Shown: piece after piece, positions 1-64,000 of the stretch
Layout of the letters: each line of letters begins with the position of its first letter
Numbering within the stretch: position 1 is the first letter of the stretch
Assembly (NCBI GenBank): GCA_041167585.1
Contig: JBEEHV010000005.1
Span: 13,883-77,882, forward strand
Direction of reading: 5' to 3'
Source: Verrucomicrobiota bacterium
GTDB lineage: Bacteria; Verrucomicrobiota; Verrucomicrobiia; Chthoniobacterales; UBA10450
Length of the DNA stretch: 64,000 nt
Notes under the pieces: model-generated
What the model was told of the DNA's origin: nothing
The model's database searches: none
Seen by the model: only the letters and a program-made list of their open reading frames with translations
Program-made: the position numbers and the translations under genes

Positions 1-1143
1 GAGGAGAAACTTGATCCGACGTGCGGCTGTCCGACCTGCGCGCGTTATTCCCGCGCCTATCTGCACCACCTGACGAAGACGAGCGAGACGCTGGGCTGGC
101 AGTTGCTCGGGAAGCACAACATCCATTTCTATCACCAGCTCATGCGCGAGATCCGCGAAAGTATCCTGGCCGATAGCTTTCTCGATCTTTACCGCGAGAA
201 GCGCGCGTTCCTGCATGAATCCGATCTCGATAATCCGATCCGCGCGCAGAAGCCGAAACGAACCAAACCGCGGGCGTTGGGAAATTACGAAGTGCACATG
301 GCGTGGGAGGGCTTTGCCAGCATCCGCCAGATTTCATCCGGCGAGATCATGCATTCGCGGACTCCGCCCATGGAAGAAGCGAGACGGCTTTATATCGAGC
401 AATCAAATCTGGCGGAACGCGTGCGGATTTCGGGCGAGGAAAATTCCGAGAGCGCAGCGCCGTTGGTCGTCTGGGATGTCGGACTCGGCGCCGCCGCGAA
501 CGCGATGGCAGCGATCCTTTGCTACGAAGAGCAGGCGGCAAAGGGCCCGGTGCGTCCGATGCAAATCATCAGCTTCGAAAACGATCTCGATTCGCTCCGG
601 CTGGCCTTCCGGCACAGCCGCGATTTTCCCTATCTGCGTCATGGCGGTCCGGCCGGGATCCTGAAAGACGGGACATGGCAGTCGCGGCAGCACGCGGGAC
701 TGAGCTGGTTGCTCCTGGCGGGAGATTTCCTCGAAACGATGCCGGCCGCTCCTTCACCGCCGGACCTGATTTTCTACGACATGTTTTCAACTAAGACGTC
801 GGGCGATCAATGGACATTGAATGCGTTCCAAAAATTGTTCAAAGCGTGCGCCGGACGGGCGGCCGAACTCTTCACCTACACCTGCTCAACTGCGAATCGC
901 GCCGCGCTGCTCGCGGCCGGGTTCTACGTCGCCCGGGGCCGAAGCGCGGGCGAGAAACTCGAGACCACTATCGCACTCACACCTGCCGCGCGTCGCGCCT
1001 CATCATCCAGCCGGCACGAACTGCTCACCGCGGATTGGCTGGAAAAATGGAATCGTTCCGGCGCGAAATTTCCCGGTGAAATTCAGGAGCACCAATATCC
1101 CTCCTTCGAGCAAGTGATCCGCGAGCACGCGCAATTCCGGTAA
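1..1143 (+). CDS. tgt: tRNA-guanine transglycosylase (Tgt) C-terminal part, 5' end cut by the window edge, fused in frame to an MnmC-type SAM methyltransferase domain (DUF752/Methyltransf_30-like)
   Basis: Frame 1 is open from nt 1. EEKLDPTCGCPTCARYSRAYLHHL...HNIHFYHQLMREIR matches the Tgt zinc site CxCxxC..H plus the C-terminal helix. The ORF continues about 300 aa with VVWDVGLGAAANAMA, ISFENDLDSL, DLIFYDMFSTKTSGDQWT and FTYTCSTANRAALLAAGFYV, as in the MnmC methyltransferase half. Confidence 0.8.
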   Translation, partial: EEKLDPTCGCPTCARYSRAYLHHLTKTSETLGWQLLGKHNIHFYHQLMREIRESILADSFLDLYREKRAFLHESDLDNPIRAQKPKRTKPRALGNYEVHMAWEGFASIRQISSGEIMHSRTPPMEEARRLYIEQSNLAERVRISGEENSESAAPLVVWDVGLGAAANAMAAILCYEEQAAKGPVRPMQIISFENDLDSLRLAFRHSRDFPYLRHGGPAGILKDGTWQSRQHAGLSWLLLAGDFLETMPAAPSPPDLIFYDMFSTKTSGDQWTLNAFQKLFKACAGRAAELFTYTCSTANRAALLAAGFYVARGRSAGEKLETTIALTPAARRASSSSRHELLTADWLEKWNRSGAKFPGEIQEHQYPSFEQVIREHAQFR

Positions 1144-1171
1144 GGATAGAAGGCACCTCATAAATAGACCT

Positions 1172-1270
1172 GTCATTCTGAGCGCAGCGAAGAATCTCTG
1201 ATCATTTCTCGCGAAACGTGGCGCGATGGCGGGGAAATAGTCAGAGATCCTTCGCTGCGCTCAGGATGAC
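1172..1270. repeat. about 100-bp REP-like long hairpin element, copy 1 (arms GTCATTCTGAGCGCAGCGAAGAATCTCTGA / TCAGAGATCCTTCGCTGCGCTCAGGATGAC)
   Basis: 30-nt inverted arms surround a roughly 40-nt centre. A second copy lies at 13690-13789. On the + strand it is followed directly by TTGTTTTTTCG, so it could also terminate tgt transcription. Confidence 0.8.
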
Positions 1271-1317
1271 AACGTTGTTTTTTCGTTCGGCGGTTTGTAA
1301 ACCGCCGTCCTCCGTTT

Positions 1318-4300
1318 TTACTTTCTCGCTTCCGGCGTGACCATGATCTTTACGCGCTGCCCGTCGCGCATGACCACAATCTCCACGGGCTGGCCGATCT
1401 TCGCCGCGTCGAGCGCGTAAGTGTAATCGTAGATGTTCGAGACCTTCTGCCCGCCGAACTCCACGATGACGTCGCCGGCCTTCAAGCCTGCTTTTTCCGC
1501 GGGGCTGGCGCTGCGCACGCCCGCCAGTTTTACCCCGGCAACTTCCGTAGCGTAATCCGGAATCGTGCCGAGAAAGACGCGCAAATTTTCGCGGCTCGCG
1601 GGACTTTGGCTTTGCTCAACCTTGACGTAATCCGGACGCGTTTCCTCGTTCACGAGGTCCACCACCAGGCCGCGCGCGAACTTCGTGATCCGCTCCAGCC
1701 CGTCGTAGTCGAGTTTGTCGGCAGTGTCCGTGGGCCGGTGGTAATCATCGTGGCCGCCGGTGAAAAAATTCAGCACGGGAACGCCCTTCGGATAGAACGC
1801 GGTTACGTCCGTGGGCAAATAGGGATCGTCCTGGAGCGAAAGGTTGAAACCGGCGGCGACGTTGCGCTTCTCGGCCAGGCGGCGCCACGCCTTCGACGAT
1901 CCTACGCCTTGCAGGCTGAGCTTGTTTTCGCGCAGCCGCCCCGCCATATCGAAATTCACGTAGGCGGCAACATTCGAGAGCAGAAAGGGCGGATGCTCGA
2001 CGAAGTAGCTCGATCCGATCATTCCAATTTCTTCGCCTGACCAAAACGCAAACACGATTCCGCGATGAAATTGGTTCGGGTTCGCTTTGCGTTCCTCCGC
2101 GAGCGAGGCGGCCAGTTCCAAAATAGCGGCGGAACCGGAGGCGTTGTCATCCGCGCCCGGGTGAATTTTTCTCTCCTCGCCCGGCCGCTGCATCGCTCCG
2201 GTTTCGCCAAAACCGAGGTGATCGTAATGCGCGCCGATGACGACGTATTCCGCCTTCTCGGGCGGTCCGGACGGCGGGATAAGAGCGAGGACATTCCGGT
2301 CGTCCTTCCTGATTCGCTCAACCGCGGCGGTGAGGTGAGCGGTCACGTTGGGAAAGGTGAAACTCTTTTCAGCGTGGGGATTTTCCTGGTCGAGCGCCGT
2401 CTGGAGCGACTTCAAATCTTTGCCGGTCCCCTGAAAAAGCGCGTCGGCTGCTTTGCCCGTGATGCTCGCAGCGACGATGCCGGAATTGGCCATGTTCGCG
2501 TCGAACGAAGCCGCCACCAGCTCCGCGCGATTCGGTGAGTTTGGTCCAGTGACGAACAGGACAGCTTTCGCGCCATGCTCACGCGCGAGCATTGCCTTGT
2601 AACGCAGCCCGGCGTAGCGATTCAACTCCTGCCGCCGCTTCGGATCCACTCCCTCCGGCACATAGCGCAAGACCACTGCGATCTTGCCTTTCACGTCCAC
2701 GCCCGCATAGGAATCGTAGCCCTCGGCTCCCTTGCCCGGCACGGCGAGCCCGTACCCAACAAACACGACTTCCCCTTCCACGGTCTGGTTTTCGGTGAAC
2801 GATAGCGGCGCGAAATCTTTCTCGGCCTGGAATGCAACAGGCGCGCGCTCATCTTTCCCGCGCAGGACGAGCTCGTTTTTACTGGTCAGGATTTGCACAC
2901 CGGCGTTGAACTCAAATTTCTGGAAGAAGGTGCTGTTGTCGCCGGCCGGTTTGAGCTGCGCCTCCTGCAAACGCGCCGCGATGTAATCCGCCGCCTGCCG
3001 CGCGCCGTTGCTTCCAGTCATCCGGCCTTCCCGTTCCTCGGAGGCGAGGAAACCAACTTCATCCCGGAGATCAGCCGCGGTGATTTGCGGTGTGAGCGAG
3101 CTCTTGGTGCCAGAAGCGGCGGGCGTTTGCGCCGGCGCGATCGCCGGTGCGATTGTTGGCGCGGAACTTTGGGCAGGTGGCGACTGAGCGAGCGCCTGGA
3201 GCGCCGCGTCATGATTCCAATTAGCCAGGAAAAGCTGCGACTTTCCGTCGGCCGTTCGCCCGGCGGTCCAGCAAAGCTGTTTCCCATCAGGTGAAAAAAC
3301 CGGGAGGCCATCGAAGCCGTCGGTGAACGTCACCCGCACCGGTTCGCGCTCACCCGCCGCATCGACCAGGTAGAGCTCGAAGTTTGAAAACCCGAGCTTG
3401 TTCGAAGTGAAGATGACATATTTTCCCGAAGGGTGAAACATCGGCGCCCACGACATCGCCTTGAAATCCGTCAGCCGGCGCTCATCCGTGCCGTCCAATT
3501 TCATCGTGTAGACGTCCGCGATCGCGCCGCTCTTATCGAACCGCCGCCAGATGATGCGCTGGCCATCGGGCGAAAAGAACGGCCCGCCGTCATAGCCCGG
3601 CGTGGAAGTCAGACGGCGCTGATTCGAACCGTCCGCGTCCATGAGATAGATGTCGCCGAAATACGCCGGATCCGTTTCATAGCGCTTGCGATCTTCCGCG
3701 GAAAGTTTCTCGAGCGGATAGGCATCGCGGAGCGAGCAGAAGACGATCTTGCTTCCGTCCGGCGAGTAGCTTCCTTCCGCGTCGTAACCGTTCGCCTTCG
3801 TTAGCTGGCGCAGATTCGAGCCGTCGCGACGGGCCGCGAAAATATCCATCGTCTCGTCATAGTCCCAGGAATAGCGGCGCTCTTTCCCCGAAGCCCGAAA
3901 ATCCAGTTCCGCTTTTTGTTTCTCCCGCGCTTTTGGATCCAGATGCGTGGACGCGAAAAGGACTTCATCGGTGCCCGACCGGAAAAATCCGCACGTCGTT
4001 TTGCCTGTTCCCGGAGAGACGCGGTGGATGTCGCCCGACGTGAGATCCAGCGTGTAAATCTGGTAAAACGGATTGTCGGCTTCGCGTTCGCTTTGAAAGA
4101 TGAGGGCTTTTCCGTCCGGCGAAAAATACCCTTCTCCGCTGCGTTTCCCCTCGAAGATCAGTTGCCTCGTGTTCTTGAGGAATCGCGCTTCGTCCTTATT
4201 TTCCTCCGCGCCGGCATCGCAGCGCAGGAAGCTTCCCAAAAGTGCTACCGCGAAAATTCTTACGAGCTTGAACGTCATTCGATGATTTCCGGCCCGGCGC

Positions 4301-4329
4301 TTCCTGAGCCGCGCGTTCCGGCTAAACAT
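1318..4329 (-). CDS. secreted multidomain peptidase: TolB-like PD40 beta-propeller + PA/M28 aminopeptidase + C-terminal PDZ
   Basis: PD40 repeats: FSPDGKALIF, YSPDGSKIVF, FFSPDGQRIIW, FHPSGKYVIF, FSPDGKQLCW. M28 motifs: IGAHYDHLG, GADDNASGSAAILE, FWSGEEIGMIGS, NFDMAG. PDZ: GLKAGDVIVEFGG. The ORF is open up to 4614, but that part overlaps the Fic gene. I took the start at ATG 4329 (MFSRNARLRKRR..LVRIFAVALLGSFL, signal-like); ATG 4278 is equally possible. Confidence 0.85.
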   Translation of the reverse strand: MFSRNARLRKRRAGNHRMTFKLVRIFAVALLGSFLRCDAGAEENKDEARFLKNTRQLIFEGKRSGEGYFSPDGKALIFQSEREADNPFYQIYTLDLTSGDIHRVSPGTGKTTCGFFRSGTDEVLFASTHLDPKAREKQKAELDFRASGKERRYSWDYDETMDIFAARRDGSNLRQLTKANGYDAEGSYSPDGSKIVFCSLRDAYPLEKLSAEDRKRYETDPAYFGDIYLMDADGSNQRRLTSTPGYDGGPFFSPDGQRIIWRRFDKSGAIADVYTMKLDGTDERRLTDFKAMSWAPMFHPSGKYVIFTSNKLGFSNFELYLVDAAGEREPVRVTFTDGFDGLPVFSPDGKQLCWTAGRTADGKSQLFLANWNHDAALQALAQSPPAQSSAPTIAPAIAPAQTPAASGTKSSLTPQITAADLRDEVGFLASEEREGRMTGSNGARQAADYIAARLQEAQLKPAGDNSTFFQKFEFNAGVQILTSKNELVLRGKDERAPVAFQAEKDFAPLSFTENQTVEGEVVFVGYGLAVPGKGAEGYDSYAGVDVKGKIAVVLRYVPEGVDPKRRQELNRYAGLRYKAMLAREHGAKAVLFVTGPNSPNRAELVAASFDANMANSGIVAASITGKAADALFQGTGKDLKSLQTALDQENPHAEKSFTFPNVTAHLTAAVERIRKDDRNVLALIPPSGPPEKAEYVVIGAHYDHLGFGETGAMQRPGEERKIHPGADDNASGSAAILELAASLAEERKANPNQFHRGIVFAFWSGEEIGMIGSSYFVEHPPFLLSNVAAYVNFDMAGRLRENKLSLQGVGSSKAWRRLAEKRNVAAGFNLSLQDDPYLPTDVTAFYPKGVPVLNFFTGGHDDYHRPTDTADKLDYDGLERITKFARGLVVDLVNEETRPDYVKVEQSQSPASRENLRVFLGTIPDYATEVAGVKLAGVRSASPAEKAGLKAGDVIVEFGGQKVSNIYDYTYALDAAKIGQPVEIVVMRDGQRVKIMVTPEARK

Positions 4330-4376
4330 GTAGCGCTTGAGGCTTGCCTCTGATATGATCAAGATCATTTCGCGCC

Positions 4377-5390
4377 CTACCTTAAGACATAACGACCAAG
4401 TTTCTTGGTTCCGATCCTTCGCACCAGCCGGGCTTTGATGAGGGGGTTTAGCAAGTCCAGAGCGCCTTGTTTCGATACGCCAATGGCGTCCCAAATTTCG
4501 CGTGGCTTCAACGCCCGGTGCTCGCGCAACAGATGAAGCAATTGCTCCTGTTTCGGCCGCAGAACCAGCTTCGACTTCCCGGCCCGTGCCGTCAGCTTTT
4601 GGATCCGGCTCCAAACTCGCTCCAGCGTCACGCGTAATCCGTCCGCGCTGTACTCGAGCCAGCTCGTCAGGGAGCCATCATCCTCCAGCACTTTCTCGAG
4701 CGCCGCATAATAACGCGGGCGATCCTCCCAATAAAATTCGTCGATCGAGAAAATGTGATGATTGTCGAATCCGCGCCGATAAAGCTCCCACAAGCTGAGC
4801 ATGCGCCCGGTGCGTCCGTTCCCGTCGGCAAACGGATGAATCGTTTCGAACTGATGATGGACGATGGCCGAGCTCAGGATCGGAGAAATCTGTTCGTGCT
4901 TGTTCCACCACTCCAGTAAATCCGACATCATCGGCCGCACTCGCTCCGGTGCCGGCGGCACATAACTTCCCACGCGCACGCGGATCGTCCGATATTGGCC
5001 CGCCGTTCCCTGGTCCATCACCTCGCCGGCCATGATCCGGTGCAGCTTCAACACCTTCGTATGAGTGATCGCAGTGAGCTGGGCGTTTTTTTCCACGAAA
5101 CGCAAGCCCGCGAAATAATTTGCCACTTCCCGGCGCGACCGCGCCGCGGTCGCCGGAATTTCCCGCCCTTCCTCGATCGCGCGCACCTGTTCCAGGGTAA
5201 GCGGATTGCCTTCGATCGCCGTTGAAGAGTGGGCATTGCGGATGCGAGTGTCTTTTTGCAGCGCGGGAATCCAGGGCACCTGCACGGAGGCCGCCAGAAT
5301 GCGCTCGCGCAGCGCCGCGACCTGCTCCACTTGCGAAAGCAGTTTGGGCGTTATGTTGAAAAGAGGTTCGTAGCCCACACCATTAGTCAA
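4377..5390 (-). CDS. Fic family protein (AMPylase-type) with C-terminal winged-helix-like tail
   Basis: Canonical Fic motif HPFADGNGRTGRML. The only in-frame start at the ORF head is TTG (5388-5390). Confidence 0.9.
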   Translation of the reverse strand: MTNGVGYEPLFNITPKLLSQVEQVAALRERILAASVQVPWIPALQKDTRIRNAHSSTAIEGNPLTLEQVRAIEEGREIPATAARSRREVANYFAGLRFVEKNAQLTAITHTKVLKLHRIMAGEVMDQGTAGQYRTIRVRVGSYVPPAPERVRPMMSDLLEWWNKHEQISPILSSAIVHHQFETIHPFADGNGRTGRMLSLWELYRRGFDNHHIFSIDEFYWEDRPRYYAALEKVLEDDGSLTSWLEYSADGLRVTLERVWSRIQKLTARAGKSKLVLRPKQEQLLHLLREHRALKPREIWDAIGVSKQGALDLLNPLIKARLVRRIGTKKLGRYVLR

Positions 5391-5459
5391 GCGTAAGTCC
5401 AGTTATGGGTCAAGTTCTTCCAACCCAGTTAGTCCAGCGTAAGTCCAGTTATAAGTCCA
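5390..5459. repeat. direct repeats AGCGTAAGTCCAGTTAT x2 plus extra TAAGTCCA / TTAGTCCAG copies in the Fic/kinase divergent promoter region
   Basis: 17-mer at 5390-5406 and 5436-5452. TAAGTCCA recurs at 5452-5459 and TTAGTCCAG at 5429-5437. Confidence 0.5.
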
Positions 5460-5513
5460 CCTCTCTTCGCGACTGAAGTGCCCTGAGCCGACCCAGACTT
5501 TACGAAGTAGCGC

Positions 5514-8500
5514 TTGAGCGCAGGCGGCGGAATGATCACACTTCATTTCGACGTGCCGCCGGACCTAAACACTCCAGATCCCTCTGCGCCAGCGCCGAAA
5601 GTGGGCCGCCCGATCTTCGGCGATTACCAGGTCGAGGGCGAGTTGGGGCGTGGCGGGATGGGAGTCGTTTTTCGCGCGCGGCAGAAAGGATTGAACCGGC
5701 TCGTCGCGCTCAAGATGCTAACCGGCCGTTACGGGCCGGACGAGCTGGCGCGATTCAAGGCGGAAGCAGAGACCGCGGCGAGCCTGCATCACACGAACAT
5801 CGTCCAGATTTATGAAGTGGGTGAGGACGAGGGCGCGCCGTTTTTCTCGATGGAATATATCGAGACCGGTTCGCTGGCCGATCGGCTCCGCGGCCGCGTG
5901 ATGCCGGCACGGGAAGGCGCGCAGCTGTTGATCAGCGTGGCGCGCGCGCTGCACTTCGCGCATCAGAACGGCGTGGTCCATCGCGACATGAAACCGGCCA
6001 ACGTGCTTCTGGATCCGGAGGGCGTGCCGAAGGTGACCGACTTCGGGATTGCCAAGCGCCTGAGCGGAGAGAGCTCCCTTACGCAATCGGGCGCGGTCAT
6101 CGGCACGCCGACTTACATGGCGCCGGAGCAAGCCAAGGGGACCAGCCGCGACGTCGGCGCAGCGGCGGATGTGTACTCGTTAGGCGCAATTCTTTACGAA
6201 ATTCTCGCGGGCCGCCCCCCTTTTCTGCCGGAAGACAGCGAGACCGCGTTGACCGTGCGCGTGATCACGGAAGATCCGGTGTCGCCGGCCTGGCACCGGC
6301 CTGGCACTCCGCGCGATCTCGAGACGATCTGCATGAAGTGCCTCGAGAAACAACCCCGCGACCGTTATGCGAGCGCGGCGGCGTTCGCGGAAGATTTGCG
6401 CCGTTATCTCGAAGACGAATCCATCATGGCCCGGCCGCCCACAACGGTGGCGCGCGCGATTAAATGGACGAAGCGGCATCCGTGGCGAACATCATTCGCG
6501 ATCGCAGCGCTGGTCTTCCTCGGGATTGGGCTCGAACGGCTTTGGCGTTGGGAATTTTACGAGCGCCCGCACGTGGAATGGGCGGAAACCATCGACATGG
6601 TGCAGGGAGTTGCGCAGCCCATAGTGCGATGCAACGCGGAAGAGGCCGCCCGGCGCGGCATCACTTTTCGGCTGACCCGCCGGGGACGCGCGGGCGCGGT
6701 CACCAGCCTGGAAATCCTAAATCCTCGAGGACGGCCCGCGCTCGTCCGCGAGGTATTCGGCTCTGACATTTTCTCCAATTGGGTCGAGGGCGCGATGGGC
6801 GCGCAAAAAACCAACGATCGCTCGCGCGAAGCTGTCCGGATCAATTTCATCTACACCGGCGGAGAATTGGCGGAGACGACGGCGCTCGACCGCAACGGCC
6901 ACGTGACCTGGCGTCTGCTTTGGAATCGCGTGGCCGAGGAGGAGAAAAATCACCACATTGTGCGTGCCCGTTTTGTCGACCTGCGCGGCTTCGATTTTTC
7001 TTCGACGCAGGGAGCGTCGCACGTCCAATTTCTCCGCGACGCCGCCGGGCTGGACATCGAAGTTCGTTTCTTCAACGGCTCGGGCAAGCCCGCCCCAAAC
7101 AATGAAGAGGTCTACGGGTTTCGCGTCGGCCGCGATGCGGCAGGGCGCGTCACGCAATTGACGAATCTGGATCAAAATGGCCAGCCGATGGAGAACCGGA
7201 TTGGCATGATCAGTCAGGGATTGTCCTACGATTCGCGAGGGTACCCCGTCCGATATGAGTTTCGGGACGGGGAGGGAAAACCTGCGCCGTGGAAAAACGT
7301 GGCCGTAACCACGTTCGATTACGACACTGCTGGGAACATCACGGCGATCCGCCGCCTCAATGCCGAAAACAAACCGGTAAATGGCGAGTGGGGCGATTGG
7401 GCAGTACTCGAATACAAGCGCAACGCTCTGGGAGAACTGATCGATCGGGTTTACCAAAAGGTGGCCGCGGATGGGAGCCTAAGCCAAATCTTGCGGACGC
7501 AATTCGAATACGATGGTGCGGGTTATCTCGCGGACTCGAAGGTGATCGGTCCTGAGAGCGTGCGCACTCAATGGGTGCGCGATCCGCTGGGAAATGTCCT
7601 GGAGAAACGAGTGGTGGACCTCGACGGCCACCCGAAAACCGTCAGCGAAGGCTGGTCGATCATTCGCTACGCCTACAGTGATATGGCTTCGCCTCCGGGC
7701 TGGCGCGAAGAGTTCAGCCTTTTCGATACTAAAGGAGAGAAGGCCTGGATGCTGAACGGCGGTTTCCACCGATCGATCACGGAGTTTCATTCTACGGGGG
7801 ACGTCTACCGCGTCATCACCGAAGACCAGAACCCAGCGCCGGGAGGTTTCTTTCGCAGCATCACAGAGCCGGAATTCGATACGCAACAGCGCATGCGCAA
7901 ATTCGTTCTGCGGAAGGAGGACAAGGAGGGCAAACTCATCAGCGGTCCCGGCCTCACTGGCATTCTTGAGAAGGAATTCGACGATGACGGGCGACTAGTC
8001 AGCGAATGGCTTATTGGGTCGGATACGGGAACGACCGGCGCCCCGGCCTGGCACACGACCACCGAATGGCACCGGACCGGCACGGAGAAACGGATGGCGA
8101 AGCAAGCCTGCGATCTGCAACGCAAACCGCTACCCTACATCGCCACCGGCACGGGTGCCCGGACCGAGTATTATTACGACGAGATTGGCCAGCGTGACCG
8201 CATCTACGAGACAGGCTTTGACGAGAAAGTGGTCGGTTTCAATGTGCGGGAGACGAAATTTGCCGGGGGAGAATTCCAAAGCGTCACGCACAAGCGCAGC
8301 GATGGAAGCATGGTGGATGCGGTCCACGTCTTCATCACGGAGGTGAATCCGCAGCAACCCAAGGCCGCCGAGCTCAAAGTGGGCGACCAGCTTCTGGCTG
8401 CGAATGATCACCCGGTGCATAGCGCTTACGAGTGGGTCTTCACGAAATTTCCCGGCGGCTGGATTGAAGTGGTGCGCGATGGCAAAACCGTCCGAATCGA

Positions 8501-8564
8501 AGGCTTCGAGGCCGGGTCGACGGGCATCACGCTGGTTGACCGGGCCGCGCCGGCCAAGCAGTAG
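5514..8564 (+). CDS. Ser/Thr protein kinase with TM segment, YD/RHS-type repeat ectodomain and C-terminal PDZ-like domain
   Basis: Hanks kinase motifs: GRGGMGVVFRARQ, VALKML, HRDMKPANVLL, DFGIAKR, GTPTYMAPEQ. TM segment: SFAIAALVFLGIGL. YD-like repeats: LSYDSRGYPVRYEF, FDYDTAGNITAIRRL, FEYDGAGYLADSKV, RDPLGNVLEKRVVD. PDZ-like end: LKVGDQLLAAND...IEVVRDGKTVRIEG. The start is TTG 5514 or ATG 5532. Confidence 0.9.
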   Translation: MSAGGGMITLHFDVPPDLNTPDPSAPAPKVGRPIFGDYQVEGELGRGGMGVVFRARQKGLNRLVALKMLTGRYGPDELARFKAEAETAASLHHTNIVQIYEVGEDEGAPFFSMEYIETGSLADRLRGRVMPAREGAQLLISVARALHFAHQNGVVHRDMKPANVLLDPEGVPKVTDFGIAKRLSGESSLTQSGAVIGTPTYMAPEQAKGTSRDVGAAADVYSLGAILYEILAGRPPFLPEDSETALTVRVITEDPVSPAWHRPGTPRDLETICMKCLEKQPRDRYASAAAFAEDLRRYLEDESIMARPPTTVARAIKWTKRHPWRTSFAIAALVFLGIGLERLWRWEFYERPHVEWAETIDMVQGVAQPIVRCNAEEAARRGITFRLTRRGRAGAVTSLEILNPRGRPALVREVFGSDIFSNWVEGAMGAQKTNDRSREAVRINFIYTGGELAETTALDRNGHVTWRLLWNRVAEEEKNHHIVRARFVDLRGFDFSSTQGASHVQFLRDAAGLDIEVRFFNGSGKPAPNNEEVYGFRVGRDAAGRVTQLTNLDQNGQPMENRIGMISQGLSYDSRGYPVRYEFRDGEGKPAPWKNVAVTTFDYDTAGNITAIRRLNAENKPVNGEWGDWAVLEYKRNALGELIDRVYQKVAADGSLSQILRTQFEYDGAGYLADSKVIGPESVRTQWVRDPLGNVLEKRVVDLDGHPKTVSEGWSIIRYAYSDMASPPGWREEFSLFDTKGEKAWMLNGGFHRSITEFHSTGDVYRVITEDQNPAPGGFFRSITEPEFDTQQRMRKFVLRKEDKEGKLISGPGLTGILEKEFDDDGRLVSEWLIGSDTGTTGAPAWHTTTEWHRTGTEKRMAKQACDLQRKPLPYIATGTGARTEYYYDEIGQRDRIYETGFDEKVVGFNVRETKFAGGEFQSVTHKRSDGSMVDAVHVFITEVNPQQPKAAELKVGDQLLAANDHPVHSAYEWVFTKFPGGWIEVVRDGKTVRIEGFEAGSTGITLVDRAAPAKQ

Positions 8565-8634
8565 CTGGATCTCGCGGGAGAGCTTGACGGCTCTGGCGCA
8601 ATTTGCCACTGATGCTCGAAGTCGAAGGGCACCC

Positions 8635-9270
8635 ATGGCTGAAACATCCACTCCCAACGCCGGCGGAACGGCGCCGCCGAAGGACGAAGTCGAATTACTC
8701 GAGATCCTCCGGCTCCTGATTGACTCGAGGAAAGCGCGGACCACCGCCGACCTTCTTAAGTACGCTTCGCAGTACGGTGCGCCCGAAGCGGAAGAGCGTC
8801 TCCGAATGCTGGAGGCCGAAAACGTGCCGCTGGACCTCGCGTTCGATGCCATCAGCGTGCAGCTCCGCATTATTGCCCACAAACGTAGCAGCGCACTCCT
8901 GGCCGAATGCCGCGGACAGAAAGTGGGACTGATCCTTCCGCTCCCACCGGACCTGACAAAGCTCTTCGCGCCTACGGCCGAAGTAGCGTTCCTCCTCCCG
9001 GAAGAAGCGGCGATGCATGGGCCACTCCACGGATTTTCCAGCTCACCGATTAAGGGCGCTCGCGCCTGCCGCGCGGCCGCGCAGGAAATGAAGGCGCTCG
9101 TGTTCGAGGCCTTTCGAGAGGGCGGCGAATTCTTCGTGGATGTAGCCGTGGCCGACGTGCTCGAGCCCAAATTGCTGCCCGCAGGTATCCGCTTGATTGC
9201 GCATCTCCGGCCGCATCGCAATCCCCGCGATGTGGCCTTTCAGCCCGGTTCCGCGGTTTCGTTCATATGA
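8635..9270 (+). CDS. hypothetical protein (211 aa)
   Basis: ATG at 8635 in the frame of ORF 8404..9270. Its stop overlaps the next start as ATGA (9267-9270), indicating translational coupling. Composition is more protein-like than the 363-aa antisense ORF. Confidence 0.55.
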   Translation: MAETSTPNAGGTAPPKDEVELLEILRLLIDSRKARTTADLLKYASQYGAPEAEERLRMLEAENVPLDLAFDAISVQLRIIAHKRSSALLAECRGQKVGLILPLPPDLTKLFAPTAEVAFLLPEEAAMHGPLHGFSSSPIKGARACRAAAQEMKALVFEAFREGGEFFVDVAVADVLEPKLLPAGIRLIAHLRPHRNPRDVAFQPGSAVSFI

Positions 9271-10709
9271 GATTCGCGCCGCGCTTCATCTTCCTCTTCC
9301 TTTTCGTCTTCCTCTTCGGAATCACTGAAGCATTCGCGGCGGGCGCACAGCCCGCTGACGCCGTTCTCATCGACCCGAACTCCTGGCAGGCGAGCTGGAG
9401 CGCCGGCGCGCTGATGTTGCTCCTGCTTTTCACTGCCTTCTACGCGATGACGCGCTACGAAGTGCCGCTCCCGCTGGCCATGAGTCTGGTTAGTTGTTCG
9501 TTCCTCGTCATCCAATGGGAAAACGCCCCCACGATTTTACGCACCGGATTCGAGCACTACGCTAACATCACGGTCCTTTTCACCGCCGTTGCCATCCCGG
9601 CGCATATGATCGAGCGGTCGCAGGGATTCAAATGGGTCGCCTCGTGGCTCGGCCATCAGCTCGGCAAAGTTCGCCTCCGGCATCCGCGCATGACCACGCC
9701 GCTTCTGGTCGTCATTCTCCTGGTCGCCACCTATGTCACCGCCGGATTGATGCACAACGTTACTTCAATCCTGATCATGACGCCGGTCATCATTAGGCTT
9801 TGCGCCTCGTATAACATACCTTCGCGTTGGATCCTGAGTGCCGCGCTCGTGGCCAGCAACCTCGGCGGATTTTCCACGCGCTGGGGTGACACGCCCAACA
9901 TCATCGAAGCGAAGACCTGGGGTCTGCAAGCCGGTGACTTTATGCGCGAAGTCCTGCCGGCTAATCTTCTTGTTCTCGCCGCGCTCATCCTTCTCGCGAC
10001 GGTTCTGACCCAACGCGGTATCACCAGCCGGAGCCGCGCGGTCGGTGCGGTCGCAGTACCGTTTTACACGCTGCAAGTCGCGCAGACCGCAGCGGATTGG
10101 AAGAAGGCGAAATCAGATCTGGCTATCGATATGCGGTTGCTCGGCATCGGCGTAGGTCTGTTGTTATTTTTCATTGTCCTCCACGTCATCTACCCAAAGC
10201 TCGATATCACCATCGGCGCGGCCACGATCGTTATCGCCATTTTGCTCGAGCGAAAAACCGAGCGTTACCATTCTCTCACCTCCCTGGGGTTTGACGTGTA
10301 TCTCACTTTCGCTGCCATCTTCGTGCTCGCCGGTTGTGTCTCCCATTCGTGGATCGGCGACACCCTGCATCACCTGCTCGCCTCGCAAACCAAGCCGTGG
10401 ATGATCGCGCTGACCGGCTATTTCGGCACGACCTTCACCGAAGCCGCCTCATGGGCAACGGCGGTTTCGGATCCTATCCATCAGCTCGACCCGTCCCATG
10501 CGGCGGCCTGGGCCCTGGGCGGAGGCATCTGCGCTGGAAGTAGCTCTTTGGTCACGGCGGCGTCGGCCGGAATTATCCTGGCGGAGGAGAGCCAGCGTTT
10601 CAACGAACCCGACCATGCCATTACTTTTCGCCGCTACCTCGCGTTTGGCCTGCCGTTCTCCTTTTTCATGCTTCTCTTCTACGCCATCTACTTCTCAGTG
10701 GGGCATTGA
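9267..10709 (+). CDS. polytopic membrane transporter, ArsB/NhaD (CitMHS-like) permease superfamily
   Basis: 480 aa with about 11-12 hydrophobic helices and two-lobed symmetry. Family assignment rests on overall pattern only (HNVTSILIMTPVIIRL, SNLGGFSTRWGDTPN). Confidence 0.7.
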   Translation: MRFAPRFIFLFLFVFLFGITEAFAAGAQPADAVLIDPNSWQASWSAGALMLLLLFTAFYAMTRYEVPLPLAMSLVSCSFLVIQWENAPTILRTGFEHYANITVLFTAVAIPAHMIERSQGFKWVASWLGHQLGKVRLRHPRMTTPLLVVILLVATYVTAGLMHNVTSILIMTPVIIRLCASYNIPSRWILSAALVASNLGGFSTRWGDTPNIIEAKTWGLQAGDFMREVLPANLLVLAALILLATVLTQRGITSRSRAVGAVAVPFYTLQVAQTAADWKKAKSDLAIDMRLLGIGVGLLLFFIVLHVIYPKLDITIGAATIVIAILLERKTERYHSLTSLGFDVYLTFAAIFVLAGCVSHSWIGDTLHHLLASQTKPWMIALTGYFGTTFTEAASWATAVSDPIHQLDPSHAAAWALGGGICAGSSSLVTAASAGIILAEESQRFNEPDHAITFRRYLAFGLPFSFFMLLFYAIYFSVGH

Positions 10710-10720
10710 TTCGTTAGGTC

Positions 10721-12526
10721 ATGCCTGAACAAGAGAAGTCCTTGCTCGGCGATGTCGGTTCCGTCTGGTCTCGGCGTAAACAAGTTTGGGGGCTGATCAC
10801 CCGAGCCGATAAGCTCGGGTTCCTCGGCGGGGTTGCCATCATGGCCCTCGCGGCCTACCTCGAAACCAGGATCGCGGTCCTGATCGGGCATTTTCTCAAC
10901 GATGTCCTTCGATTTGCCGGACGCCCCTTTCCCGAGTGGCAGCGCGTGGTCGTACGCGGCCTCCTCATCGTCATCGCCATCTACCTCATCAAGGAGTCCC
11001 TCGTGCTCCTGCGCCGTTGGCTCCTGACTCGCACTACCACCCGCATCGAACGCAACATGATGGTGCGCCTGGTGGGTCACCTCCTCAAGGTCGATCTCGG
11101 CGCCCTCGCCCGGGAACGGATCGGTTCGCTGCACGGCCGAATTTCCCGCAGCATCGAAGGCTTCGTAAAATTCCTTCGAGTGACCTTCAGCGATTTCCTG
11201 CCGGCCATTCTGCTGGCGGGCTTTGCGGTCGGCACCGCCGTTCAGGAAGAATGGCGCATTGGTTTAATCATGCTGGCCGTGGTGCCGATTTCGATCTTGA
11301 TCACGATCTGGCAGGTCACTTCCCAAAAGGGAATCCGGGCGGCGCTGCTCCATGCAAAGGAAGGTCTCGACGGCACCATCGTCGAGCAGCTCGGCGGACT
11401 CGAATATATCCGGGCCGCTAACACTTACCCGCTCGAAGTAGCACGGGTCGAGAGTGCCGCCGCATCGCGGCAAATGCGCGAGAAGAAGCATAGCATCGCG
11501 ATGGCTGGCTTCGATTGGTTGAAAGCGGTCAACGAAGGCTTGTTCCAGGTTATCGTGATTGGTTACGCCATTCTACTCGCCGCGCGTGGGGACATTCAGT
11601 TCGGCGCCATCCTCACCTTCTACAATCTTTTCGTGAAGGTGATGCAGCCGTTGAAGGAAGTGCACCGCATCCTTGATGAGACCTACGACAGCAGCATCCA
11701 GGTAAGTGTGCTTCTCCACATGCTCAATCAGCCCGTCGACCAGTCCTATGGAGTCGTGACTCTCCGCCCGCCCCGGCTGGACGGCAGCGTTCCTTTGTTG
11801 GAATGTCAGGACCTTGTCGTCAACTACGACAGTCCGAACGGGCCGCGCCGCGCCCTGGATGGTGTGACCCTTGCGATCCGCCAGGGTGAGACGATCGGCA
11901 TTGCCGGTCGCTCCGGTTCCGGCAAGTCTACCTGGCTCCGCTGCGTTTTGCGCCTGCTTCATCCCACGTCGGGCCAAGTGCTGCTTGGTGGAGTGCCCAT
12001 AGGTGTCCTCTCACGCGAAGACATCGGCCGGAGCATCGGCTACGTTAGCCAAACTCCCTTCGTTTTCTCGGGAAGCGTGCGTGAGAACATAGCTTACGGG
12101 TGTGGCGAGGTTACCCTCGAACAAGTCACGCAGGCAGCGCAACAGGCGCACATTCATGACGAGATTCTCGAGATGCCGAAGGGCTATGACAGCCCTTTGA
12201 ACGAGCGCGGCGGAAACCTCTCCGGCGGACAACGTCAACGCCTGGCCCTGGCCCGGATGTTCCTGAAGAACCCGCCTATCCTGATTCTCGACGAAGGAAC
12301 TTCCGCGCTCGATAACATCAGCGAGCGCCGCGTCCGGGCTGCGATCGACCACGCCCGGCATACTCATACGGTCATAATGGTCGCGCATCGCCTGACTACC
12401 CTCAACGAGACCGACTGCATCTTTGTTTTCGATCAAGGCCGTGTCGTCGAGCATGGAAGCTTCACCGATCTGGTGGCGAACGACGGCGTCTTTGCCGAGC
12501 TCGCTCGCAGTGCCGAGACCACCTGA
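10721..12526 (+). CDS. ABC exporter, fused permease + ATPase (MsbA/type-1 exporter-like)
   Basis: Six-helix TMD followed by Walker A GRSGSGKST, signature LSGGQRQRLALAR, Walker B ILILDEGTSALD and H-loop VAHRL. Confidence 0.9.
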   Translation: MPEQEKSLLGDVGSVWSRRKQVWGLITRADKLGFLGGVAIMALAAYLETRIAVLIGHFLNDVLRFAGRPFPEWQRVVVRGLLIVIAIYLIKESLVLLRRWLLTRTTTRIERNMMVRLVGHLLKVDLGALARERIGSLHGRISRSIEGFVKFLRVTFSDFLPAILLAGFAVGTAVQEEWRIGLIMLAVVPISILITIWQVTSQKGIRAALLHAKEGLDGTIVEQLGGLEYIRAANTYPLEVARVESAAASRQMREKKHSIAMAGFDWLKAVNEGLFQVIVIGYAILLAARGDIQFGAILTFYNLFVKVMQPLKEVHRILDETYDSSIQVSVLLHMLNQPVDQSYGVVTLRPPRLDGSVPLLECQDLVVNYDSPNGPRRALDGVTLAIRQGETIGIAGRSGSGKSTWLRCVLRLLHPTSGQVLLGGVPIGVLSREDIGRSIGYVSQTPFVFSGSVRENIAYGCGEVTLEQVTQAAQQAHIHDEILEMPKGYDSPLNERGGNLSGGQRQRLALARMFLKNPPILILDEGTSALDNISERRVRAAIDHARHTHTVIMVAHRLTTLNETDCIFVFDQGRVVEHGSFTDLVANDGVFAELARSAETT

Positions 12527-12557
12527 CAATTGGATAACCACTAACCGAAACAACCTG

Positions 12558-13613
12558 ATGAGCTCACGCCCTGTTATTTTCGTCTGGCCCGGAGACCTGC
12601 ACCTGGAATCAGCCGACCGCCCCAACTACAAGACGGCGCTCTGGATGGCGGATGAAGTTAACAACCTTATCCAGCCGGATTTCGTCCAGTTCGCAGGCGA
12701 CAACGTCCAACATGCCCGCGAGACCGAATGGGCGTTATTCAAGAACGTTACCGACAAGCTTCAGGTGCCTTTCCACGCCCTTGTGGGCGATCACGACGCC
12801 CACCACGATCCCGGTTGCCACAGCTACCAGGCACATATGGGTGCGACCTATCATGCCTACACGGTCGAGGGCTATCGCTTCATTTGTTTGAACACGATGC
12901 AGTATCGGCCGCTGGGCCTGAGCGATGAGCAAGTCCTCTGGTTTCGTTACGAAGTGGATGCCGCTCTGGTTCGCGGAGAGAAGATCGTCGTGTTCCAGCA
13001 TCATTATCCATTTCAGGTCTGGGAGGACTTTGCCGGTCCGGGCATCGTCGGATGGCGCGAAATCGTGCAAACCAGGCCGATTGTCGGACTCTTTGCCGGC
13101 CACACCCATTACGGCCAGATCGCTAATGACGGCCATCATGTTTATGTCGCAACGCGTTCCATCGGCGATCCAGAAGGCGGCCCGGCCGGTTACGCCATCG
13201 TCTATCTCGACGGCGAAGACCTCGCTCTTACTTATCGAAGTATGGAGGAGACCGGTCCCATTGCGCTGATTACTCACCCGCGTCGTCTTATTCTGGCGAC
13301 AAAGCCCGCTCACGTCCTGGCCGGCCCAATCGAAGCGCGCGTCCGCGGATGGTCCGCCGAGAAGATCGTCTCGGCCGAAGCTCGAATCGACGACGGCGCC
13401 TGGTCTTCGATGGAGGAGAGCGACGAGATGAACTGGAGCTTTCCTATCCCGGGGAATACCCTGGCGAAGGGCGAGCACACGCTCGAGGTCCGGCTGACGG
13501 ATGCCAACAAGGTCGAAGGGAAGGATCGCATCACTTTCCTTTGCGATCTGTCAGCCCGCTACAATCCTTATCCGATCGTCGAGCCAATCGTGCGGGAAAC
13601 CAAGTTCTGCTAA
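12558..13613 (+). CDS. calcineurin-like metallophosphoesterase
   Basis: Motifs: WPGDLHLE, FAGDNVQH, VGDHDAHHD, GHTHYG. ATG 12558 is in frame with ORF 12423..13613; the upstream part overlaps the ABC gene. Confidence 0.85.
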   Translation: MSSRPVIFVWPGDLHLESADRPNYKTALWMADEVNNLIQPDFVQFAGDNVQHARETEWALFKNVTDKLQVPFHALVGDHDAHHDPGCHSYQAHMGATYHAYTVEGYRFICLNTMQYRPLGLSDEQVLWFRYEVDAALVRGEKIVVFQHHYPFQVWEDFAGPGIVGWREIVQTRPIVGLFAGHTHYGQIANDGHHVYVATRSIGDPEGGPAGYAIVYLDGEDLALTYRSMEETGPIALITHPRRLILATKPAHVLAGPIEARVRGWSAEKIVSAEARIDDGAWSSMEESDEMNWSFPIPGNTLAKGEHTLEVRLTDANKVEGKDRITFLCDLSARYNPYPIVEPIVRETKFC

Positions 13614-13689
13614 GGCCGTTTACCCTGTTACTCTTCCGCGTCCCTCCCCTGTTTTCTTGCCAGTTACAAGCCATCTCATAACTAGCGCT

Positions 13690-13789
13690 GTCATTCTGAG
13701 CGAAGCGAAGAATCTCTGATCATTTCCAGGTTTCGTGCGATATGGAGCGGAGAAATCGTCAGAGATCCTTCGCGTTCGCTCAGGATGAC
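13690..13789. repeat. REP-like long hairpin element, copy 2
   Basis: GTCATTCTGAGCGAAGCGAAGAATCTCTGA ... TCAGAGATCCTTCGCGTTCGCTCAGGATGAC. It has the same architecture and the same two arm asymmetries as copy 1, with compensating changes in the arm centre. Confidence 0.8.
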
Positions 13790-13852
13790 AACCTTTAGGA
13801 TCATGAGATGGCTTGCAGTAACCGCCCGGACAACTGACGAGCCTCTTCAACA

Positions 13853-14794
13853 ATGACAAACGAACCGCCAAATGCCGCGGCTAAATCCCCGGTTCCTATT
13901 CTAATTCTCGGAATGGTGGCGGCAAATTTGATGGGAGGCGCAATGCTATTTGGAGTAACGCTTCTTCGATCGCGAGGTAGCGTTATTGAAGCCATCCTGT
14001 TTCCGAGCTTTATCCTCCTTCCCTTACTGATGGGGTTTGTAGCGGCCTGGTTCTGGCGGCGACTGGGGCGCAGTCTTTTGATCACGCTCCTCGATACACT
14101 CTGGACTTGCCTGCTCGGACTCGTGGTCGCTGCTTTTGTTCTGAAAGAAGGTCCGGTCTGTCTTATGATCGGCTTGCCTATTCATTACATTCTTGTCCTG
14201 ACCGGGGTCTTGTTGGGACGTCTCTGCTTCAGGTCCAGCTATACAAAGCTGCAGGTGTCCATTCTCCCTCTTCTCGTGTTGTTAACTTTCGCCGACGCTG
14301 TCTACATAGCTGACCGCCAGGCGATGGTATCCGACGAAATCCTTATCCGAGCCACCCCCGACAAGGTCTGGCCGCATGTTCTTTCCTTCCCTGAAATCCC
14401 GGACCGACCCGACTACTGGATCTTTCGCCTGGGTCTTCCTTATCCGACTCAAACTACCAATGGAGGGAACTTTGTCGGTGCGGATCGGCAATGCACCTTC
14501 AGCGATGGCATCGTGCTCAAGGAAAAGGTCGCTGAATTTATTCCGAACGAGAGGCTCACGTTCGATATCGTGGAGCAACCTACTCATCCAGAGGCTTACG
14601 GTCACATCACTTTGCATCGCGGACGATTCGAACTCCGAGATAACAAGGATGGAACCACAACCCTGGTAGGTTCGAGCTGGTACACCTTGCACGTCCATCC
14701 ATCCTGGTATTTCGATCTCTGGACGCGAGACATGACCCGCGCCGTGCATCTCCGGGTCATGAATCACGTCCGGCGCCTGGCGGAGAAGCAGTAG
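13853..14794 (+). CDS. membrane-anchored SRPBCC (START/polyketide-cyclase-like) domain protein
   Basis: Four to five N-terminal TM helices, then ATPDKVWPHVLSFPEIPDRPDYWIFRLGLPYP...ERLTFDIVEQP, typical of SRPBCC ligand-binding folds. Confidence 0.7.
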   Translation: MTNEPPNAAAKSPVPILILGMVAANLMGGAMLFGVTLLRSRGSVIEAILFPSFILLPLLMGFVAAWFWRRLGRSLLITLLDTLWTCLLGLVVAAFVLKEGPVCLMIGLPIHYILVLTGVLLGRLCFRSSYTKLQVSILPLLVLLTFADAVYIADRQAMVSDEILIRATPDKVWPHVLSFPEIPDRPDYWIFRLGLPYPTQTTNGGNFVGADRQCTFSDGIVLKEKVAEFIPNERLTFDIVEQPTHPEAYGHITLHRGRFELRDNKDGTTTLVGSSWYTLHVHPSWYFDLWTRDMTRAVHLRVMNHVRRLAEKQ

Positions 14795-14840
14795 TTTTGA
14801 CTGGCGGTACACGCCGCTTCGGAGTAAATGCGGGGTCCGC

Positions 14841-15776
14841 ATGAAAACGAACCCCATCATCGTCGAACGAGTCACCACCGATTCGAGACTCTTTGCCCAG
14901 ACGCGGTGGGACGCCATTCCGGTCGCGGCCGGCCTTCTGCACTGCGCCTATTTTTTCGGGATGTTTTACCTTTTCCCGCGAGCGCCGCTCTGGGTGATGA
15001 TCATCCTGGGCCTGATCTATTCGATCAGCATCTCGTGGAACATCAATGGCATCTCCCACAACTTCATTCACAACCCCTACTTCCGTTCTCCCGCCTTAAA
15101 TCGATTATTCAGCATCCTGGAGTCGATCACCGTCGGCTTCAGCCAGATCTTTTACGGGTGCATCCACATGCAGCACCACAAGGGTAATGCGGACCTGCCC
15201 GATGAGCATGGTGATACAGTGGACTGGATCTCCATTTACAAACACGGCCACGACGGGGCCCCGGAGCATCCGTTCAAGTACGCTTTTCTCAGCTTCTTCC
15301 GGGAAGATCCCAAGACGGTTTTCCTGGAACTGAAACGCAAGGACCCGCGCGAGGCTTTCTGGGGCGTCCTGGAGCTCACCTTGTTTGTCTCCACCTTCTT
15401 CATTCTCGGCTTCCTGAACTGGCGCTACATTTGTTTCCTTCTGCCGTTTTATTATTTCGGGCACAGCTTGTCTTACTTGAACGGGTTCTACCGGCATTAC
15501 GGCGGGAATCCGAACGAGCCGTTGGCCTGGGGCGTGAGCAGCTACGACAAGCTCTATAACTGGACCTGGTTCTATAATGGTTACCACGCCGAACATCATT
15601 TCCGGCCAAAGGTCCATTGGACGAGGATGCAGGCCTTTCGCGATCAGATTGTGGAGCAACAGCGCGCCGCTGGCGTGCGCGTCATCAAGCCTCCCCACGC
15701 GCTAGGTTTCCTCGATCCCGATCTGCCCCCTCACCCGCGCTCCGGCCGGATGCACGGAGAACCGCGACCGACTTAA
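14841..15776 (+). CDS. membrane fatty-acid desaturase family protein
   Basis: Three histidine boxes (HNFIHN, HMQHHKGN, HAEHHFRP) plus TM segments. Confidence 0.85.
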   Translation: MKTNPIIVERVTTDSRLFAQTRWDAIPVAAGLLHCAYFFGMFYLFPRAPLWVMIILGLIYSISISWNINGISHNFIHNPYFRSPALNRLFSILESITVGFSQIFYGCIHMQHHKGNADLPDEHGDTVDWISIYKHGHDGAPEHPFKYAFLSFFREDPKTVFLELKRKDPREAFWGVLELTLFVSTFFILGFLNWRYICFLLPFYYFGHSLSYLNGFYRHYGGNPNEPLAWGVSSYDKLYNWTWFYNGYHAEHHFRPKVHWTRMQAFRDQIVEQQRAAGVRVIKPPHALGFLDPDLPPHPRSGRMHGEPRPT

Positions 15777-15830
15777 AGCTTCGCGCGGAGCAGCGGGGAC
15801 CGCCGCAAGCGCCGTATTCATCGGCGCTGA

Positions 15831-17111
15831 TTACCTTATTGAAGTCTTACTAGTGCTGTCTCGTTGCTCTTTACCAGCTTCCAAAGGGCTGGAAGTAGCT
15901 TGATGAGCGGGCGGGCAAGCTGGGAGACGCAGACGGATGGTGGTACCTTTGCCAGGTTCACTCTGGATTTCCAGAGCTCCTTGGTGGCGCTTGATGATGC
16001 CGAAGACCATGGCTAGTCCCAGGCCGGTCCCACGATCTCCCTTGGTGGTGAAAAAAGGTTCGAGACAGCGCTCTCTCACTTCCCGAGTCATGCCTGTTCC
16101 CGTGTCGGTTACTGCCAGGGTTACGTAACCATCGGTCCGCTCTGTGCGCAACGTCACCACCCCTTCTTCTGGAATTGCATCCAACGCGTTAAAAATCAAA
16201 TTCGTCAGGACCTCGCGCAGTTCCGCGCCGATTCCCGCAACCATTACTCCTGCCTCGAAATCGGTCTGGAAAGAAACCGCTCTGTCGCTCGCCCGCTCGA
16301 CGCATCGCGGTCTGGCCAAGGCGATCGATTGGGTGATGATATCGCGTAGGTCGAGCGGCTCAAATACATCGGCCGCGCCGCGCGGGCGGTAAAAATCGCG
16401 CAACCGACTAACGACATGGGCGCCGTCTCGGCCCGCGGTGTTAATGATGCGCAAGTATTCGAGCGCGGTCGCTTCATCGGCGCGCGCGGCGGGATTTGAC
16501 AACAACATCTCGCTGTAGCCGATGACGGACATCAGGGCGTTGCTGAAATCGTGCACGACGCCGCCCGCCATTTCGCCGAAGGCGCTCAGGCGCTCCTGCT
16601 GCACGAGCTGGGTTTGGGCCGAGCGCAGCTCCGCCAGCGCGGTTTCGAGCTGGCAGGTGCGTTCACGCACGCGCGCTTCCAGGAATTGATTCTGCTCCCG
16701 AATCTCGAGCCGGAGGAATCGAGCCTGAACAAGATTTCGAATCCGCATGTTTACCTCGGAGGGATCGAACGGCTTGGTCAATAAATCGGTGGCGCCGGCC
16801 GCCAAGGCGCGACGTTTGTTTTCAACCGTTGGATCGCCGGTAAGAACGAGGATCGGAATCTGGTCTTCGCTTTGCCGATTGGCCCGCAAACTTTCGAGCA
16901 CTTGGAAACCGCTGACGTTGGGCATGGCCAGATCCAGGAGAATAAGATCCGGCTTGAAGCGTTCGATGGTCTGGAAAGTCAGCGCCGAATTGTTAATGCT
17001 TTCAAGGCGCGAGTAGCCGATGCGATGAAGAAAGTTCGTCATCAGGCAGGTGCTGGCGACTTCGTCATCCACCATCAGGATGTGGGCTTCCTTTAGCGTC
17101 GCTTCGTTCAT
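15831..17111 (-). CDS. hybrid response regulator-histidine kinase (REC + DHp + HATPase_c)
   Basis: REC: ILMVDDE..LILLDLAMPNVSG..TKP. H-box: VVHDFSNALMSV. N box: NLIFNALDA. G boxes: DTGTGM, GTGLGLAMV. Confidence 0.9.
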   Translation of the reverse strand: MNEATLKEAHILMVDDEVASTCLMTNFLHRIGYSRLESINNSALTFQTIERFKPDLILLDLAMPNVSGFQVLESLRANRQSEDQIPILVLTGDPTVENKRRALAAGATDLLTKPFDPSEVNMRIRNLVQARFLRLEIREQNQFLEARVRERTCQLETALAELRSAQTQLVQQERLSAFGEMAGGVVHDFSNALMSVIGYSEMLLSNPAARADEATALEYLRIINTAGRDGAHVVSRLRDFYRPRGAADVFEPLDLRDIITQSIALARPRCVERASDRAVSFQTDFEAGVMVAGIGAELREVLTNLIFNALDAIPEEGVVTLRTERTDGYVTLAVTDTGTGMTREVRERCLEPFFTTKGDRGTGLGLAMVFGIIKRHQGALEIQSEPGKGTTIRLRLPACPPAHQATSSPLEAGKEQRDSTSKTSIR

Positions 17112-17141
17112 AGAGAGCGGCTTTTCCGTGGGACAGAAAGC

Positions 17142-17531
17142 CTAGGCGGCTAAGAGTGGAGGAGTGAGACTGGCTATGGTAGCGAGGAGGAGCGACGGTT
17201 CCACGGGCTTGGCGAGAAATTTCATTCCTCCGCTCTCCATCGGACTGGTTCCCGCTTCCGCGTGGCTCACGAGTCCGGTCAGAAAAAGAACCGGAATATC
17301 GCGGAGCCGCGAATCCGTGGCTGCCTCGCGCGCGAGATCGCCGCCACACTTACCAGGCATGTCGACGTCCAGGAGCATGACGTCCGCGTGAAACTGAATC
17401 GCCGCGGCCAAAGCGCGCCGCGATTCGTTCACGATCATCACTTCGTATTTGCCGGAGTTTTCCAGGATCATCCCAGCCAGCCGAGAAAGATTTACGTCGT
17501 CATCCACAATCAGAACCCGTCTCTTGCTCAT
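17142..17531 (-). CDS. single-domain response regulator (REC)
   Basis: VLIVDDDVNLSRL, MLLDVDMPGKCG, FLTG, AKP. It lies 30 nt upstream of the hybrid kinase on the same strand. Confidence 0.9.
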   Translation of the reverse strand: MSKRRVLIVDDDVNLSRLAGMILENSGKYEVMIVNESRRALAAAIQFHADVMLLDVDMPGKCGGDLAREAATDSRLRDIPVLFLTGLVSHAEAGTSPMESGGMKFLAKPVEPSLLLATIASLTPPLLAA

Positions 17532-17709
17532 CCCGGTGATGGAGCAGGGTGCATGCGGGTAACGCTTGCGGGAATTACGGATGGAATCGCGGGGAGCTTC
17601 CTTTCTTTCCTCTTTTCTTCAGAGTCGATACAGTTGCCCGGACAAGGAGCGATCCTTGCGCCTGGCACTTCCAGATGAAGTCGATACCCAAACAATGTAG
17701 TCCGACCCG

Positions 17710-18363
17710 ATGAATCCGATCCGGGTGTTGCTCGTGGACGACCACGCGCTGGTCCGTGCTGGCATTCGTTCGCTCCTTGAAAAGATACCGGGAGTGGAAG
17801 TGGCGGGAGAGGCGAGTAACGGACGCGAGGCGCTAGAACTCGTTAGGTTGCATTTGCCGAATCTTGTCCTGATGGACATTGCCATGCGTGAGCTGGGCGG
17901 CTTGGAAACGCTGCCGCGAATCATCCGGGATTTCCCCAGTGTAAAAGTAGTGGTCCTTTCGGCGCACGCGAATGAGGAGTACGTAATTCGGGCATTACGC
18001 TCCGGCGCCTCGGGTTACATGCTCAAGGATGCGGCGACGGCCGAGCTGGAGCTGGTGATCAAATCCGTCGCCGAGGGCAAGACCTATCTGAGCCCATCGA
18101 TTTCCCGGCCGGTAATCGACAGTTATCTCCTGCGCGTAAGGGGCGAGGTCAGTCTTCTGGAACAACTCACCGCGCGGCAACGTGAAATTCTGCAAATGAT
18201 TGCCGAAGGAAAAAACACCAAGGAAATCGCGGGCGAGCTTGAGGTCAGCGTCAAGACCGTGGAGGCGCATCGCCTGCAACTCATGGCGCGATTGAATATC
18301 CACGACGTGCCCGGCCTGGTCCGGTACGCCATCAGATCCGGCCTGGTCTCGTCGGACACTTAG
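17710..18363 (+). CDS. NarL/LuxR-family response regulator
   Basis: REC: VLLVDDHALVRAGI, LVLMDIAMRELGG. LuxR HTH: LTARQREILQMIAEGKNTKEIAGELEVSVKTVEAHR. Confidence 0.9.
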   Translation: MNPIRVLLVDDHALVRAGIRSLLEKIPGVEVAGEASNGREALELVRLHLPNLVLMDIAMRELGGLETLPRIIRDFPSVKVVVLSAHANEEYVIRALRSGASGYMLKDAATAELELVIKSVAEGKTYLSPSISRPVIDSYLLRVRGEVSLLEQLTARQREILQMIAEGKNTKEIAGELEVSVKTVEAHRLQLMARLNIHDVPGLVRYAIRSGLVSSDT

Positions 18364-18389
18364 CAAGGCGCGAGAATGAAGGCATTACC

Positions 18390-21314
18390 ATGAACACTGC
18401 AGCAAAGACGAGCGAGCTGAGAAAAACAGGCATCAACATTATTGGGGACCTTCCCTGGGGGACCCACTTCTGTTACTTCTACGAGACGAAGCGGGATCTC
18501 CTCGAAACGCTGGTGCTGTATTTCAAAGAAGGCCTCGAGAGCAAAGAGTTTTGCGTCTGGATAGTTTCACCGGCTCTTAGCTTGGAAGAAGCAAAACACG
18601 CTCTGAGGCAGACAGTCCCCGAGCTGGAGCGGCATATCGAGGAGGGACACCTCGAAATCCATAGTCACGATGAATGGTATCTCCGCAACGGACGGTGGGA
18701 TTCGCAACGAGTCCTTCAGTCCTGGCGCGAAAGACTTAGCCAGATTTCTGCGGACGGCTACGCGGGCTTGAGAGCGGCTGGCGACGGGGGCTGGGTCCGA
18801 AGGGACGACTGGATGGCGTTTCGTGAATACGAAGAGGAGGTCAATGCGCTGATTGCGGATCAACAGAGCATCATCTTGTGCACCTACCCTATCTCCACGA
18901 GTCCAGGCGATCAGGTTTTCGATGTGGCGCACATCCATGGTGTCGCGGTGGCCCGGCGCCACGGAAATTGGGAGGTGGTCGAGACGCCAGAGTTAAGGGA
19001 GGCCAAGGCTAAGATAGAAAGGCTCAACGAAGAGCTGGAACGGAAAGTCGAGGAACGAACCAGAGAGTTAGCCGCCGCGAATGAAGCGCTCAAAGCTGAA
19101 ATCGCCGAGCGGAAGCTGGCAGAGCAGGCGGTGAAACGGGCCGAAGATCGCATTCGGCGGGTGATCGATACAACTCCTGCGCTGATACACACCGGCCGCC
19201 CTGACGGATACCTCGATTACTTTAATCAACGTTGGCTCGAATATGTTGGAATCTCTTTAGACAAGATAAAGGGCTGGGCTTGGACGAACGTCATTCATCC
19301 CGAAGACGTCGAAGGAATGGTGAATGAGTGGCGCGCGGTGATAGCCAGCGGAGAGCCGTTCCGGTACGAAGCGCGGGTGCGACGGGCGGACGGAGAGTAT
19401 CGCTGGATGCTCCACCACAAAGTCCCCCTCCGTGATGAACAAGGAAATATTGTTAAATGGTATGGATCGAGTATCGATATCGAGGATCGCAAGCGGGCGG
19501 AGATGGAAACGCGGGTGCTGATCGATGCAATCCCCCATCAAATCTGGAGCGGCCCGGTGGATGGCACCCTCGATTATTGCAACGAACGATGGCGCTCTTA
19601 CATGGGATTGGAACAGGCAGACCTGTGCGGCGCTGGCTGGCAGAGTATGCTTCACCCCGGAGATCGGGATCGGGTGCTCGCAGCCTGGCACGAGGCGGTG
19701 GTCAAGGGCACGCCATACGAACAAGAAGAACGCCACCGGGGTGCCGACGGCACGTATCGTTGGTTTCTGTCCCTTGGCGTTCCGTTGCGCGACGCGGATG
19801 GCCGCATTGTAAGGTGGTACGGGACAAACACGGATATTGAAGATCGCAAAAGGGCCGAGGAAGCGTTGAACGCGCAAGCCCTTCGTTACAAAACGCTGAT
19901 GGAAACGTCGACGGATTCGATCTATGTCCTGGACGAAAAGGGTGATCTCCAGGAAGCGAACGCGGCCTTTCTCCACCGGCGCGGCTACACCGCGGCGGAG
20001 GTGAAAGGGTTGAACGTAGCCGATTGGGACGCGCGGTTGAGTCGCGAACAATTGCAGGCAAGAATACGCAAGCTGGCTGGCCGCAGTGCCGTGTTTGAAA
20101 CGCGGCACCGTTGCAAAGACGGCTCCGTCTTCGAGGTCGAAGTAAGCGCGACGAGCGTCCGGATCGCGGGAGAACAATTATTCTTTTGTGTGACGCGCGA
20201 CATTACCGAACGCAAACAAGCGGAAGACCGGCTGCGGCGGAGCGAGGAAAAATTCAAAACCCTTTTCGGGATCGCGCCGGTCGGCATCTCGGTTTTGGAT
20301 CAGCGACTCGACGTGATCGACGCGAATCCGGCGCTCGAACGAATCCTGCGCCTCACCAGGGAGGAATTGTTAGGCGGAACCTGGCGACGGCGCACTTATC
20401 TCGACCCGACTGGCACACGCAAGCCGCGAGAGGAAATGACGAGCGTGCGCGCCGTCGCGGAGAAACGATCCTTCGATGATGTTGAAACGGGCATTGTCAC
20501 AGAAAGCGGCGAAATCATCTGGACGCAGGTGAGCGCCGCGCCACTCGATCTGCCGAATGGGAGCGTAGTGGTGATCACGCAGGACATCACGGAGCGCAAG
20601 CGGGCGGCGAAAGAATTGGAAGAGGCCAATCAACAACTGCGAACTCTTTCGCGCCAGCTCTTCCACCTTCAGGAAGAGGAACGGCGTCACCTCGCCCGGG
20701 AGTTACACGACGAGATCGGTCAGAACCTCACTGCGGCCAAGATCAATTTGAATATCATCGCGCGCGATGTTCCTGCACACGCCACTGGCCGGCTCGACGA
20801 TAGCATTCAGCTTCTCGATGCCCTCCTCCTGCAAGTCAGGCAAATTTCGCTCGGTTTGCGCCCGCCCTTGCTCGACGAACTGGGACTCGTGCCCACGCTT
20901 CGCTGGCTGGTCGACCAGCAAGCGCAGCGCGCGGGATTGCGGATGACCTTTACCGCGACGGTGGATGACCTCGAGCTCGATCCTGCCATTCAGACCTCCT
21001 GTTTCCGGGTCGCACAGGAAGCGATTACCAACATTATCCGGCACTCGGGCGCGAAGAATGTCGCCGTCGAGTTGCGGCATGATGCCGAGCGCCTCTGGCT
21101 GAGCGTGCGCGACGACGGCGCCGGGTTCGATCCCGCGGCGATACAGCATAGTGCTACGCAGCATTCGACTCTAGGCCTGGTTAGTATGAAGGAACGTGCG
21201 CTGCTCGTGCACGGCGGCCTGGAAGTCCACACGGCGCCAGGCCAGGGCGCGGAAATCCGCGCGTGGTTTCCCCTGGTATTGCCGGAGCAGGATTCGTCCC
21301 CCCAGACTCCGTGA
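18390..21314 (+). CDS. sensor histidine kinase: N-terminal MEDS domain, about 4 PAS/PAC units, HisKA_3 + HATPase_c (NarL-partner type)
   Basis: MEDS: WGTHFCYFYETKRDLLETLVLYFKEGL. Repeated PAC ends: YRWMLHHKVPLRDEQGNIVKWYGSSIDIEDRKRAE and YRWFLSLGVPLRDADGRIVRWYGTNTDIEDRKRAE. HisKA_3 H-box: ELHDEIGQNL. G box: RDDGAGFD. Confidence 0.9.
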   Translation: MNTAAKTSELRKTGINIIGDLPWGTHFCYFYETKRDLLETLVLYFKEGLESKEFCVWIVSPALSLEEAKHALRQTVPELERHIEEGHLEIHSHDEWYLRNGRWDSQRVLQSWRERLSQISADGYAGLRAAGDGGWVRRDDWMAFREYEEEVNALIADQQSIILCTYPISTSPGDQVFDVAHIHGVAVARRHGNWEVVETPELREAKAKIERLNEELERKVEERTRELAAANEALKAEIAERKLAEQAVKRAEDRIRRVIDTTPALIHTGRPDGYLDYFNQRWLEYVGISLDKIKGWAWTNVIHPEDVEGMVNEWRAVIASGEPFRYEARVRRADGEYRWMLHHKVPLRDEQGNIVKWYGSSIDIEDRKRAEMETRVLIDAIPHQIWSGPVDGTLDYCNERWRSYMGLEQADLCGAGWQSMLHPGDRDRVLAAWHEAVVKGTPYEQEERHRGADGTYRWFLSLGVPLRDADGRIVRWYGTNTDIEDRKRAEEALNAQALRYKTLMETSTDSIYVLDEKGDLQEANAAFLHRRGYTAAEVKGLNVADWDARLSREQLQARIRKLAGRSAVFETRHRCKDGSVFEVEVSATSVRIAGEQLFFCVTRDITERKQAEDRLRRSEEKFKTLFGIAPVGISVLDQRLDVIDANPALERILRLTREELLGGTWRRRTYLDPTGTRKPREEMTSVRAVAEKRSFDDVETGIVTESGEIIWTQVSAAPLDLPNGSVVVITQDITERKRAAKELEEANQQLRTLSRQLFHLQEEERRHLARELHDEIGQNLTAAKINLNIIARDVPAHATGRLDDSIQLLDALLLQVRQISLGLRPPLLDELGLVPTLRWLVDQQAQRAGLRMTFTATVDDLELDPAIQTSCFRVAQEAITNIIRHSGAKNVAVELRHDAERLWLSVRDDGAGFDPAAIQHSATQHSTLGLVSMKERALLVHGGLEVHTAPGQGAEIRAWFPLVLPEQDSSPQTP

Positions 21315-21565
21315 ACACAGCCGCAGGGATGGTGTGCAGACGACTAACCAACTCTTCCGCGCGCATTTGCTCGTGGAGCTAAGTAGTCTCCGTTCCATTT
21401 TTGTAAGGGTTTTCCGAGGGGTTTCTAAGGTTACTCCCAATGGCGCGCCGCTCCGGCCCCGCGAAGGTAGGCGATGGACGCCACTATCCCTTCCCAGCAA
21501 ATTGTAGCCAATAGTCTGCGTTACTCATCGTCTGTGGAACGAAATGGCGATCCATCCTACAAGTA

Positions 21566-22285
21566 ATGGCGGCTAACTTGAAAGCCCTTCTGGGCGTCGC
21601 CATCAAGATGGAAAGGTGTGGACAGGGAATTTCACAGGAAGAGCTGGCTGAACGCTCAGGTCTGCACCGGACCTATGTCTCGGACTTGGAACGCGGGGCC
21701 AGGAATCCTTCGATCACTAGTATCGAAAAGCTCGCACAAGCCCTCAGGCTTTCTGTGCCAGCGCTTTTCCAGCGCGCGGGGCATCAGGGCGGAGCGGCTG
21801 AGCTGGTTGAAATCCTCCTCGTGGAAGATAACCCGCGAGACGTGCAGCTAACGATCCGCGCGTTCGAGCGGGCGCGAATCGTCAATCCGCTTCACATCGT
21901 AAGGGATGGAGTCCAGGCGCTCGATTTCCTCTTCGCGACCGGCCCCTATCTGCATCGCTCGTACGCTGCACTTCCCCAAGTCATCCTGCTGGATCTGGAT
22001 CTTCCCAAAAAAAGCGGCTTGGAGGTTCTCGAAAGGATCAAGGCGGACGAGCTGACCAAGGACATTGCCGTCATTGTGCTGACTGTGTCGGATGGCAAGA
22101 GCGATATGGCGGCGTGCCGGCGGCTGGGGGTCGGGAGTTACATTGTCAAACCAGTCGGCTTTCAAAATTTCAGCAAGGTGGCGGCTAACCTGAGCCTCGC
22201 CTGGACTCTGGTGAGGCCGGCGTCGAACGAAGGCAGCAAAATCTCGGGTCGCCGCGCGGAACACCAAATAAAGGCCCCTGCATGA
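21566..22285 (+). CDS. XRE-family HTH domain fused to a receiver (REC) domain
   Basis: N-terminal HTH_XRE: ERCGQGISQEELAERSGLHRTYVSDLERGARNPSITSIEKLAQAL. This is followed by a complete REC: ILLVEDNPRDVQL, ILLDLDLPKKSGLEVL, VIVLTVS, YIVKP. Confidence 0.85.
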   Translation: MAANLKALLGVAIKMERCGQGISQEELAERSGLHRTYVSDLERGARNPSITSIEKLAQALRLSVPALFQRAGHQGGAAELVEILLVEDNPRDVQLTIRAFERARIVNPLHIVRDGVQALDFLFATGPYLHRSYAALPQVILLDLDLPKKSGLEVLERIKADELTKDIAVIVLTVSDGKSDMAACRRLGVGSYIVKPVGFQNFSKVAANLSLAWTLVRPASNEGSKISGRRAEHQIKAPA

Positions 22286-22307
22286 ATTATGTCCCCTCCA
22301 GCCATGT

Positions 22308-22946
22308 GTGACTGACGACACGCTCAGCTTCCTTATTATAAGTGGCTTTCCGATTTTCGCGGTCGGCTTGGAGAAGGTCATCTCGCAGAACTTCAAGTCG
22401 CATATTCGTCGTGTGGAAAAGGTCCGCGCCGGGCTGGAGCTTTGCGGGACTGAGAGCTTTGACCTTATCCTGCTTGGTGTAACTAAACCGGAACGTAGCG
22501 GCCTGGACCTGTTGCCTGATTTCAACAAGCGCTGCCCGAAGGGTCCCGTTCTCATTGTGAGTCTCTTAGCCGAAGAGGATTTTGCGGCCCGCGCTCTCAA
22601 GGCTGGGGCCGCTGGCTACATCCTGAAATCCACCTCGGTGGATGAACTGGTTCGCGCGATGAACGTCATCCTGAAAGGAAGAAAGTATGTTAGCCAGGCA
22701 TTCGCGGGACGATTCGCCGAGTCCTTCGGCGTGACAAATCCGAAGCTGCACGAATCGCTCTCGCCGCGCGAGTTTGAAGTTTTCCTTCGAATCGCCAAAG
22801 GCAGCTCCGCGAAAGAGATTGCCGGACAGCTTTCGCTGAGTGTGAAGACAATCAGCACCTACCACATTCATATCATCGACAAGCTCCATGTCCGGAATGA
22901 TGCGGAGTTGGGGGAATATGCGCTTCGCCATGGGCTCATCGCTTAG
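22308..22946 (+). CDS. LuxR-family regulator with degenerate (pseudo-)receiver domain
   Basis: LuxR HTH: LSPREFEVFLRIAKGSSAKEIAGQLSLSVKTISTYH. In the receiver the acidic pair is replaced (FLIISGFP in place of ..DDHP) and the phospho-acceptor position reads LILLGVTKP instead of LLD.xMP. GTG start. Confidence 0.8.
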   Translation: MTDDTLSFLIISGFPIFAVGLEKVISQNFKSHIRRVEKVRAGLELCGTESFDLILLGVTKPERSGLDLLPDFNKRCPKGPVLIVSLLAEEDFAARALKAGAAGYILKSTSVDELVRAMNVILKGRKYVSQAFAGRFAESFGVTNPKLHESLSPREFEVFLRIAKGSSAKEIAGQLSLSVKTISTYHIHIIDKLHVRNDAELGEYALRHGLIA

Positions 22947-23080
22947 CGATGCTATCCTTAAGTAATCGACATCAAGTCAGGGCATATTCCGTAGCATTGC
23001 CAAGCAAGCAGACAATCGTCATCAGGGTTTTTCCTAAGTACTATTCGGATTTTGTGAAGGGGCGGTGGTGACTTGCGTGT

Positions 23081-24952
23081 GTGAGTGTCCGAACCGTGAC
23101 ACAAGTAATCACTGAGCGTGGGCCGACGAAAGGGCTCGATGCAGCAAGCGCATTCCCCAGGAAAGATGAAGAACTGGAACAACAACCACCAGGCGGTGAT
23201 TCGGCCAGCCCGGAGACCCGAATAGAGCAGGCTGAGGCGCGCACGGAGCAGGCGGAAACGCGTACCCAACAGGCCAGGGTGCGAACCGAGCAGGCGGAGG
23301 TACGCACCGAACAAGCCGAAACGCGCACCGAACATGCCAGAGTGCGAACGGAGCTCGCCGAGGTGCGCATCGAACAGGCCGAAACCCGCACCGAACAGGC
23401 TAAGACGCGGACGGAGCGAGCAGAGGCGCGGGCCGAACAAGCGGAGGCACGAAGCGAGCAAGAGGTCCAAGCCTCCCAGCTTGATTATCGCCGCCTATTT
23501 CAAGCAGCGAAGGAAGGCATCCTCATTCTGGACGCCGATACGGGGCAAATCGCAGATGCTAATCGTTCCCTGACCGAGATGCTGGGCTTTTCTCTCGCCG
23601 AACTGCTTAACATGCCCATTTGGGAAGTGACCGCCTTCAAGGACGCTGCCGCGAACAAGGCGAAGTTTGAGCAGCTCCACGCGCAAGGATATGCCCCTTA
23701 CGAAAACATTCCGTTGGAAACGCGGGATGGCCGGAAAATCACCATGGAGTTTGTCAGCAGCGTCTATCTCGCCGCAGACCGTAACGTTATCCAGTGCAAT
23801 GTCCGCGATGTAACGGAGCGCGAGCGGGCCGAGGAAACTGCCGTTCGTCTGGCAGCTATCGTTAATTCATCTGAGGACGCCATCATCGGCAAAACGCGCG
23901 AGGGAATCATCACCAGTTGGAATCCTGGAGCGGAAAAAGTATTCGGCTATTCCGCCAAAGAGGCGGTGGGCCAATCGATGTTGATGCTTTTCCCGTCCGA
24001 ATGCGTAGGTGAAGAAGCGGAGATTTTGGCGCGAATCGCACGCGGCGAGAATATCGAGCATTTTGAAGCGGTCCGCGTGGGCAAAAATGGGAAGAGGATC
24101 GACGTGTCTGTAACCGTCTCCCGCGTCGTCGATCGCGATCATAAGACCATTGGCCTATCCAAGATCGCGCGGGACATCACTGCGCGGAAGAGGGCGGAAC
24201 GTGAAGTCCATCGCCTGAACGCCGAATTGGAGCAGCGCGTGATCGAGCGTACGGCACAGCTTCAAGCGGCGAACAAGGAATTAGAGTCATTCAGCTATTC
24301 GGTCTCACACGATTTGCGCGCGCCGCTCCGGGCCATCGATGGTTTTTCGCAGGCGGTGCAGCAGGATTACGCCGCGCTTTTACCCGAGGAAGGCCAACGC
24401 TACCTCAAGACCATCCGTGAAGGCGCGCAGCGGATGGGCGTGCTGATCGACGACCTCCTCACGTTCTCCCGCCTGAGCCGCCTTCCGCTCACTCGCGGCA
24501 CCATCAACACGAACGAGCTTGTCAGGGCACTCGTGAAGGAGATGAATCCGCCTGGAAAAGACTGTCATGCCGCAGTTGAGCTCATCGATTTACCGCAATC
24601 CTACGGTGACGCAGCGCTGCTCAAACAAGTTTGGATCAATCTGCTTTCCAATGCCCTCAAATACACGCGCCACCGGCAAGGCGCACGCATCGAAATCGGC
24701 GCCGAGACGAAGCAAGGGGTGACGACCTGGTTCGTGCGGGACAATGGGACCGGCTTCGACATGTGTTATGCCGACAAGTTGTTCGGTGTTTTTCAACGGT
24801 TGCACCGGGCCGAAGACTTTGAAGGGACCGGGGTTGGTCTTGCCATCGTGCAGCGCATCGTGCAACGCCATGGGGGTAGGATCTGGGCCGACGCAGCGCC
24901 GGATCGTGGCGCCACCTTCTTTTTCACGCTCGGGGATGGCACCGAAGAATGA
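23081..24952 (+). CDS. cytoplasmic sensor histidine kinase: heptad-repeat N-terminus + 2 PAS + HisKA + HATPase_c (module A)
   Basis: About 12 repeats of (T/R)EQAE.R, then PAS-PAS. H-box: FSYSVSHDLRAPLRAI. N box: LLSNALKYT. G boxes: DNGTGFD, GTGVGLAIV. The GTG start at 23081 is uncertain. Confidence 0.85.
   Translation: MSVRTVTQVITERGPTKGLDAASAFPRKDEELEQQPPGGDSASPETRIEQAEARTEQAETRTQQARVRTEQAEVRTEQAETRTEHARVRTELAEVRIEQAETRTEQAKTRTERAEARAEQAEARSEQEVQASQLDYRRLFQAAKEGILILDADTGQIADANRSLTEMLGFSLAELLNMPIWEVTAFKDAAANKAKFEQLHAQGYAPYENIPLETRDGRKITMEFVSSVYLAADRNVIQCNVRDVTERERAEETAVRLAAIVNSSEDAIIGKTREGIITSWNPGAEKVFGYSAKEAVGQSMLMLFPSECVGEEAEILARIARGENIEHFEAVRVGKNGKRIDVSVTVSRVVDRDHKTIGLSKIARDITARKRAEREVHRLNAELEQRVIERTAQLQAANKELESFSYSVSHDLRAPLRAIDGFSQAVQQDYAALLPEEGQRYLKTIREGAQRMGVLIDDLLTFSRLSRLPLTRGTINTNELVRALVKEMNPPGKDCHAAVELIDLPQSYGDAALLKQVWINLLSNALKYTRHRQGARIEIGAETKQGVTTWFVRDNGTGFDMCYADKLFGVFQRLHRAEDFEGTGVGLAIVQRIVQRHGGRIWADAAPDRGATFFFTLGDGTEE
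23213..23458 (+). repeat. 21-bp tandem repeat (about 11.7 units) encoding the heptad TEQAE(A/T/V)R
   Basis: Protein residues 45-126 read ETRIEQAEARTEQAETRTQQARVRTEQAEVRTEQAETRTEHARVRTELAEVRIEQAETRTEQAKTRTERAEARAEQAEARSE. Repeat-shaped ORFs also appear on the opposite strand. Confidence 0.85.
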
Positions 24953-25392
24953 CCGAGCCCACAGCCATGGAGATTTTGCTCGTAGAAGATAACTCTCAGG
25001 ATGCGGAATTGGCTTTACGCGTCTTACGCCAGGCTAACATAGCAAATCACATTACCCTCGCCCGCGACGGGGCCGAGGCACTTGAAATTCTTTTTGGTAA
25101 TGCCAGCCCCAGCCCCGAGGTGGCGCCCAAAGTCATCCTGCTCGATCTAAAACTTCCGAAGATTAACGGGCTGGAAGTGCTCAAGCGCGTGAAGAGCGAT
25201 CCGCGGACGAAACTGATTCCCGTGGTCGTCCTTACCTCTTCGCGGGAACAGAGTGACGTCGTCCAGAGTTATCGGCTGGGAGTGAACAGCTACATCGTCA
25301 AGCCGGTGGACTTCGAGCGCTTTGCCGACGCGGTCCAGAAAGTGGGCATGTATTGGCTCCTCCTCAATCAACCCCCGCACGTGGACGAGTAA
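24949..25392 (+). CDS. single-domain response regulator (module A)
   Basis: ILLVEDNSQDAEL, ILLDLKLPKINGLEVL, VVVLTSS, YIVKP. ATGA overlap with the upstream kinase. Confidence 0.9.
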   Translation: MTEPTAMEILLVEDNSQDAELALRVLRQANIANHITLARDGAEALEILFGNASPSPEVAPKVILLDLKLPKINGLEVLKRVKSDPRTKLIPVVVLTSSREQSDVVQSYRLGVNSYIVKPVDFERFADAVQKVGMYWLLLNQPPHVDE

Positions 25393-25393
25393 A

Positions 25394-27700
25394 ATGAACC
25401 GGCCCGTACGAATCCTCATGGCCGAAGACAACCCGCGGGACGCGGAGATGATCCTGCGTGAACTGTGCGCGGGCGGTTTTAATCCGCAGTGCGAGCGAGT
25501 GGATACGGAAGATGGATTTCGCAAAGGGCTTGAAACTGAGGTCGACATAATTCTCTCCGACTATGCCATGCCGCAATTCGGAGGAATGCGGGCGCTGGAG
25601 ATTGTGAAGCAGAGCGGTCTCGAGACGCCTTTCATTCTTATCTCGGGAACTATCGGCGAGGAGATCGCCGTAACGGCCATGAAGAAAGGTGCGAGCGATT
25701 ACCTCTTGAAAGACCGGCTCGTCCGGTTAGGCCCGGCGGTCACGCAGGCTCTGGAGCAAAGCCGTTACCGGAAAGGACGGGAGCGGGCCGAAGAGGCTTT
25801 GCGGGAAAGCGAGGAGCGCTTTCGTCAACTGGCCGAGAACATCCAGGAAGTCTTCTGGATTACCGATCCGGCGAAAAACGCGATGATCTATATCAGCCCG
25901 GCCTACGAAAAGATTTGGGGACGGTCCAGGACCGCTGTTTACAACCTGGCCTTGAGCTGGCTCGATCATGTCCATCCCGACGACCGGGAAGCGGTTCGCC
26001 AGGCCGCTCTGACCAAGCAAGGTGCCGGCACCTACAACGAGGAATACCGCATTTGTCGCCCGGATGGCGAGATGCGCTGGATCAGCGATCGCGCTTTCCC
26101 GCTCCGGGGGAGCGACGGGGAAATCTACCGCATCCTGGGGGTAGCGCGCGATATTACAGAGAGCAAACAAGCGGAAGAACGCTTGCGCGAACAGGCGGAC
26201 ATCATCAACCGCGCTCATGATGCGATCATCGTGCGTGATTTCGCTACCGGACAAATCACCTTTTGGAACCTGGGAGCGCAGAGGCTCTACGGCTGGACCG
26301 CCGAGGAAGCGCTGGGGCGCCCCATTGCAGAGATGATTTTCGCGAACGCGAGCCACCTTGAGCCGCTAACGAAAAGACTTGTTTCCACGGGAGAATTTCA
26401 TGAGGAGATCCGGCAAATCGGGAAAGACAAACAGGAATTGATGGTGGACAGCCGCGCTACCCTCGTCAGCGATACGGAAGGCTTGCCGAGCTCCGTCCTC
26501 ATCATCAACACGGATGTCACCGAGCAAAAGAAACTCGAGACGCAGTTGCTCCGGGCCCAGCGCCTTGAGAGCATAGGCACGCTGGCCAGCGGCGTTGCCC
26601 ATGATTTGAACAACATTCTCGCGCCCATCCTCATGGGTGCCGCGGTCTTGCGCCGGTCCGAAATGCGAGCCAACGATGAGGCCATTCTTTCCACCATTGA
26701 AATTTGCGCGCAACGCGGCGCGGATATAGTCAAACAGGTCCTGACCTTCGCGCGCGGCGCCGAAGGGGAACGAATCCAGATCCAGGCTTCGGTTCTCCTC
26801 AAAGACGTAGCCAAGATCGCCCAGGAGACTTTCCCAAAAAAGATCACGGTTCGTTCCGGCTTCTCCGATGCGGTCTGGTGCGTGCAAGGCGATCCCACCC
26901 AACTCCACCAGGTTCTCCTCAACCTCTGCGTAAATGCGCGCGACGCGATGCCCGCGGGCGGGACGCTATCCCTTTCCGCGGAAAACTACCCGGTCGACGA
27001 GCACTACGCCAGCATGACCCCCGGGGCCAAGGCTGGACCGCATGTGCGTTTCGAGGTTGCCGACACCGGCATGGGAATCCCGCCTGAAAACATGGTAAAG
27101 ATTTTCGACCCTTTTTTTACGACCAAGGAACTGGGTCACGGGACGGGACTGGGACTCTCAAGTGTCATCGGCATCGTAAAGAGTCACGGCGGATTCATGA
27201 GCGTCGATAGCGAGATTGGGCGCGGGACGACCTTTAAGATTTATTTGCCGGCGATAGTAGGAGAGCTGGAAGAGCCGCAGGAAAAGGCGTGCACCGATTC
27301 GCCGCGAGCCACCGGCGAGTTACTCCTCATCGTGGATGACGAGAAGTCAATCCTGCAGGTAGCCAAGGCTCTTCTTGAAGGACATGGCTATCGAGTGTTG
27401 ACGGCTCAGGAGGGCACGGACGCCCTGGCCATTTTCGCGATGCAAAAGGATGAGATAAAACTGGTCCTTACTGATCTCGCGATGCCGCTGATGGATGGGA
27501 TCGCGCTCATTCGCACTTTGCAAAAAATGAAATCGGACGTGTGCGTGATTGCCTCCACTGGCCGTGGCGGCCAGGAGCAGCATGCGCACGAACTCGAAGA
27601 TCTGCACGTCGGGCCATGCCTGACGAAGCCCTACACCAAAGACAAGCTCCTCAAGACACTTCACCAAGCCCTCCACCACCACTGCAATGGCACATCATGA
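25394..27700 (+). CDS. hybrid histidine kinase REC + 2 PAS + HisKA + HATPase_c + REC (module A)
   Basis: ATG 25394 (MNRPVRILMAEDNPRDAEM) lies 2 nt after the upstream stop. H-box: GVAHDLNNIL. G boxes: DTGMGIP, GTGLGLSSV. C-terminal REC: LLIVDDEKSI..LVLTDLAMPLMDG. Confidence 0.9.
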   Translation: MNRPVRILMAEDNPRDAEMILRELCAGGFNPQCERVDTEDGFRKGLETEVDIILSDYAMPQFGGMRALEIVKQSGLETPFILISGTIGEEIAVTAMKKGASDYLLKDRLVRLGPAVTQALEQSRYRKGRERAEEALRESEERFRQLAENIQEVFWITDPAKNAMIYISPAYEKIWGRSRTAVYNLALSWLDHVHPDDREAVRQAALTKQGAGTYNEEYRICRPDGEMRWISDRAFPLRGSDGEIYRILGVARDITESKQAEERLREQADIINRAHDAIIVRDFATGQITFWNLGAQRLYGWTAEEALGRPIAEMIFANASHLEPLTKRLVSTGEFHEEIRQIGKDKQELMVDSRATLVSDTEGLPSSVLIINTDVTEQKKLETQLLRAQRLESIGTLASGVAHDLNNILAPILMGAAVLRRSEMRANDEAILSTIEICAQRGADIVKQVLTFARGAEGERIQIQASVLLKDVAKIAQETFPKKITVRSGFSDAVWCVQGDPTQLHQVLLNLCVNARDAMPAGGTLSLSAENYPVDEHYASMTPGAKAGPHVRFEVADTGMGIPPENMVKIFDPFFTTKELGHGTGLGLSSVIGIVKSHGGFMSVDSEIGRGTTFKIYLPAIVGELEEPQEKACTDSPRATGELLLIVDDEKSILQVAKALLEGHGYRVLTAQEGTDALAIFAMQKDEIKLVLTDLAMPLMDGIALIRTLQKMKSDVCVIASTGRGGQEQHAHELEDLHVGPCLTKPYTKDKLLKTLHQALHHHCNGTS

Positions 27701-28380
27701 AATCCGAACTACACCTGCTTGCCCCGTCTACCCTTCGCATTCTTATCGCCGACGATCATGATGTGATGCGCCAGGGAACGCGCGCGGTGATTGAGCGCCA
27801 GCCGGGCTGGGAAGTCTGCGGCATTGCCTGCACCGGCCGCGAAGCGGTGGCCCAGGCAATCGAACTGGAACCGGACATCGTCATCATGGATATGAGCATG
27901 CCGGAACTAAACGGCCTCGACGCGGCAATCCAGATCCGGCGACGCCTTCCTCGCACGGAAATTCTCATCTTCACCGCGCATGAAACGGATGAATTGATCC
28001 GCGAAGTTTTCGAGGCCGGCGCAAAAAGCTTCATCTTCAAAGCCGAGGCGCACATCTATCTGGTCGAAGCAATTCAATCGTTGGCGCAGCATAAGCCTTA
28101 CTTCACCAGCAAGGTCTCCGAGATTCTGTTTGCCGACATGCTGCATCGCTCGGAACGCGATGCCAGCGGATCCCAGCCCGGACAGCGACTCAGCCCGCGC
28201 GAGCGCGAAATCGTGCAGCTTTTATCCGAAGGTGGAAGCAACAAGGAAGTGGCGCGCTCGCTCGGCATTAGTGTTCGCACGGCGGAAACGCATCGTGCGA
28301 GCATTCTGCGCAAGCTCGGCCTTGAATCGATCGCCAGCCTGGTGCGCTACGCGATCCGCAACAAGATCATCGAAGCATGA
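27697..28380 (+). CDS. NarL/LuxR-family response regulator
   Basis: ATGA overlap with the upstream gene. REC: ILIADDHDVMRQG, IVIMDMSMPELNG. HTH: LSPREREIVQLLSEGGSNKEVARSLGISVRTAETHR. Confidence 0.9.
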   Translation: MKSELHLLAPSTLRILIADDHDVMRQGTRAVIERQPGWEVCGIACTGREAVAQAIELEPDIVIMDMSMPELNGLDAAIQIRRRLPRTEILIFTAHETDELIREVFEAGAKSFIFKAEAHIYLVEAIQSLAQHKPYFTSKVSEILFADMLHRSERDASGSQPGQRLSPREREIVQLLSEGGSNKEVARSLGISVRTAETHRASILRKLGLESIASLVRYAIRNKIIEA

Positions 28381-28787
28381 CCGTTAGCCCACCCGTGATT
28401 CCTGTGCAGGCCACTCCGGCGACGATCCTGGTGATCGACGACGACCTGGCGATGCGCACGATCCTCGGCATTACTCTCACGGCCCTGGGCTACGTGATCT
28501 TGGCGGCGGCAGACGGCGAGAAGGCGTTGGAAATTGCGCGCGTCCATCCGGAGATCCGGCTGATCATTCTCGATGTCGTGATGCCCGGATTTTCCGGGAA
28601 GAAGCTGGAGGAACAATTGAGGATCAACCTTCCGGGCTGTTCGGTCTTGTACTGTTCCGGGCATCCCGCTTCCGTCTTGCCTCGCTATGGGATCGATCCC
28701 GGGGCCCAGAATTTTTTGCAGAAACCCTGCCGCCCGCCCGAGCTCGAACGAAAAATCGAGGAATTACTAGCGCTTGGTCAAGGATGA
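28377..28787 (+). CDS. single-domain response regulator
   Basis: ILVIDDDLAMRTI, LIILDVVMPGFSG, QKP. ATGA overlap with the upstream gene. Confidence 0.85.
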   Translation: MTVSPPVIPVQATPATILVIDDDLAMRTILGITLTALGYVILAAADGEKALEIARVHPEIRLIILDVVMPGFSGKKLEEQLRINLPGCSVLYCSGHPASVLPRYGIDPGAQNFLQKPCRPPELERKIEELLALGQG

Positions 28788-28961
28788 CCCCACCTGATTT
28801 TCATCACTTCAAATGAGCCGGGCTCTGCCACGCTTCAGTGTCGTTAGGCAAATCCCGAGTCCGGGTGTAGTTTGGACGCGCAGTAATTGTCGCAGCGTCA
28901 ATCGACCGCGGGTGCGGGCCCTTCCCTCTGCACCTGAAAGCGATCACATCGCTCCAACGTT

Positions 28962-29744
28962 ATGATGCACGAATTCCTGACAGAGAACCGGGGCGAATTA
29001 ATCGAGCGCTGCCGGATGAAAGTCGCGCAAAGGCCGGCTCCGCGCGGCACAGCCGAGGAACTGGACCATGGGATCACCCTGTTCCTCGATCAAATCATCA
29101 AGACCCTCAAGGCGGAGGAACTATCGCACGGCGCGGAAAGCAACCGGCTCTCAGGTCCCGCGAGTGGAGTGGATGCCGTTCTTTCCGAGATGGGGATCGG
29201 AGCGAAGGAGCATGGCCGCGAGTTGTTGCAGAACGGTTTCACGATCGAACAGGTCGTGCACGATTACGGTGACCTCTGCCAGGCCGTGACCGATCTCGCC
29301 GTCGAACTGAACGTACCGATCTCGAACGACGAATTTCGCACGCTGAACCGCTGCCTCGATAACGCCATCGCCGTCGCGGCCACGGAGTTCAACGTGCAGC
29401 GCGATAATGTTTTTGCGGACAAGGACGCGCGCGAGAACGAGCGGCTGGGATTTTTCGCCCATGAACTGCGCAACCATCTCAACAGCGCAACCCTCGCGCT
29501 TACCGCGATCAAAGCGGGCTCGGTGGGACTGACCGGCGCCACCGGCGCTGTCCTCGACCGAAGCCTGGTCGGATTAAAACGCCTGATCCCGACGGACCTG
29601 ACGTCAATGCCAGGCCGGATCGCGACTGTCGTGAGTTATCCGAGAGCTAGAATACGTTTTTCAAGGACTTGGAGTTCGCCTGGCGGAACCACTGGTTCGT
29701 CGAGCAATTCTCTAACCTTGCGAGCCAGCGTCGCGGGCGTGTGA
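28962..29744 (+). pseudogene. 3'-truncated sensor histidine kinase (RsbRD_N-like N-terminus + DHp H-box, no HATPase_c)
   Basis: MMHEFLTENRGELIERCRMKVAQRP... up to FFAHELRNHLNSATLALTAIKAGSVGLTGATGAVLDRSLVGLKRLI looks kinase-like. Beyond about nt 29590 the frame reads antisense through the 3' end of the convergent gene 29636..31243, and no ATP-binding domain follows. Confidence 0.55.
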
Positions 29745-31243
29745 GGCTTAAGTAACAGGTGGACCTCTGGGTCGAGCGCGCCCTCGGGCGCAATGGCGTC
29801 GTCCGTGTAACCCGACGTAAAGAGAATCTTGAGGCCGGGATGGTCCACGAGCATTTTGTTCGCCATCACTCTGCCGTTCATTCCGGGCATGATCACATCA
29901 GTGATTACCAGACTGATCGGTGTTCCCTGGTGCTCGCGCACGGCGCGCAACCCATCGAGGCCGTCCGAAGCTAATAGCACCTTGTAACCGCGCTTCTCCA
30001 ACACAGTGCGCGCCAGATTCCTCAGCGACGCCTCATCTTCCACGATCAACAATGTTTCCGTGCCGCCTTTCGCTGCCTCGATTTGGTTTACGCTGGCGGG
30101 AGCGTCAACGCCCGGTTTGTCGACCCGCGGGAAATAAACATTAAAAACGGTGCCGTGGCCCAGTTTGCTGGATACGTCGATGTGCCCCCCAGATTGCCGG
30201 ACAATGCTTTGGCAGGTCGCGAGACCAAGGCCGGTGCCTTTGCCTATTGGCTTGGTGGTGAAAAAGGCTTCAAACAGATGCGCTTTAATATCGTCGGTCA
30301 TGCCCGTGCCGGTGTCGCTCACGCTCAACCTGACAAAATCGCCGGGCTTCTCGCCTGGGTGGGCGTCAGCGTAATCTTGATCCAGGGTGACGTTGGCGGT
30401 TGCGATAGTCAGGTTGCCGCCGTCAGGCATGGCATCGCGGGCATTGACTACCAAATTCATGAGGACCTGCCCGATATAGCCATTGTCAGCGCAAATACGC
30501 CCGCCGGAATTGTCACCAGTAATCGTCATTCCAATGTTCGCGCCAATAAGCCGGCCGAGCATGCTCTCGAGTTTTTGAACCGAGTTCTGGAGGTCGAGGA
30601 CGACGGGCTGCACGGTTTGCTTGCGGCTAAAGACCAGCAATTGTTTAGTTAACCCCGCCGCTCTCTCCGAGGCGTCCCGGATTTCCACCGCGCATTGGTA
30701 GAGGTTGCCGTTCGGGTTCACCTCGCTCAACATCACTTCGTTGTAGCCCATGATAACGGCCAGAATATTATTGAAGTCGTGGGCTACACCGCCCGCGAGC
30801 CGGCCGATTACCTCCATCTTTTGAGCCTCGATGAAGCGCTCCTCGAGGCGTTGCCGTTCGAGTCGTGCATTGACTTCCTCCATGGCCCGCTTCACCGCGG
30901 GAGCCAGCCGTGCCAGGCTGCCTTTCAGGATGTAATCCGTGGCCCCGTTCTTGAGCGAATCGACGGCCTTTTCTTCGCCCAGGGTCCCGGAAACGAAAAT
31001 GACGGGCACATCAGGGCACCTGGTGTGCGCGATTTCCAAGGCCGAAATACCATCAAACCCTGGCATCGAGTAATCCGAGAGGATTAAGTCAATCTCACCG
31101 GCATCGAGGGCGGTTTCAAATGCGTCACGAGTGTGAACGCGGCGGGTAGTGGAGAAGATGGCGCCGGCTCCGAGACTGGCCTGAACGAGCGCCGCATCGT
31201 TCTCATCATCTTCCAAGTGCAGAATTCTAAGAGCTGGCTTCAT
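29636..31243 (-). CDS. hybrid histidine kinase REC + HisKA + HATPase_c + REC (module B)
   Basis: REC: ILHLEDDENDAAL, LILSDYSMPGFDG. H-box: GVAHDFNNILAV. G boxes: DTGTGMT, GTGLGLATC. C-terminal REC: LLIVEDEASL..LVITDVIMPGMNG. Confidence 0.9.
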   Translation of the reverse strand: MKPALRILHLEDDENDAALVQASLGAGAIFSTTRRVHTRDAFETALDAGEIDLILSDYSMPGFDGISALEIAHTRCPDVPVIFVSGTLGEEKAVDSLKNGATDYILKGSLARLAPAVKRAMEEVNARLERQRLEERFIEAQKMEVIGRLAGGVAHDFNNILAVIMGYNEVMLSEVNPNGNLYQCAVEIRDASERAAGLTKQLLVFSRKQTVQPVVLDLQNSVQKLESMLGRLIGANIGMTITGDNSGGRICADNGYIGQVLMNLVVNARDAMPDGGNLTIATANVTLDQDYADAHPGEKPGDFVRLSVSDTGTGMTDDIKAHLFEAFFTTKPIGKGTGLGLATCQSIVRQSGGHIDVSSKLGHGTVFNVYFPRVDKPGVDAPASVNQIEAAKGGTETLLIVEDEASLRNLARTVLEKRGYKVLLASDGLDGLRAVREHQGTPISLVITDVIMPGMNGRVMANKMLVDHPGLKILFTSGYTDDAIAPEGALDPEVHLLLKPHTPATLARKVRELLDEPVVPPGELQVLEKRILALG

Positions 31244-31737
31244 GCAGCCTCCCTTATCGTTCGCGGCATCACTTCAGCATTGCCCGTGAGGATTTCTTCT
31301 CGCGGCAACGGCCGCGGAGGTTCATTGATCGCCGCCCAGAAAATACCGAGCCGCTTTACCGCTTTGATAAACTCGGAAAAATCAACCGGCTTCACCACGT
31401 AGGCGTTGACTCCGTACTTATAGCTCTCGATCAAATCCGGCTCTTCGCGAGAGGAAGTCAGGACCACTACCGGAGTCGTTTTCAAATTCGCGTCGCCCTT
31501 GATGATCTTTAACACTTCCAGTCCTGAGACCTTCGGCATCTTGAGATCCAGCAGGACCACCACGGGAGGACCGCTGGTCCGTGTTTTGAACTTCTCGCGG
31601 CAGTAAAGATAATCCAGGCCCTGCGCACCGTCGCTTACCACGACAACGCCATTGGCCAGGTTATGTTCGGCGAGCGCCGCCAGCGTGAGTTCCACGTCAT
31701 GGGGATCGTCTTCTACCAGTAGAATATGTTTGACCAT
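31240..31737 (-). CDS. single-domain response regulator (module B, paralog of 24949..25392)
   Basis: ATG at 31737 (MVKHILLVEDDPHDVEL). VVLLDLKMPKVSGLEVL, VVVLTSS, YVVKP. ATGA overlap with the downstream hybrid kinase. The longer ORF extending to 31935 overlaps the upstream kinase. Confidence 0.9.
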   Translation of the reverse strand: MVKHILLVEDDPHDVELTLAALAEHNLANGVVVVSDGAQGLDYLYCREKFKTRTSGPPVVVLLDLKMPKVSGLEVLKIIKGDANLKTTPVVVLTSSREEPDLIESYKYGVNAYVVKPVDFSEFIKAVKRLGIFWAAINEPPRPLPREEILTGNAEVMPRTIREAA

Positions 31738-31738
31738 T

Positions 31739-33466
31739 TTAGGAGTTTGTTTGTGCTGGAATCGAAAAATAGAATGTTGCGCCGGCGCCCACCACGCCTT
31801 CGGCCCAGACCCGGCCCCCGTGGCGGTGAATGATGCGCTGGACGCTGGCCAGGCCGATGCCGGTGCCTTCAAACTCGGCGACGGTGTGTAACCGTTGGAA
31901 GACTCCAAACAGTTTGCTGACATACCGCTGGTCAAAGCCCGCGCCGTTGTCGCGAACGAAGATCACCGTTTCATTATCGCCATTAGGAACGGAGCCGATC
32001 TCAATCCTGGTCTCGGGGTTATGGGAGGTAAACTTGATCGCGTTGGAAATCAGATTGCCTAACACCAGGCGCAACAAGGCCCGATCGCATTCGATCACGG
32101 GCAGCGGGGTGATCTCCCAATCGACATCGCGCCCTTCCAGGTCGCCCTTGAAATCGCCCAGCGTCTCCCGAACCAGGCCATCGAGATTGACCCGGCTCTT
32201 TATCATTTCCGAACGTCCGATCTGTGAGAACGACAGCAGGTCGTCAATCAAACTTCCCATCCGTTTGGCCGACCTGGAAATGGTGGCCAGATGGCCCAGG
32301 CCTTTTTCCGAAAGTGAAGACCCCGCCTCTCGCTGGAGCAGTTCCACAAAACCAATCACGTGGCGCAAAGGCGCACGCAGATCGTGGGAGACCGAGTAAC
32401 TGAAAGCTTCCAGTTCGGCGTTCAGCTCGATGATCCGCTTCTCTACCCGCTTTCGGTCCATGATGTCTCGCGCCACCTTCGACGCTCCCACGATCCTGCC
32501 AGCCGAATCCTTGATGGCAGAAATAGTGATGGAGACGTCTATTTGCTGGCCGTTCTTTGCCACCCGCACCGTATCAAAGGGCCGTACGCTCTCGTCCCGC
32601 TTGATCTTTTCGAGAATTTCCTTCTCTTCATCAAGCCGTCCCACGGGAATCAAAGGCGCAATCGGGCGGCCTACCATTTCGGCTGCGGTATACCCAAAAA
32701 TTTTCTCGGCGCCGCCGTTCCAGGTTTGGATGATGCCCTCCAGATCCTTCCCGATAATCGCGTCTTCCGAGGATTCCACGATTGCCGCCAGCCGGAGGGC
32801 CGTTTTCTCGGCCTGCCTGCGTTCGGTTGTGTCGCGGATGTTGCACTGGATAAGGCGTTTTTCGCCCTCAAGGTAGGCGTTGCTGATGAATTCAACTTCG
32901 ACCCGCTGCCCATCCTTGGTTTCCAACGGCAAACCTTCATAGCGAAGACGGTCATTGAGCTGGAGTTCGGCGAAGGCGACTTTGGAAGCAGCCTCGCCTT
33001 TGAAGGGGCCGATGTCCCACAGCTTGCGCCCGAGAAACTCCTCCTGCGAATAACCTAGCAGAGCTTTCATGAACGGATTGGCGTCCACCACCTGCCCCGT
33101 TCCCGCATCGAGAATGAGAATGCCGTCCTGCGCCGTTTCAAACAGCCGCCGGTAGCTGATTCCGGAGTCGAGGAGGGCTTGGACGCTGCGCGCCTCGGCG
33201 TGTTCGGTCCGGGTATTAGCTTCGTTCGTCCGGAGATTTGCCTGGTCCGTCCGAGTGTTGGCTTGCTCCGTTCGATTGTTGGCTTGCTCTGTCCGAGTGT
33301 TGGCTTGCTCCGTTCGCGCCTCGGCCTGTCTCGCTCGAGTATTTGCCTGATCCACCAGGATCTCCGCCCGCTCCTCGCGAGGCAAACCGGGGCCTGAGTT
33401 TTCCGCTAATCCTGTGGAAGCTCCGGCTTTTTCGTTCGTTGTTACCACGCTACCCCTGCGTAGCAC
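31739..33466 (-). CDS. cytoplasmic sensor histidine kinase: heptad-repeat N-terminus + 2 PAS + HisKA + HATPase_c (module B, paralog of 23081..24952)
   Basis: QANTRARQAEARTEQANTRTEQANNRTEQANTRTDQANLRTNEANTRTEHAEARS, then the same SYRRLFE..GILILDA PAS start as module A. H-box: FSYSVSHDLRAPLRHV. Confidence 0.9.
   Translation of the reverse strand: MLRRGSVVTTNEKAGASTGLAENSGPGLPREERAEILVDQANTRARQAEARTEQANTRTEQANNRTEQANTRTDQANLRTNEANTRTEHAEARSVQALLDSGISYRRLFETAQDGILILDAGTGQVVDANPFMKALLGYSQEEFLGRKLWDIGPFKGEAASKVAFAELQLNDRLRYEGLPLETKDGQRVEVEFISNAYLEGEKRLIQCNIRDTTERRQAEKTALRLAAIVESSEDAIIGKDLEGIIQTWNGGAEKIFGYTAAEMVGRPIAPLIPVGRLDEEKEILEKIKRDESVRPFDTVRVAKNGQQIDVSITISAIKDSAGRIVGASKVARDIMDRKRVEKRIIELNAELEAFSYSVSHDLRAPLRHVIGFVELLQREAGSSLSEKGLGHLATISRSAKRMGSLIDDLLSFSQIGRSEMIKSRVNLDGLVRETLGDFKGDLEGRDVDWEITPLPVIECDRALLRLVLGNLISNAIKFTSHNPETRIEIGSVPNGDNETVIFVRDNGAGFDQRYVSKLFGVFQRLHTVAEFEGTGIGLASVQRIIHRHGGRVWAEGVVGAGATFYFSIPAQTNS
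33188..33361 (-). repeat. 21-bp tandem repeat (about 8 units) encoding the heptad TEQAN(T/N)R
   Basis: Residues 36-93 of the 31739..33466 protein. Repeat-shaped ORFs on the + strand (33179..33397, 33238..33630) mirror it. Confidence 0.85.
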
Positions 33467-33552
33467 CCGATGAGCCCTTGAAACTGTTTCGTCCGAAGGG
33501 AACTACGTATTTGTGGATGGTACAATCTGGAGGACTCCTGAAAATTTCTCCC

Positions 33553-33628
33553 TCTCAACAGGCGATGATGCACGCTCAGATTGCCACGATCCGAAAGGAG
33601 ATCCCTCTCAGCATCGATACCGTTAGGT
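33553..33628 (+). repeat. solitary attC-like imperfect palindrome (plus orientation), weak member of the family seen at 36.2-47.8 kb
   Basis: TCTCAAC-AGGCGATGATGCACGC...CTCAGCATCGATACC-GTTAGGT. It shares AGGCGATG, CTCA.CATC and the terminal CGTTAGGT with the array consensus. The 5' box is imperfect. Confidence 0.3.
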
Positions 33629-33725
33629 AAAAGAGATTCGCGGCTGTAGATTCCGCTTCCAACAATCCCACCGTTGATCGACCGCGTGGGGCGGCTTCTC
33701 CCCTCCGCGGTTAGTCCTTTTGATT

Positions 33726-33875
33726 ATGCCAAAACAACCCGCATCCAAAACCGCCGACAAGCGGCAAGCGCAGAAACGAAAAACGAGAAAGCCGCAGATG
33801 GTTTCTCCGAAAGATCGCAAGCAACTGGCCCACAACGCGCCGGTCCGGCGCGCTGCGAGTAAAGCCCGCGAATAG
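33726..33875 (+). CDS. possible small basic protein (49 aa)
   Basis: ATG..TAG ORF below the track threshold: MPKQPASKTADKRQAQKRKTRKPQMVSPKDRKQLAHNAPVRRAASKARE. It ends 11 nt before the next start. There is no other support. Confidence 0.3.
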   Translation: MPKQPASKTADKRQAQKRKTRKPQMVSPKDRKQLAHNAPVRRAASKARE

Positions 33876-33886
33876 TCCCGAGCCAT

Positions 33887-34369
33887 ATGGGAACTCGCGA
33901 AGATCTTAATGCGGATATTGCCGCGCACCCCTTCCTGCTGGGGCTGAATGAGCACCACGTGCGGCTCCTCGCCGATTGCGCTACGCGCGTGGGGTTCCAA
34001 CCCAATCACGTAGTTTTCCGGGAGGGCGAAACGGCTAACCGGTTTTATCTGATTGAACGCGGTGAAGTGGTCCTCGAAACGAACACCGCCGCCGGTAAGA
34101 CCGTGCTGATCGACCGGATCGGAAATGGCGACCTGCTCGGTTGGTCGTGGCTTTTCCCACCGCACGTGTGGCATTTCACGGCGCGAGCGAGCGAGGCTAC
34201 CACGGCGATTTTCTTCTACGGCACAATCCTGCGCGAATATTGCGAGAAAGATCACACTCTCGGATACGCGCTCCTCAAGCGGATGAGCGAAGTGATGACC
34301 CGTCGCCTGCAACGGGCCCGGGCGAAACTCGCAGAGGAGCAAGGAGCAGCCGCCTCGACCGCGACGTGA
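33887..34369 (+). CDS. cyclic-nucleotide-binding domain protein (no DNA-binding domain)
   Basis: FREGETANRFYLIERGEVVLE ... GDLLGWSWL, a cNMP-binding beta-barrel pattern. Only 160 aa. Confidence 0.8.
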   Translation: MGTREDLNADIAAHPFLLGLNEHHVRLLADCATRVGFQPNHVVFREGETANRFYLIERGEVVLETNTAAGKTVLIDRIGNGDLLGWSWLFPPHVWHFTARASEATTAIFFYGTILREYCEKDHTLGYALLKRMSEVMTRRLQRARAKLAEEQGAAASTAT

Positions 34370-34409
34370 GCCGCACCATCGGATGTTTTAAACCGGACCG
34401 AGCTTCCTT

Positions 34410-35093
34410 ATGTTACAAAGCATTCAACATCGCTTCGGAGAGAAACTACGCGCGTCGGACGGCGAAATCGGGCACGTCAGGGACTATTACTTCGACGACA
34501 AGACCTGGAACATTCGCTATCTGGTCGCCGATACCGGTCATTGGCTCGCAGGTCGGCTGGTGCTTATTTCTCCTCAGGCCTTTGGTCATCTTTACCCGGA
34601 AGGGAAGGTCCTTCTCGTCAACTTGACCCGACAGCAGATCGAGCACAGTCCTTCAATCGACCGGCACAAGCCAGTGTCTCGCCAGCATGAGGAGGATTAC
34701 CATCAATACTTCGGGTACAATTACTACGCGGAAGCGATGCCGTCGTGGGGCCGAGCCGGCTTCCCCGTGATAGTTCCTGCTCCGCCAGCGAGCATGAGTG
34801 AACAGAGCGTAGGCGATCCGCACCTGCGCAGCGCGAAGGAACTCATTGGATACAGCGTGGAGGCAAATGACGGAACAGTCGGGGGAGTGACCGACTTTCT
34901 GATCGACGGGAGGACATGGGTGATCCGCGAGGTCGTGGTGGAATGCGGACCTTCCTTCGCGGGCAAGAAGGTAACCGTGCCGACGGAGAAGATTTCGCGG
35001 ATCAACTACAAACTCCGCACGGTTCACGCAGATTCTACTAAGCGGGCGTCCGCCACGGCTTCGGAACATCATCATCACATCCACACCGCGTGA
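34410..35093 (+). CDS. tandem PRC-barrel domain protein
   Basis: Two PRC-barrel-like units: SDGEIGHVRDYYFDDKTWNIRYLVADTG and EANDGTVGGVTDFLIDGRTWVIREVVVE. Confidence 0.75.
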   Translation: MLQSIQHRFGEKLRASDGEIGHVRDYYFDDKTWNIRYLVADTGHWLAGRLVLISPQAFGHLYPEGKVLLVNLTRQQIEHSPSIDRHKPVSRQHEEDYHQYFGYNYYAEAMPSWGRAGFPVIVPAPPASMSEQSVGDPHLRSAKELIGYSVEANDGTVGGVTDFLIDGRTWVIREVVVECGPSFAGKKVTVPTEKISRINYKLRTVHADSTKRASATASEHHHHIHTA

Positions 35094-35121
35094 AGACGAG
35101 AACGGGTGTGATACTGGCGGG

Positions 35122-36162
35122 ATGAAGGCGCTAACCTATCTCGGCCCGGGCCGCCGCGCCTTGGAAGAAAGGCCGAAGCCTTTCATCAAGGCGGCGACCG
35201 ATGCCATTGTCCGCGTCACCGCTACGACCATCTGTGGAACCGATCTCCATATTCTGAAAGGAGATGTGCCTTCGGTTACCGCGGGGCGAATCCTGGGACA
35301 CGAGGGAGTAGGCATCATCGAGGAAGTAGGCGCGAGCGTATCGAACTTCCAGGTCGGGACCCATGTTCTTATCTCCTGCATCACTTCTTGTGGGAAGTGC
35401 ACCAACTGCAGGAAAGGTATGTTCTCCCACTGCGAAAACGGCGGAGGTTGGATCCTGGGTAACACCATTGATGGGACCCAGGCGGAATACGTTCGAATTC
35501 CTCACGCCGATAATAGCTTGCATCCGATTCCCGCCGGCGCCGATGAGGAAGCGCTCGTGATGTTGAGCGACATTCTGCCGACTGGCTACGAGTGCGGTGT
35601 CCTGAATGGCAGGGTCAAACCCGGCGACACGGTAGCTATTGTTGGAGCGGGCCCGATAGGTTTGGCCGCCCTTCTCACCGCGCAATTCTACGCGCCGGCG
35701 GCGCTCATCATGATCGACGCGGACAAGAATCGCCTGGAACTTTCCACCAGCTTTGGAGCGACCAATGTCGTAAGCAACATTGGCAACGCGGTCCCGGAAG
35801 TGATGGCGCTCACGGACAATAGAGGCGTGGATGTCGCCATCGAAGCTGTCGGAGTGCCGGAGAGTTTTGACACCTGTCAACGGATCGTGGCTGCCGGTGG
35901 ACATATCGCGAACATCGGCGTCCACGGAAAGCCGGTGCAACTAAACCTGGACAAGCTTTGGTCGCACAATGTCACAATAACGACAGGCCTGGTTGATACC
36001 GTGACGACGCCTTTGCTCTTGAAGACTGTGATTGCTCGGAAGCTCCAGCCAGAACAGCTCATCACTCATCATTTCCCCTTCAGCGAAGCGATGAAGGCCT
36101 ACGACACTTTTTCCGATGCTATCAATCAGCGTGCCCTCAAGGTAATAATCACTAACGCATAA
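35122..36162 (+). CDS. zinc-dependent NAD(P) alcohol dehydrogenase (MDR family)
   Basis: GHEGVGIIEEVG; structural-zinc cysteines CITSCGKCTNCRKGMFSHC; Rossmann VGAGPIGL. Confidence 0.9.
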   Translation: MKALTYLGPGRRALEERPKPFIKAATDAIVRVTATTICGTDLHILKGDVPSVTAGRILGHEGVGIIEEVGASVSNFQVGTHVLISCITSCGKCTNCRKGMFSHCENGGGWILGNTIDGTQAEYVRIPHADNSLHPIPAGADEEALVMLSDILPTGYECGVLNGRVKPGDTVAIVGAGPIGLAALLTAQFYAPAALIMIDADKNRLELSTSFGATNVVSNIGNAVPEVMALTDNRGVDVAIEAVGVPESFDTCQRIVAAGGHIANIGVHGKPVQLNLDKLWSHNVTITTGLVDTVTTPLLLKTVIARKLQPEQLITHHFPFSEAMKAYDTFSDAINQRALKVIITNA

Positions 36163-36234
36163 GCACGCCGGGAACGCTGGTCTACCTCCAAACTTTCCAA
36201 GAGATCCAGGGGCTTTAACAACTGTTAGTTTACA

Positions 36235-36351
36235 GTTAGCGAGCGCTACGACCTTGCCGCGTCACGCGCGTGTGGCTGCAAGTGGAAGGTCGTAGCTACT
36301 CTCAGCGGGGAAACAGAGCGGGGCGCGGTTAGCTGCATCGCTTGGTTAGAT
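36235..36351 (-). repeat. distal, atypical attC-like site of array A
   Basis: Minus-strand read: ATCTAAC-CAAGCGATGCAGC... central 11-bp stem (36245-36255 / 36286-36296) ...GCGCTCGCTAAC. The R'' arm is typical, but the R' end reads CTCGCTAAC in place of CTCGTTAGG. Confidence 0.45.
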
Positions 36352-36369
36352 GGTTGGTCGTGAGACAAA

Positions 36370-37005
36370 CTACTTCTCCGGGTTTTCTAGTGCGCTCGGC
36401 CCGCGCTTTGCGACCGCCACGCCAAGGCCGGCTAGCCCAACGCTGAAGATCCCGTTGGCGATGATGGCCCCCCACGCATGAAGCGGACTCGCCTGAAGAA
36501 GCGGGATTAAGACCAACCCGGCCGCGGCTGCGATTGCAGCCCACCGCGGAAGAATCCCGGTTCGCCAGACACTGATCGCCAGCAGCAGCCATCCCAGCGC
36601 AAACACTCCGGCGGCCGAAGCGAAACCGATACTGGTCAACGGGTGCTTATCGATCGCACTGAGTGCCGCGAGGTTAATCCCAGCGAGCGGGTAAAAAACA
36701 AAAACATCGGTGAATTCCACTGCAAAGAGGAGGCAGCTTCCGATAAAAGCAAAAACAAATGAGACGGCACCAAACCGGCCAGCGCGATCCCTCTGCATTA
36801 GGTGCACTCCGAGCGACCCGAAGATCAACATCAACGCGGCCAGGCCCGAGAGTGACTGCCGAAACAAAAATAGACCCGTTGTCTCAGGAGGAATGCCTAA
36901 GCTGCGACTGTGAAACATCAGCGGCGCGATGATAGCATTGACGGCTAGCGTCAAAAGGGCGCCACACAACAACCCGATGCCGCAAGGTCGTAGAAAGGTC
37001 TTCAT
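36370..37005 (-). CDS. cassette ORF: polytopic membrane protein, function unknown
   Basis: About 6 hydrophobic helices. ATG at 37005 (MKTFLRPCGIGLLCGALL). The ORF is open up to 37089. Confidence 0.65.
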   Translation of the reverse strand: MKTFLRPCGIGLLCGALLTLAVNAIIAPLMFHSRSLGIPPETTGLFLFRQSLSGLAALMLIFGSLGVHLMQRDRAGRFGAVSFVFAFIGSCLLFAVEFTDVFVFYPLAGINLAALSAIDKHPLTSIGFASAAGVFALGWLLLAISVWRTGILPRWAAIAAAAGLVLIPLLQASPLHAWGAIIANGIFSVGLAGLGVAVAKRGPSALENPEK

Positions 37006-37143
37006 GATCGCCAGTTTGGGTGTGAGCTGGCGCGGGCGGCCCGTTTCAGCATGCATCATCACCACCACTGAGATGCAGCCATCGGCCAATCCGGATTCAA
37101 GTAAATGAGCAGAAGCGCGCCTCGTGCAGACGGGGCTTTGAGC

Positions 37144-37210
37144 ATCTAACGAGACACAAGATGAGCGACTCCGAAAGCTTTCGGAGTTCGCTGCATCGCC
37201 TGGTTAGGCC
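37144..37210 (-). repeat. attC site (67 bp, short form)
   Basis: Minus-strand read: GCCTAAC-CAGGCGATGCAGCGAACTCCGAAAGC/GCTTTCGGAGTCGCTCATCTTGTGTCTC-GTTAGAT. It is a near-perfect hairpin with a single unpaired A in GCGA[A]CTCC. Confidence 0.75.
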
Positions 37211-37311
37211 TTGTTGTCGCCATCATCTGCTCGACCCCAGCGCCACGTTGCGGTTGCCTTCGTCCGAGTGGTTGGCCGCGCTCCTCCGCCAGCGGCATGC
37301 GGACCTTCATG

Positions 37312-37722
37312 TCACGGCGAGGCCGGCGGCAGGAACTTGTTCATCTTCTGCGCCACCTCCATCGACCCGCCGACCTTGAGCTTACGGGTCAGGAACGCCT
37401 TGGCGCCGTTGAGATCGCCGTTGGCGAGTTGGACGAAGTCGGCCCCCTTCATCTTGTACGTCACCGTCGGAGCCGCCGCGGCGCCCGGCTGGACGGCGAT
37501 GTTGCCGTCGGCGATCGTCACCGTCCAGGTGCCGGCGCCTTCCAGGTCGTACACGACGGTCGCGTGCACGCCTCTCGCCTGTGCCGGGATGAAGCGGGCC
37601 TTGATCGTATCGAAGTATTCCTGGCAGCTCTCGATGCGTCGCATCTTCGGACTAGCGGCACAGCAAAGGCTGGCCACGGCGACGGAGATGAGCAGTGCGA
37701 GTAGGGTTGTTGTTCTTGTCAT
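37312..37722 (-). CDS. cassette ORF: secreted SCP2 sterol/lipid-binding domain protein
   Basis: Signal peptide: MTRTTTLLALLISVAVASLCCAAS. SCP2 C-terminal pattern: ADFVQLANGDLNGAKAFLTRKLKVGGSMEVAQKMNKF. Confidence 0.8.
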   Translation of the reverse strand: MTRTTTLLALLISVAVASLCCAASPKMRRIESCQEYFDTIKARFIPAQARGVHATVVYDLEGAGTWTVTIADGNIAVQPGAAAAPTVTYKMKGADFVQLANGDLNGAKAFLTRKLKVGGSMEVAQKMNKFLPPASP

Positions 37723-37805
37723 GACGAGTATCCAGCGCCTGGGATTACGAGCCGGTCAAGTCGCGAAAACACGTAAATTCCTGATCGTGCGACATCTGGC
37801 TATCG

Positions 37806-37941
37806 ACCTAACGAGAATGGAACGGACTGGCAAGCCGTGACATAGACTTCAAGCCCGCAGGGTAAACGAGTCGCGCGAGTGCATCAACAAGATCAGCGAC
37901 TCAGAAAGCTTTGGGAGTTCGCTGCATCGCCTGGTTAGGTC
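37806..37941 (-). repeat. attC site (long form, about 136 bp, with an internal degenerate R'-like box at about 37862)
   Basis: Minus-strand read: ACCTAAC-CAGGCGATGCAGCGAACTCCCAAAGCTTTCTGAGTCGCTGATCTTGTTGATG...CTCGTTTACC...GTCCGTTCCATTCTC-GTTAGGT. Confidence 0.65.
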
Positions 37942-38566
37942 TTTGTGGCTCTACGCGATGTGTCAACCACATGAACAACTCGCGAGGCTCGTAGCTAAAT
38001 CGTATCGAAATAGATGGTGCTGTCCATTCACGCACAATGTGCGGCGAGCGACCAGTCTCGGTGTACGTCGGCTTGATTCTGTGATCCGCAAACCAGTCAT
38101 TCACTCGTTGCGTAAGTTCTGGGTGATCTTTGCTCGCGGTGTAAACGATCTCTTCAGATACGAGCCGATCGCGGCGCAGCCACTGTTCGTACTCTATGCT
38201 CCTCGGGCGTGCGAGGACTGGATACGAGACAAGAAGTGGTGTGAACGGCTGCCGAAAGCTTCGCATATCCGAAGATCGCCTGCTCCATGTCGCGCTGTCG
38301 CTGTGATATCGAAAGCGACAGGTGGTGCACGTGGGTAGAACTGTCGGAGAGCCCGGTTCGATTTCGCAGCCGCCGAGAATGAAATCAAGATTCTTAACGT
38401 GGCGCTCGATCTCTTTGGGATCCATCACGGACAAGCCGTAGTGAATCGGAACGTCTTTGAGAGTGGCATGCCCGTTCGGGCATCGTTTGAGGTCGGCGCT
38501 CTTGACCTCAGCCGAGGCAATAATCGGAAGGAGCAGGAGTAATGGGGCAAGTGCGCTGCGCATCAT
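37901..38566 (-). CDS. cassette ORF: secreted hypothetical protein (221 aa); last 12 codons lie inside the attC
   Basis: Signal peptide: MMRSALAPLLLLLPIIASA. The C-terminal ...RPNQAMQRTPKAF is the translation of CCTAACCAGGCGATGCAGCGAACTCCCAAAGCTTTCTGA. Confidence 0.7.
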   Translation of the reverse strand: MMRSALAPLLLLLPIIASAEVKSADLKRCPNGHATLKDVPIHYGLSVMDPKEIERHVKNLDFILGGCEIEPGSPTVLPTCTTCRFRYHSDSATWSRRSSDMRSFRQPFTPLLVSYPVLARPRSIEYEQWLRRDRLVSEEIVYTASKDHPELTQRVNDWFADHRIKPTYTETGRSPHIVREWTAPSISIRFSYEPRELFMWLTHRVEPQRPNQAMQRTPKAF

Positions 38567-38568
38567 AG

Positions 38569-38601
38569 ACCTAACGATAATAAGATGAGCATGGTTAGAC
38601 C
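38569..38601 (-). repeat. attC remnant (33 bp; both core boxes, centre deleted)
   Basis: Plus-strand read: ACCTAACGATAATAAGATGAGC|ATGGTTAGACC. It sits between the stop of 38604..38942 and the start of 37901..38566. Confidence 0.5.
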
Positions 38602-38603
38602 TC

Positions 38604-38942
38604 TCACCTAAAATTTTCCAAAAAGCCGTCGATGCCGCCGGAGATCAGAAACCAAACTTTGATGACTTTGCCGTTGCGGAGGCGAACTTCATATACGTCA
38701 TATCTCTTCTTGCCGGGCGGAACTACTAGCGCTTGGCTGAGAACCTTCGACTTCGGATATTTCTGCGCGATCCAAGCGTAGGCGGATTGCTCGACCCCAA
38801 CGACTAGAACTGCCTTTTCAGGGGAGCTGCCGTCACCACCATAGTAGCCCGGTTTAGTGTTGCTATAGTCGGGTCCGCTGTCAGCCCTTGCGCAGCCGAT
38901 CGCGGAGCAACAAATCAACGCAAGAATGAGTAGTGTGCGCAT
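38604..38942 (-). CDS. cassette ORF: small lipoprotein (112 aa)
   Basis: ATG at 38942 gives MRTLLILALICCSAIGCA, a lipobox-type signal. The upstream TTG-extended part of the ORF is the translated attC. Confidence 0.7.
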   Translation of the reverse strand: MRTLLILALICCSAIGCARADSGPDYSNTKPGYYGGDGSSPEKAVLVVGVEQSAYAWIAQKYPKSKVLSQALVVPPGKKRYDVYEVRLRNGKVIKVWFLISGGIDGFLENFR

Positions 38943-38944
38943 AG

Positions 38945-39105
38945 GTCTAACGAGACCAAGACGAGCGACGGCTGGCGGGGGCGTGCTTTCGCTTCGGTTT
39001 TCTACTTTCAATTTTCACATTTCGCCTTCCACTGATGCCAGTCCTTTGCTGTCCTTTGGCCCGCTCAGGACCTTGAGCAATCGAAACGGCATCGCTTGGT
39101 CGGTC
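38945..39105 (-). repeat. attC-like site, long and degenerate at the R'' end
   Basis: The R' end GTCTAACGAGACCAAGACGAGCGACGGC (plus-strand read) is typical. The other end reads GCATCGCTTGGTCGGTC instead of GCATCGCCTGGTTAGGTC. Confidence 0.45.
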
Positions 39106-39120
39106 CCTTTCGCGCAGCCG

Positions 39121-39576
39121 TTATCTGTCGCGAAACCCCATGATGCTAGGGCCAGCCTTCTCCATCCCGTTGTCGTTGCCTAGCGTGGACCCTCGGCCAG
39201 TGAAATTGATCGGTATGTTGTAAAAAGGTCCTGGTCGGCCTGGTCTTGCGCGCCATTCTCGTAAGGCCTCGACGCTGGCATGATCAAGTATCTTGCTGCC
39301 CGAAGTGTCTGCCAGCTCGACTCGAGCGACCGTCCCGTCCGCGTTTAGAGTCACACGGCAGACGGCCCGCCCTTCGATGCGCCTCGACCCGGTGCTCGTG
39401 CGCACCCAAGCGTCTATAGGGTAGCGGGGCGGCGGCATGTAGGTAAACACATCGCTAAGGCGCTTCAAGGTATCAGCTGGAGCGGTTGCCACGATAATGA
39501 GCAGCATGAGAGAGATGACGGCCCGCTGCAAATGGCCCCATTTGGAATGTATCGCGTGTTTGGTGGCGTCTTGCAT
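39121..39576 (-). CDS. cassette ORF: TonB C-terminal-domain-like protein with N-terminal anchor
   Basis: ATG 39576 (MQDATKHAIH..AVISLMLLIIVA). C-terminal YPIDAWVRT..GRAVCRVTLNADGTVARVELADTSGSKILDHASVEALREWRARP resembles TonB_C. Confidence 0.65.
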   Translation of the reverse strand: MQDATKHAIHSKWGHLQRAVISLMLLIIVATAPADTLKRLSDVFTYMPPPRYPIDAWVRTSTGSRRIEGRAVCRVTLNADGTVARVELADTSGSKILDHASVEALREWRARPGRPGPFYNIPINFTGRGSTLGNDNGMEKAGPSIMGFRDR

Positions 39577-39578
39577 AA

Positions 39579-39628
39579 GCCTAACTACAATTAGACGAAA
39601 CGAAGTTTCGTCTACTTCGGCGTTGTTC
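39579..39628 (-). repeat. proximal short attC-like site / R' box of the first cassette of array A
   Basis: Plus-strand read: GCCTAAC-TACAAT-TAGACGAAAC-GAA-GTTTCGTCTA-CTTCGGC-GTTGTTC. The R' box and a 10-bp stem are clear; the partner box GTTGTTC is poor. Confidence 0.4.
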
Positions 39629-39747
39629 GACGGAAGTGCTCTGGTAAAGCGAAAGGGGAACCATTGCCCATTCGTAACCGCAGCTCTCCAGGGTCGGCAA
39701 GCCCAAACTCCTCGATCGGGTGCGCGCACGATTAGCAGCCGCGACCC

Positions 39748-40398
39748 TCACAGCTCGATAAGATGGTGGCGGATGGCGTACCGAACCAGGCCCGCCATCG
39801 ACTTCGCGCCTAGCTTGCGCATGAGCGTGGCCCGATGAGTTTCCACTGTGCGAATTTTCAGGCGAAGCGCCGCGGCCACCTCTTTGTTGCTGCTGCCTTG
39901 AGCGAGCAGGCGCACGATTTCCCGTTCGCGCGTGGTCAGCCTTAGGTCAGCCCGGCTCTGTTGTTTTCGGGCGGGCTGCAGGAATTTTGTGAAAAGCACG
40001 TCTGATGCTTCGGCGGTGAAGAAAGGCTTGTGTTCCGCTAACGACTTGATGGCAGTAATCAGATGCCGGTTGGCGTCAGTCTTTTCAATGTAGCTCTTGG
40101 CGCCTGCTTCAAATACTTCCTCGACCAGGTCCTTCGCGCTATGGCCGCTGAACGCCAGGACTTCCGTGTTCGGGAGCTCTTTTCTGATCTGGCCGATCGC
40201 GGCTAGTCCATCCAGTCCCGGCATCGTGAGATCAAACACCACCACATCGGGCTTCGTTTTGAGGGCGCGCTCGACTGCTTCATGTCCGTTCGTGGCCACA
40301 CCGCAAACTTCGAGATCGGGTTGACGTGCGATCAAGGCGCGGACTCCCTCCACCACCACATCATGATCGTCCGCGATTAATACTCTTACTGCCCGCAT
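39748..40398 (-). CDS. NarL/LuxR-family response regulator (orphan; paralog of 27697..28380)
   Basis: REC: VLIADDHDVVVEGV, VVVFDLTMPGLDG. HTH: LTTREREIVRLLAQGSSNKEVAAALRLKIRTVETHR. Confidence 0.9.
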   Translation of the reverse strand: MRAVRVLIADDHDVVVEGVRALIARQPDLEVCGVATNGHEAVERALKTKPDVVVFDLTMPGLDGLAAIGQIRKELPNTEVLAFSGHSAKDLVEEVFEAGAKSYIEKTDANRHLITAIKSLAEHKPFFTAEASDVLFTKFLQPARKQQSRADLRLTTREREIVRLLAQGSSNKEVAAALRLKIRTVETHRATLMRKLGAKSMAGLVRYAIRHHLIEL

Positions 40399-40506
40399 CT
40401 TGAAAATTGAATCTACCTGAGTCCATGCTGGCTAAGGGTTGGGGTGAAATTCTGGATTCCTGCCAGGTGCTGCGGACGTTCTTGGTTCGCCATTAACTTG
40501 AAGCGG

Positions 40507-40773
40507 TCATCCCTGAGCATGAGCCAGGCGCAGGGCCATAAGAGGTGAGGTTACGGGCGGCAATTCCAGCATGGTCACTCTCGCTTCTACCCCTTCGAGC
40601 CACGCATAGCAGCGCCGGGCCGCGACGAAGCCGAAGAGGTCGAACACTTCGACCACGCCCTCCCACAACTCCTCGCCGAAAATCTCGCACACCGCCGCCG
40701 AGCGGATGTGCTCGGCGCGACATTGGTAATTGAGTTCGACGGCCTCTTTAAGATCTTCCAAGGGCTGATTCAT
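40507..40773 (-). CDS. small conserved-looking hypothetical protein (88 aa)
   Basis: ATG start with balanced composition. It lies between the FN3 gene and the LuxR regulator on the same strand. No motif was recognised. Confidence 0.55.
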   Translation of the reverse strand: MNQPLEDLKEAVELNYQCRAEHIRSAAVCEIFGEELWEGVVEVFDLFGFVAARRCYAWLEGVEARVTMLELPPVTSPLMALRLAHAQG

Positions 40774-40847
40774 CAGGTCCGGTTTCGGAGAGGGAGAGGA
40801 CGGCGGCTTACCCCAGAATTCTGGCCGCCGTCCCCGTTTTTTCGCAG

Positions 40848-41789
40848 CTACGCAGTGAAAGTCGATTTGTTGCTCGCCGGGCCTTCGCCGCGCGAGTTAA
40901 CGCCCACCACCCACACCATGTAAGTCACCCCAGGCGTGAGCGGAGCAAGACCCACCACCGAGACTGTGGTCGTGGTGGAGACACCGGCGTCCGTCTCGGG
41001 CCCGCCGGCCGGTTGACGCTTGGCGCGAAGGAAAGTGGCGTGCGCGGGCATGGCCGGAATGGTCAGCTCTCGCGTCCCGGCATTGAAGGGTGCGGCGCCA
41101 GGCGCATCGGGCAGCGGCTGCGGTTGCGCGTCGCCCGGGGCGCGTTTCGGTTGCATGTTGATCTTGGCCAGTTCCAGGGTCCGCTCGCCGTCGTCACTGG
41201 CGCTGCAATAGAACAGCCGCACCCGTGAGTTGGCGTCCTCCAGCTTCTCGCGCGAATCGTCCCGAGCCTGGATGAGCGTCTGTCGACTTCCGCCGGTGGC
41301 CAGCAGCGAGGCGGCGTCGAATACGGCCAGCCAGTTCGCGATCCGCCCGGCCAATGAGGCCGGATACTTGCCGGCAGTGGGAACACTCGGGTCGGCCGTG
41401 GCGCTGGCGGCGAGATTCGCGAGCGATTCCGTGCGGGTAATATCGAGATCGCCGATCTTGCCGCCCGTCCAGCCGTAGGCCGTGTAAGCCTGAAGGCGCT
41501 CGGCGTCGGTGATATCGTCGCTGGCTACGGCGCCGATGGCGTTGAACCCGTTGCGGAGGAGCTCGCCCAGCCGCTCGAGCGCTTGCTTGCGTTGCTCCGA
41601 CGCGCCCACGGTAGCGCCCTCCATAATGGTCGCGGCCGCGTTTTTGCCTTTGGTATCGGCCAGCCGGGTCGTGACCAGCGGGTTGAGGGTGGCGCTGAGT
41701 TTGAAGGGATCAGCGGCCGTGCGGGCCGTGTCTACCTGGAGAATGAGTTCTGCCGTTTCGATAGCTTCGAGGGTTCTGCGATCTGCCAT
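40848..41789 (-). CDS. hypothetical protein with helical N-terminal region and C-terminal fibronectin type III-like domain
   Basis: The last roughly 90 aa (LTIPAMPAHATFLRAKRQ...VSVVGLAPLTPGVTYMVWVVGVNSRGEGPAS) fit an FN3 beta-sandwich. There is no signal peptide. Confidence 0.7.
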   Translation of the reverse strand: MADRRTLEAIETAELILQVDTARTAADPFKLSATLNPLVTTRLADTKGKNAAATIMEGATVGASEQRKQALERLGELLRNGFNAIGAVASDDITDAERLQAYTAYGWTGGKIGDLDITRTESLANLAASATADPSVPTAGKYPASLAGRIANWLAVFDAASLLATGGSRQTLIQARDDSREKLEDANSRVRLFYCSASDDGERTLELAKINMQPKRAPGDAQPQPLPDAPGAAPFNAGTRELTIPAMPAHATFLRAKRQPAGGPETDAGVSTTTTVSVVGLAPLTPGVTYMVWVVGVNSRGEGPASNKSTFTA

Positions 41790-42057
41790 GTGATAATCCT
41801 TTCTGGGATTGTTTGGGGTTAGGGGTGCGTTGAGGGGCTCTACTGGTAACTACGATGTCTGCCCGGCTAAGTTGGGAAATTTTTTCGCGGCCACTCTTGA
41901 GCCCCACGGATGCCGACGCGATCGGCGCCGCTGCTGGAATGATGACGCAGCTGCTTTTTCCCCAATCCGCTGCTGCTGGAAAAAGAAAACAACTGGCGTG
42001 AACCCTTCCTCGTTCCACTCCCGCCAGCCCCGCGCTGCGGCGCTACGTTGGGCGCGT

Positions 42058-42483
42058 TCCTGGAACGATCTGCGCGCTCCAGTTTCGCGCGATGCTCTTT
42101 CCTGACGCGAGACCAGGGGTCGCGCAGGGAGTCGTCCGCGCTCCTGCAATTACGTCCCAGCTTCGTCAAGACGCGCGGGTTGCTGCACTCCGGACATCCG
42201 GGAATGCGTCCGACGATTTACCGCGCCGATTCTGGATGTCAGGAAAGGAGCAAAACCTTTTCCCCGGCCGAGTCTGGACGTCCGGAAACCGGCCGGGAAA
42301 CTTCCCGCGGCGACTCCAGACGTGCCGACAGGAGTACCGGATTTTCGTTTCCGCGTTCCTGATATCGATACAGGAGCAAAACTTTCCCCCGCGCCAGTCT
42401 CGGACGTCAGTGCAGGAGCACGGAACGTTGTCTGGCGACCATCCACGAGGGAAAACCGCCTTTTTACGTTAGACGTTACCTAT
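42058..42483. repeat. array of about 10 degenerate tandem units with 42-bp phasing, each headed by a TCYGGA-YR-TCMGGA box
   Basis: Box starts: 42058, 42100, 42142, 42189, 42231, 42273, 42315, 42357, 42398, 42442. Spacings: 42, 42, 47, 42, 42, 42, 42, 41, 44. Best boxes: TCCGGACATCCGGG, TCTGGATGTCAGGA, TCTGGACGTCCGGA. An inner AGGAGCAAAAC..TTTCCCC motif recurs. Confidence 0.75.
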
Positions 42484-42813
42484 TTATCGCCTCGCGCTGG
42501 CTCCCATCAAACGTTCCCAGTCCCCGAGGTCGCCGCCATATCCGAGATCGCAGGCTTTCTGCCACGTAAAACGAGCCTCGCGCTCGTGTCGTTTTCCACT
42601 TTTGGTGTCGGGCATGTTCCGGTATTGCCGGCGGGCGATGAAGATATGGACTGCCAGCGGGTCGTGCTCCGCTCGCATTTCCTCGACCACTCGTTCCACC
42701 TCGTTGATCGCCGCGGTAAGCCGGTCCAGGGCGTTTTCGAGCTGATTGGAACGCATTGTGTTCAGTTGAACATCTGCTAGTTTGGAAGTCAATTTGGTCT
42801 GCGCATTGCCCAT
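42484..42813 (-). CDS. hypothetical protein (109 aa; alternative start 42756)
   Basis: ATG 42813 (MGNAQTKLTS...) or ATG 42756 (MRSNQLENALDRL...). It has a coiled N-terminus and then RFTWQKACDLGYGGDLGDWERLM. It is divergent from the 42840 operon. The upstream part of the ORF is Cys/Leu-rich and was rejected. Confidence 0.5.
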   Translation of the reverse strand: MGNAQTKLTSKLADVQLNTMRSNQLENALDRLTAAINEVERVVEEMRAEHDPLAVHIFIARRQYRNMPDTKSGKRHEREARFTWQKACDLGYGGDLGDWERLMGASARR

Positions 42814-42839
42814 CACCGGAGATGGGCATACAGAAACAT

Positions 42840-43037
42840 ATGGCAAAAGACACAGGCAAAGGATCACGCAAAGGGGCGGTGAAAGCCCGCACGCAATCGA
42901 ACAACCCGAAGACAAAAGACTGGACCAAACGGAACGAAACGCCCGGCAGCAAAAAGCGCGGCGAGTTCATGAACGTGAAGAAAGACGGCAAGCCCTTCAA
43001 AGGCGTCGCTAAAGAGCCGGATAAACGGAGAAAATGA
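42840..43037 (+). CDS. small basic protein (65 aa), first gene of the TIR-like operon
   Basis: MAKDTGKGSRKGAVKARTQSNNPKTKDWTKRNETPGSKKRGEFMNVKKDGKPFKGVAKEPDKRRK. The stop is 1 nt before the next ATG. It resembles a widespread small K/G-rich protein type, from memory and unverified. Confidence 0.55.
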   Translation: MAKDTGKGSRKGAVKARTQSNNPKTKDWTKRNETPGSKKRGEFMNVKKDGKPFKGVAKEPDKRRK

Positions 43038-43038
43038 T

Positions 43039-44151
43039 ATGGCGAAGAAACCCGAAAAAGAACCCTCAAAACGTCGTAACTTTCCGTTCCACACACTGGA
43101 AGACGCGTTACCCGTCGCGCAAAAGGTCGCCGACGAAAGGGGTGGTCAACCATTCAAACGCCTTTTGCTTTCCGATGCTCTCGGAATCAAGCCAAGCAGC
43201 AGCAACTATCGCGATTTGCTAAGTTCCTCTTTCAAATACGGTCTGACCGACGGTACTGAAAAAGCCTCAGAGATTCTTCTTACTGAGCTTGGCGCACGAG
43301 CGACGCAAACAACATCGCCGACCGACCGGATGAAGGCTTTACGTGAGGCCGCAATAAAGCCCGACGTCTTCAAACGGTTCTATACCGCATATCGAGAGCG
43401 GAAGTTGCCCTCGACGGAAATGTTCCCGAAGATCCTCAACGCCGATTTTGGAGTGCCGTTGGAGCATGCAGGCGAGTGCGCCCGTTTCATAGAGCAGAAC
43501 GGTAGATTCGTTCAGATCGTCCGCGATATCGGCGGGTCTCCCCATGTCCTGTTAGATTTGGAAGCCGTTACAGACACCACTACTCAATCAAACGGGAAAG
43601 AAGACGAGCCGGAGGTGATGCCGGATACGCCTCCCCTTGATGCTGATGTTCCGCACCCCCCAGCCCCAGGCGCGTCACCATCCACACCGCCCCCACCGGA
43701 AAATGACAGTGCTCCGAAGCCGATTTTCATTGGACACGGGAAAGACAAGGTGCCCCTCCAAAAGCTTCAGGCGATTCTCACCACCTTCCGCATTCCGCAC
43801 CGAGTGACTGTAGATGAAGCGAACCTCGGCCGGCCTATCTCGCAGAAGGTGAAAGACACGATGATGCAATGCGGGTCGGCCATACTCATTTTCACCCGCG
43901 ATGAGAGATTTTTTGACGAGAATCAGCAAGAAATCTGGCGTCCCTCAGAGAATGTTGTCCACGAGCTTGGAGCGGCTTCATTCGCTTACGGAGATCGGAT
44001 AATGATTTTCAAAGAGAAGGGGCTGCATTTTCCCACGAACTTCCAGAACATCGGTTACATCGAATTCGAAGGACAAAACCTCGAGTCAAAGACCGCAGAC
44101 CTGTTGAAAGAGCTTATTGGTTTCGGCCTTGTAAAAATCACACCGGCTTAA
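43039..44151 (+). CDS. two-domain protein: uncharacterised helical (wHTH-like) N-domain, Pro-rich linker, C-terminal TIR-like nucleotide-binding domain (CAP12/Pycsar-effector, COG4271-type)
   Basis: The C-terminal 140 aa are PIFIGHGKDKVPLQKLQAILTTF...GSAILIFTRDE...RPSENVVHELGAASFAYGDRIMIFKEKGLHFPTNFQNIGYIEFE. This follows the FIxHGxD / hydrophobic-T.DD / R.NVxxELG / G..Y pattern of bacterial TIR-like effector domains. GGAG lies 9 nt upstream of the ATG. Confidence 0.8.
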   Translation: MAKKPEKEPSKRRNFPFHTLEDALPVAQKVADERGGQPFKRLLLSDALGIKPSSSNYRDLLSSSFKYGLTDGTEKASEILLTELGARATQTTSPTDRMKALREAAIKPDVFKRFYTAYRERKLPSTEMFPKILNADFGVPLEHAGECARFIEQNGRFVQIVRDIGGSPHVLLDLEAVTDTTTQSNGKEDEPEVMPDTPPLDADVPHPPAPGASPSTPPPPENDSAPKPIFIGHGKDKVPLQKLQAILTTFRIPHRVTVDEANLGRPISQKVKDTMMQCGSAILIFTRDERFFDENQQEIWRPSENVVHELGAASFAYGDRIMIFKEKGLHFPTNFQNIGYIEFEGQNLESKTADLLKELIGFGLVKITPA

Positions 44152-44177
44152 CCCGGTCTCCTCAATAGCCCCGCCCA

Positions 44178-45014
44178 GTGATGAGACGCCGCGAGTATCA
44201 TGATGGTGATGCGGTCGTGAACTTCATGGATTGCAGGTTCGAGAGTGACCTGCGAAAAGCAAAACTTCCAACCTTCCCTGACCAGCGGAAGCTAAAGACA
44301 TCGCAAGACGCGGCTCTTTGGATGTTGTGGGTGATGAGAGATTACTTCGGACATCACTCTCCAATGTACGCATCAGAATTGGCTCATTTGCTGGAACTAC
44401 GGGGGATAGCGGTCCGGGAAGATCAGCTTGAGCAGCTGCTAATGCGTGCAGGTAAGAAGATAATGAGAAAACGGTATGATGAAACGTCGACCGAGCTTGC
44501 ATATATGATCGCCGAAAAAGGGGTCGCATTTCTACAAGCGAAGTACTCGGCGACGGGAGTGCGAGCAATTATTATCGATGGCACACAGCCGTGGCGCGAC
44601 CGGCATGTTACCCTACCAACAATCGCTGAGCAGCTTTCCGGTCGGATCTGTGTCGTCGATAAGTATTACGGCCGCGGAACACTTGCGGTGTTATACCACT
44701 TCAGGCATGGGTCGCCGCTTCAGTTCCTCACCGCCCGAACGAGCGAGACGGCAGGCGCATTCGCGCGAGAACTAAGGGATTTCAAAAGAGAGAGTCCTAC
44801 GTTGGAGGTGCGCATTTTTCCGGACTCCGGCGAGTTACACGACCGCTATATCATCTCCGAGCACGCTTTGATTATCGTTGGCCATGGAATCAAAGACATC
44901 GGAACGAAAGAATCATTCCTGATTTTTCTCGAAGGCGACAGCACTTCGGAGTTGCGACAAACACTTCTCGAGAAGTTCAACCATCGATGGTCACAGTCGT
45001 ACGTTCCAACATAA
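44178..45014 (+). CDS. hypothetical protein with C-terminal PLD-like (MIT_C-type HDR...GxGxKD) module
   Basis: 278 aa (GTG 44178 or ATG 44181), 26 nt after the TIR-like gene. The C-terminus is LEVRIFPDSGELHDRYIISEHALIIVGHGIKDIGTKESFLIFL. The N-terminal half is wHTH-like (ASELAHLLELRGIAVREDQLEQLL). The domain call is tentative. Confidence 0.75.
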   Translation: MMRRREYHDGDAVVNFMDCRFESDLRKAKLPTFPDQRKLKTSQDAALWMLWVMRDYFGHHSPMYASELAHLLELRGIAVREDQLEQLLMRAGKKIMRKRYDETSTELAYMIAEKGVAFLQAKYSATGVRAIIIDGTQPWRDRHVTLPTIAEQLSGRICVVDKYYGRGTLAVLYHFRHGSPLQFLTARTSETAGAFARELRDFKRESPTLEVRIFPDSGELHDRYIISEHALIIVGHGIKDIGTKESFLIFLEGDSTSELRQTLLEKFNHRWSQSYVPT

Positions 45015-45188
45015 GTGAAACCCGCCAATTCTTGCAGCTGGGTCTGCGAAGCTCGTCACTCGCTGATCATTAAGTCCAGTGGGATTCGCCTCGGCTTATT
45101 TCCGCGGAGAATTGCATCCCTCTAGCTTTGTGATGAGCATGCTCGTGGAGGGCTTGCATTCAGACCTCGGCGGCAGCACCATGGCCGA

Positions 45189-45968
45189 ATGAAAACGTCC
45201 CCCCGCCTCGCTGGGATCATCCCCTTCACCTGCATTTTATTCCTCATCGCGCTCGCCCTGACAACGCCTTGCGTAACGGCAGGTGTCCCACAACCGAAGC
45301 TCTACGCGGCGCTCCTGGCCAAGGCCCGCGCGGGAACGCTCCGCGTCGTGCCCGGTGAAGCCCCGGCACCGCGCCCGTTGGCGATGGCTGCGGGAAAGCG
45401 CGCCGGTTCCGGCTCTGAGATTTTTCCGCCCACTTCTTATCGCGCGGCGGCGAAGACTTCGTTCGAATCGGGGCCGGTCGAAACGTTCGCCACACTCGAC
45501 GCGTTGTTCACGCCGCTCCCTGCGGATAGCAAGATGTCGAAGGATTTCCCGAAGCTGGTGGTGAAGAAAGGGAATGTAAGTCCCCGGGTCCCGTTGGAAA
45601 AACGGAACGTGAAGATACCGGCTTTCATCTATTGGGTCGCGCCAGAAAGCGATCACGATTTCCACGTGATCCTGGGGAGCACGTCGGAATTGACCTCGAC
45701 CACCAGATTCATGAACAGCGAGATTTCGGGCCTGCCTTCGGCCAACCCAACCAAGAGTCCCTTCCCGCAACGCCGCAGCGATATCCGGGCGATGCTCAAG
45801 AAGCACGAGAACGTTGACGGTCTTTTTGTGAAGCCGGTTCCCGTTAGCGTGACCGGCACGCTTCTGTGGGACGGCGAGCATCGCGCGCCCCACAACGTCG
45901 GCCCCGAGGGACTAAGGCCGACCAAGGCCTGGGAGATTCACCCGATCAAGCTTTTGGCGGAACGTTAG
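45189..45968 (+). CDS. secreted hypothetical protein (259 aa)
   Basis: Signal or anchor: MKTSPRLAGIIPFTCILFLIALALTTPCVTA. Its TAG stop lies inside the GTTAGCGAGC end of the distal attC remnant of array B. Confidence 0.7.
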   Translation: MKTSPRLAGIIPFTCILFLIALALTTPCVTAGVPQPKLYAALLAKARAGTLRVVPGEAPAPRPLAMAAGKRAGSGSEIFPPTSYRAAAKTSFESGPVETFATLDALFTPLPADSKMSKDFPKLVVKKGNVSPRVPLEKRNVKIPAFIYWVAPESDHDFHVILGSTSELTSTTRFMNSEISGLPSANPTKSPFPQRRSDIRAMLKKHENVDGLFVKPVPVSVTGTLLWDGEHRAPHNVGPEGLRPTKAWEIHPIKLLAER

Positions 45969-45998
45969 CGAGCCGTTCGCTGCATCGCCTGGTTAGAC
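45964..45998 (-). repeat. distal truncated attC (R''-L'' arm only), ends in GTTAGCGAGC like the distal site of array A
   Basis: Minus-strand read: GTCTAAC-CAGGCGATGCAGCGAACGGCTCGCTAAC. Confidence 0.5.
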
Positions 45999-46463
45999 GT
46001 TCCGCTGAGTCCACCATGAAACGATCTCGTGATCTGCGGCCATTTCTCTGCCGTGCTCCGCCCACCAATCCACGAGAAGCCATCGCACAGCATCGCCCAT
46101 CGAACACTGCGGGTGCGGAAACAAGGTCGTGCTAGCGGTCGTGAGCGTGTGAATGAACCAAGCAGCAGTCTCGGCTCGCTTGCGTAAGACTGAGAGGGCT
46201 TCCAGGCTGAAACCGTCCAAATCCACCTCGCCAGAAAGCGCGATGAGCGCGATGGCCGCCTCGACCTCCGGCAGGTAAGGCTTCTCTGCCTCCTCGATGC
46301 GCGAGATCAGGTCGTCGGAATCATCAACGTCTGATTCGTCGAACGTGTAGACACTAGGCGCTTCTCGCTTCTTCAGGTTGAAGATAAGAATGCCGTCGAA
46401 GTAGTGTTCGAGATCATACCACTGCCGAATCTGTTCGGACATGTTGTAGAAGGACTCGGACAT
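45993..46463 (-). CDS. cassette ORF: acidic hypothetical protein (156 aa)
   Basis: ATG 46463 (MSESFYNMSEQIRQWYDLEHYF...). It has a D/E-rich stretch, FDESDVDDSDDLISRIEEAE. The TAA stop is the TAA of the GTCTAAC box. Confidence 0.65.
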   Translation of the reverse strand: MSESFYNMSEQIRQWYDLEHYFDGILIFNLKKREAPSVYTFDESDVDDSDDLISRIEEAEKPYLPEVEAAIALIALSGEVDLDGFSLEALSVLRKRAETAAWFIHTLTTASTTLFPHPQCSMGDAVRWLLVDWWAEHGREMAADHEIVSWWTQRNV

Positions 46464-46478
46464 GCGCGTGGCTGTTAC

Positions 46479-46601
46479 GTCTAACGAGAACAAGATGGGT
46501 GACGGCGGACGAGACCGCCTGTCGCTCGGAGTGGATGTGAGGGAGTCATCTCAATAGCGGGCGCTCAACGGTCCGCCGTTCGCTCCATCGCCTGGTTAGG
46601 T
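46479..46601 (-). repeat. attC site (123 bp)
   Basis: Minus-strand read: ACCTAAC-CAGGCGATGGAGCGAACGGCGGACCG...CGTCCGCCGTCACCCATCTTGTTCTC-GTTAGAC. Confidence 0.8.
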
Positions 46602-47114
46602 CTGGTTGATCGGAGTGCCATTTACGTCGTAGATGCGCAGACGTGTCGGGATGCGCGCAGCTACTTCCGGCTGGCTGCCCACCTCAACAACCCACCGCTC
46701 GCCGCCAGCGACGATCTGCGCACAAAAGATGTCGACCTGGAGCTGGAGTTTCGACCCGAGTTGGTTGCAGTGAACTGTCGAAGTAGGTGGTGCCACTGTG
46801 AACTGAAAGCGCTCGAGTGCCTCGCGGGCGCTCTGCGAAACAATTTCCTCGCGACCCTCGTGCAAGAACGCACATCGCAATGCGTAGCAATCACGCCCAC
46901 TCAGGAAGACGTGGCGCTCACGATCTGGACCGATCTCGCGGATGTACTGAGGGCCGACGAAGCGATCAAACCACGCGACGTAACGATTCTGCGAGCCTGC
47001 CGCGGAATCTTCGAGCCAGCCGCAAATGTCCGGAACCACTAGAGCCGTGCTGAGAGCCGCGTACCAGTTCTGCTGCGCGACGGCTGCCGTTACTGATTGG
47101 AGTAGGTGTTGCAT
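46596..47114 (-). CDS. cassette ORF: hypothetical protein with Rx4H (HEPN-like) motif (172 aa)
   Basis: NWYAALSTALVVPDICGWLE ... LSGRDCYALRCAFLHEG, where RCAFLH is an R-x4-H motif. Predicted helical. The TAA stop is inside the ACCTAAC box. Confidence 0.7.
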   Translation of the reverse strand: MQHLLQSVTAAVAQQNWYAALSTALVVPDICGWLEDSAAGSQNRYVAWFDRFVGPQYIREIGPDRERHVFLSGRDCYALRCAFLHEGREEIVSQSAREALERFQFTVAPPTSTVHCNQLGSKLQLQVDIFCAQIVAGGERWVVEVGSQPEVAARIPTRLRIYDVNGTPINQT

Positions 47115-47121
47115 GTGAAAG

Positions 47122-47245
47122 CCCTAACGAGAACAAGATGAGCGACGGCGCACGAGAGCGCGTGTCGCTCGGAGTGAAAGTGTGGAAGCCATCTCAAAAG
47201 TTGAGCGCACAGCGGTCCGCCGTTCGCTCCATCGCATGGTTAGGC
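47122..47245 (-). repeat. attC site (124 bp)
   Basis: Minus-strand read: GCCTAAC-CATGCGATGGAGCGAACGGCGGACCG...GTGCGCCGTCGCTCATCTTGTTCTC-GTTAGGG. The arms GAGCGA[A]CGGCG and CGCCGTCGCTC pair with one bulged A. Confidence 0.8.
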
Positions 47246-47728
47246 CTTGTTGGGTGGAAGAGCAAAGCGTTGAGGCGCACTGCCGTCTTTGAAGTGGAGC
47301 AAGACAAAATGGTCAGACTCATGCCACTCCCACGTAAACTCGCCCTGGTAGTAAAGCGGGCTTGTGGTGAGGCGAATAGCTTTCTGGTCCGCGGCGCGAA
47401 AGAGAAAAACATGGAAGCCGTACTGATCCTTGCGCCACTCGGACTGGAAGTCGATATCCGCGTAGGCGGCGAGATCCTTGCTCGGCGACAGTGAAGAGGA
47501 CACGTAATACGAAACGCGTTGGTCGCGAAAATATAAGTAGTCGCCATGATAGACACTCTCAAATCCGCCGGTCATATACTCTGCGAGTCCGACGCGGCGA
47601 AAGCCGCCACCGAGGTCTTTGGTGTCCTCGACGACCGGGTGACCTGCGGTTGGTATGCGCGAGCTGTCCGTGCACTGCGCTAATAACAGAGCTGCAGAGA
47701 TCAGTGACATCGGGAGCGACGGCAGCAT
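47240..47728 (-). CDS. cassette ORF: probable lipoprotein (162 aa)
   Basis: ATG 47728 gives MLPSLPMSLISAALLLAQC. The TAA stop is inside the GCCTAAC box. The ORF is open up to 47776 through the R' half-site. Confidence 0.65.
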   Translation of the reverse strand: MLPSLPMSLISAALLLAQCTDSSRIPTAGHPVVEDTKDLGGGFRRVGLAEYMTGGFESVYHGDYLYFRDQRVSYYVSSSLSPSKDLAAYADIDFQSEWRKDQYGFHVFLFRAADQKAIRLTTSPLYYQGEFTWEWHESDHFVLLHFKDGSAPQRFALPPNKA

Positions 47729-47730
47729 GG

Positions 47731-47755
47731 GCCTAACGAGAAATGGACGTCCTAG
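47731..47755 (-). repeat. proximal R' half-site of array B (first recombination point; no recognisable R'' partner or attI/intI upstream)
   Basis: Minus-strand read: GGACGTCCATTTCTC-GTTAGGC, then CC-ATG. It closely resembles the R' end of the 37806 site (GTCCGTTCCATTCTC-GTTAGGT). Confidence 0.5.
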
Positions 47756-47904
47756 TGACGGGAAAAAAGGCGTCATTCGGCCGCCTATTTCTGGGCTTTG
47801 GTGGGGAGAATGCCTGAAAAGGCTTCACGATTCAGTGATAACCTCCGCGTCAGACCCGGACAAGCTGAAACTCGGTCCCGGCGTGATCCGCGGAGCGCTA
47901 GAAC

Positions 47905-48873
47905 TCAGCGGTTCCGGGTAGAGGCAGGCGCTTCGGCTTGCGAAGGTTCACTCCCGCCGAACAACATGGAAAAGACGACGAACACGGAGGCGTGAGGCGC
48001 GTCATCCGTTACCCCAAAGAGGGGAGAGACATCGAGCCGGGTATTTCGCGAAGGCTTCCACGCTACGGTCGGTCCGATCACGACCCGGGCAGAGTTGGTT
48101 CCCTCCTCCCGGAGGCCGGCGTCGGTGAAGTTAATGTATTGCATTTCCGCGCCGACTTTCAGGCGCTCGTTCGAAAGCAGGATGGGGAACATGATGCTTT
48201 GCGAGAATCCAACTTCGCGGCCGCGGTCGCCGCCGACCTCCTGTTCGAAAAACAAATTGGCGGCCCACTCCACCTTGTTGCTGAAATCCTGGGCGAGGAG
48301 CAGTCGCACTTCGAACGAATCGGGCAGCGGCAGGTGCTCTTCGAGGAACGCCCGGCCTTCGCCTTTCGGAACTTCCTCCGGCGGCCCCTCATCATGGAGG
48401 ATGTCGCCGACGCCGAATTTGTATTCCACGAAGAGCGTCGGGTTGAGCAGGATCTTGTTCCAATCGGCCAGGGCATAGCGGCCTTCGATGCTGAACGTGC
48501 GCTCCTGGGTGCGGCCGCGATGATTTTCGACCGAGTTTTCAAATGCCAAACCGAATCGGTTGGGCAACCCGATCTCGATTTCCTGCGTCAACATGTGATC
48601 GGGTCGATTGAACTTGAGCGAATCGCCCTGGTAGATAAGCCCGGCGAAGACGGCCCCGGGCGGCAGCACATAAGACTGGGTAAGGTTTGAAAAACGGCTT
48701 CGGGAGAAACCGGGCGTCGCTCCATAAGAACTCGGCACTTCTTCTCCGGAGACGGTGACCCTCTGCGTGGTGACGGCCTCCTGGCCGTGAAGCGACTGGC
48801 TGCCGGCGATACCGAGAATGGCCGCCGCCCCGGCGAAAAGGGCGATAGCGCGAGAGTGAAGGCGAAAAAGCAT
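47905..48873 (-). CDS. outer-membrane beta-barrel-like protein, function unknown
   Basis: Signal peptide: MLFRLHSRAIALFAGAAAILGIAGSQSLHG. Alternating amphipathic strands and an aromatic-rich C-terminus (VFVVFSMLF). Confidence 0.7.
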   Translation of the reverse strand: MLFRLHSRAIALFAGAAAILGIAGSQSLHGQEAVTTQRVTVSGEEVPSSYGATPGFSRSRFSNLTQSYVLPPGAVFAGLIYQGDSLKFNRPDHMLTQEIEIGLPNRFGLAFENSVENHRGRTQERTFSIEGRYALADWNKILLNPTLFVEYKFGVGDILHDEGPPEEVPKGEGRAFLEEHLPLPDSFEVRLLLAQDFSNKVEWAANLFFEQEVGGDRGREVGFSQSIMFPILLSNERLKVGAEMQYINFTDAGLREEGTNSARVVIGPTVAWKPSRNTRLDVSPLFGVTDDAPHASVFVVFSMLFGGSEPSQAEAPASTRNR

Positions 48874-48988
48874 GGGGCTGGATTACAGATTCGTAATGCC
48901 GCCAGCAAGCCTTTTCTTTACATCTTCTGGGGTTGCGAACGATTTCCGCAATGGCGAGGGACGCGTCCGATCTAGCGGAGCGTCTCGC

Positions 48989-50062
48989 TCAAAACCGGAC
49001 CGCGAAACTCGCCCGCAGACGGTAGTCGGGCACGACTTGGAGCGCGGTGTTGTCGATTAAGACGGGGAACTCGGCGGCCAGTTCACCGCTCAGTTTACCG
49101 TAAGACACGAGCAGGCGTGGTCCGAGAAAGACAGAGGTGATACCGGAATCCTCCATCGGCATGCCGGCCATGCGGTCAAGGCCCTTCTGTTCACCGGAAC
49201 AAACGCATTGCACGCCGACAAGGACTTTGCGGCTTCGGATAAGGTAGTAGCCGGGACCTCCACTCCACGAAATATCATTGGCGGGTTCGAACTGGTGGGC
49301 GCCCTCGCCCCGGAGCGCGAATTGGGTGTCGGCCTGGAAAAAGAAAGCCCGATAAAGAAGCGAAACCTGTCCACCTACGAGCGCGTCATAGGAGCCGGTG
49401 CCGAGGGTGAGATCATGGCCGTGGATGCCGCTTTCGGGCGCGCCCGGAACCTCCATCTCTTCAAACTCTTCCTTGAGGCGACCGGTGGCGCCGGTAGGAA
49501 ATTTCACACCGCCAAGGAGCAGGGCCGAGACGGTGAAGGTGGGCGCGTGCAGCTCCGTGCGCGGACTCTTGGAATCCTCAAAGGTGACTTCGCGGCTGCG
49601 GCCGGTCTCGTGGTGGAACACGACAAACTTTCCGAGAAGCGAAGCGTCGCCGAAACCGGATTCCGTCCCGCGATCGATTCCGAATCCTTCGGGGCGCTCG
49701 AACGAGCGATAGATCACCGGCAGGTTGACCTGTAACGCGAAGCGCGAAGTGAAGCTGTAGCCCGCCACGAGTTGCGTGATCGAACTATCGAGATACTGCC
49801 CAGTCGGGTTGGCGACTTCGTCCCCGTCGATCTGGATGGTGCCGAAGTGGGTGAATTGTTCGGCGAGCGCGACGTAGACGCGGTCCCATCCATCGACTTG
49901 CGCCCCGCCCGGCTGCAACGACGGGCCAAAAGAGGATGCCTCCGCCAGTTGCGGCATCGTCTCGATTTGCGGGGTGTAGCAGCCGCAAAGATCGCATCCG
50001 CTCGCGGCCGGGCGGAACCAAAGGAGAACCATGAGAATGCAGCCGATCCGCTGAAGAAGCAC
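48989..50062 (-). CDS. outer-membrane beta-barrel transporter-like protein (MetA-pathway/phenol-degradation-like family) with N-terminal CDLCGC motif
   Basis: Signal peptide, then GCDLCGCYTPQ. Beta-strand periodicity and a terminal ...RLRASFAVRF. The family call is from pattern only. Confidence 0.65.
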   Translation of the reverse strand: MLLQRIGCILMVLLWFRPAASGCDLCGCYTPQIETMPQLAEASSFGPSLQPGGAQVDGWDRVYVALAEQFTHFGTIQIDGDEVANPTGQYLDSSITQLVAGYSFTSRFALQVNLPVIYRSFERPEGFGIDRGTESGFGDASLLGKFVVFHHETGRSREVTFEDSKSPRTELHAPTFTVSALLLGGVKFPTGATGRLKEEFEEMEVPGAPESGIHGHDLTLGTGSYDALVGGQVSLLYRAFFFQADTQFALRGEGAHQFEPANDISWSGGPGYYLIRSRKVLVGVQCVCSGEQKGLDRMAGMPMEDSGITSVFLGPRLLVSYGKLSGELAAEFPVLIDNTALQVVPDYRLRASFAVRF

Positions 50063-50370
50063 ACGCGCAGTAATGTCGTGTTCGCCCTGTTAATCAAGTC
50101 GCTCCGGGCGAGAAGTTCGCGCGCGTGCAGTTGCTGACAATCGGTGGCGTCCTGAGTTGGACTCAACGCGCCGAGTATCCAGACTACGAACCGCATCTAA
50201 ACTTCGCGAAAGCCAAAGCCGAAAGCGGACCGGAGCAGCAGATCTTGATTTTGCCTGTTGCGGTGCCGGCATGATAGACGCCGTACCGCTCGGCCACGCG
50301 GCCTCCCCAAAAATGTGAGGACGCGAACTTCGATTTGCAGGATATTATTGGGGGGCCGAGTTAGCGAGCG

Positions 50371-51021
50371 CTACGAGGTTCCGCTCGCGCTCTGGAGCTG
50401 TTTCACTTCCTGCTCGAAACATTCCGGACATGCGCCATGACTGAACCGGGTCCCGGTCTCTTTTTGAATGTAATTCTCGACCTGGTCCCAGCAGTCATGC
50501 TCATCCCGCACTTTCCGGCAATAGATGCAGATCGGGATTAACTCTTTCAATTTCCGGATCTCCGCGGTGTATTTCAGGATTCTTTCCGCCACCGCCAGCC
50601 GCATCCGAATCGCTTCGCGATCCAGCGGCTTGGTCAGGAAGTCATCAATTCCTGCCGCGCTCGCGAGTTTATAGTTAGCGGCGCTGGTGCGGTTCGCGGT
50701 GAGAAGGATGAAGTAGGTATAAGGCGTCTGCTCGCGGGCCCGCACTTTTTCGCAGAGGCCCAGGCCATCTAGTTTCGGCATCATCCAGTCACTCACGATC
50801 AAGCGCGCCGGTTCCTGGTCGAATTTATCCCAGGCCTCCCCGCCATCGCGAGCCAGCACCGGTTCGTAGCCAAACTTTGAAAGCGTAGCTTCCAGGATTC
50901 TCGCGCTGACCGGATCATCCTCGACAATGAGGATTCGGCTTCGCTCGGGCGCCAAGGCGGCCTGAAGCCGGCTCGGCAGCGCCAGGAAGCGTCCGCCGAA
51001 CTTATCGTCAGGGCCGGACAT
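50371..51021 (-). CDS. response regulator with Cys-rich C-terminal output motif (IPICxYCxKVRD...W...FSHGxCPEC)
   Basis: REC: ILIVEDDPVSARIL, LIVSDWMMPKLDG, TKP. Tail: LIPICIYCRKVRDEHDCWDQVENYIQKETGTRFSHGACPECF. Confidence 0.85.
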   Translation of the reverse strand: MSGPDDKFGGRFLALPSRLQAALAPERSRILIVEDDPVSARILEATLSKFGYEPVLARDGGEAWDKFDQEPARLIVSDWMMPKLDGLGLCEKVRAREQTPYTYFILLTANRTSAANYKLASAAGIDDFLTKPLDREAIRMRLAVAERILKYTAEIRKLKELIPICIYCRKVRDEHDCWDQVENYIQKETGTRFSHGACPECFEQEVKQLQSASGTS

Positions 51022-51169
51022 GGGTTAGCCTGTTCAATTCACCAAACGGATCCTGAGGATCGTCGCGGGTTTCGGGGGCGGTCCACTGCTGCTCAGTTGG
51101 AAGCCGGGGACGCTCTTTTTTCGCCTCGGATGCGAAGTTGAAAAGCCCCCAAAGGGTATCGTTAGACAT
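51008..51169 (-). CDS. possible small ORF (53 aa)
   Basis: ATG 51169 (MSNDTLWGLFNFASEAKKERPRL...), with GGGGGA about 13 nt upstream. It overlaps the next start by 14 nt. There is no other support. Confidence 0.25.
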   Translation of the reverse strand: MSNDTLWGLFNFASEAKKERPRLPTEQQWTAPETRDDPQDPFGELNRLTHVRP

Positions 51170-51295
51170 GTTTTTCTTTTCCCCCGGATGCGTCGGTCTG
51201 ATGCGTGAGTCTCTGGCCCGAATCAAAGTGGATGCGCAGTTTGAGCGATCCTAATTCCAAGCTGTCAGTGGGCGTCGAAAGAAAAAGGGGATCAG

Positions 51296-51865
51296 TTAAA
51301 GAGGTATTTGAAATCGCAGCAGACCGACTTCAGCGACAGTGCTTTCCAAAGCCCGGACGCGCTGGACCAGCGCCTCCTGAGTTTTCATGACCCGCAGCCC
51401 CACTCTTACCCGGGCCAGCAGTTCGTTAGGATCGAATGGCTTCACCAGGTAATCGTCTGCGCCATAATCGATGCCTTCGATCGTGTCTATCTTCGTGCCC
51501 CGCGCGCTGACCATGATGATATAAACGCGCCGGCCACTCTCTCGAATGCGGCGGCAGATTTCCGCGCCGTCGATCCCCGGCATCATCCAGTCGATTACGG
51601 CAATGCACGCGCCCTCCTGGGCGCGAAGTGCAGTCATCGCCTCGTTGCCATCGTTGGCAACGATAGTGCGGAAACCGCCGGCCTCGATCACGGCGGTAAC
51701 AAGCCGGCGCGAGACGGGATCATCCTCAGCGATAACGATAGGAATGCTTTCCTCGTCCAAGGGCCGCACGATCTGAAGTGATACGGGCGCCTTGGGCGCG
51801 GCCACCGGGGCCCAATCAGGGTCAAAATGGATTCCGTTCATGTTGTGCGCGGTAGCCGGATTCAT
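51296..51865 (-). CDS. response regulator (REC) with about 60-aa N-terminal extension
   Basis: IVIAEDDPVSRRLV, AVIDWMMPGIDG, VKP, then a short C-terminal helix. Its start overlaps the KaiC-like ORF stop. Confidence 0.85.
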   Translation of the reverse strand: MNPATAHNMNGIHFDPDWAPVAAPKAPVSLQIVRPLDEESIPIVIAEDDPVSRRLVTAVIEAGGFRTIVANDGNEAMTALRAQEGACIAVIDWMMPGIDGAEICRRIRESGRRVYIIMVSARGTKIDTIEGIDYGADDYLVKPFDPNELLARVRVGLRVMKTQEALVQRVRALESTVAEVGLLRFQIPL

Positions 51866-52191
51866 CCGGAGGTATTTGCGTAATCAAGCAAGAGCTTCTT
51901 GCGTGCGACCAGCGCCCTTAGATCGAACCCCAGCGAAGCGACGTTTTCGGTCAGTTCCTCGCTCGTTTCTTCGAACGCCATGAAGATTCCCGGCTCGTTG
52001 TATTCGGTCGCGCCGCGAACGAGAAATTCCATTGCCAGAAGAGTCTTGCCGCAGCCCGCTCCCCCGCAGACTAACGTCGGTCGCCCCGCCGGCAGTCCTC
52101 CTTCGGTGATTTCATCCAGACCGCGGATGCCCGTAGGCGATTTCGACAGGGTCTTGCGAGTGAGTTTCGAGTTGGGCTTTTTCATGATCAA
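51862..52191 (-). CDS. KaiC/RecA-superfamily ATPase fragment (109 aa; Walker A only, truncated)
   Basis: PTGIRGLDEITEGGLPAGRPTLVCGGAGCGKTLLAMEFL...IFMAFEETSEEL is the start of a KaiC-type domain. The ORF stops about 110-120 aa short of one full domain, at ...KKLLLDYANTSG. Confidence 0.7.
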   Translation of the reverse strand: MIMKKPNSKLTRKTLSKSPTGIRGLDEITEGGLPAGRPTLVCGGAGCGKTLLAMEFLVRGATEYNEPGIFMAFEETSEELTENVASLGFDLRALVARKKLLLDYANTSG

Positions 52192-52341
52192 GCCTTACTC
52201 AAAGCGCCCCTTAGACCCGACGCGAAGCGGCTGACTACGCGGTTCCAAACAAACTACTACGTAGGACTTCGGAACGGGATCAAAGGTCCCGGTCTCCGGG
52301 TGGAAATTTCAGCACCCAGCGCGTCCCTCAGGATCAGCCTT

Positions 52342-55300
52342 TCACGCAAGCGCGGCGTAAACTTTGTCGATTTCTCGCTCGAGCTCCGCGAATGCTTCCT
52401 TTGTTCCGCGGAGATCATTCGTTCGGCCGCGCGTTTCCAGGCTCAGCGCGCAGGCGTGCGCGGCTGCCGCACCGAAACATCCCAATGAGCTGAGCAGCTT
52501 ATGCGCGCTAGTGCTGAGAGCAGCTCCGTCTCCCTTCTCGACGGCGTCGCGGATCGCCCCGACGAGCAACGGGGCGCTGTCGCGAAAAATCGCGACCAGT
52601 TCGGCGGCCAATTCTTCATCGCCGTCGCACTGTTCCACCAACTTCCCAGGTGCGTGGATGACCTGCTCCATGCTTTCAGGATCGGGCTCTGCGGTTTGAG
52701 CACCGCGGAGCGAGCGAAGTAGATCTTCCTTCAGCAGCGGCTTGGAAACATAATCGTCCATTCCCGCAGCGAGGCAACGCTCCCGGTCCCCTGCCATCGC
52801 GTGCGCGGTCATTGCCACGATCCGGATATGGCCGCCGGTCGTCTCTTCGATTTCGCGAATGCAGCGCGTCGCTTCGAATCCGTCCATCAGTGGCATCTGC
52901 ATGTCCATCAAAATGAGATCGAAGGCTCCGTCGGAAAAAGCGTCGACTGCCTCACGGCCGGTGGAGGCGTGGACAAGGACGTGGCCTTGTTTTTCCAAAA
53001 TGCCCGTGGCGACGGCGCGATTAACAAGATTGTCTTCCGCCACCAGGATGCGCAGAGCCGACGCGGGAAGCGCATCGAGTGGAGCCGGCATTTCCGGAGC
53101 GCGAACTATCAGTTTTTCCGAATTATGACTGACGGCACCGAGTATGGCGTCGAGCAATTCGGATTGCGTGACCGGTTTCGTCAGATAGCTCGCGATGCCT
53201 AACGAGCGGCAACGTGCGGCTGTGCCGGCCGGCATCGCAGATGACAGCATCATTACCGTCGCGCCCGCGAGCTCCAGTCGATGTTGGATTCTCTCCGCCA
53301 GGGCGAAACCATCCATTTCCGGCATGACGGCATCGAGGAGGACGAGCTGATAAGCGAAGCCGCCCTCGGCCGCGCGCAACATTTCTTCGAAGGCCGCCTC
53401 GCCCGACGCCACCACCGTCGGAGACATCCGCCAGTTCGACAACATCTCCTGGAGGATGCGGCCGTGCACGGCGTTATCGTCCACGACCAGCGCGCGCATT
53501 GCGACCAGATCATCGAGTTCGCCACATTCCGGGACTAGCACCTGCCTGTCCTGGACTTTCAAAACCGTCGTGAAATGGAACGTCGTGCCTTCACCCACGG
53601 TGCTTTCGAGCCAGATCCGGCCCCGCATTTTTTGGATCAACTGCGAAGCGATGGAAAGCCCGAGCCCGGTGCCGCCATGCGTCCGCGTCGTCGAACCGTC
53701 CCCTTGCGAAAATGGTTCGAAAATCGTGTTACGCTTTTCAACGGGGATGCCAATGCCCGTGTCGGTGACGGAAAACTGCAGTTCGGTTTCCCCGTTGGTC
53801 CCGGGCCGATTGGTCACGTTTATGACCACCTCGCCCCGCTCGGTGAACTTGATCGCGTTGGCCGTGAGATTGATCAGGATCTGGCGCAGCCGCAACGGAT
53901 CGCCGACGAAGTGATCGGGCACGTCGGAGGAAATATCCGCGACGAGTTCAAGACCTTTTTGGTCGGCGCGCAATCCGAGCGGCTTGAGGACGGCGCTGAT
54001 GCATTCGCGCAAACTGAAGTCAATCGCCTCGAGCTGCAGCATGCCCGCCTCGATCTTGGAAAAATCGAGGATGTCGTTAATCAAAACGAGCAACGAGTGC
54101 GCCGAGCTTTTCACCATCCCGAGGTATTCGCGCTGATCGCGATTCAGCTCGGTTTCAAGGGCGAGATCGGTCATGCCAATGATGCCGTTCATCGGCGTGC
54201 GAATTTCGTGGCTCATGTTCGCTAGAAACTCGCTCTTGGCCCGGTTGGCGGCTTCCGCGGCTTCCTTTGCCGCGGCCAGCTCCAAGTTGGTTCGGGAGAT
54301 CTCGAGTTCTGACAACTTCAGGTCATGGATATCCGTGCAGGTGCCGAACCATTTCAGGATGTGGCCGGTGGCATCCGTCTGGGGAACGCCGCGGATTAAC
54401 CACCAGCGGTATTCTCCATCCGCGCGGCGCAGGCGGCATTCGAGTGAGTAAGTTCCGGCGGTCGCCGTCGCGTGCTGCCAGGCGTCCCAGGCGCGCTGTC
54501 GGTCATTGGGATGGAAAGGCTTGTTCCACCCGTGACCCAGGCTTTCTTCGAGGGAAAGCCCGGTGTAATCCATCCACTGCTGGCTGAAATACGTGTTCCA
54601 GCCATCGGGTCGGGTGATCCAGACGATTTGCGGCATTGCTTCGGCCAGAGTGCGGAATTCGGCTTCGCTTTTCCGCAATGCTTCTTCCGCGCGCTTGCGT
54701 TCGGTGATGTCCACGCAAGCGCCAGTCATGTAGAGCGACTGGCCGGCGTCGTCGAAAAAAGTTTTCCCTTTGTCATCCAGCCAGCGAAGGCTCCCGTCGG
54801 GCCGCAGAATGCGAAACTCCATGTCGAAATCCGCCCCTTCCTGTGCGCAGCGCTGGCAGCGTTCGATCACTTTAGGGCGATCATCGGGATGCACCGCGGC
54901 GATGAACGTCTCAAGCGAACATATCGTCTGTCCAGGAGGCAGGCCGAACAAAGCATCCAGCGAATCATCCCAACTCAACTCATTGGAGCGGATATCCCAC
55001 CGGAAAGTGCCGGTGCCGGAGGCCGAGAGTGCGACTCGCAACCGTTCGTCGCTCACCCGCAGCGCTTTCTCCACCCGTTTGCGCTCGGTGATGTCGCGGG
55101 CGATTTTCGACACTCCGATGAGCCGGCCCGCAGCATCGCGTACCGGTGAAACGCTGAGTGACACCTCAATCCGCCGCCCGTCTTTTGCGACGCGCACGGT
55201 TTCGAAGTGCTCGATGCGTTCCTCCCGGCGCAGGCGCTCCAGGAATTCCGCCTCCTCCCCCCGATGATCGGGCGGAATGATCATCGCGCTCGGCTGGCCA

Positions 55301-58300
55301 ATGATTTCCTCGCCCCGATAGCCAAACAAGCGCTCGGCCGCGGCATTCCAGCTGGTAAAGATTCCCTCAAGCGTCTTCCCTACGATGGCATCGCTGGAGG
55401 AGTCCACGATGGCCGCGAGCCTCGCCCGTGTCTCGTCGGCCTGCTTGCGCTCGGTGATGTCCTGCGCCATGACCACGATGCCAATGACCTTTCCGTCCTT
55501 GTCGCGATAGGGGACCTTATCGGTCTGCACCGAGAGTTCTCGTCCCCCCGGACCTGTTAGCGTTTCGACAAATCCCAGTTTGGGCGCTCCCGAATGGATC
55601 ACCTTAAGATCGTCCGCGTAAAACTTAGAAGCCTCGTTTGGATAGATTTCGAGCGACGGTTTCCCTTCGATCTCCCCGACGGACTTCCCCACCGCTTCAG
55701 CCGCCATTTTGTTGACTCGCAGGATGCCGTTGTTCGTGTCCTTGAACCAGATCATCGCGGGCATCAGATCGAAGAGGGCTCGCAACTCGCTTTGTTGCCG
55801 CTGCAGCTCCTTTTCGATCTCCTTTCGTTCCGTGATGTTCATCATCGCTCCGACCATGCGGAGCGGTTTGCCCCCCACATCGCGCACCACGTATCCGCGG
55901 TCGTAGACAAACGCATACGACCCGTCAGCGCAGCGGAAGCGGTACTCGCTCGTCCACGATTCCTCCTCACTCGCGAAGGCGCGGTAGACACTCTCCATCA
56001 CCTGATCGTGGTCATCCGGATGGATTCCGTGGATCCAAAACTCCATGGTCGATTCGAATTCGCCGGGTCGGTAACCGAACAGCGTCCCGAACGATTCGCT
56101 GAATGAGATCGAGTTGGCGATGACGTCCCAATCCCAGATGGCATCGTTCGTAGCGCGAGAGACGAGCTGAAAGCGTTCCTCGCTCTCGCCCAGGGCGCGC
56201 TCGGCCTTTTCCCGCTCGGTGACGTCTTGTGAAGTGCCGACTACCCGGATCACGTTACCCGTTTCGTCCAGCACCACATCGGCCCAACAGTTCAGGATGC
56301 GCTCCTGGCCGTCGGGCCGCACGATAAGCATATCCATGCGCGATGATTTTTTCATCGCCCGGACAGCGTTGAACCACCTCAGGGCGTCCTTCCGTGAGTC
56401 CGGATGAACCAGGGAAAGATAAAAACGCCAGGTGGTTTCGCACGCGCCCGGTTCCAACCCAAAGAGCCGATATTCTTCATCGGACCAGACTACTTTGTTC
56501 GTGGTCACATCCCATTCCCAGCTGCCGACATGGGCCATTTTCTGGGCGTCGGCGAGGCGGACTTCGCTTCGTTTTAATGCTTCCTCGGCCTGCTTTCGCT
56601 CGATCGCGAGCGCGATTTGATCGCCGACGGATGAGAGGAACTCCAGGTCGCGCTCGCTGTAAGCGCCTTCCTTTTCGTAATGCTGGACAGCCAGGACGCC
56701 GATGGTGCGGGCGGGGGTCCTCAGCGGCACACCCAGCCAAGAGGCAGAATCGGAGCCGCTCTGCGCAACCTTGCCTTCGTTAAACAGCTGTCTCTTAAGT
56801 TCCGTGGTAAGAAGAAGCGGTTTAGCTGAACGCAAGACGTAGCTGCTTCGGGTAAAGCCGTTGGAAATGGGTTGCGGCGGAGGAACGGAATCAAGCTTGT
56901 CGATCCAAAACTCGAAATGGATCAAATCCGTTTTGGCGTCATGGAGTCCGACAAAGCAGTTCTCCGCGTAGAGGACCTTGCTGATGGAACGATGGGCCAG
57001 CTGAAGCAACTCGCCCAGGTTATTCGTCGTGATGACGCCTTGGACGATTTCGGAAATCACCTGGCGCTCCGCTTCGGCCCGCTTCCGCATCGTAACGTCT
57101 TGCACGCTGCCTTCGTAATAGGCCGCGCCGCCGGCGGAATCCCGAACGATGCGCGTGTATTCGGAGACCCAGATGGGAGTTCCGTCCTTGCGTCTGACTT
57201 CATATTCGAAATCGCTGAGAGATCCTTTTTCCTCAAGCAGGCGCACAAATCTTTCCCGTAATTCCGGGTCAACGAAGCTGTCCTGCTCGATGTCGGTTCT
57301 TTCGCGGATCAACTCCTCGGGCGAGTCATATCCTAGCATGCGCGCGAGGGCCGGATTGGCAGAGATCATCCGGCCGTCGGGTGTGTTCTGAAAGATTCCC
57401 TCGTTCGAGTTCTCGAAGATCGAGCGGTATTTTTCTTCAGCCGCTCCGTGAGCCTGCTCCGCCAGTTTCCGTTTCGTGATGTCGAAAGCGCAGACCAGTT
57501 CCGCGCGCCGCCCACCATAATCGAGGACGTGAGATGTGATCTCAACGTCGATCATTGAGCCGTCCTTCTTTCGATGCTTCCAGACACCCGCCTTGTCTAC
57601 GGCCTGGCCGGCGACCTGGGCGACATGCGCGAGCAACAATGGCCTGTCGTCGATGGGCCGAATGTCGGCGATGGTCATGGAGAGGAACTCCTCGCGCCGA
57701 TAGCCGTAATGAGCTATGGCGGCGTCATTGATTTCGATAAACGCAAGCGTCTCGAGATCGTAGATCCACATGGGCAACGGGTTCGACGCGAAAAGGGCGC
57801 GATATTGTTCCTCGCCCTTTTTAAGTGCGTCCTCGTTTCGTTTCTGCTCCGTGATGTCCTCGCCAATGCTGGCCGTCCCGATCACGCCCCCGGTGGCGGA
57901 ACGCAGGACGGAGTTGTTCCACCGAATGAGCCGTCGGCTTCCGGAGCGCGTCACGATTTCGTTCTCGTGATGCCACGCGATGGGCTGGTCGGCGAGTAAC
58001 GCCGTGTAAACGCCTCGCATCTCATGAACAATCTCGGCGGGCACAAGGAGTTCGAAGCAGTCCGCGCCCAGCACCTCGGCTCGCTGCCAACCCGTCAGTT
58101 GTAGCAGGTGATCGTTGCAATAGGTGATCCGTCCGGTCTGGTCCATCATCATCGAGATCAACTCGAGATTCCCAAGCATGTCGCTGAAACGCCGGTTACT
58201 CTCGCGCAGTTCGTCCGCGGCTTGCGCCAGTTCCGCGGTGCGGTCTTTGACTCGTACCTCAAGTTCTGCATGCGCCGTGCGGAGATTTCCCTCCGCTTCT

Positions 58301-59031
58301 GCCTCTTGGTGGAAGCTCTCCAACAATTGGGCGCGCCATCGTCGCATGCCGCGCGCTGCCCCGAACCACGCCAAAAGCGATATCCCGCTGGCCACTAGAC
58401 CGGCGATGGTTACGAGCCAATCACTGCGGTGGTCGTCCTGCAGCCTTTCATCAAACTCGCGCCTGAGTTGCTTGACCAGCGAGGTTATTCCTTCAACGAA
58501 GATCTCTTTCTGCGTTTCGTACTCGGCGCTGAACAATGCGGCTTGCGCCTCCTCCTTGTGGCCGGCGCGAACCAAAGTAAAAGCGCGATTTTCCATCTCC
58601 ACCAACTTGAGGTTTGCCTCATCCGTTTTTGTCGCGGCTTGGACGTCGGAGGGGCCGGTGCCCATTCTTCTTGTTTCCTTGATTGCGGCATCCAGTTGCG
58701 GTTCGACACGGCGATACCGCTCTTCCCACTGTAAATCTCCCGTTGCCGCCGCCATCCGGGCGGACATGCTCAACACCTCGTCCAGATGGATGATGATGCC
58801 TCGGAGTTCCTCGATTCGCGAGAGCCGGTCTGTGAAGCTTTTGGCATCGCGGATATCGTCGAAAATAATCCAGCCAAACCCGGCGAAAGCTACGATCGTA
58901 AACAGACAGGCGATGGTGAGAAGCCGGATCGGAAAACGCACGGCGGTTATCGCTTTGTCCTCCGCGATATTCTTTTGGGTTGGCACGTTCTTTTGCGCTG
59001 ATCTGCCGGGCCACTCAGGAGCTTGTTGCAC
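52342..59031 (-). CDS. 2229-aa hybrid sensor histidine kinase: 2 TM + periplasmic sensor, about 9 PAS/PAC, 1 GAF, HisKA, HATPase_c, 2 REC, HPt
   Basis: TM helices: [21 protein letters not shown] and [21 protein letters not shown]. Repeated PAS-PAC units end in ..DITERK(R/Q)AE. GAF: [21 protein letters not shown]-box: [15 protein letters not shown] boxes: [19 protein letters not shown]: [13 protein letters not shown] and [13 protein letters not shown]. HPt: [13 protein letters not shown]. Confidence 0.9.
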
Positions 59032-59232
59032 GAGAGTCCACGGCTACTTTATGCTATAGCCACGCGCATGCGGGGCCTCTCGCGGTCACTGCGTAAATCC
59101 CGATACGGCTTTTACCGAGCTGTCTTTTAAAAATTCAGGAGCGGCACTCGCAATAACCTTTGCTGCGCGAACCGGCCGCTCCAGCGAGCGCCTTGCGATA
59201 AATGTGGGAAGCCCGGTGCGGATGCTATTGCA

Positions 59233-59946
59233 CTACCCGACAATCGCGTGCGCATCTGCGGGCCGAAAAAGTTTACCGGAATAATGAAATACGTTCTCTT
59301 GTTTCGTGAACGGCTTTCCGGCCAGGAGAAGATCGATCAGTCGAAGCAATCGCTGACCGCTAGTCATGATTTGCTGCACGCTTGCGGTCTGGGCGCCGGT
59401 CAGCGCTTGTCTTTCCAGGATCTGCGCAAAGCCCAGGACGTGGCTCAGCGGTGTTCGGAGCTCGTGGCTGACCCGCGAGAGAAATTCATCCTTGGCTTGA
59501 AGAGCCGTTTCCAGTTCCGCCGTCCGTTCACAGACCCGGCGCTCGAGGTCCGTGTTCGCGGTGGTTAGTTTCGCTTGCAGCTCCAGGATGCGCTCGGCCA
59601 CGCGAATGCGCGCGGAGAGCTCCTGTCTCTCGAACGGCTTGGTGATAAAGTCGTCCGCGCCGGCGGTCATCGCTTCCAGGTAATTCGTCTTCCCGGTTCG
59701 CGCCGTGAGCAGGATGATGTAGGTGTAGTCGATCCGCCCGGCGGCCCGAACGCGTCGGCAGAATTCCAATCCGTCGAGATCCGGCATCATCCAGTCAGAG
59801 ATAACAAACTGAAACTGGTTGTTCCGCCACGCGTCCCAGGCCTCGGCTCCATTCGCCGCCTGGTGCACCTCATGTCCGAGCTTCGCCAGGGCGGCGCTCA
59901 AAAGAAGCCGGCTGATGTCGTCGTCCTCGGCGATCAGGATTTTCAT
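59233..59946 (-). CDS. REC + coiled coil + DHp (HisKA) protein lacking an ATPase domain
   Basis: REC: ILIAEDDDISRLLL, FVISDWMMPDLDG, TKP. H-box: FLSRVSHELRTPLSHVLGFAQIL. The ORF ends about 40 aa later with no N/G boxes. Confidence 0.8.
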   Translation of the reverse strand: MKILIAEDDDISRLLLSAALAKLGHEVHQAANGAEAWDAWRNNQFQFVISDWMMPDLDGLEFCRRVRAAGRIDYTYIILLTARTGKTNYLEAMTAGADDFITKPFERQELSARIRVAERILELQAKLTTANTDLERRVCERTAELETALQAKDEFLSRVSHELRTPLSHVLGFAQILERQALTGAQTASVQQIMTSGQRLLRLIDLLLAGKPFTKQENVFHYSGKLFRPADAHAIVG

Positions 59947-59968
59947 TTCGGCATCTCGCCCCGGACGT

Positions 59969-60373
59969 CTACGGATTCATGAACAAACTGCCCACGGTGT
60001 AGCTCACCGGTTCGCCGCTGGGATTGAGGGCATTCTCGATCCGCTGTTTCCAGCCATATCGACCAAACGAATCCACTTGGACTGGCGCGGTGACATTATC
60101 CTGATACCACCAGCCATCGGCGGCCTTAAAGAAGACCCCGAGATGGTTGACCGTTTCGCCATGCTGGCTCCAGGTGTAACCCACCAGCGCGGTTTCGATG
60201 TGCTGCGCTTTTAGTTTGGCATTGAAGGATCGCGCCCACGGTTCGCATTGATTATATTGGTGGTATCCGGGACAGGAGGCCGCGACGCTTTGAGCGTAGT
60301 CATGTTCTGGCGACGCGCACGAAGACAAGCCGAGCGCGACCAAGGCGAAGGAGATTTTGAGTATATGATTCAT
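59969..60373 (-). CDS. small lipoprotein (134 aa), function unknown
   Basis: ATG 60373 gives MNHILKISFALVALGLSSCA (lipobox). The upstream ORF extension to 60493 has poor composition. Confidence 0.6.
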   Translation of the reverse strand: MNHILKISFALVALGLSSCASPEHDYAQSVAASCPGYHQYNQCEPWARSFNAKLKAQHIETALVGYTWSQHGETVNHLGVFFKAADGWWYQDNVTAPVQVDSFGRYGWKQRIENALNPSGEPVSYTVGSLFMNP

Positions 60374-60973
60374 ACCTCCATGCTCTAGCCGGGGGCATGC
60401 GCGTCGCGCGGCGGCGACTGTGTGAATCCGTCTGCGGAAGTTACTGAGCGAGAGCCAGGGAAGACGAGAGTGCGTAATTATCTGCCCCCCCAACGCGGCA
60501 CGAGTTCACGCGTCGGCTTTGCCAAAAGAGGCAAGAAGATTTTACCGGCCAGCGAGACGCGGATCAGGAGTGGGACTCGAGACCTCGCTCCGGATATCTT
60601 CGTAGAAATAGGTCATGTCTCGAGCAGCGCGCGCGGAGCGTTTCGCCTCCAGATTCGAGGTCGTGACTAGGAAACAAGTTCCCAGGAGTAACAAGACCGA
60701 GGCAGAGGCGGAAATCGGTTTGACGTAATCGCGATGAGTCATGCCCGCCTTTGGAGCGAGGCGTATGCGCGGCTAATCTCGGACGATCGGTAATTTCGCC
60801 TGCGGAAATTACGGATAGGTCAGGAAGACCGCGCGAAAACGCCAGGTCTCTTCTCGACCTACCAGCCTGGCACTCTTCCATTGCGGGAATCCCGTGCCGG
60901 AATAAGCTGTGCGCAAAGAGCGGGCAGAGAAAAGAAATTTTCCAGCTTGCAATTTCCTCTCGTAAAACAGTGA

Positions 60974-61055
60974 GCCAGGGTGGCGAAATTGGCAGACGCG
61001 CCAGACTTAGGATCTGGTGGAGCAATCCTTAGGGGTTCGAGTCCCCTCCCTGGTA
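60974..61055 (+). tRNA. tRNA-Leu (anticodon UAG), class II with long variable arm
   Basis: Hand fold: acceptor GCCAGGG/CCCTGGT (G1-U72 wobble); D arm GCG-AAATTGGCAGA-CGC; anticodon stem CCAGA/TCTGG with loop CTTAGGA; variable arm GGAGCAATCC; T arm AGGGG-TTCGAGT-CCCCT; discriminator A. CCA is not encoded. Confidence 0.85.
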
Positions 61056-61130
61056 CTAACTGTTCTTCCGGACGCGCATAGCTCCGACCTCTTCTGCGCG
61101 GCGCGGCCCGATGGAGGACGCGCCGAGCGC

Positions 61131-62516
61131 TTATCTGGAACTCGCGGAAGGAAGCTTTAGACTCTGAAGGCAAGCTTCAAACATCCCTCGCTCTTCCGGC
61201 CCCATTTCTCGCGGCGCGACGCAGTCGACCACTGTTATGGCGCCGGAGTTCGGACCTTTGCCGGAAAATGCGAAAACCACATGCAGTTGAAAGTCACCTT
61301 CGACCTGCCTCCGTAGCTCAAAAACAGTGGCCGTCCCAGAAGCACCCTTTAAGGTCGCGTACGGACAAGAGCTGCGCTCGCGAAACGTTTTGCTCACTGC
61401 TATCGGCTTGTAGATATCCACATACTCCGGCAGAGAACCCGCGAGACGCCCGTAAACCACGATGGTCGCCATCCCATCCGGCCGGTTTAACAGGATACGA
61501 TCCTTGGCCGAAGCGGTGTCTCGAACCCAGCCTGCGGGAAAACGAATCGAGGCGTCGGTGCCCGGCATCGTCGTCGGCGAACCTAGTTTCGCCGTTGCCA
61601 CCGCGGAGCGCGTGTCATGGTCGAGCACACAGGGCCAGATCGGATTGGCGGCGGCCGGCGGTGCGTCCTCCGTTTTTTTCGAAGGCTCGTTAGCGGATTC
61701 AGTTTGCTTGATCAACCGGCTGCCCTCCGGGGTAACCAACGCCTCCCCCTCGAACTTGAGCCTGAAGGTCTCACCGTTGCTATCTTTGAATCTGAGCGTC
61801 GTACCGTCGCGGGTGTAGGTACCGGTAAGCGACTTCCCGCGGTCTTGGGCGACAAATGTCCCGTCTGCTTTCAACAGCATGGAGAGTTTGTCACTGGCGT
61901 ATGTCCCGGCGATGTTGGAATTCTCGCCGCTGGTTGATTTCGAATCTCCCTTCGACTCTGCCGGCTTGGTCAGCCAGGTGTCTTCGGCCCCACTCGCGGC
62001 GGTCGGCTTGATGGAATTGAAGATCGCCTGGATGTCGCTCCTGGCTGTCTTCATCGACTCCGCCGGCATACGAACGACCAGCATCACTACCTCCTTCGGG
62101 GTCAGGCGAAGGGTGTATGCCACGCCGACGATCTGTCCTTCGGTTCCCAACTGGAAACGCGATAACTGCGCTTTGCTTCCGCTGCTGTGCTTAACGATCC
62201 CACGCTCAATCACCTTGTAGCCGGCCTCGCTATTCATGCCGATAATCTCGTCCGCGTTGACCTCCTCAACCGGTTTGTCCGTCTCAAAAATACCAGCCCA
62301 CAACTCTGCTTTGCCGGGTCCTTTGCCTTCCAATTCTGTTTTGGATTCTATTGGGGCTGTCCAACCGTCGGGCAGTTCCAACGAGTACTTGCCGGCGAGA
62401 GTTACCTCTGCGGCGAAACAGCTTTCGACAGGAGACAGAACGACAAGAGCCAGCAGTGTCGTCGCAACAACGCGAAGCGAAGAACGAACAGCAGAAGAGA
62501 GGAGAGAAAAAATCAT
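61131..62516 (-). CDS. secreted protein, member 1 of a tandem paralog family (461 aa)
   Basis: Signal or anchor: LRVVATTLLALVVLSPVESCFA. Shared N-module: EVTLAGKYSLELPDGWT. Shared module: IAGTYASDKLSMLLKADGTFVAQDRGKSLTGTYTRDGTTLRFKDSNGETFRLKFEGEALVTPEGSRL. Confidence 0.8.
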   Translation of the reverse strand: MIFSLLSSAVRSSLRVVATTLLALVVLSPVESCFAAEVTLAGKYSLELPDGWTAPIESKTELEGKGPGKAELWAGIFETDKPVEEVNADEIIGMNSEAGYKVIERGIVKHSSGSKAQLSRFQLGTEGQIVGVAYTLRLTPKEVVMLVVRMPAESMKTARSDIQAIFNSIKPTAASGAEDTWLTKPAESKGDSKSTSGENSNIAGTYASDKLSMLLKADGTFVAQDRGKSLTGTYTRDGTTLRFKDSNGETFRLKFEGEALVTPEGSRLIKQTESANEPSKKTEDAPPAAANPIWPCVLDHDTRSAVATAKLGSPTTMPGTDASIRFPAGWVRDTASAKDRILLNRPDGMATIVVYGRLAGSLPEYVDIYKPIAVSKTFRERSSCPYATLKGASGTATVFELRRQVEGDFQLHVVFAFSGKGPNSGAITVVDCVAPREMGPEERGMFEACLQSLKLPSASSR

Positions 62517-62524
62517 AGAGCGGC

Positions 62525-63367
62525 TTACGGTTTCTTCACCCAGCGAGATCCATCTTTCCCAATCAAGACATCTTTATCGAGCTTGGCATCGTCGGTATCT
62601 GTATCAGTGAATTTCAATGTGATCGTCGCACCGTTGCGAACGTAGGTGCCAGTCCCCGATTCACCGCGCATCTGAAAGGAGAAGGTTCCGTCGGCCTTCA
62701 ACTCCATGTAGTCCCCGCCGCCGCCGGCGAGGACGTATTTCCCGGCTATTTTGGAATCATCGCTACTGGGGGCCTTCGAATCTCCCTTCGACTTTTCTGC
62801 CGGCTTGGTCAGCCATGAGTCGTCGTCACTCGCCGCGCTGGCTGATTTAACGGAGTTGACGATGGCTTCGATGTCGCTTCTATACGACTTCGAAGGTCCG
62901 CTGCCGGGCGGCAGCATAAAGACGAAGATGGCGATGTGCTTGTCCGCAAGTTGAAGGTAGTAGTTAGCGGTCGTCTCCGGCACGTTGTTGCGGTCCGTTT
63001 GATAACGCAGCAATTGCGCCTTGAGGCCGGCCTTGGTAGTAAGCGATCCCTTATCAAGCACCTTAAAGCCGGGCTTCTTTTCGAAAACGCTGAGGTTCTG
63101 TGCCAGCATTTCTTCGAGCGAGTAGGTACTCTCGCCGGACTTCACAAGCAAACGGACTCCACCAGGTCCTTCTGCGAGGAATGATGATTTATCCTCCCGC
63201 GATTTTTGCGTCCAGCCGGGAGGGAGTTCGAAAGAGCAATTACCGCCGAAAGTCACCTCGGTAGCCGAGCAAATTTCCGCCGCGGATACGAGCAGCAGTA
63301 AGACTACGGCACCCACAATAGTTCGCCCGAAAGGACGGGACACTCCGAAGAAAAAAGGAAAAGACAT
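62525..63367 (-). CDS. secreted protein, member 2 of the paralog family (280 aa)
   Basis: TIVGAVVLLLLVSAAEICSA, then EVTFGGNCSFELPPGWT... and IAGKYVLAGGGGDYMELKADGTFSFQMRGESGTGTYVRNGATITLKF. Confidence 0.8.
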   Translation of the reverse strand: MSFPFFFGVSRPFGRTIVGAVVLLLLVSAAEICSATEVTFGGNCSFELPPGWTQKSREDKSSFLAEGPGGVRLLVKSGESTYSLEEMLAQNLSVFEKKPGFKVLDKGSLTTKAGLKAQLLRYQTDRNNVPETTANYYLQLADKHIAIFVFMLPPGSGPSKSYRSDIEAIVNSVKSASAASDDDSWLTKPAEKSKGDSKAPSSDDSKIAGKYVLAGGGGDYMELKADGTFSFQMRGESGTGTYVRNGATITLKFTDTDTDDAKLDKDVLIGKDGSRWVKKP

Positions 63368-63415
63368 GCCGCCGTTGTAGGGGGTTTTTCCTTAACGACA
63401 AGAAAATTTTCGGCC

Positions 63416-63486
63416 GCGAATTGGCAGAACTCCAGACTTAGGACCTGGTGGAGCAATCCTTAGGGGTTCGAGTCCCCTCCATGGTA
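63416..63486 (+). pseudogene. decayed partial copy of tRNA-Leu(UAG), lacking the 5' acceptor strand and with a broken D stem
   Basis: GCGAATTGGCAGAACTCCAGACTTAGGACCTGGTGGAGCAATCCTTAGGGGTTCGAGTCCCCTCCATGGTA is near-identical to nt 60983-61055. The upstream TTTTCGGCC cannot pair with CCATGGT. The anticodon stem has an A-C mismatch. Confidence 0.6.
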
Positions 63487-63543
63487 TCTTGCCGCGAGCT
63501 CGGAGAAGTTGACGATGTGGGCGTTTCACGGCCCCGCTTGCGG

Positions 63544-64000
63544 TCAGCGCTTCTTGCGCAAACGTTCGCCATCCGGAGTAACTAAAGCATCCTTTTCCCG
63601 CTTGAGGCTAAAGGTTTCACCCTGGCTGTCTTTGAATCTAAGTGTGCCGCTGTCACTGGTGTATGTTCCGGTAAAGGACTTCCCGCCCTCTTTTGCCTCA
63701 AACCTCCCGTCAGCTCCTAATGTCATCGACCGCTTGTCGCTGACGTATGTCCCGGCCAGGTTAATCGAGTCCAGGATCTGATAGGCGCGCTCCTCGTCGG
63801 TTTTCGGATCTAGTTTCGGCTTTTGTGCCGGCGTATCCCTCGGCGCGGCGTTGGGACGAGTGGCGGCCGTCCCGCTGATCTTTAATGACGAAAAGATCGC
63901 GTCTACCGCGTGGTGGAATTTCTCGTCCAGCTTCTTCGGTGTGAGAAACCGCAGCGTGACGAGTTGATTTTTCGCAACTTCAACGATTACCCCCACCTCT
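63544..64000 (-). CDS. secreted protein, member 3 of the paralog family (N-terminus beyond the window)
   Basis: LAGTYVSDKRSMTLGADGRFEAKEGGKSFTGTYTSDSGTLRFKDSQGETFSLKREKDALVTPDGERL. The frame is open to the window end. Confidence 0.75.
   Translation of the reverse strand, partial: EVGVIVEVAKNQLVTLRFLTPKKLDEKFHHAVDAIFSSLKISGTAATRPNAAPRDTPAQKPKLDPKTDEERAYQILDSINLAGTYVSDKRSMTLGADGRFEAKEGGKSFTGTYTSDSGTLRFKDSQGETFSLKREKDALVTPDGERLRKKR

Follow-up and report, generated by a model that had tools for sequence, protein, structure and literature searches.

The locus examined here raises the question whether three short minus-strand open reading frames, separated by long palindromic elements and lying in a bacterial genome without an integrase close by, are the cassettes of an integron. 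The window, by which we mean the whole stretch of 64 kb that was analysed, comes from an uncultured bacterium of soil that belongs to the Verrucomicrobiota, and the elements are of the Chthoniobacterales type of attC family. Judging from sequence features, positions 45952-47830 most probably (probability about 0.93) constitute a short chromosomal array of three integron cassettes, here called array B, which would be a CALIN, i.e. a cluster of attC sites lacking integron integrase (Cury et al. 2016, PMC4889954).

Cassettes and attC sites of array B

Two palindromic elements were found on the minus strand exactly where the sequence-only reading had placed them: 47245-47122 (site B1, 124 nt, R'' box GCCTAAC and R' box GTTAGGG) and 46601-46479 (site B2, 123 nt, R'' box ACCTAAC and R' box GTTAGAC). 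The ends fit the core boxes of attC sites, as had been proposed, and the R helix is paired in nearly all of the family. The two copies had also been described as near-identical, which was overstated, as their overall identity of 84 % (104/124) makes them similar only. They agree at 31 of the first 34 nt and at 34 of the last 40 nt, and the alignment confirmed the earlier observation that the centre is more divergent than either end. The crossover in site B1 is predicted to lie between G47128 and T47127.

The 23-nt motif running from R'' to L'' occurs six times in the window, always on the same strand, with 0.00 copies expected from shuffled sequences. A search with an attC covariance model had been suggested as a check. 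With a model (R1) built from this attC family only, site B1 gave 118.8 bits (E 3.5e-32) on the bottom strand, i.e. the + strand of the window, and 12.8 bits on the other strand, while site B2 gave 104.5 bits (E 4.5e-28) on the + strand and 7.4 bits on the - strand. Matches in the window were confined to two co-oriented clusters, at the 3' ends of open reading frames and all on one strand, and opposite-strand scores were about 10 times lower.

The three minus-strand open frames are real, and the sequence-only reading was right to call them unrelated: they show no BLASTP kinship to each other or to the ORFs of array A described below (best E above 1). The ORF of cassette B1 (47240..47728, 162 aa) ends with a TAA within its R'' box (GCC-TAA-C), and its N-terminus looks by eye like a lipoprotein signal. 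The ORF of cassette B3 (45993..46463, 156 aa) stops in the same manner within GTC-TAA-C, and in all three cassettes the stop codon is part of the R'' box, RYC-TAA-C. Every attC site in the window comes after a minus-strand ORF, so the observation that the ORF always precedes R'' holds. No Pfam or NCBIfam match was obtained for the proteins B1, B2, B3, A1 and A2. Cassette B2 (ORF 46596..47114, 172 aa) encodes a member of a widespread family of about 170 aa without assigned function, for which 420 homologues were found. One of them, 83 % identical, is cassette 5 of the complete integron L127, and another, 93 % identical, lies in a different array (L128) among different neighbours; attC sites of the present family flank both.

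At the upstream boundary of array B (47731..47830, minus strand) there is a core GTTAGGC at 47737-47731 preceded by TTCTC, the L'/R'-like half-site TTCTCGTTAGGC occupying 47742-47731. Ahead of this core lies a weakly attI-like stretch (AAAGC..GGCCGAAT..CCTTTT), and the whole segment resembles the attI of the source contig and that of L020 with Smith-Waterman p values of 0.006-0.02 against shuffles. R1 had no match at 47731-47830. These features are suggestive of a degenerate attI, to which the likeness is weak, or of an attC remnant, and not of a full attC. At the other end, the last attC is truncated (45952..45998, minus strand): its R''-spacer-L'' part is intact (TCTAACCAGGCGATGCAGCGAAC, with one mismatch to the motif; R1 14.2 bits, E 0.037) and is followed by GGCTCGCTAAC and then by the end of a converging + strand ORF (45189-45968). 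Array B thus has two full attC sites and one truncated site, and from their structure it is likely that two at most are competent for recombination. Promoters were not found above chance in the array.

Anatomy and distribution of the attC family

Folding of the bottom strands, also suggested earlier as a check, gave the array B sites an R box and an L stem that carries extrahelical bases, with an unpaired, asymmetric spacer between the two and a terminal part of variable structure. In the family the boxes are RYCTAAC in 122 and GTTAGRY in 134 of 139 sites, and 95 % of the R-helix cells are paired. All 139 sites have a bulged T in the L stem and all have a further bulge, which is a C in 134. 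The two bulges, at positions 16 and 23 counted from the outer end of R'', are on the 3' arm of the bottom strand and 6 bp apart; on the top strand they correspond to G and A. The conserved unpaired A of the sequence-only reading is therefore genuine, but it is one of two such bases and not the only one. The two arms of the spacer are unequal, with 8-9 nt and 5 nt. Nearly all of the 337 complete sites are 58-139 nt long, with a modal length of 123-124, and the centre varies in both sequence and length. The fold is further supported by the alignment, in which 93.6 % of the cells are paired (78.9 % in shuffles), compensatory changes occur in 13 of 20 pairs, and the covariation score is 0.378; shuffling lowers this score to 0.127 and sliding of the partners to 0.03-0.07.

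[quoted passage not shown] The present family differs in that the first extrahelical base is C, whereas it is usually G, and in that one spacer arm has 8-9 nt instead of the usual 5-6 nt. When R1 was run on pFBAOT6, the attC of aadA2 in a class 1 integron was the sole significant match in 13 kb (E 1.6e-9), on the bottom, i.e. correct, strand, end to end and with the bulges aligned.

At least 119 genome blocks contain the family, and nearly all of them belong to Chthoniobacterales. The census covered 370 sites in 120 sequences, with a median spacing of 568 bp; 108 sites provide the TAA stop of the ORF. A search for intI revealed intact TIGR02249 integrases beside arrays of the family in at least seven loci of relatives (445-493 bits; cutoff 265). 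A full-length IntI adjoins the arrays in L091, L020, L073, L114 and L127, where the arrangement is the canonical divergent one, and in L100 and L042, where intI lies upstream of the cassettes on the same strand. No paper on Chthoniobacterales integrons specifically was found in the literature, and Verrucomicrobia are mentioned only generically (Cury et al. 2016, PMC4889954).

Arrays A and C and the missing integrase

The second cluster in the window, array A (36234..39065, minus strand), comprises five co-oriented attC sites and four ORFs. The sites are a degenerate one at 39065-38945, a mini-site of 32 nt at 38600-38569, one detected by R1 at 37940-37883, a well-formed site of 66 nt at 37209-37144, and one at 36351-36234 in which the 3' part has been replaced; their R1 scores are 27.7, 24.3, 35.8, 72.5 and 36.2 bits, respectively, each on the + strand. 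The ORFs, all on the minus strand, are 38942-38604, 38566-37901, 37722-37312, which has an SCP2 domain (Pfam), and 37005-36370, which by eye resembles a membrane protein. Directly 5' of the first attC there is an ORF with a TonB_C domain (39121..39729, minus strand; Pfam E 2.2e-10). As a 73 % identical homologue lies between attC matches within the L003 array, this ORF is probably a further cassette. The distance of 6.9 kb between arrays A and B exceeds the 4-kb rule (PMC4889954), and they are therefore treated as separate clusters. The last attC is truncated in each.

No IntI-like sequence was detected in the 64-kb window by tblastn or by a six-frame search with an IntI HMM (best E 0.18), and no divergent recombinase was present among the approximately 20 ORFs checked by Pfam. 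The statement of the sequence-only reading that the 64 kb contain no tyrosine recombinase thus stands for integron-type integrases, and for divergent ones it extends to those 20 or so ORFs. Two ORFs near a tRNA-Leu (61131-62516 and 62525-63367) were considered as integrase candidates; they are mutually paralogous, have no Pfam domain and matched no recombinase family. The tblastn search was also negative for an integrase in the 28 kb past the right end of the window, so that in all about 92 kb of the 674-kb contig were searched.

In the same contig, 7-25 kb past the right end of the window, lies a larger array of 28 sites, array C. At its start are an attI and what is left of intI, a stub of about 50 nt with a frameshift and a stop; together these are 79 % identical to the L020 platform. 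This is the nearest integron platform, and it starts about 41 kb upstream of array B and about 25 kb beyond the window's right end. Arrays B and A follow 24 kb and 32 kb downstream of array C, respectively.

Neither in the window nor at array C is there a complete integron, i.e. an intact intI by an attI and an array. Array B has at least two clustered attC sites and no intI was found nearby; because the integron integrase is absent nearby, it is classed as a CALIN. The sequence-only reading had left a choice between a CALIN and the distal part of a larger integron. The first part applies to both window arrays, while of the second it is true that both lie downstream of array C, where only a stub of intI is left.

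Each cassette consists of a promoterless ORF and an attC site after it. By the established attC mechanism, from which the following steps are inferred, the bottom strand of the site, which is the + strand of the window, would fold in single-stranded form into an imperfect hairpin. The integron integrase would bind its R and L boxes, the strand being told by the bulged C and T and the asymmetric spacer, and would cut the 5'-AAC-3' of RYCTAAC between its second A and the C. Recombination of attC with attC would excise a cassette as a circle, and that of attC with attI would re-insert it. As the intI of the nearest platform has been cut to about 50 nt, the cassettes of the window seem to be a stored reservoir and are probably immobile. 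Their remobilisation would need IntI in trans, provided by another locus of the genome or by an element that enters it, and expression, if any, would depend on read-through or on internal promoters.

Comparison with known systems

Arrays A and B resemble described CALINs in having at least two co-oriented attC sites, no intI near and few cassettes, which are without assigned function (PMC4889954). Other integron-derived elements occur in the same genome, and the proposed origins of CALINs, loss of intI or rearrangement, fit. Nothing essential differs, except that here the history is partly visible in the 28-site array with its attI and intI stub. The Vibrio cholerae repeats (VCR), of about 120-130 nt, are likewise long chromosomal attC sites that are similar within a genome and mostly accompany small hypothetical ORFs. 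They belong to one species group, whereas the present family is spread over an order of the phylum Verrucomicrobiota, and here the array is split into three clusters and intI is deleted. VCR have three extrahelical bases (G16, T20 and T24; PMC5027507) in contrast to the two (C16 and T23) of the family.

The attC sites of class 1 integrons (aadA2/aadA7) share the box layout, the two bulge positions and the 6-bp stem, and in size they are like the 58-66-nt members of the family (e.g. 37209-37144). They differ from the sites here, which have C for G at the first bulge, a spacer arm of 8-9 nt and a dominant length of 123-124 nt and are not accompanied by resistance genes. In the "inverted integrase" integrons, e.g. 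of Treponema denticola, intI is co-oriented with the cassettes. L100 and L042 are of this type, whereas most relatives are divergent and the window has no intI.

As a CALIN, array B is a known kind of element, found here in a little-studied bacterial order, and it leaves the knowledge of how integrons work unchanged. It is a clean and well-supported example of how widely the integron system has spread and diversified among Chthoniobacterales, Candidatus Udaeobacter included. Chthoniobacterales are among the most abundant soil bacteria, and their mobile cassettes, which are without assigned function, form a large pool. The order-specific attC consensus (YCTAACCAKGCGATGSAGCGAAC ... TCGCTSATCTTGTKCTCGTTAGRY) could, together with attI, guide primers or models for the recovery of cassettes from soil metagenomes and help to place orphan cassettes in a host lineage.

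Alternative explanations

The 123-nt palindromes could be a dispersed REP/MITE that only resembles attC and has no link to integrons, being spread by transposition or serving as a terminator or a structural element. Such an origin would agree with elements that are palindromic, intergenic, abundant and homogeneous in many genomes, and with the lack of an integrase near them in the window. We regard it as very improbable, since none of the 79 multi-site loci is mixed in orientation and 305 of the 370 sites lie directly 3' of an open frame, which is not the pattern of a dispersed repeat. In addition, the window matches form two clusters and lie exclusively at the 3' ends of ORFs, the arrays of relatives physically adjoin intI and attI, the covariance model is strand-specific and also detects a class 1 attC, and neither terminal inverted repeats nor target-site duplications were observed. 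That stable hairpins directly follow stop codons could also be taken to mean that they terminate transcription or act as a structured regulatory RNA common to small genes. This is more improbable still, to the point of being hardly credible: T-runs are lacking, a scan of array B gave 0 terminator-like hairpins where 2.1 were expected, and there was no Rfam match at E <= 0.1 between 35 and 51 kb. As DNA the two strands hardly differ in how well they fold, whereas the sequence features are strand-asymmetric, and termination would account neither for the conserved spacer, which is unpaired, nor for the bulges and the RYYYAAC/GTTRRRY boxes.

Array B could instead be the distal part, still active, of a sedentary chromosomal integron that functions, with its cassettes regularly shuffled by an intact intI of the same genome, in cis or in trans. 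In favour of this, the attC clusters A, B and C all have one orientation and fit into about 53 kb. Array C possesses an attI, and its seven proximal sites differ very little from each other (103-114 bits), like those of recently active arrays. Several integron loci also occur in one genome in other Chthoniobacterales (L073 and L105 in CAWBIP010000002). We consider this unlikely in view of the broken intI stub of array C, the negative tblastn search over 28 kb, the core signalling genes between B and C, which are syntenic in relatives, and the truncated terminal attCs of A and B. Somewhat less doubtful, and held tentatively, is the possibility that arrays A and B came jointly, or were rearranged, as a 14.1-kb variable island at the 3' end of a response-regulator gene, which is compatible with their being integron cassettes. 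The junctions would be direct repeats of 18 nt (34 nt when gapped). The exact 18-nt repeat TCGTAGCGCTCGCTAACT is present on the minus strand at 36234..36251, as the 3' end of array A's last attC, and at 50359..50376, as the last codons and stop of the response-regulator gene (50371-51021), so that the copies bracket both arrays, and 0.05 matches are expected by chance. The repeat lies outside the integron model and hints at another mobility or rearrangement event. The distal copy (..AGG TCG TAG) resembles the natural 3' end of the L122 orthologue, the sequence downstream of the response regulator is wholly different in two relatives (L122 and L123), and the 10-mer GCTCGCTAAC is also at the end of array B and absent from 775 kb of other loci. 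Against an island, neither the Pfam scan of its ORFs nor the six-frame IntI-HMM scan revealed a recombinase, its ORFs of 278, 259, 322 and 357 aa have no Pfam match at all, and the GC content does not shift across the region. An empty site was not found, the L122 and L123 loci have neither attC nor the repeat, and the repeat partly overlaps sequence that could equally derive from attC.

Beyond the classification of array B as a CALIN, a broader reading would be that Chthoniobacterales harbour a distinct integron lineage, characterized by an order-wide attC (also seen in MAGs binned to other phyla), the C bulge, the long A-rich spacer arm, intI in both orientations and spread via GCTCGCTAAC sites. 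We think this improbable as a whole. Under it, cassette blocks would leave the platform by recombination at the secondary site GCTCGCTAAC and seed multiple CALINs at other places in the chromosome. Both window arrays carry this 10-mer where they are truncated, and the response-regulator gene has it at its 3' end.

Array B elements and their structure

Array B consists of three minus-strand ORFs, B1 (47728-47240), B2 (47114-46596) and B3 (46463-45993), and of the two elements that fill the spaces between them, at 47245-47122 (124 nt) and 46601-46479 (123 nt) on the minus strand. When the sequence was re-read, the element and ORF coordinates of the sequence-only reading proved exact, and the description of the three ORFs as unrelated was borne out, as no similarity was found among B1, B2 and B3. 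The elements had been described as near-identical 123-bp palindromes; the size stands (123/124 nt), but their pairwise identity is just 84 %. As had also been noted, the centre is the more variable part, the arms being better kept (31/34 and 34/40 positions identical). The stop codon of each ORF is the TAA within the first box of the element that follows (GCC-TAA-C, ACC-TAA-C and GTC-TAA-C). The conserved left arm of 23 nt occurs six times in the window, on the minus strand only, with 0 copies expected by chance. Three copies are in array B, the third of these being a truncated site (45997-45975, minus strand), and three in array A, the second cassette cluster of the window (36.2-39.1 kb).

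The plus strand of the window is the bottom strand with respect to the ORFs, and it was folded as single-stranded DNA. In the predicted fold, an R box of 6 bp (CCTAAC/GTTAGG) is followed by an unpaired spacer that is asymmetric, 8 nt in one arm and 5 nt in the other, by a long L stem whose 3' arm carries two bulges of one base each, and by a variable terminal part. The fold check proposed earlier thus returned an R box, a spacer and an L stem with extrahelical bases. The one conserved unpaired A of the earlier reading is present (GCGA[A]C; T on the bottom strand), and a second base, G in GAT[G]S and C on the bottom strand, is also unpaired.

The structure is conserved well beyond array B. In an alignment of 139 bottom strands with pairwise identity below 85 %, taken from the family matches listed, RNAalifold recovered the R box and a 15-bp L stem. 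Paired cells amounted to 93.6 %, compared to 78.9 % in shuffled alignments, and compensatory changes were seen in 13 of the 20 pairs (e.g. CG:70 / GC:48 / AU:9). The covariation score was 0.378, compared to 0.127 for shuffles and 0.03-0.07 when the partners were slid by 1-3 columns. The bulged T was present in all 139 sequences and the bulged C in 134 of them, with six paired columns between the two, and the spacer arms were an A-rich one of 8-9 nt and one of constant 5 nt. The end boxes, RYCTAAC and GTTAGRY across the 139 aligned sites, agree with their earlier assignment as R'' and R' of attC. Counted from the outer end of R'' (7 + 5 + 3), the bulges occupy positions 16 and 23.

A covariance model trained on this alignment alone was run over the whole window with filters off. 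Significant matches formed two clusters only, on the plus strand only: array B at 47122-47245 (118.8 bits), 46479-46601 (104.5 bits) and 45952-45998 (14.2 bits), and array A at 38945-39065, 38569-38600, 37883-37940, 37144-37209 and 36234-36351 (24-73 bits). The other strand of the same sites scored 7-13 bits. The covariance-model check, performed here with a family-built model, therefore found both array B elements. As an outside control, 13 kb of plasmid pFBAOT6, a carrier of a class 1 integron, were scanned. A single match was significant, on the bottom strand at 5003-5062 (37.5 bits, E 1.6e-9). It is the aadA2 attC, which aligned from one end to the other and placed its T and G bulges where the model has its own. 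The 32-nt match in array A (38569-38600, GTCTAACCATGCTCATCTTATTATCGTTAGGT, 24 bits), a "mini attC" between two ORFs, resembles R'' and the start of L'' joined to the end of L' and R', as if the centre had been deleted.

Published attC sites are described as having RYYYAAC and GTTRRRY as their boxes and, near L'', two or three extrahelical bases, among them one that is "usually a G" at position 16 and a conserved T at position 23/24 (Nivina et al. 2016, PMC5027507). The same work gives a 6-bp stem as needed between the extrahelical bases, a spacer of 5-6 nt per arm and a whole-site length of 57-141 bp. Compared to these, the Chthoniobacterales family departs only in having C for G at position 16 and in its longer spacer arm.

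Occurrence of the family and association with integrases

One genome per species was scanned for CTAACCANGCGATGNAGCGAAC, which gave at least 119 blocks of 8 kb. Among the matches listed, 111 blocks come from Verrucomicrobiota MAGs (Chthoniobacterales, Udaeobacter and "Spartobacteria") and eight, mostly on short contigs, from MAGs labelled Acidobacteria, Terriglobales, Dormibacterota, Limnocylindria, Nitrospira or "bacterium" (L006, L032, L051, L057, L062, L067, L108 and L115). The sites on these other bins reflect either mis-binned Verrucomicrobia contigs or cassette transfer between phyla. With up to three mismatches, at least 370 family sites were found among the matches listed, with a median site-to-site spacing of 568 bp. 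In the same set, 337 complete sites could be delimited, 200 of them in a peak at 123-124 nt, and a short length class of the family measures 58-66 nt.

Dispersed REP or MITE repeats were one of two outcomes that would have refuted the sequence-only reading, and the census of orientation and ORF boundaries went in favour of attC: among the matches listed, orientation was mixed in 0 of 79 multi-site loci, and 305 of the 370 sites directly followed an open frame 60 or more codons long, the TAA of cTAAc being the stop of that frame in 108. A REP/MITE origin is excluded because of this single orientation per locus, the clustering, the position at ORF ends and the link of the family arrays to integrases. 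Hairpins at ORF ends could also be terminators or RNA elements. This is excluded as well, because the sites have no T-runs (0 terminator-like sites), no Rfam match was found and the conserved features are strand-asymmetric.

The link to integrases was examined by tblastn with IntI1 (100 % identical to annotated intI1). Among the matches listed, six attC-bearing blocks contain full-length homologues with 52-55 % identity, and seven more contain fragments. Three full-length homologues scored 445-493 bits on TIGR02249, "integron integrase" (cutoff 265). In L091, L020 (4953-5975), L073, L114, L105 and L127 (1450-2520), intI is transcribed away from the cassettes, as in the canonical layout; in L100 (3189-4235) and L042 (3162-4304) it lies upstream and on the same strand. 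Both intI orientations therefore occur in Chthoniobacterales integrons.

Cassette B2 is part of a protein family with 420 members of about 170 aa. A homologue with 83 % identity is the fifth cassette of the complete integron L127, where attC matches of 91-120 bits flank it on both sides and intI scores 471 bits on TIGR02249; another, 93 % identical, stands beside a glyoxalase cassette in a different array (L128). In L003, an ORF located between attC matches shares 73 % identity with the TonB_C ORF upstream of array A, and in L036 an ORF just 3' of two attC sites shares 88 % identity with the 322-aa ORF upstream of array B.

The observation of array B is confirmed, and its interpretation as an integron cassette array is supported. 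Integrons have been noted in Verrucomicrobia (Cury et al. 2016, PMC4889954), and no literature was found on integrons of Chthoniobacterales specifically; the attC family, attI and integrases of this order, although they belong to a known system, have therefore probably not been described before. The recombination mechanism is that of the textbook, and the novelty is limited to the host group and the order-wide attC family.

Array B as a CALIN and its relation to array C

The claim that the 64 kb contain no integrase holds for the IntI type: tblastn with IntI1 gave no match in the window, and a six-frame search with an HMM of the family-linked integrases returned only noise (best E 0.18). A CALIN comprises at least two attC sites with no intI nearby, and its proposed origins include intI loss and rearrangement (Cury et al. 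2016, PMC4889954). Array B falls within this definition.

The source contig (674 kb, JGI 3300044722 Ga0467039_0000002; locus tags QOH88) was covered for 28 kb past the right end of the window. Array C, found there, has 28 attC matches over about 18 kb (L126 3401 to L124 11834; window-equivalent roughly 71.3-89.0 kb, or about 71.3-89.6 kb with the attI and intI stub region), in the same orientation as arrays A and B and with small co-directional ORFs between the sites. The 158 nt directly 5' of its first cassette are 79 % identical to the intact L020 platform. This stretch, in the attI and intI stub region (L126 2840-3010), is made up of the crossover core GTTAGGCG, an attI that carries a 15-nt inverted repeat, TAGGCCGAATTATTC ... 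GAATAATTCGGCCTA, and, on the other strand, the initial ~50 nt of intI. Past ~50 nt of intI the similarity to L020 stops, and the intI frame has a frameshift and a stop. Since only this stub is present and tblastn over the 28 kb beyond the right end of the window found no integrase, array C is an integron whose integrase has been lost.

Arrays B and C have a tRNA-Leu, response regulators and a large PAS histidine kinase between them, the kinase-regulator-regulator block being syntenic in two relatives, and arrays A and B are therefore clusters separate from array C. The two possibilities offered earlier, a CALIN or the distal part of a larger integron, are each right in part: array B is a CALIN and lies 24 kb downstream of array C, of which it is not the contiguous tail. 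One array C cassette has two 171-aa ORFs opposite to the array strand (L124 10414-11609, window-equivalent ~71.6-72.8 kb), a layout typical of self-expressed cassettes, e.g. toxin-antitoxin pairs.

Array ends and other features of the window

Array B starts with GTTAGGC (47737-47731) after TTCTC, as in the family attC and attI. The stretch 5' of this start has weak colinear similarity to attI (p about 0.01), a likeness that is suggestive only. The last attC is damaged in both arrays A and B. In place of its own 3' end, the last attC of array A has one copy (36234-36251) of an exact 18-nt direct repeat, TCGTAGCGCTCGCTAACT. The other copy (50359-50376) forms the stop-codon region of a response-regulator gene (50371-51021), and the two enclose 14.1 kb that include arrays A and B. 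The 10-mer at the core of the repeat, GCTCGCTAAC, is likewise present after the truncated last site of array B (45964-45973) and was absent from 775 kb of other loci. The repeat may mark the junction of an island or be a secondary site of recombination.

Between arrays A and B, at 43039-45014, a gene with a CAP12/Pycsar-effector TIR domain (PF10137, E 1.3e-14) is followed by a 278-aa ORF without known domain, and the two may form a defence pair against phages. The 3' 55 nt of tRNA-Leu (60974-61056) recur 2.4 kb away at 63432-63486 with 96 % identity, which looks like an att-type duplication, with no integrase present. Three ORFs that resemble one another (61131-62516, 62525-63367 and 63544-63996) lie in the interval and its flank, and a Pfam scan of the first two gave no domain. 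A 62-nt repeat containing GTCATTCTGAGCGNAGCGAAGAATCTCTGATCATTTC, with two intergenic copies of 89 % identity (1147-1208 and 13665-13726), has no relation to the attC family. Two tandem units of 45-46 nt, 78 % identical, are located at 5374-5464, upstream of a 1016-aa ORF (5514-8564).
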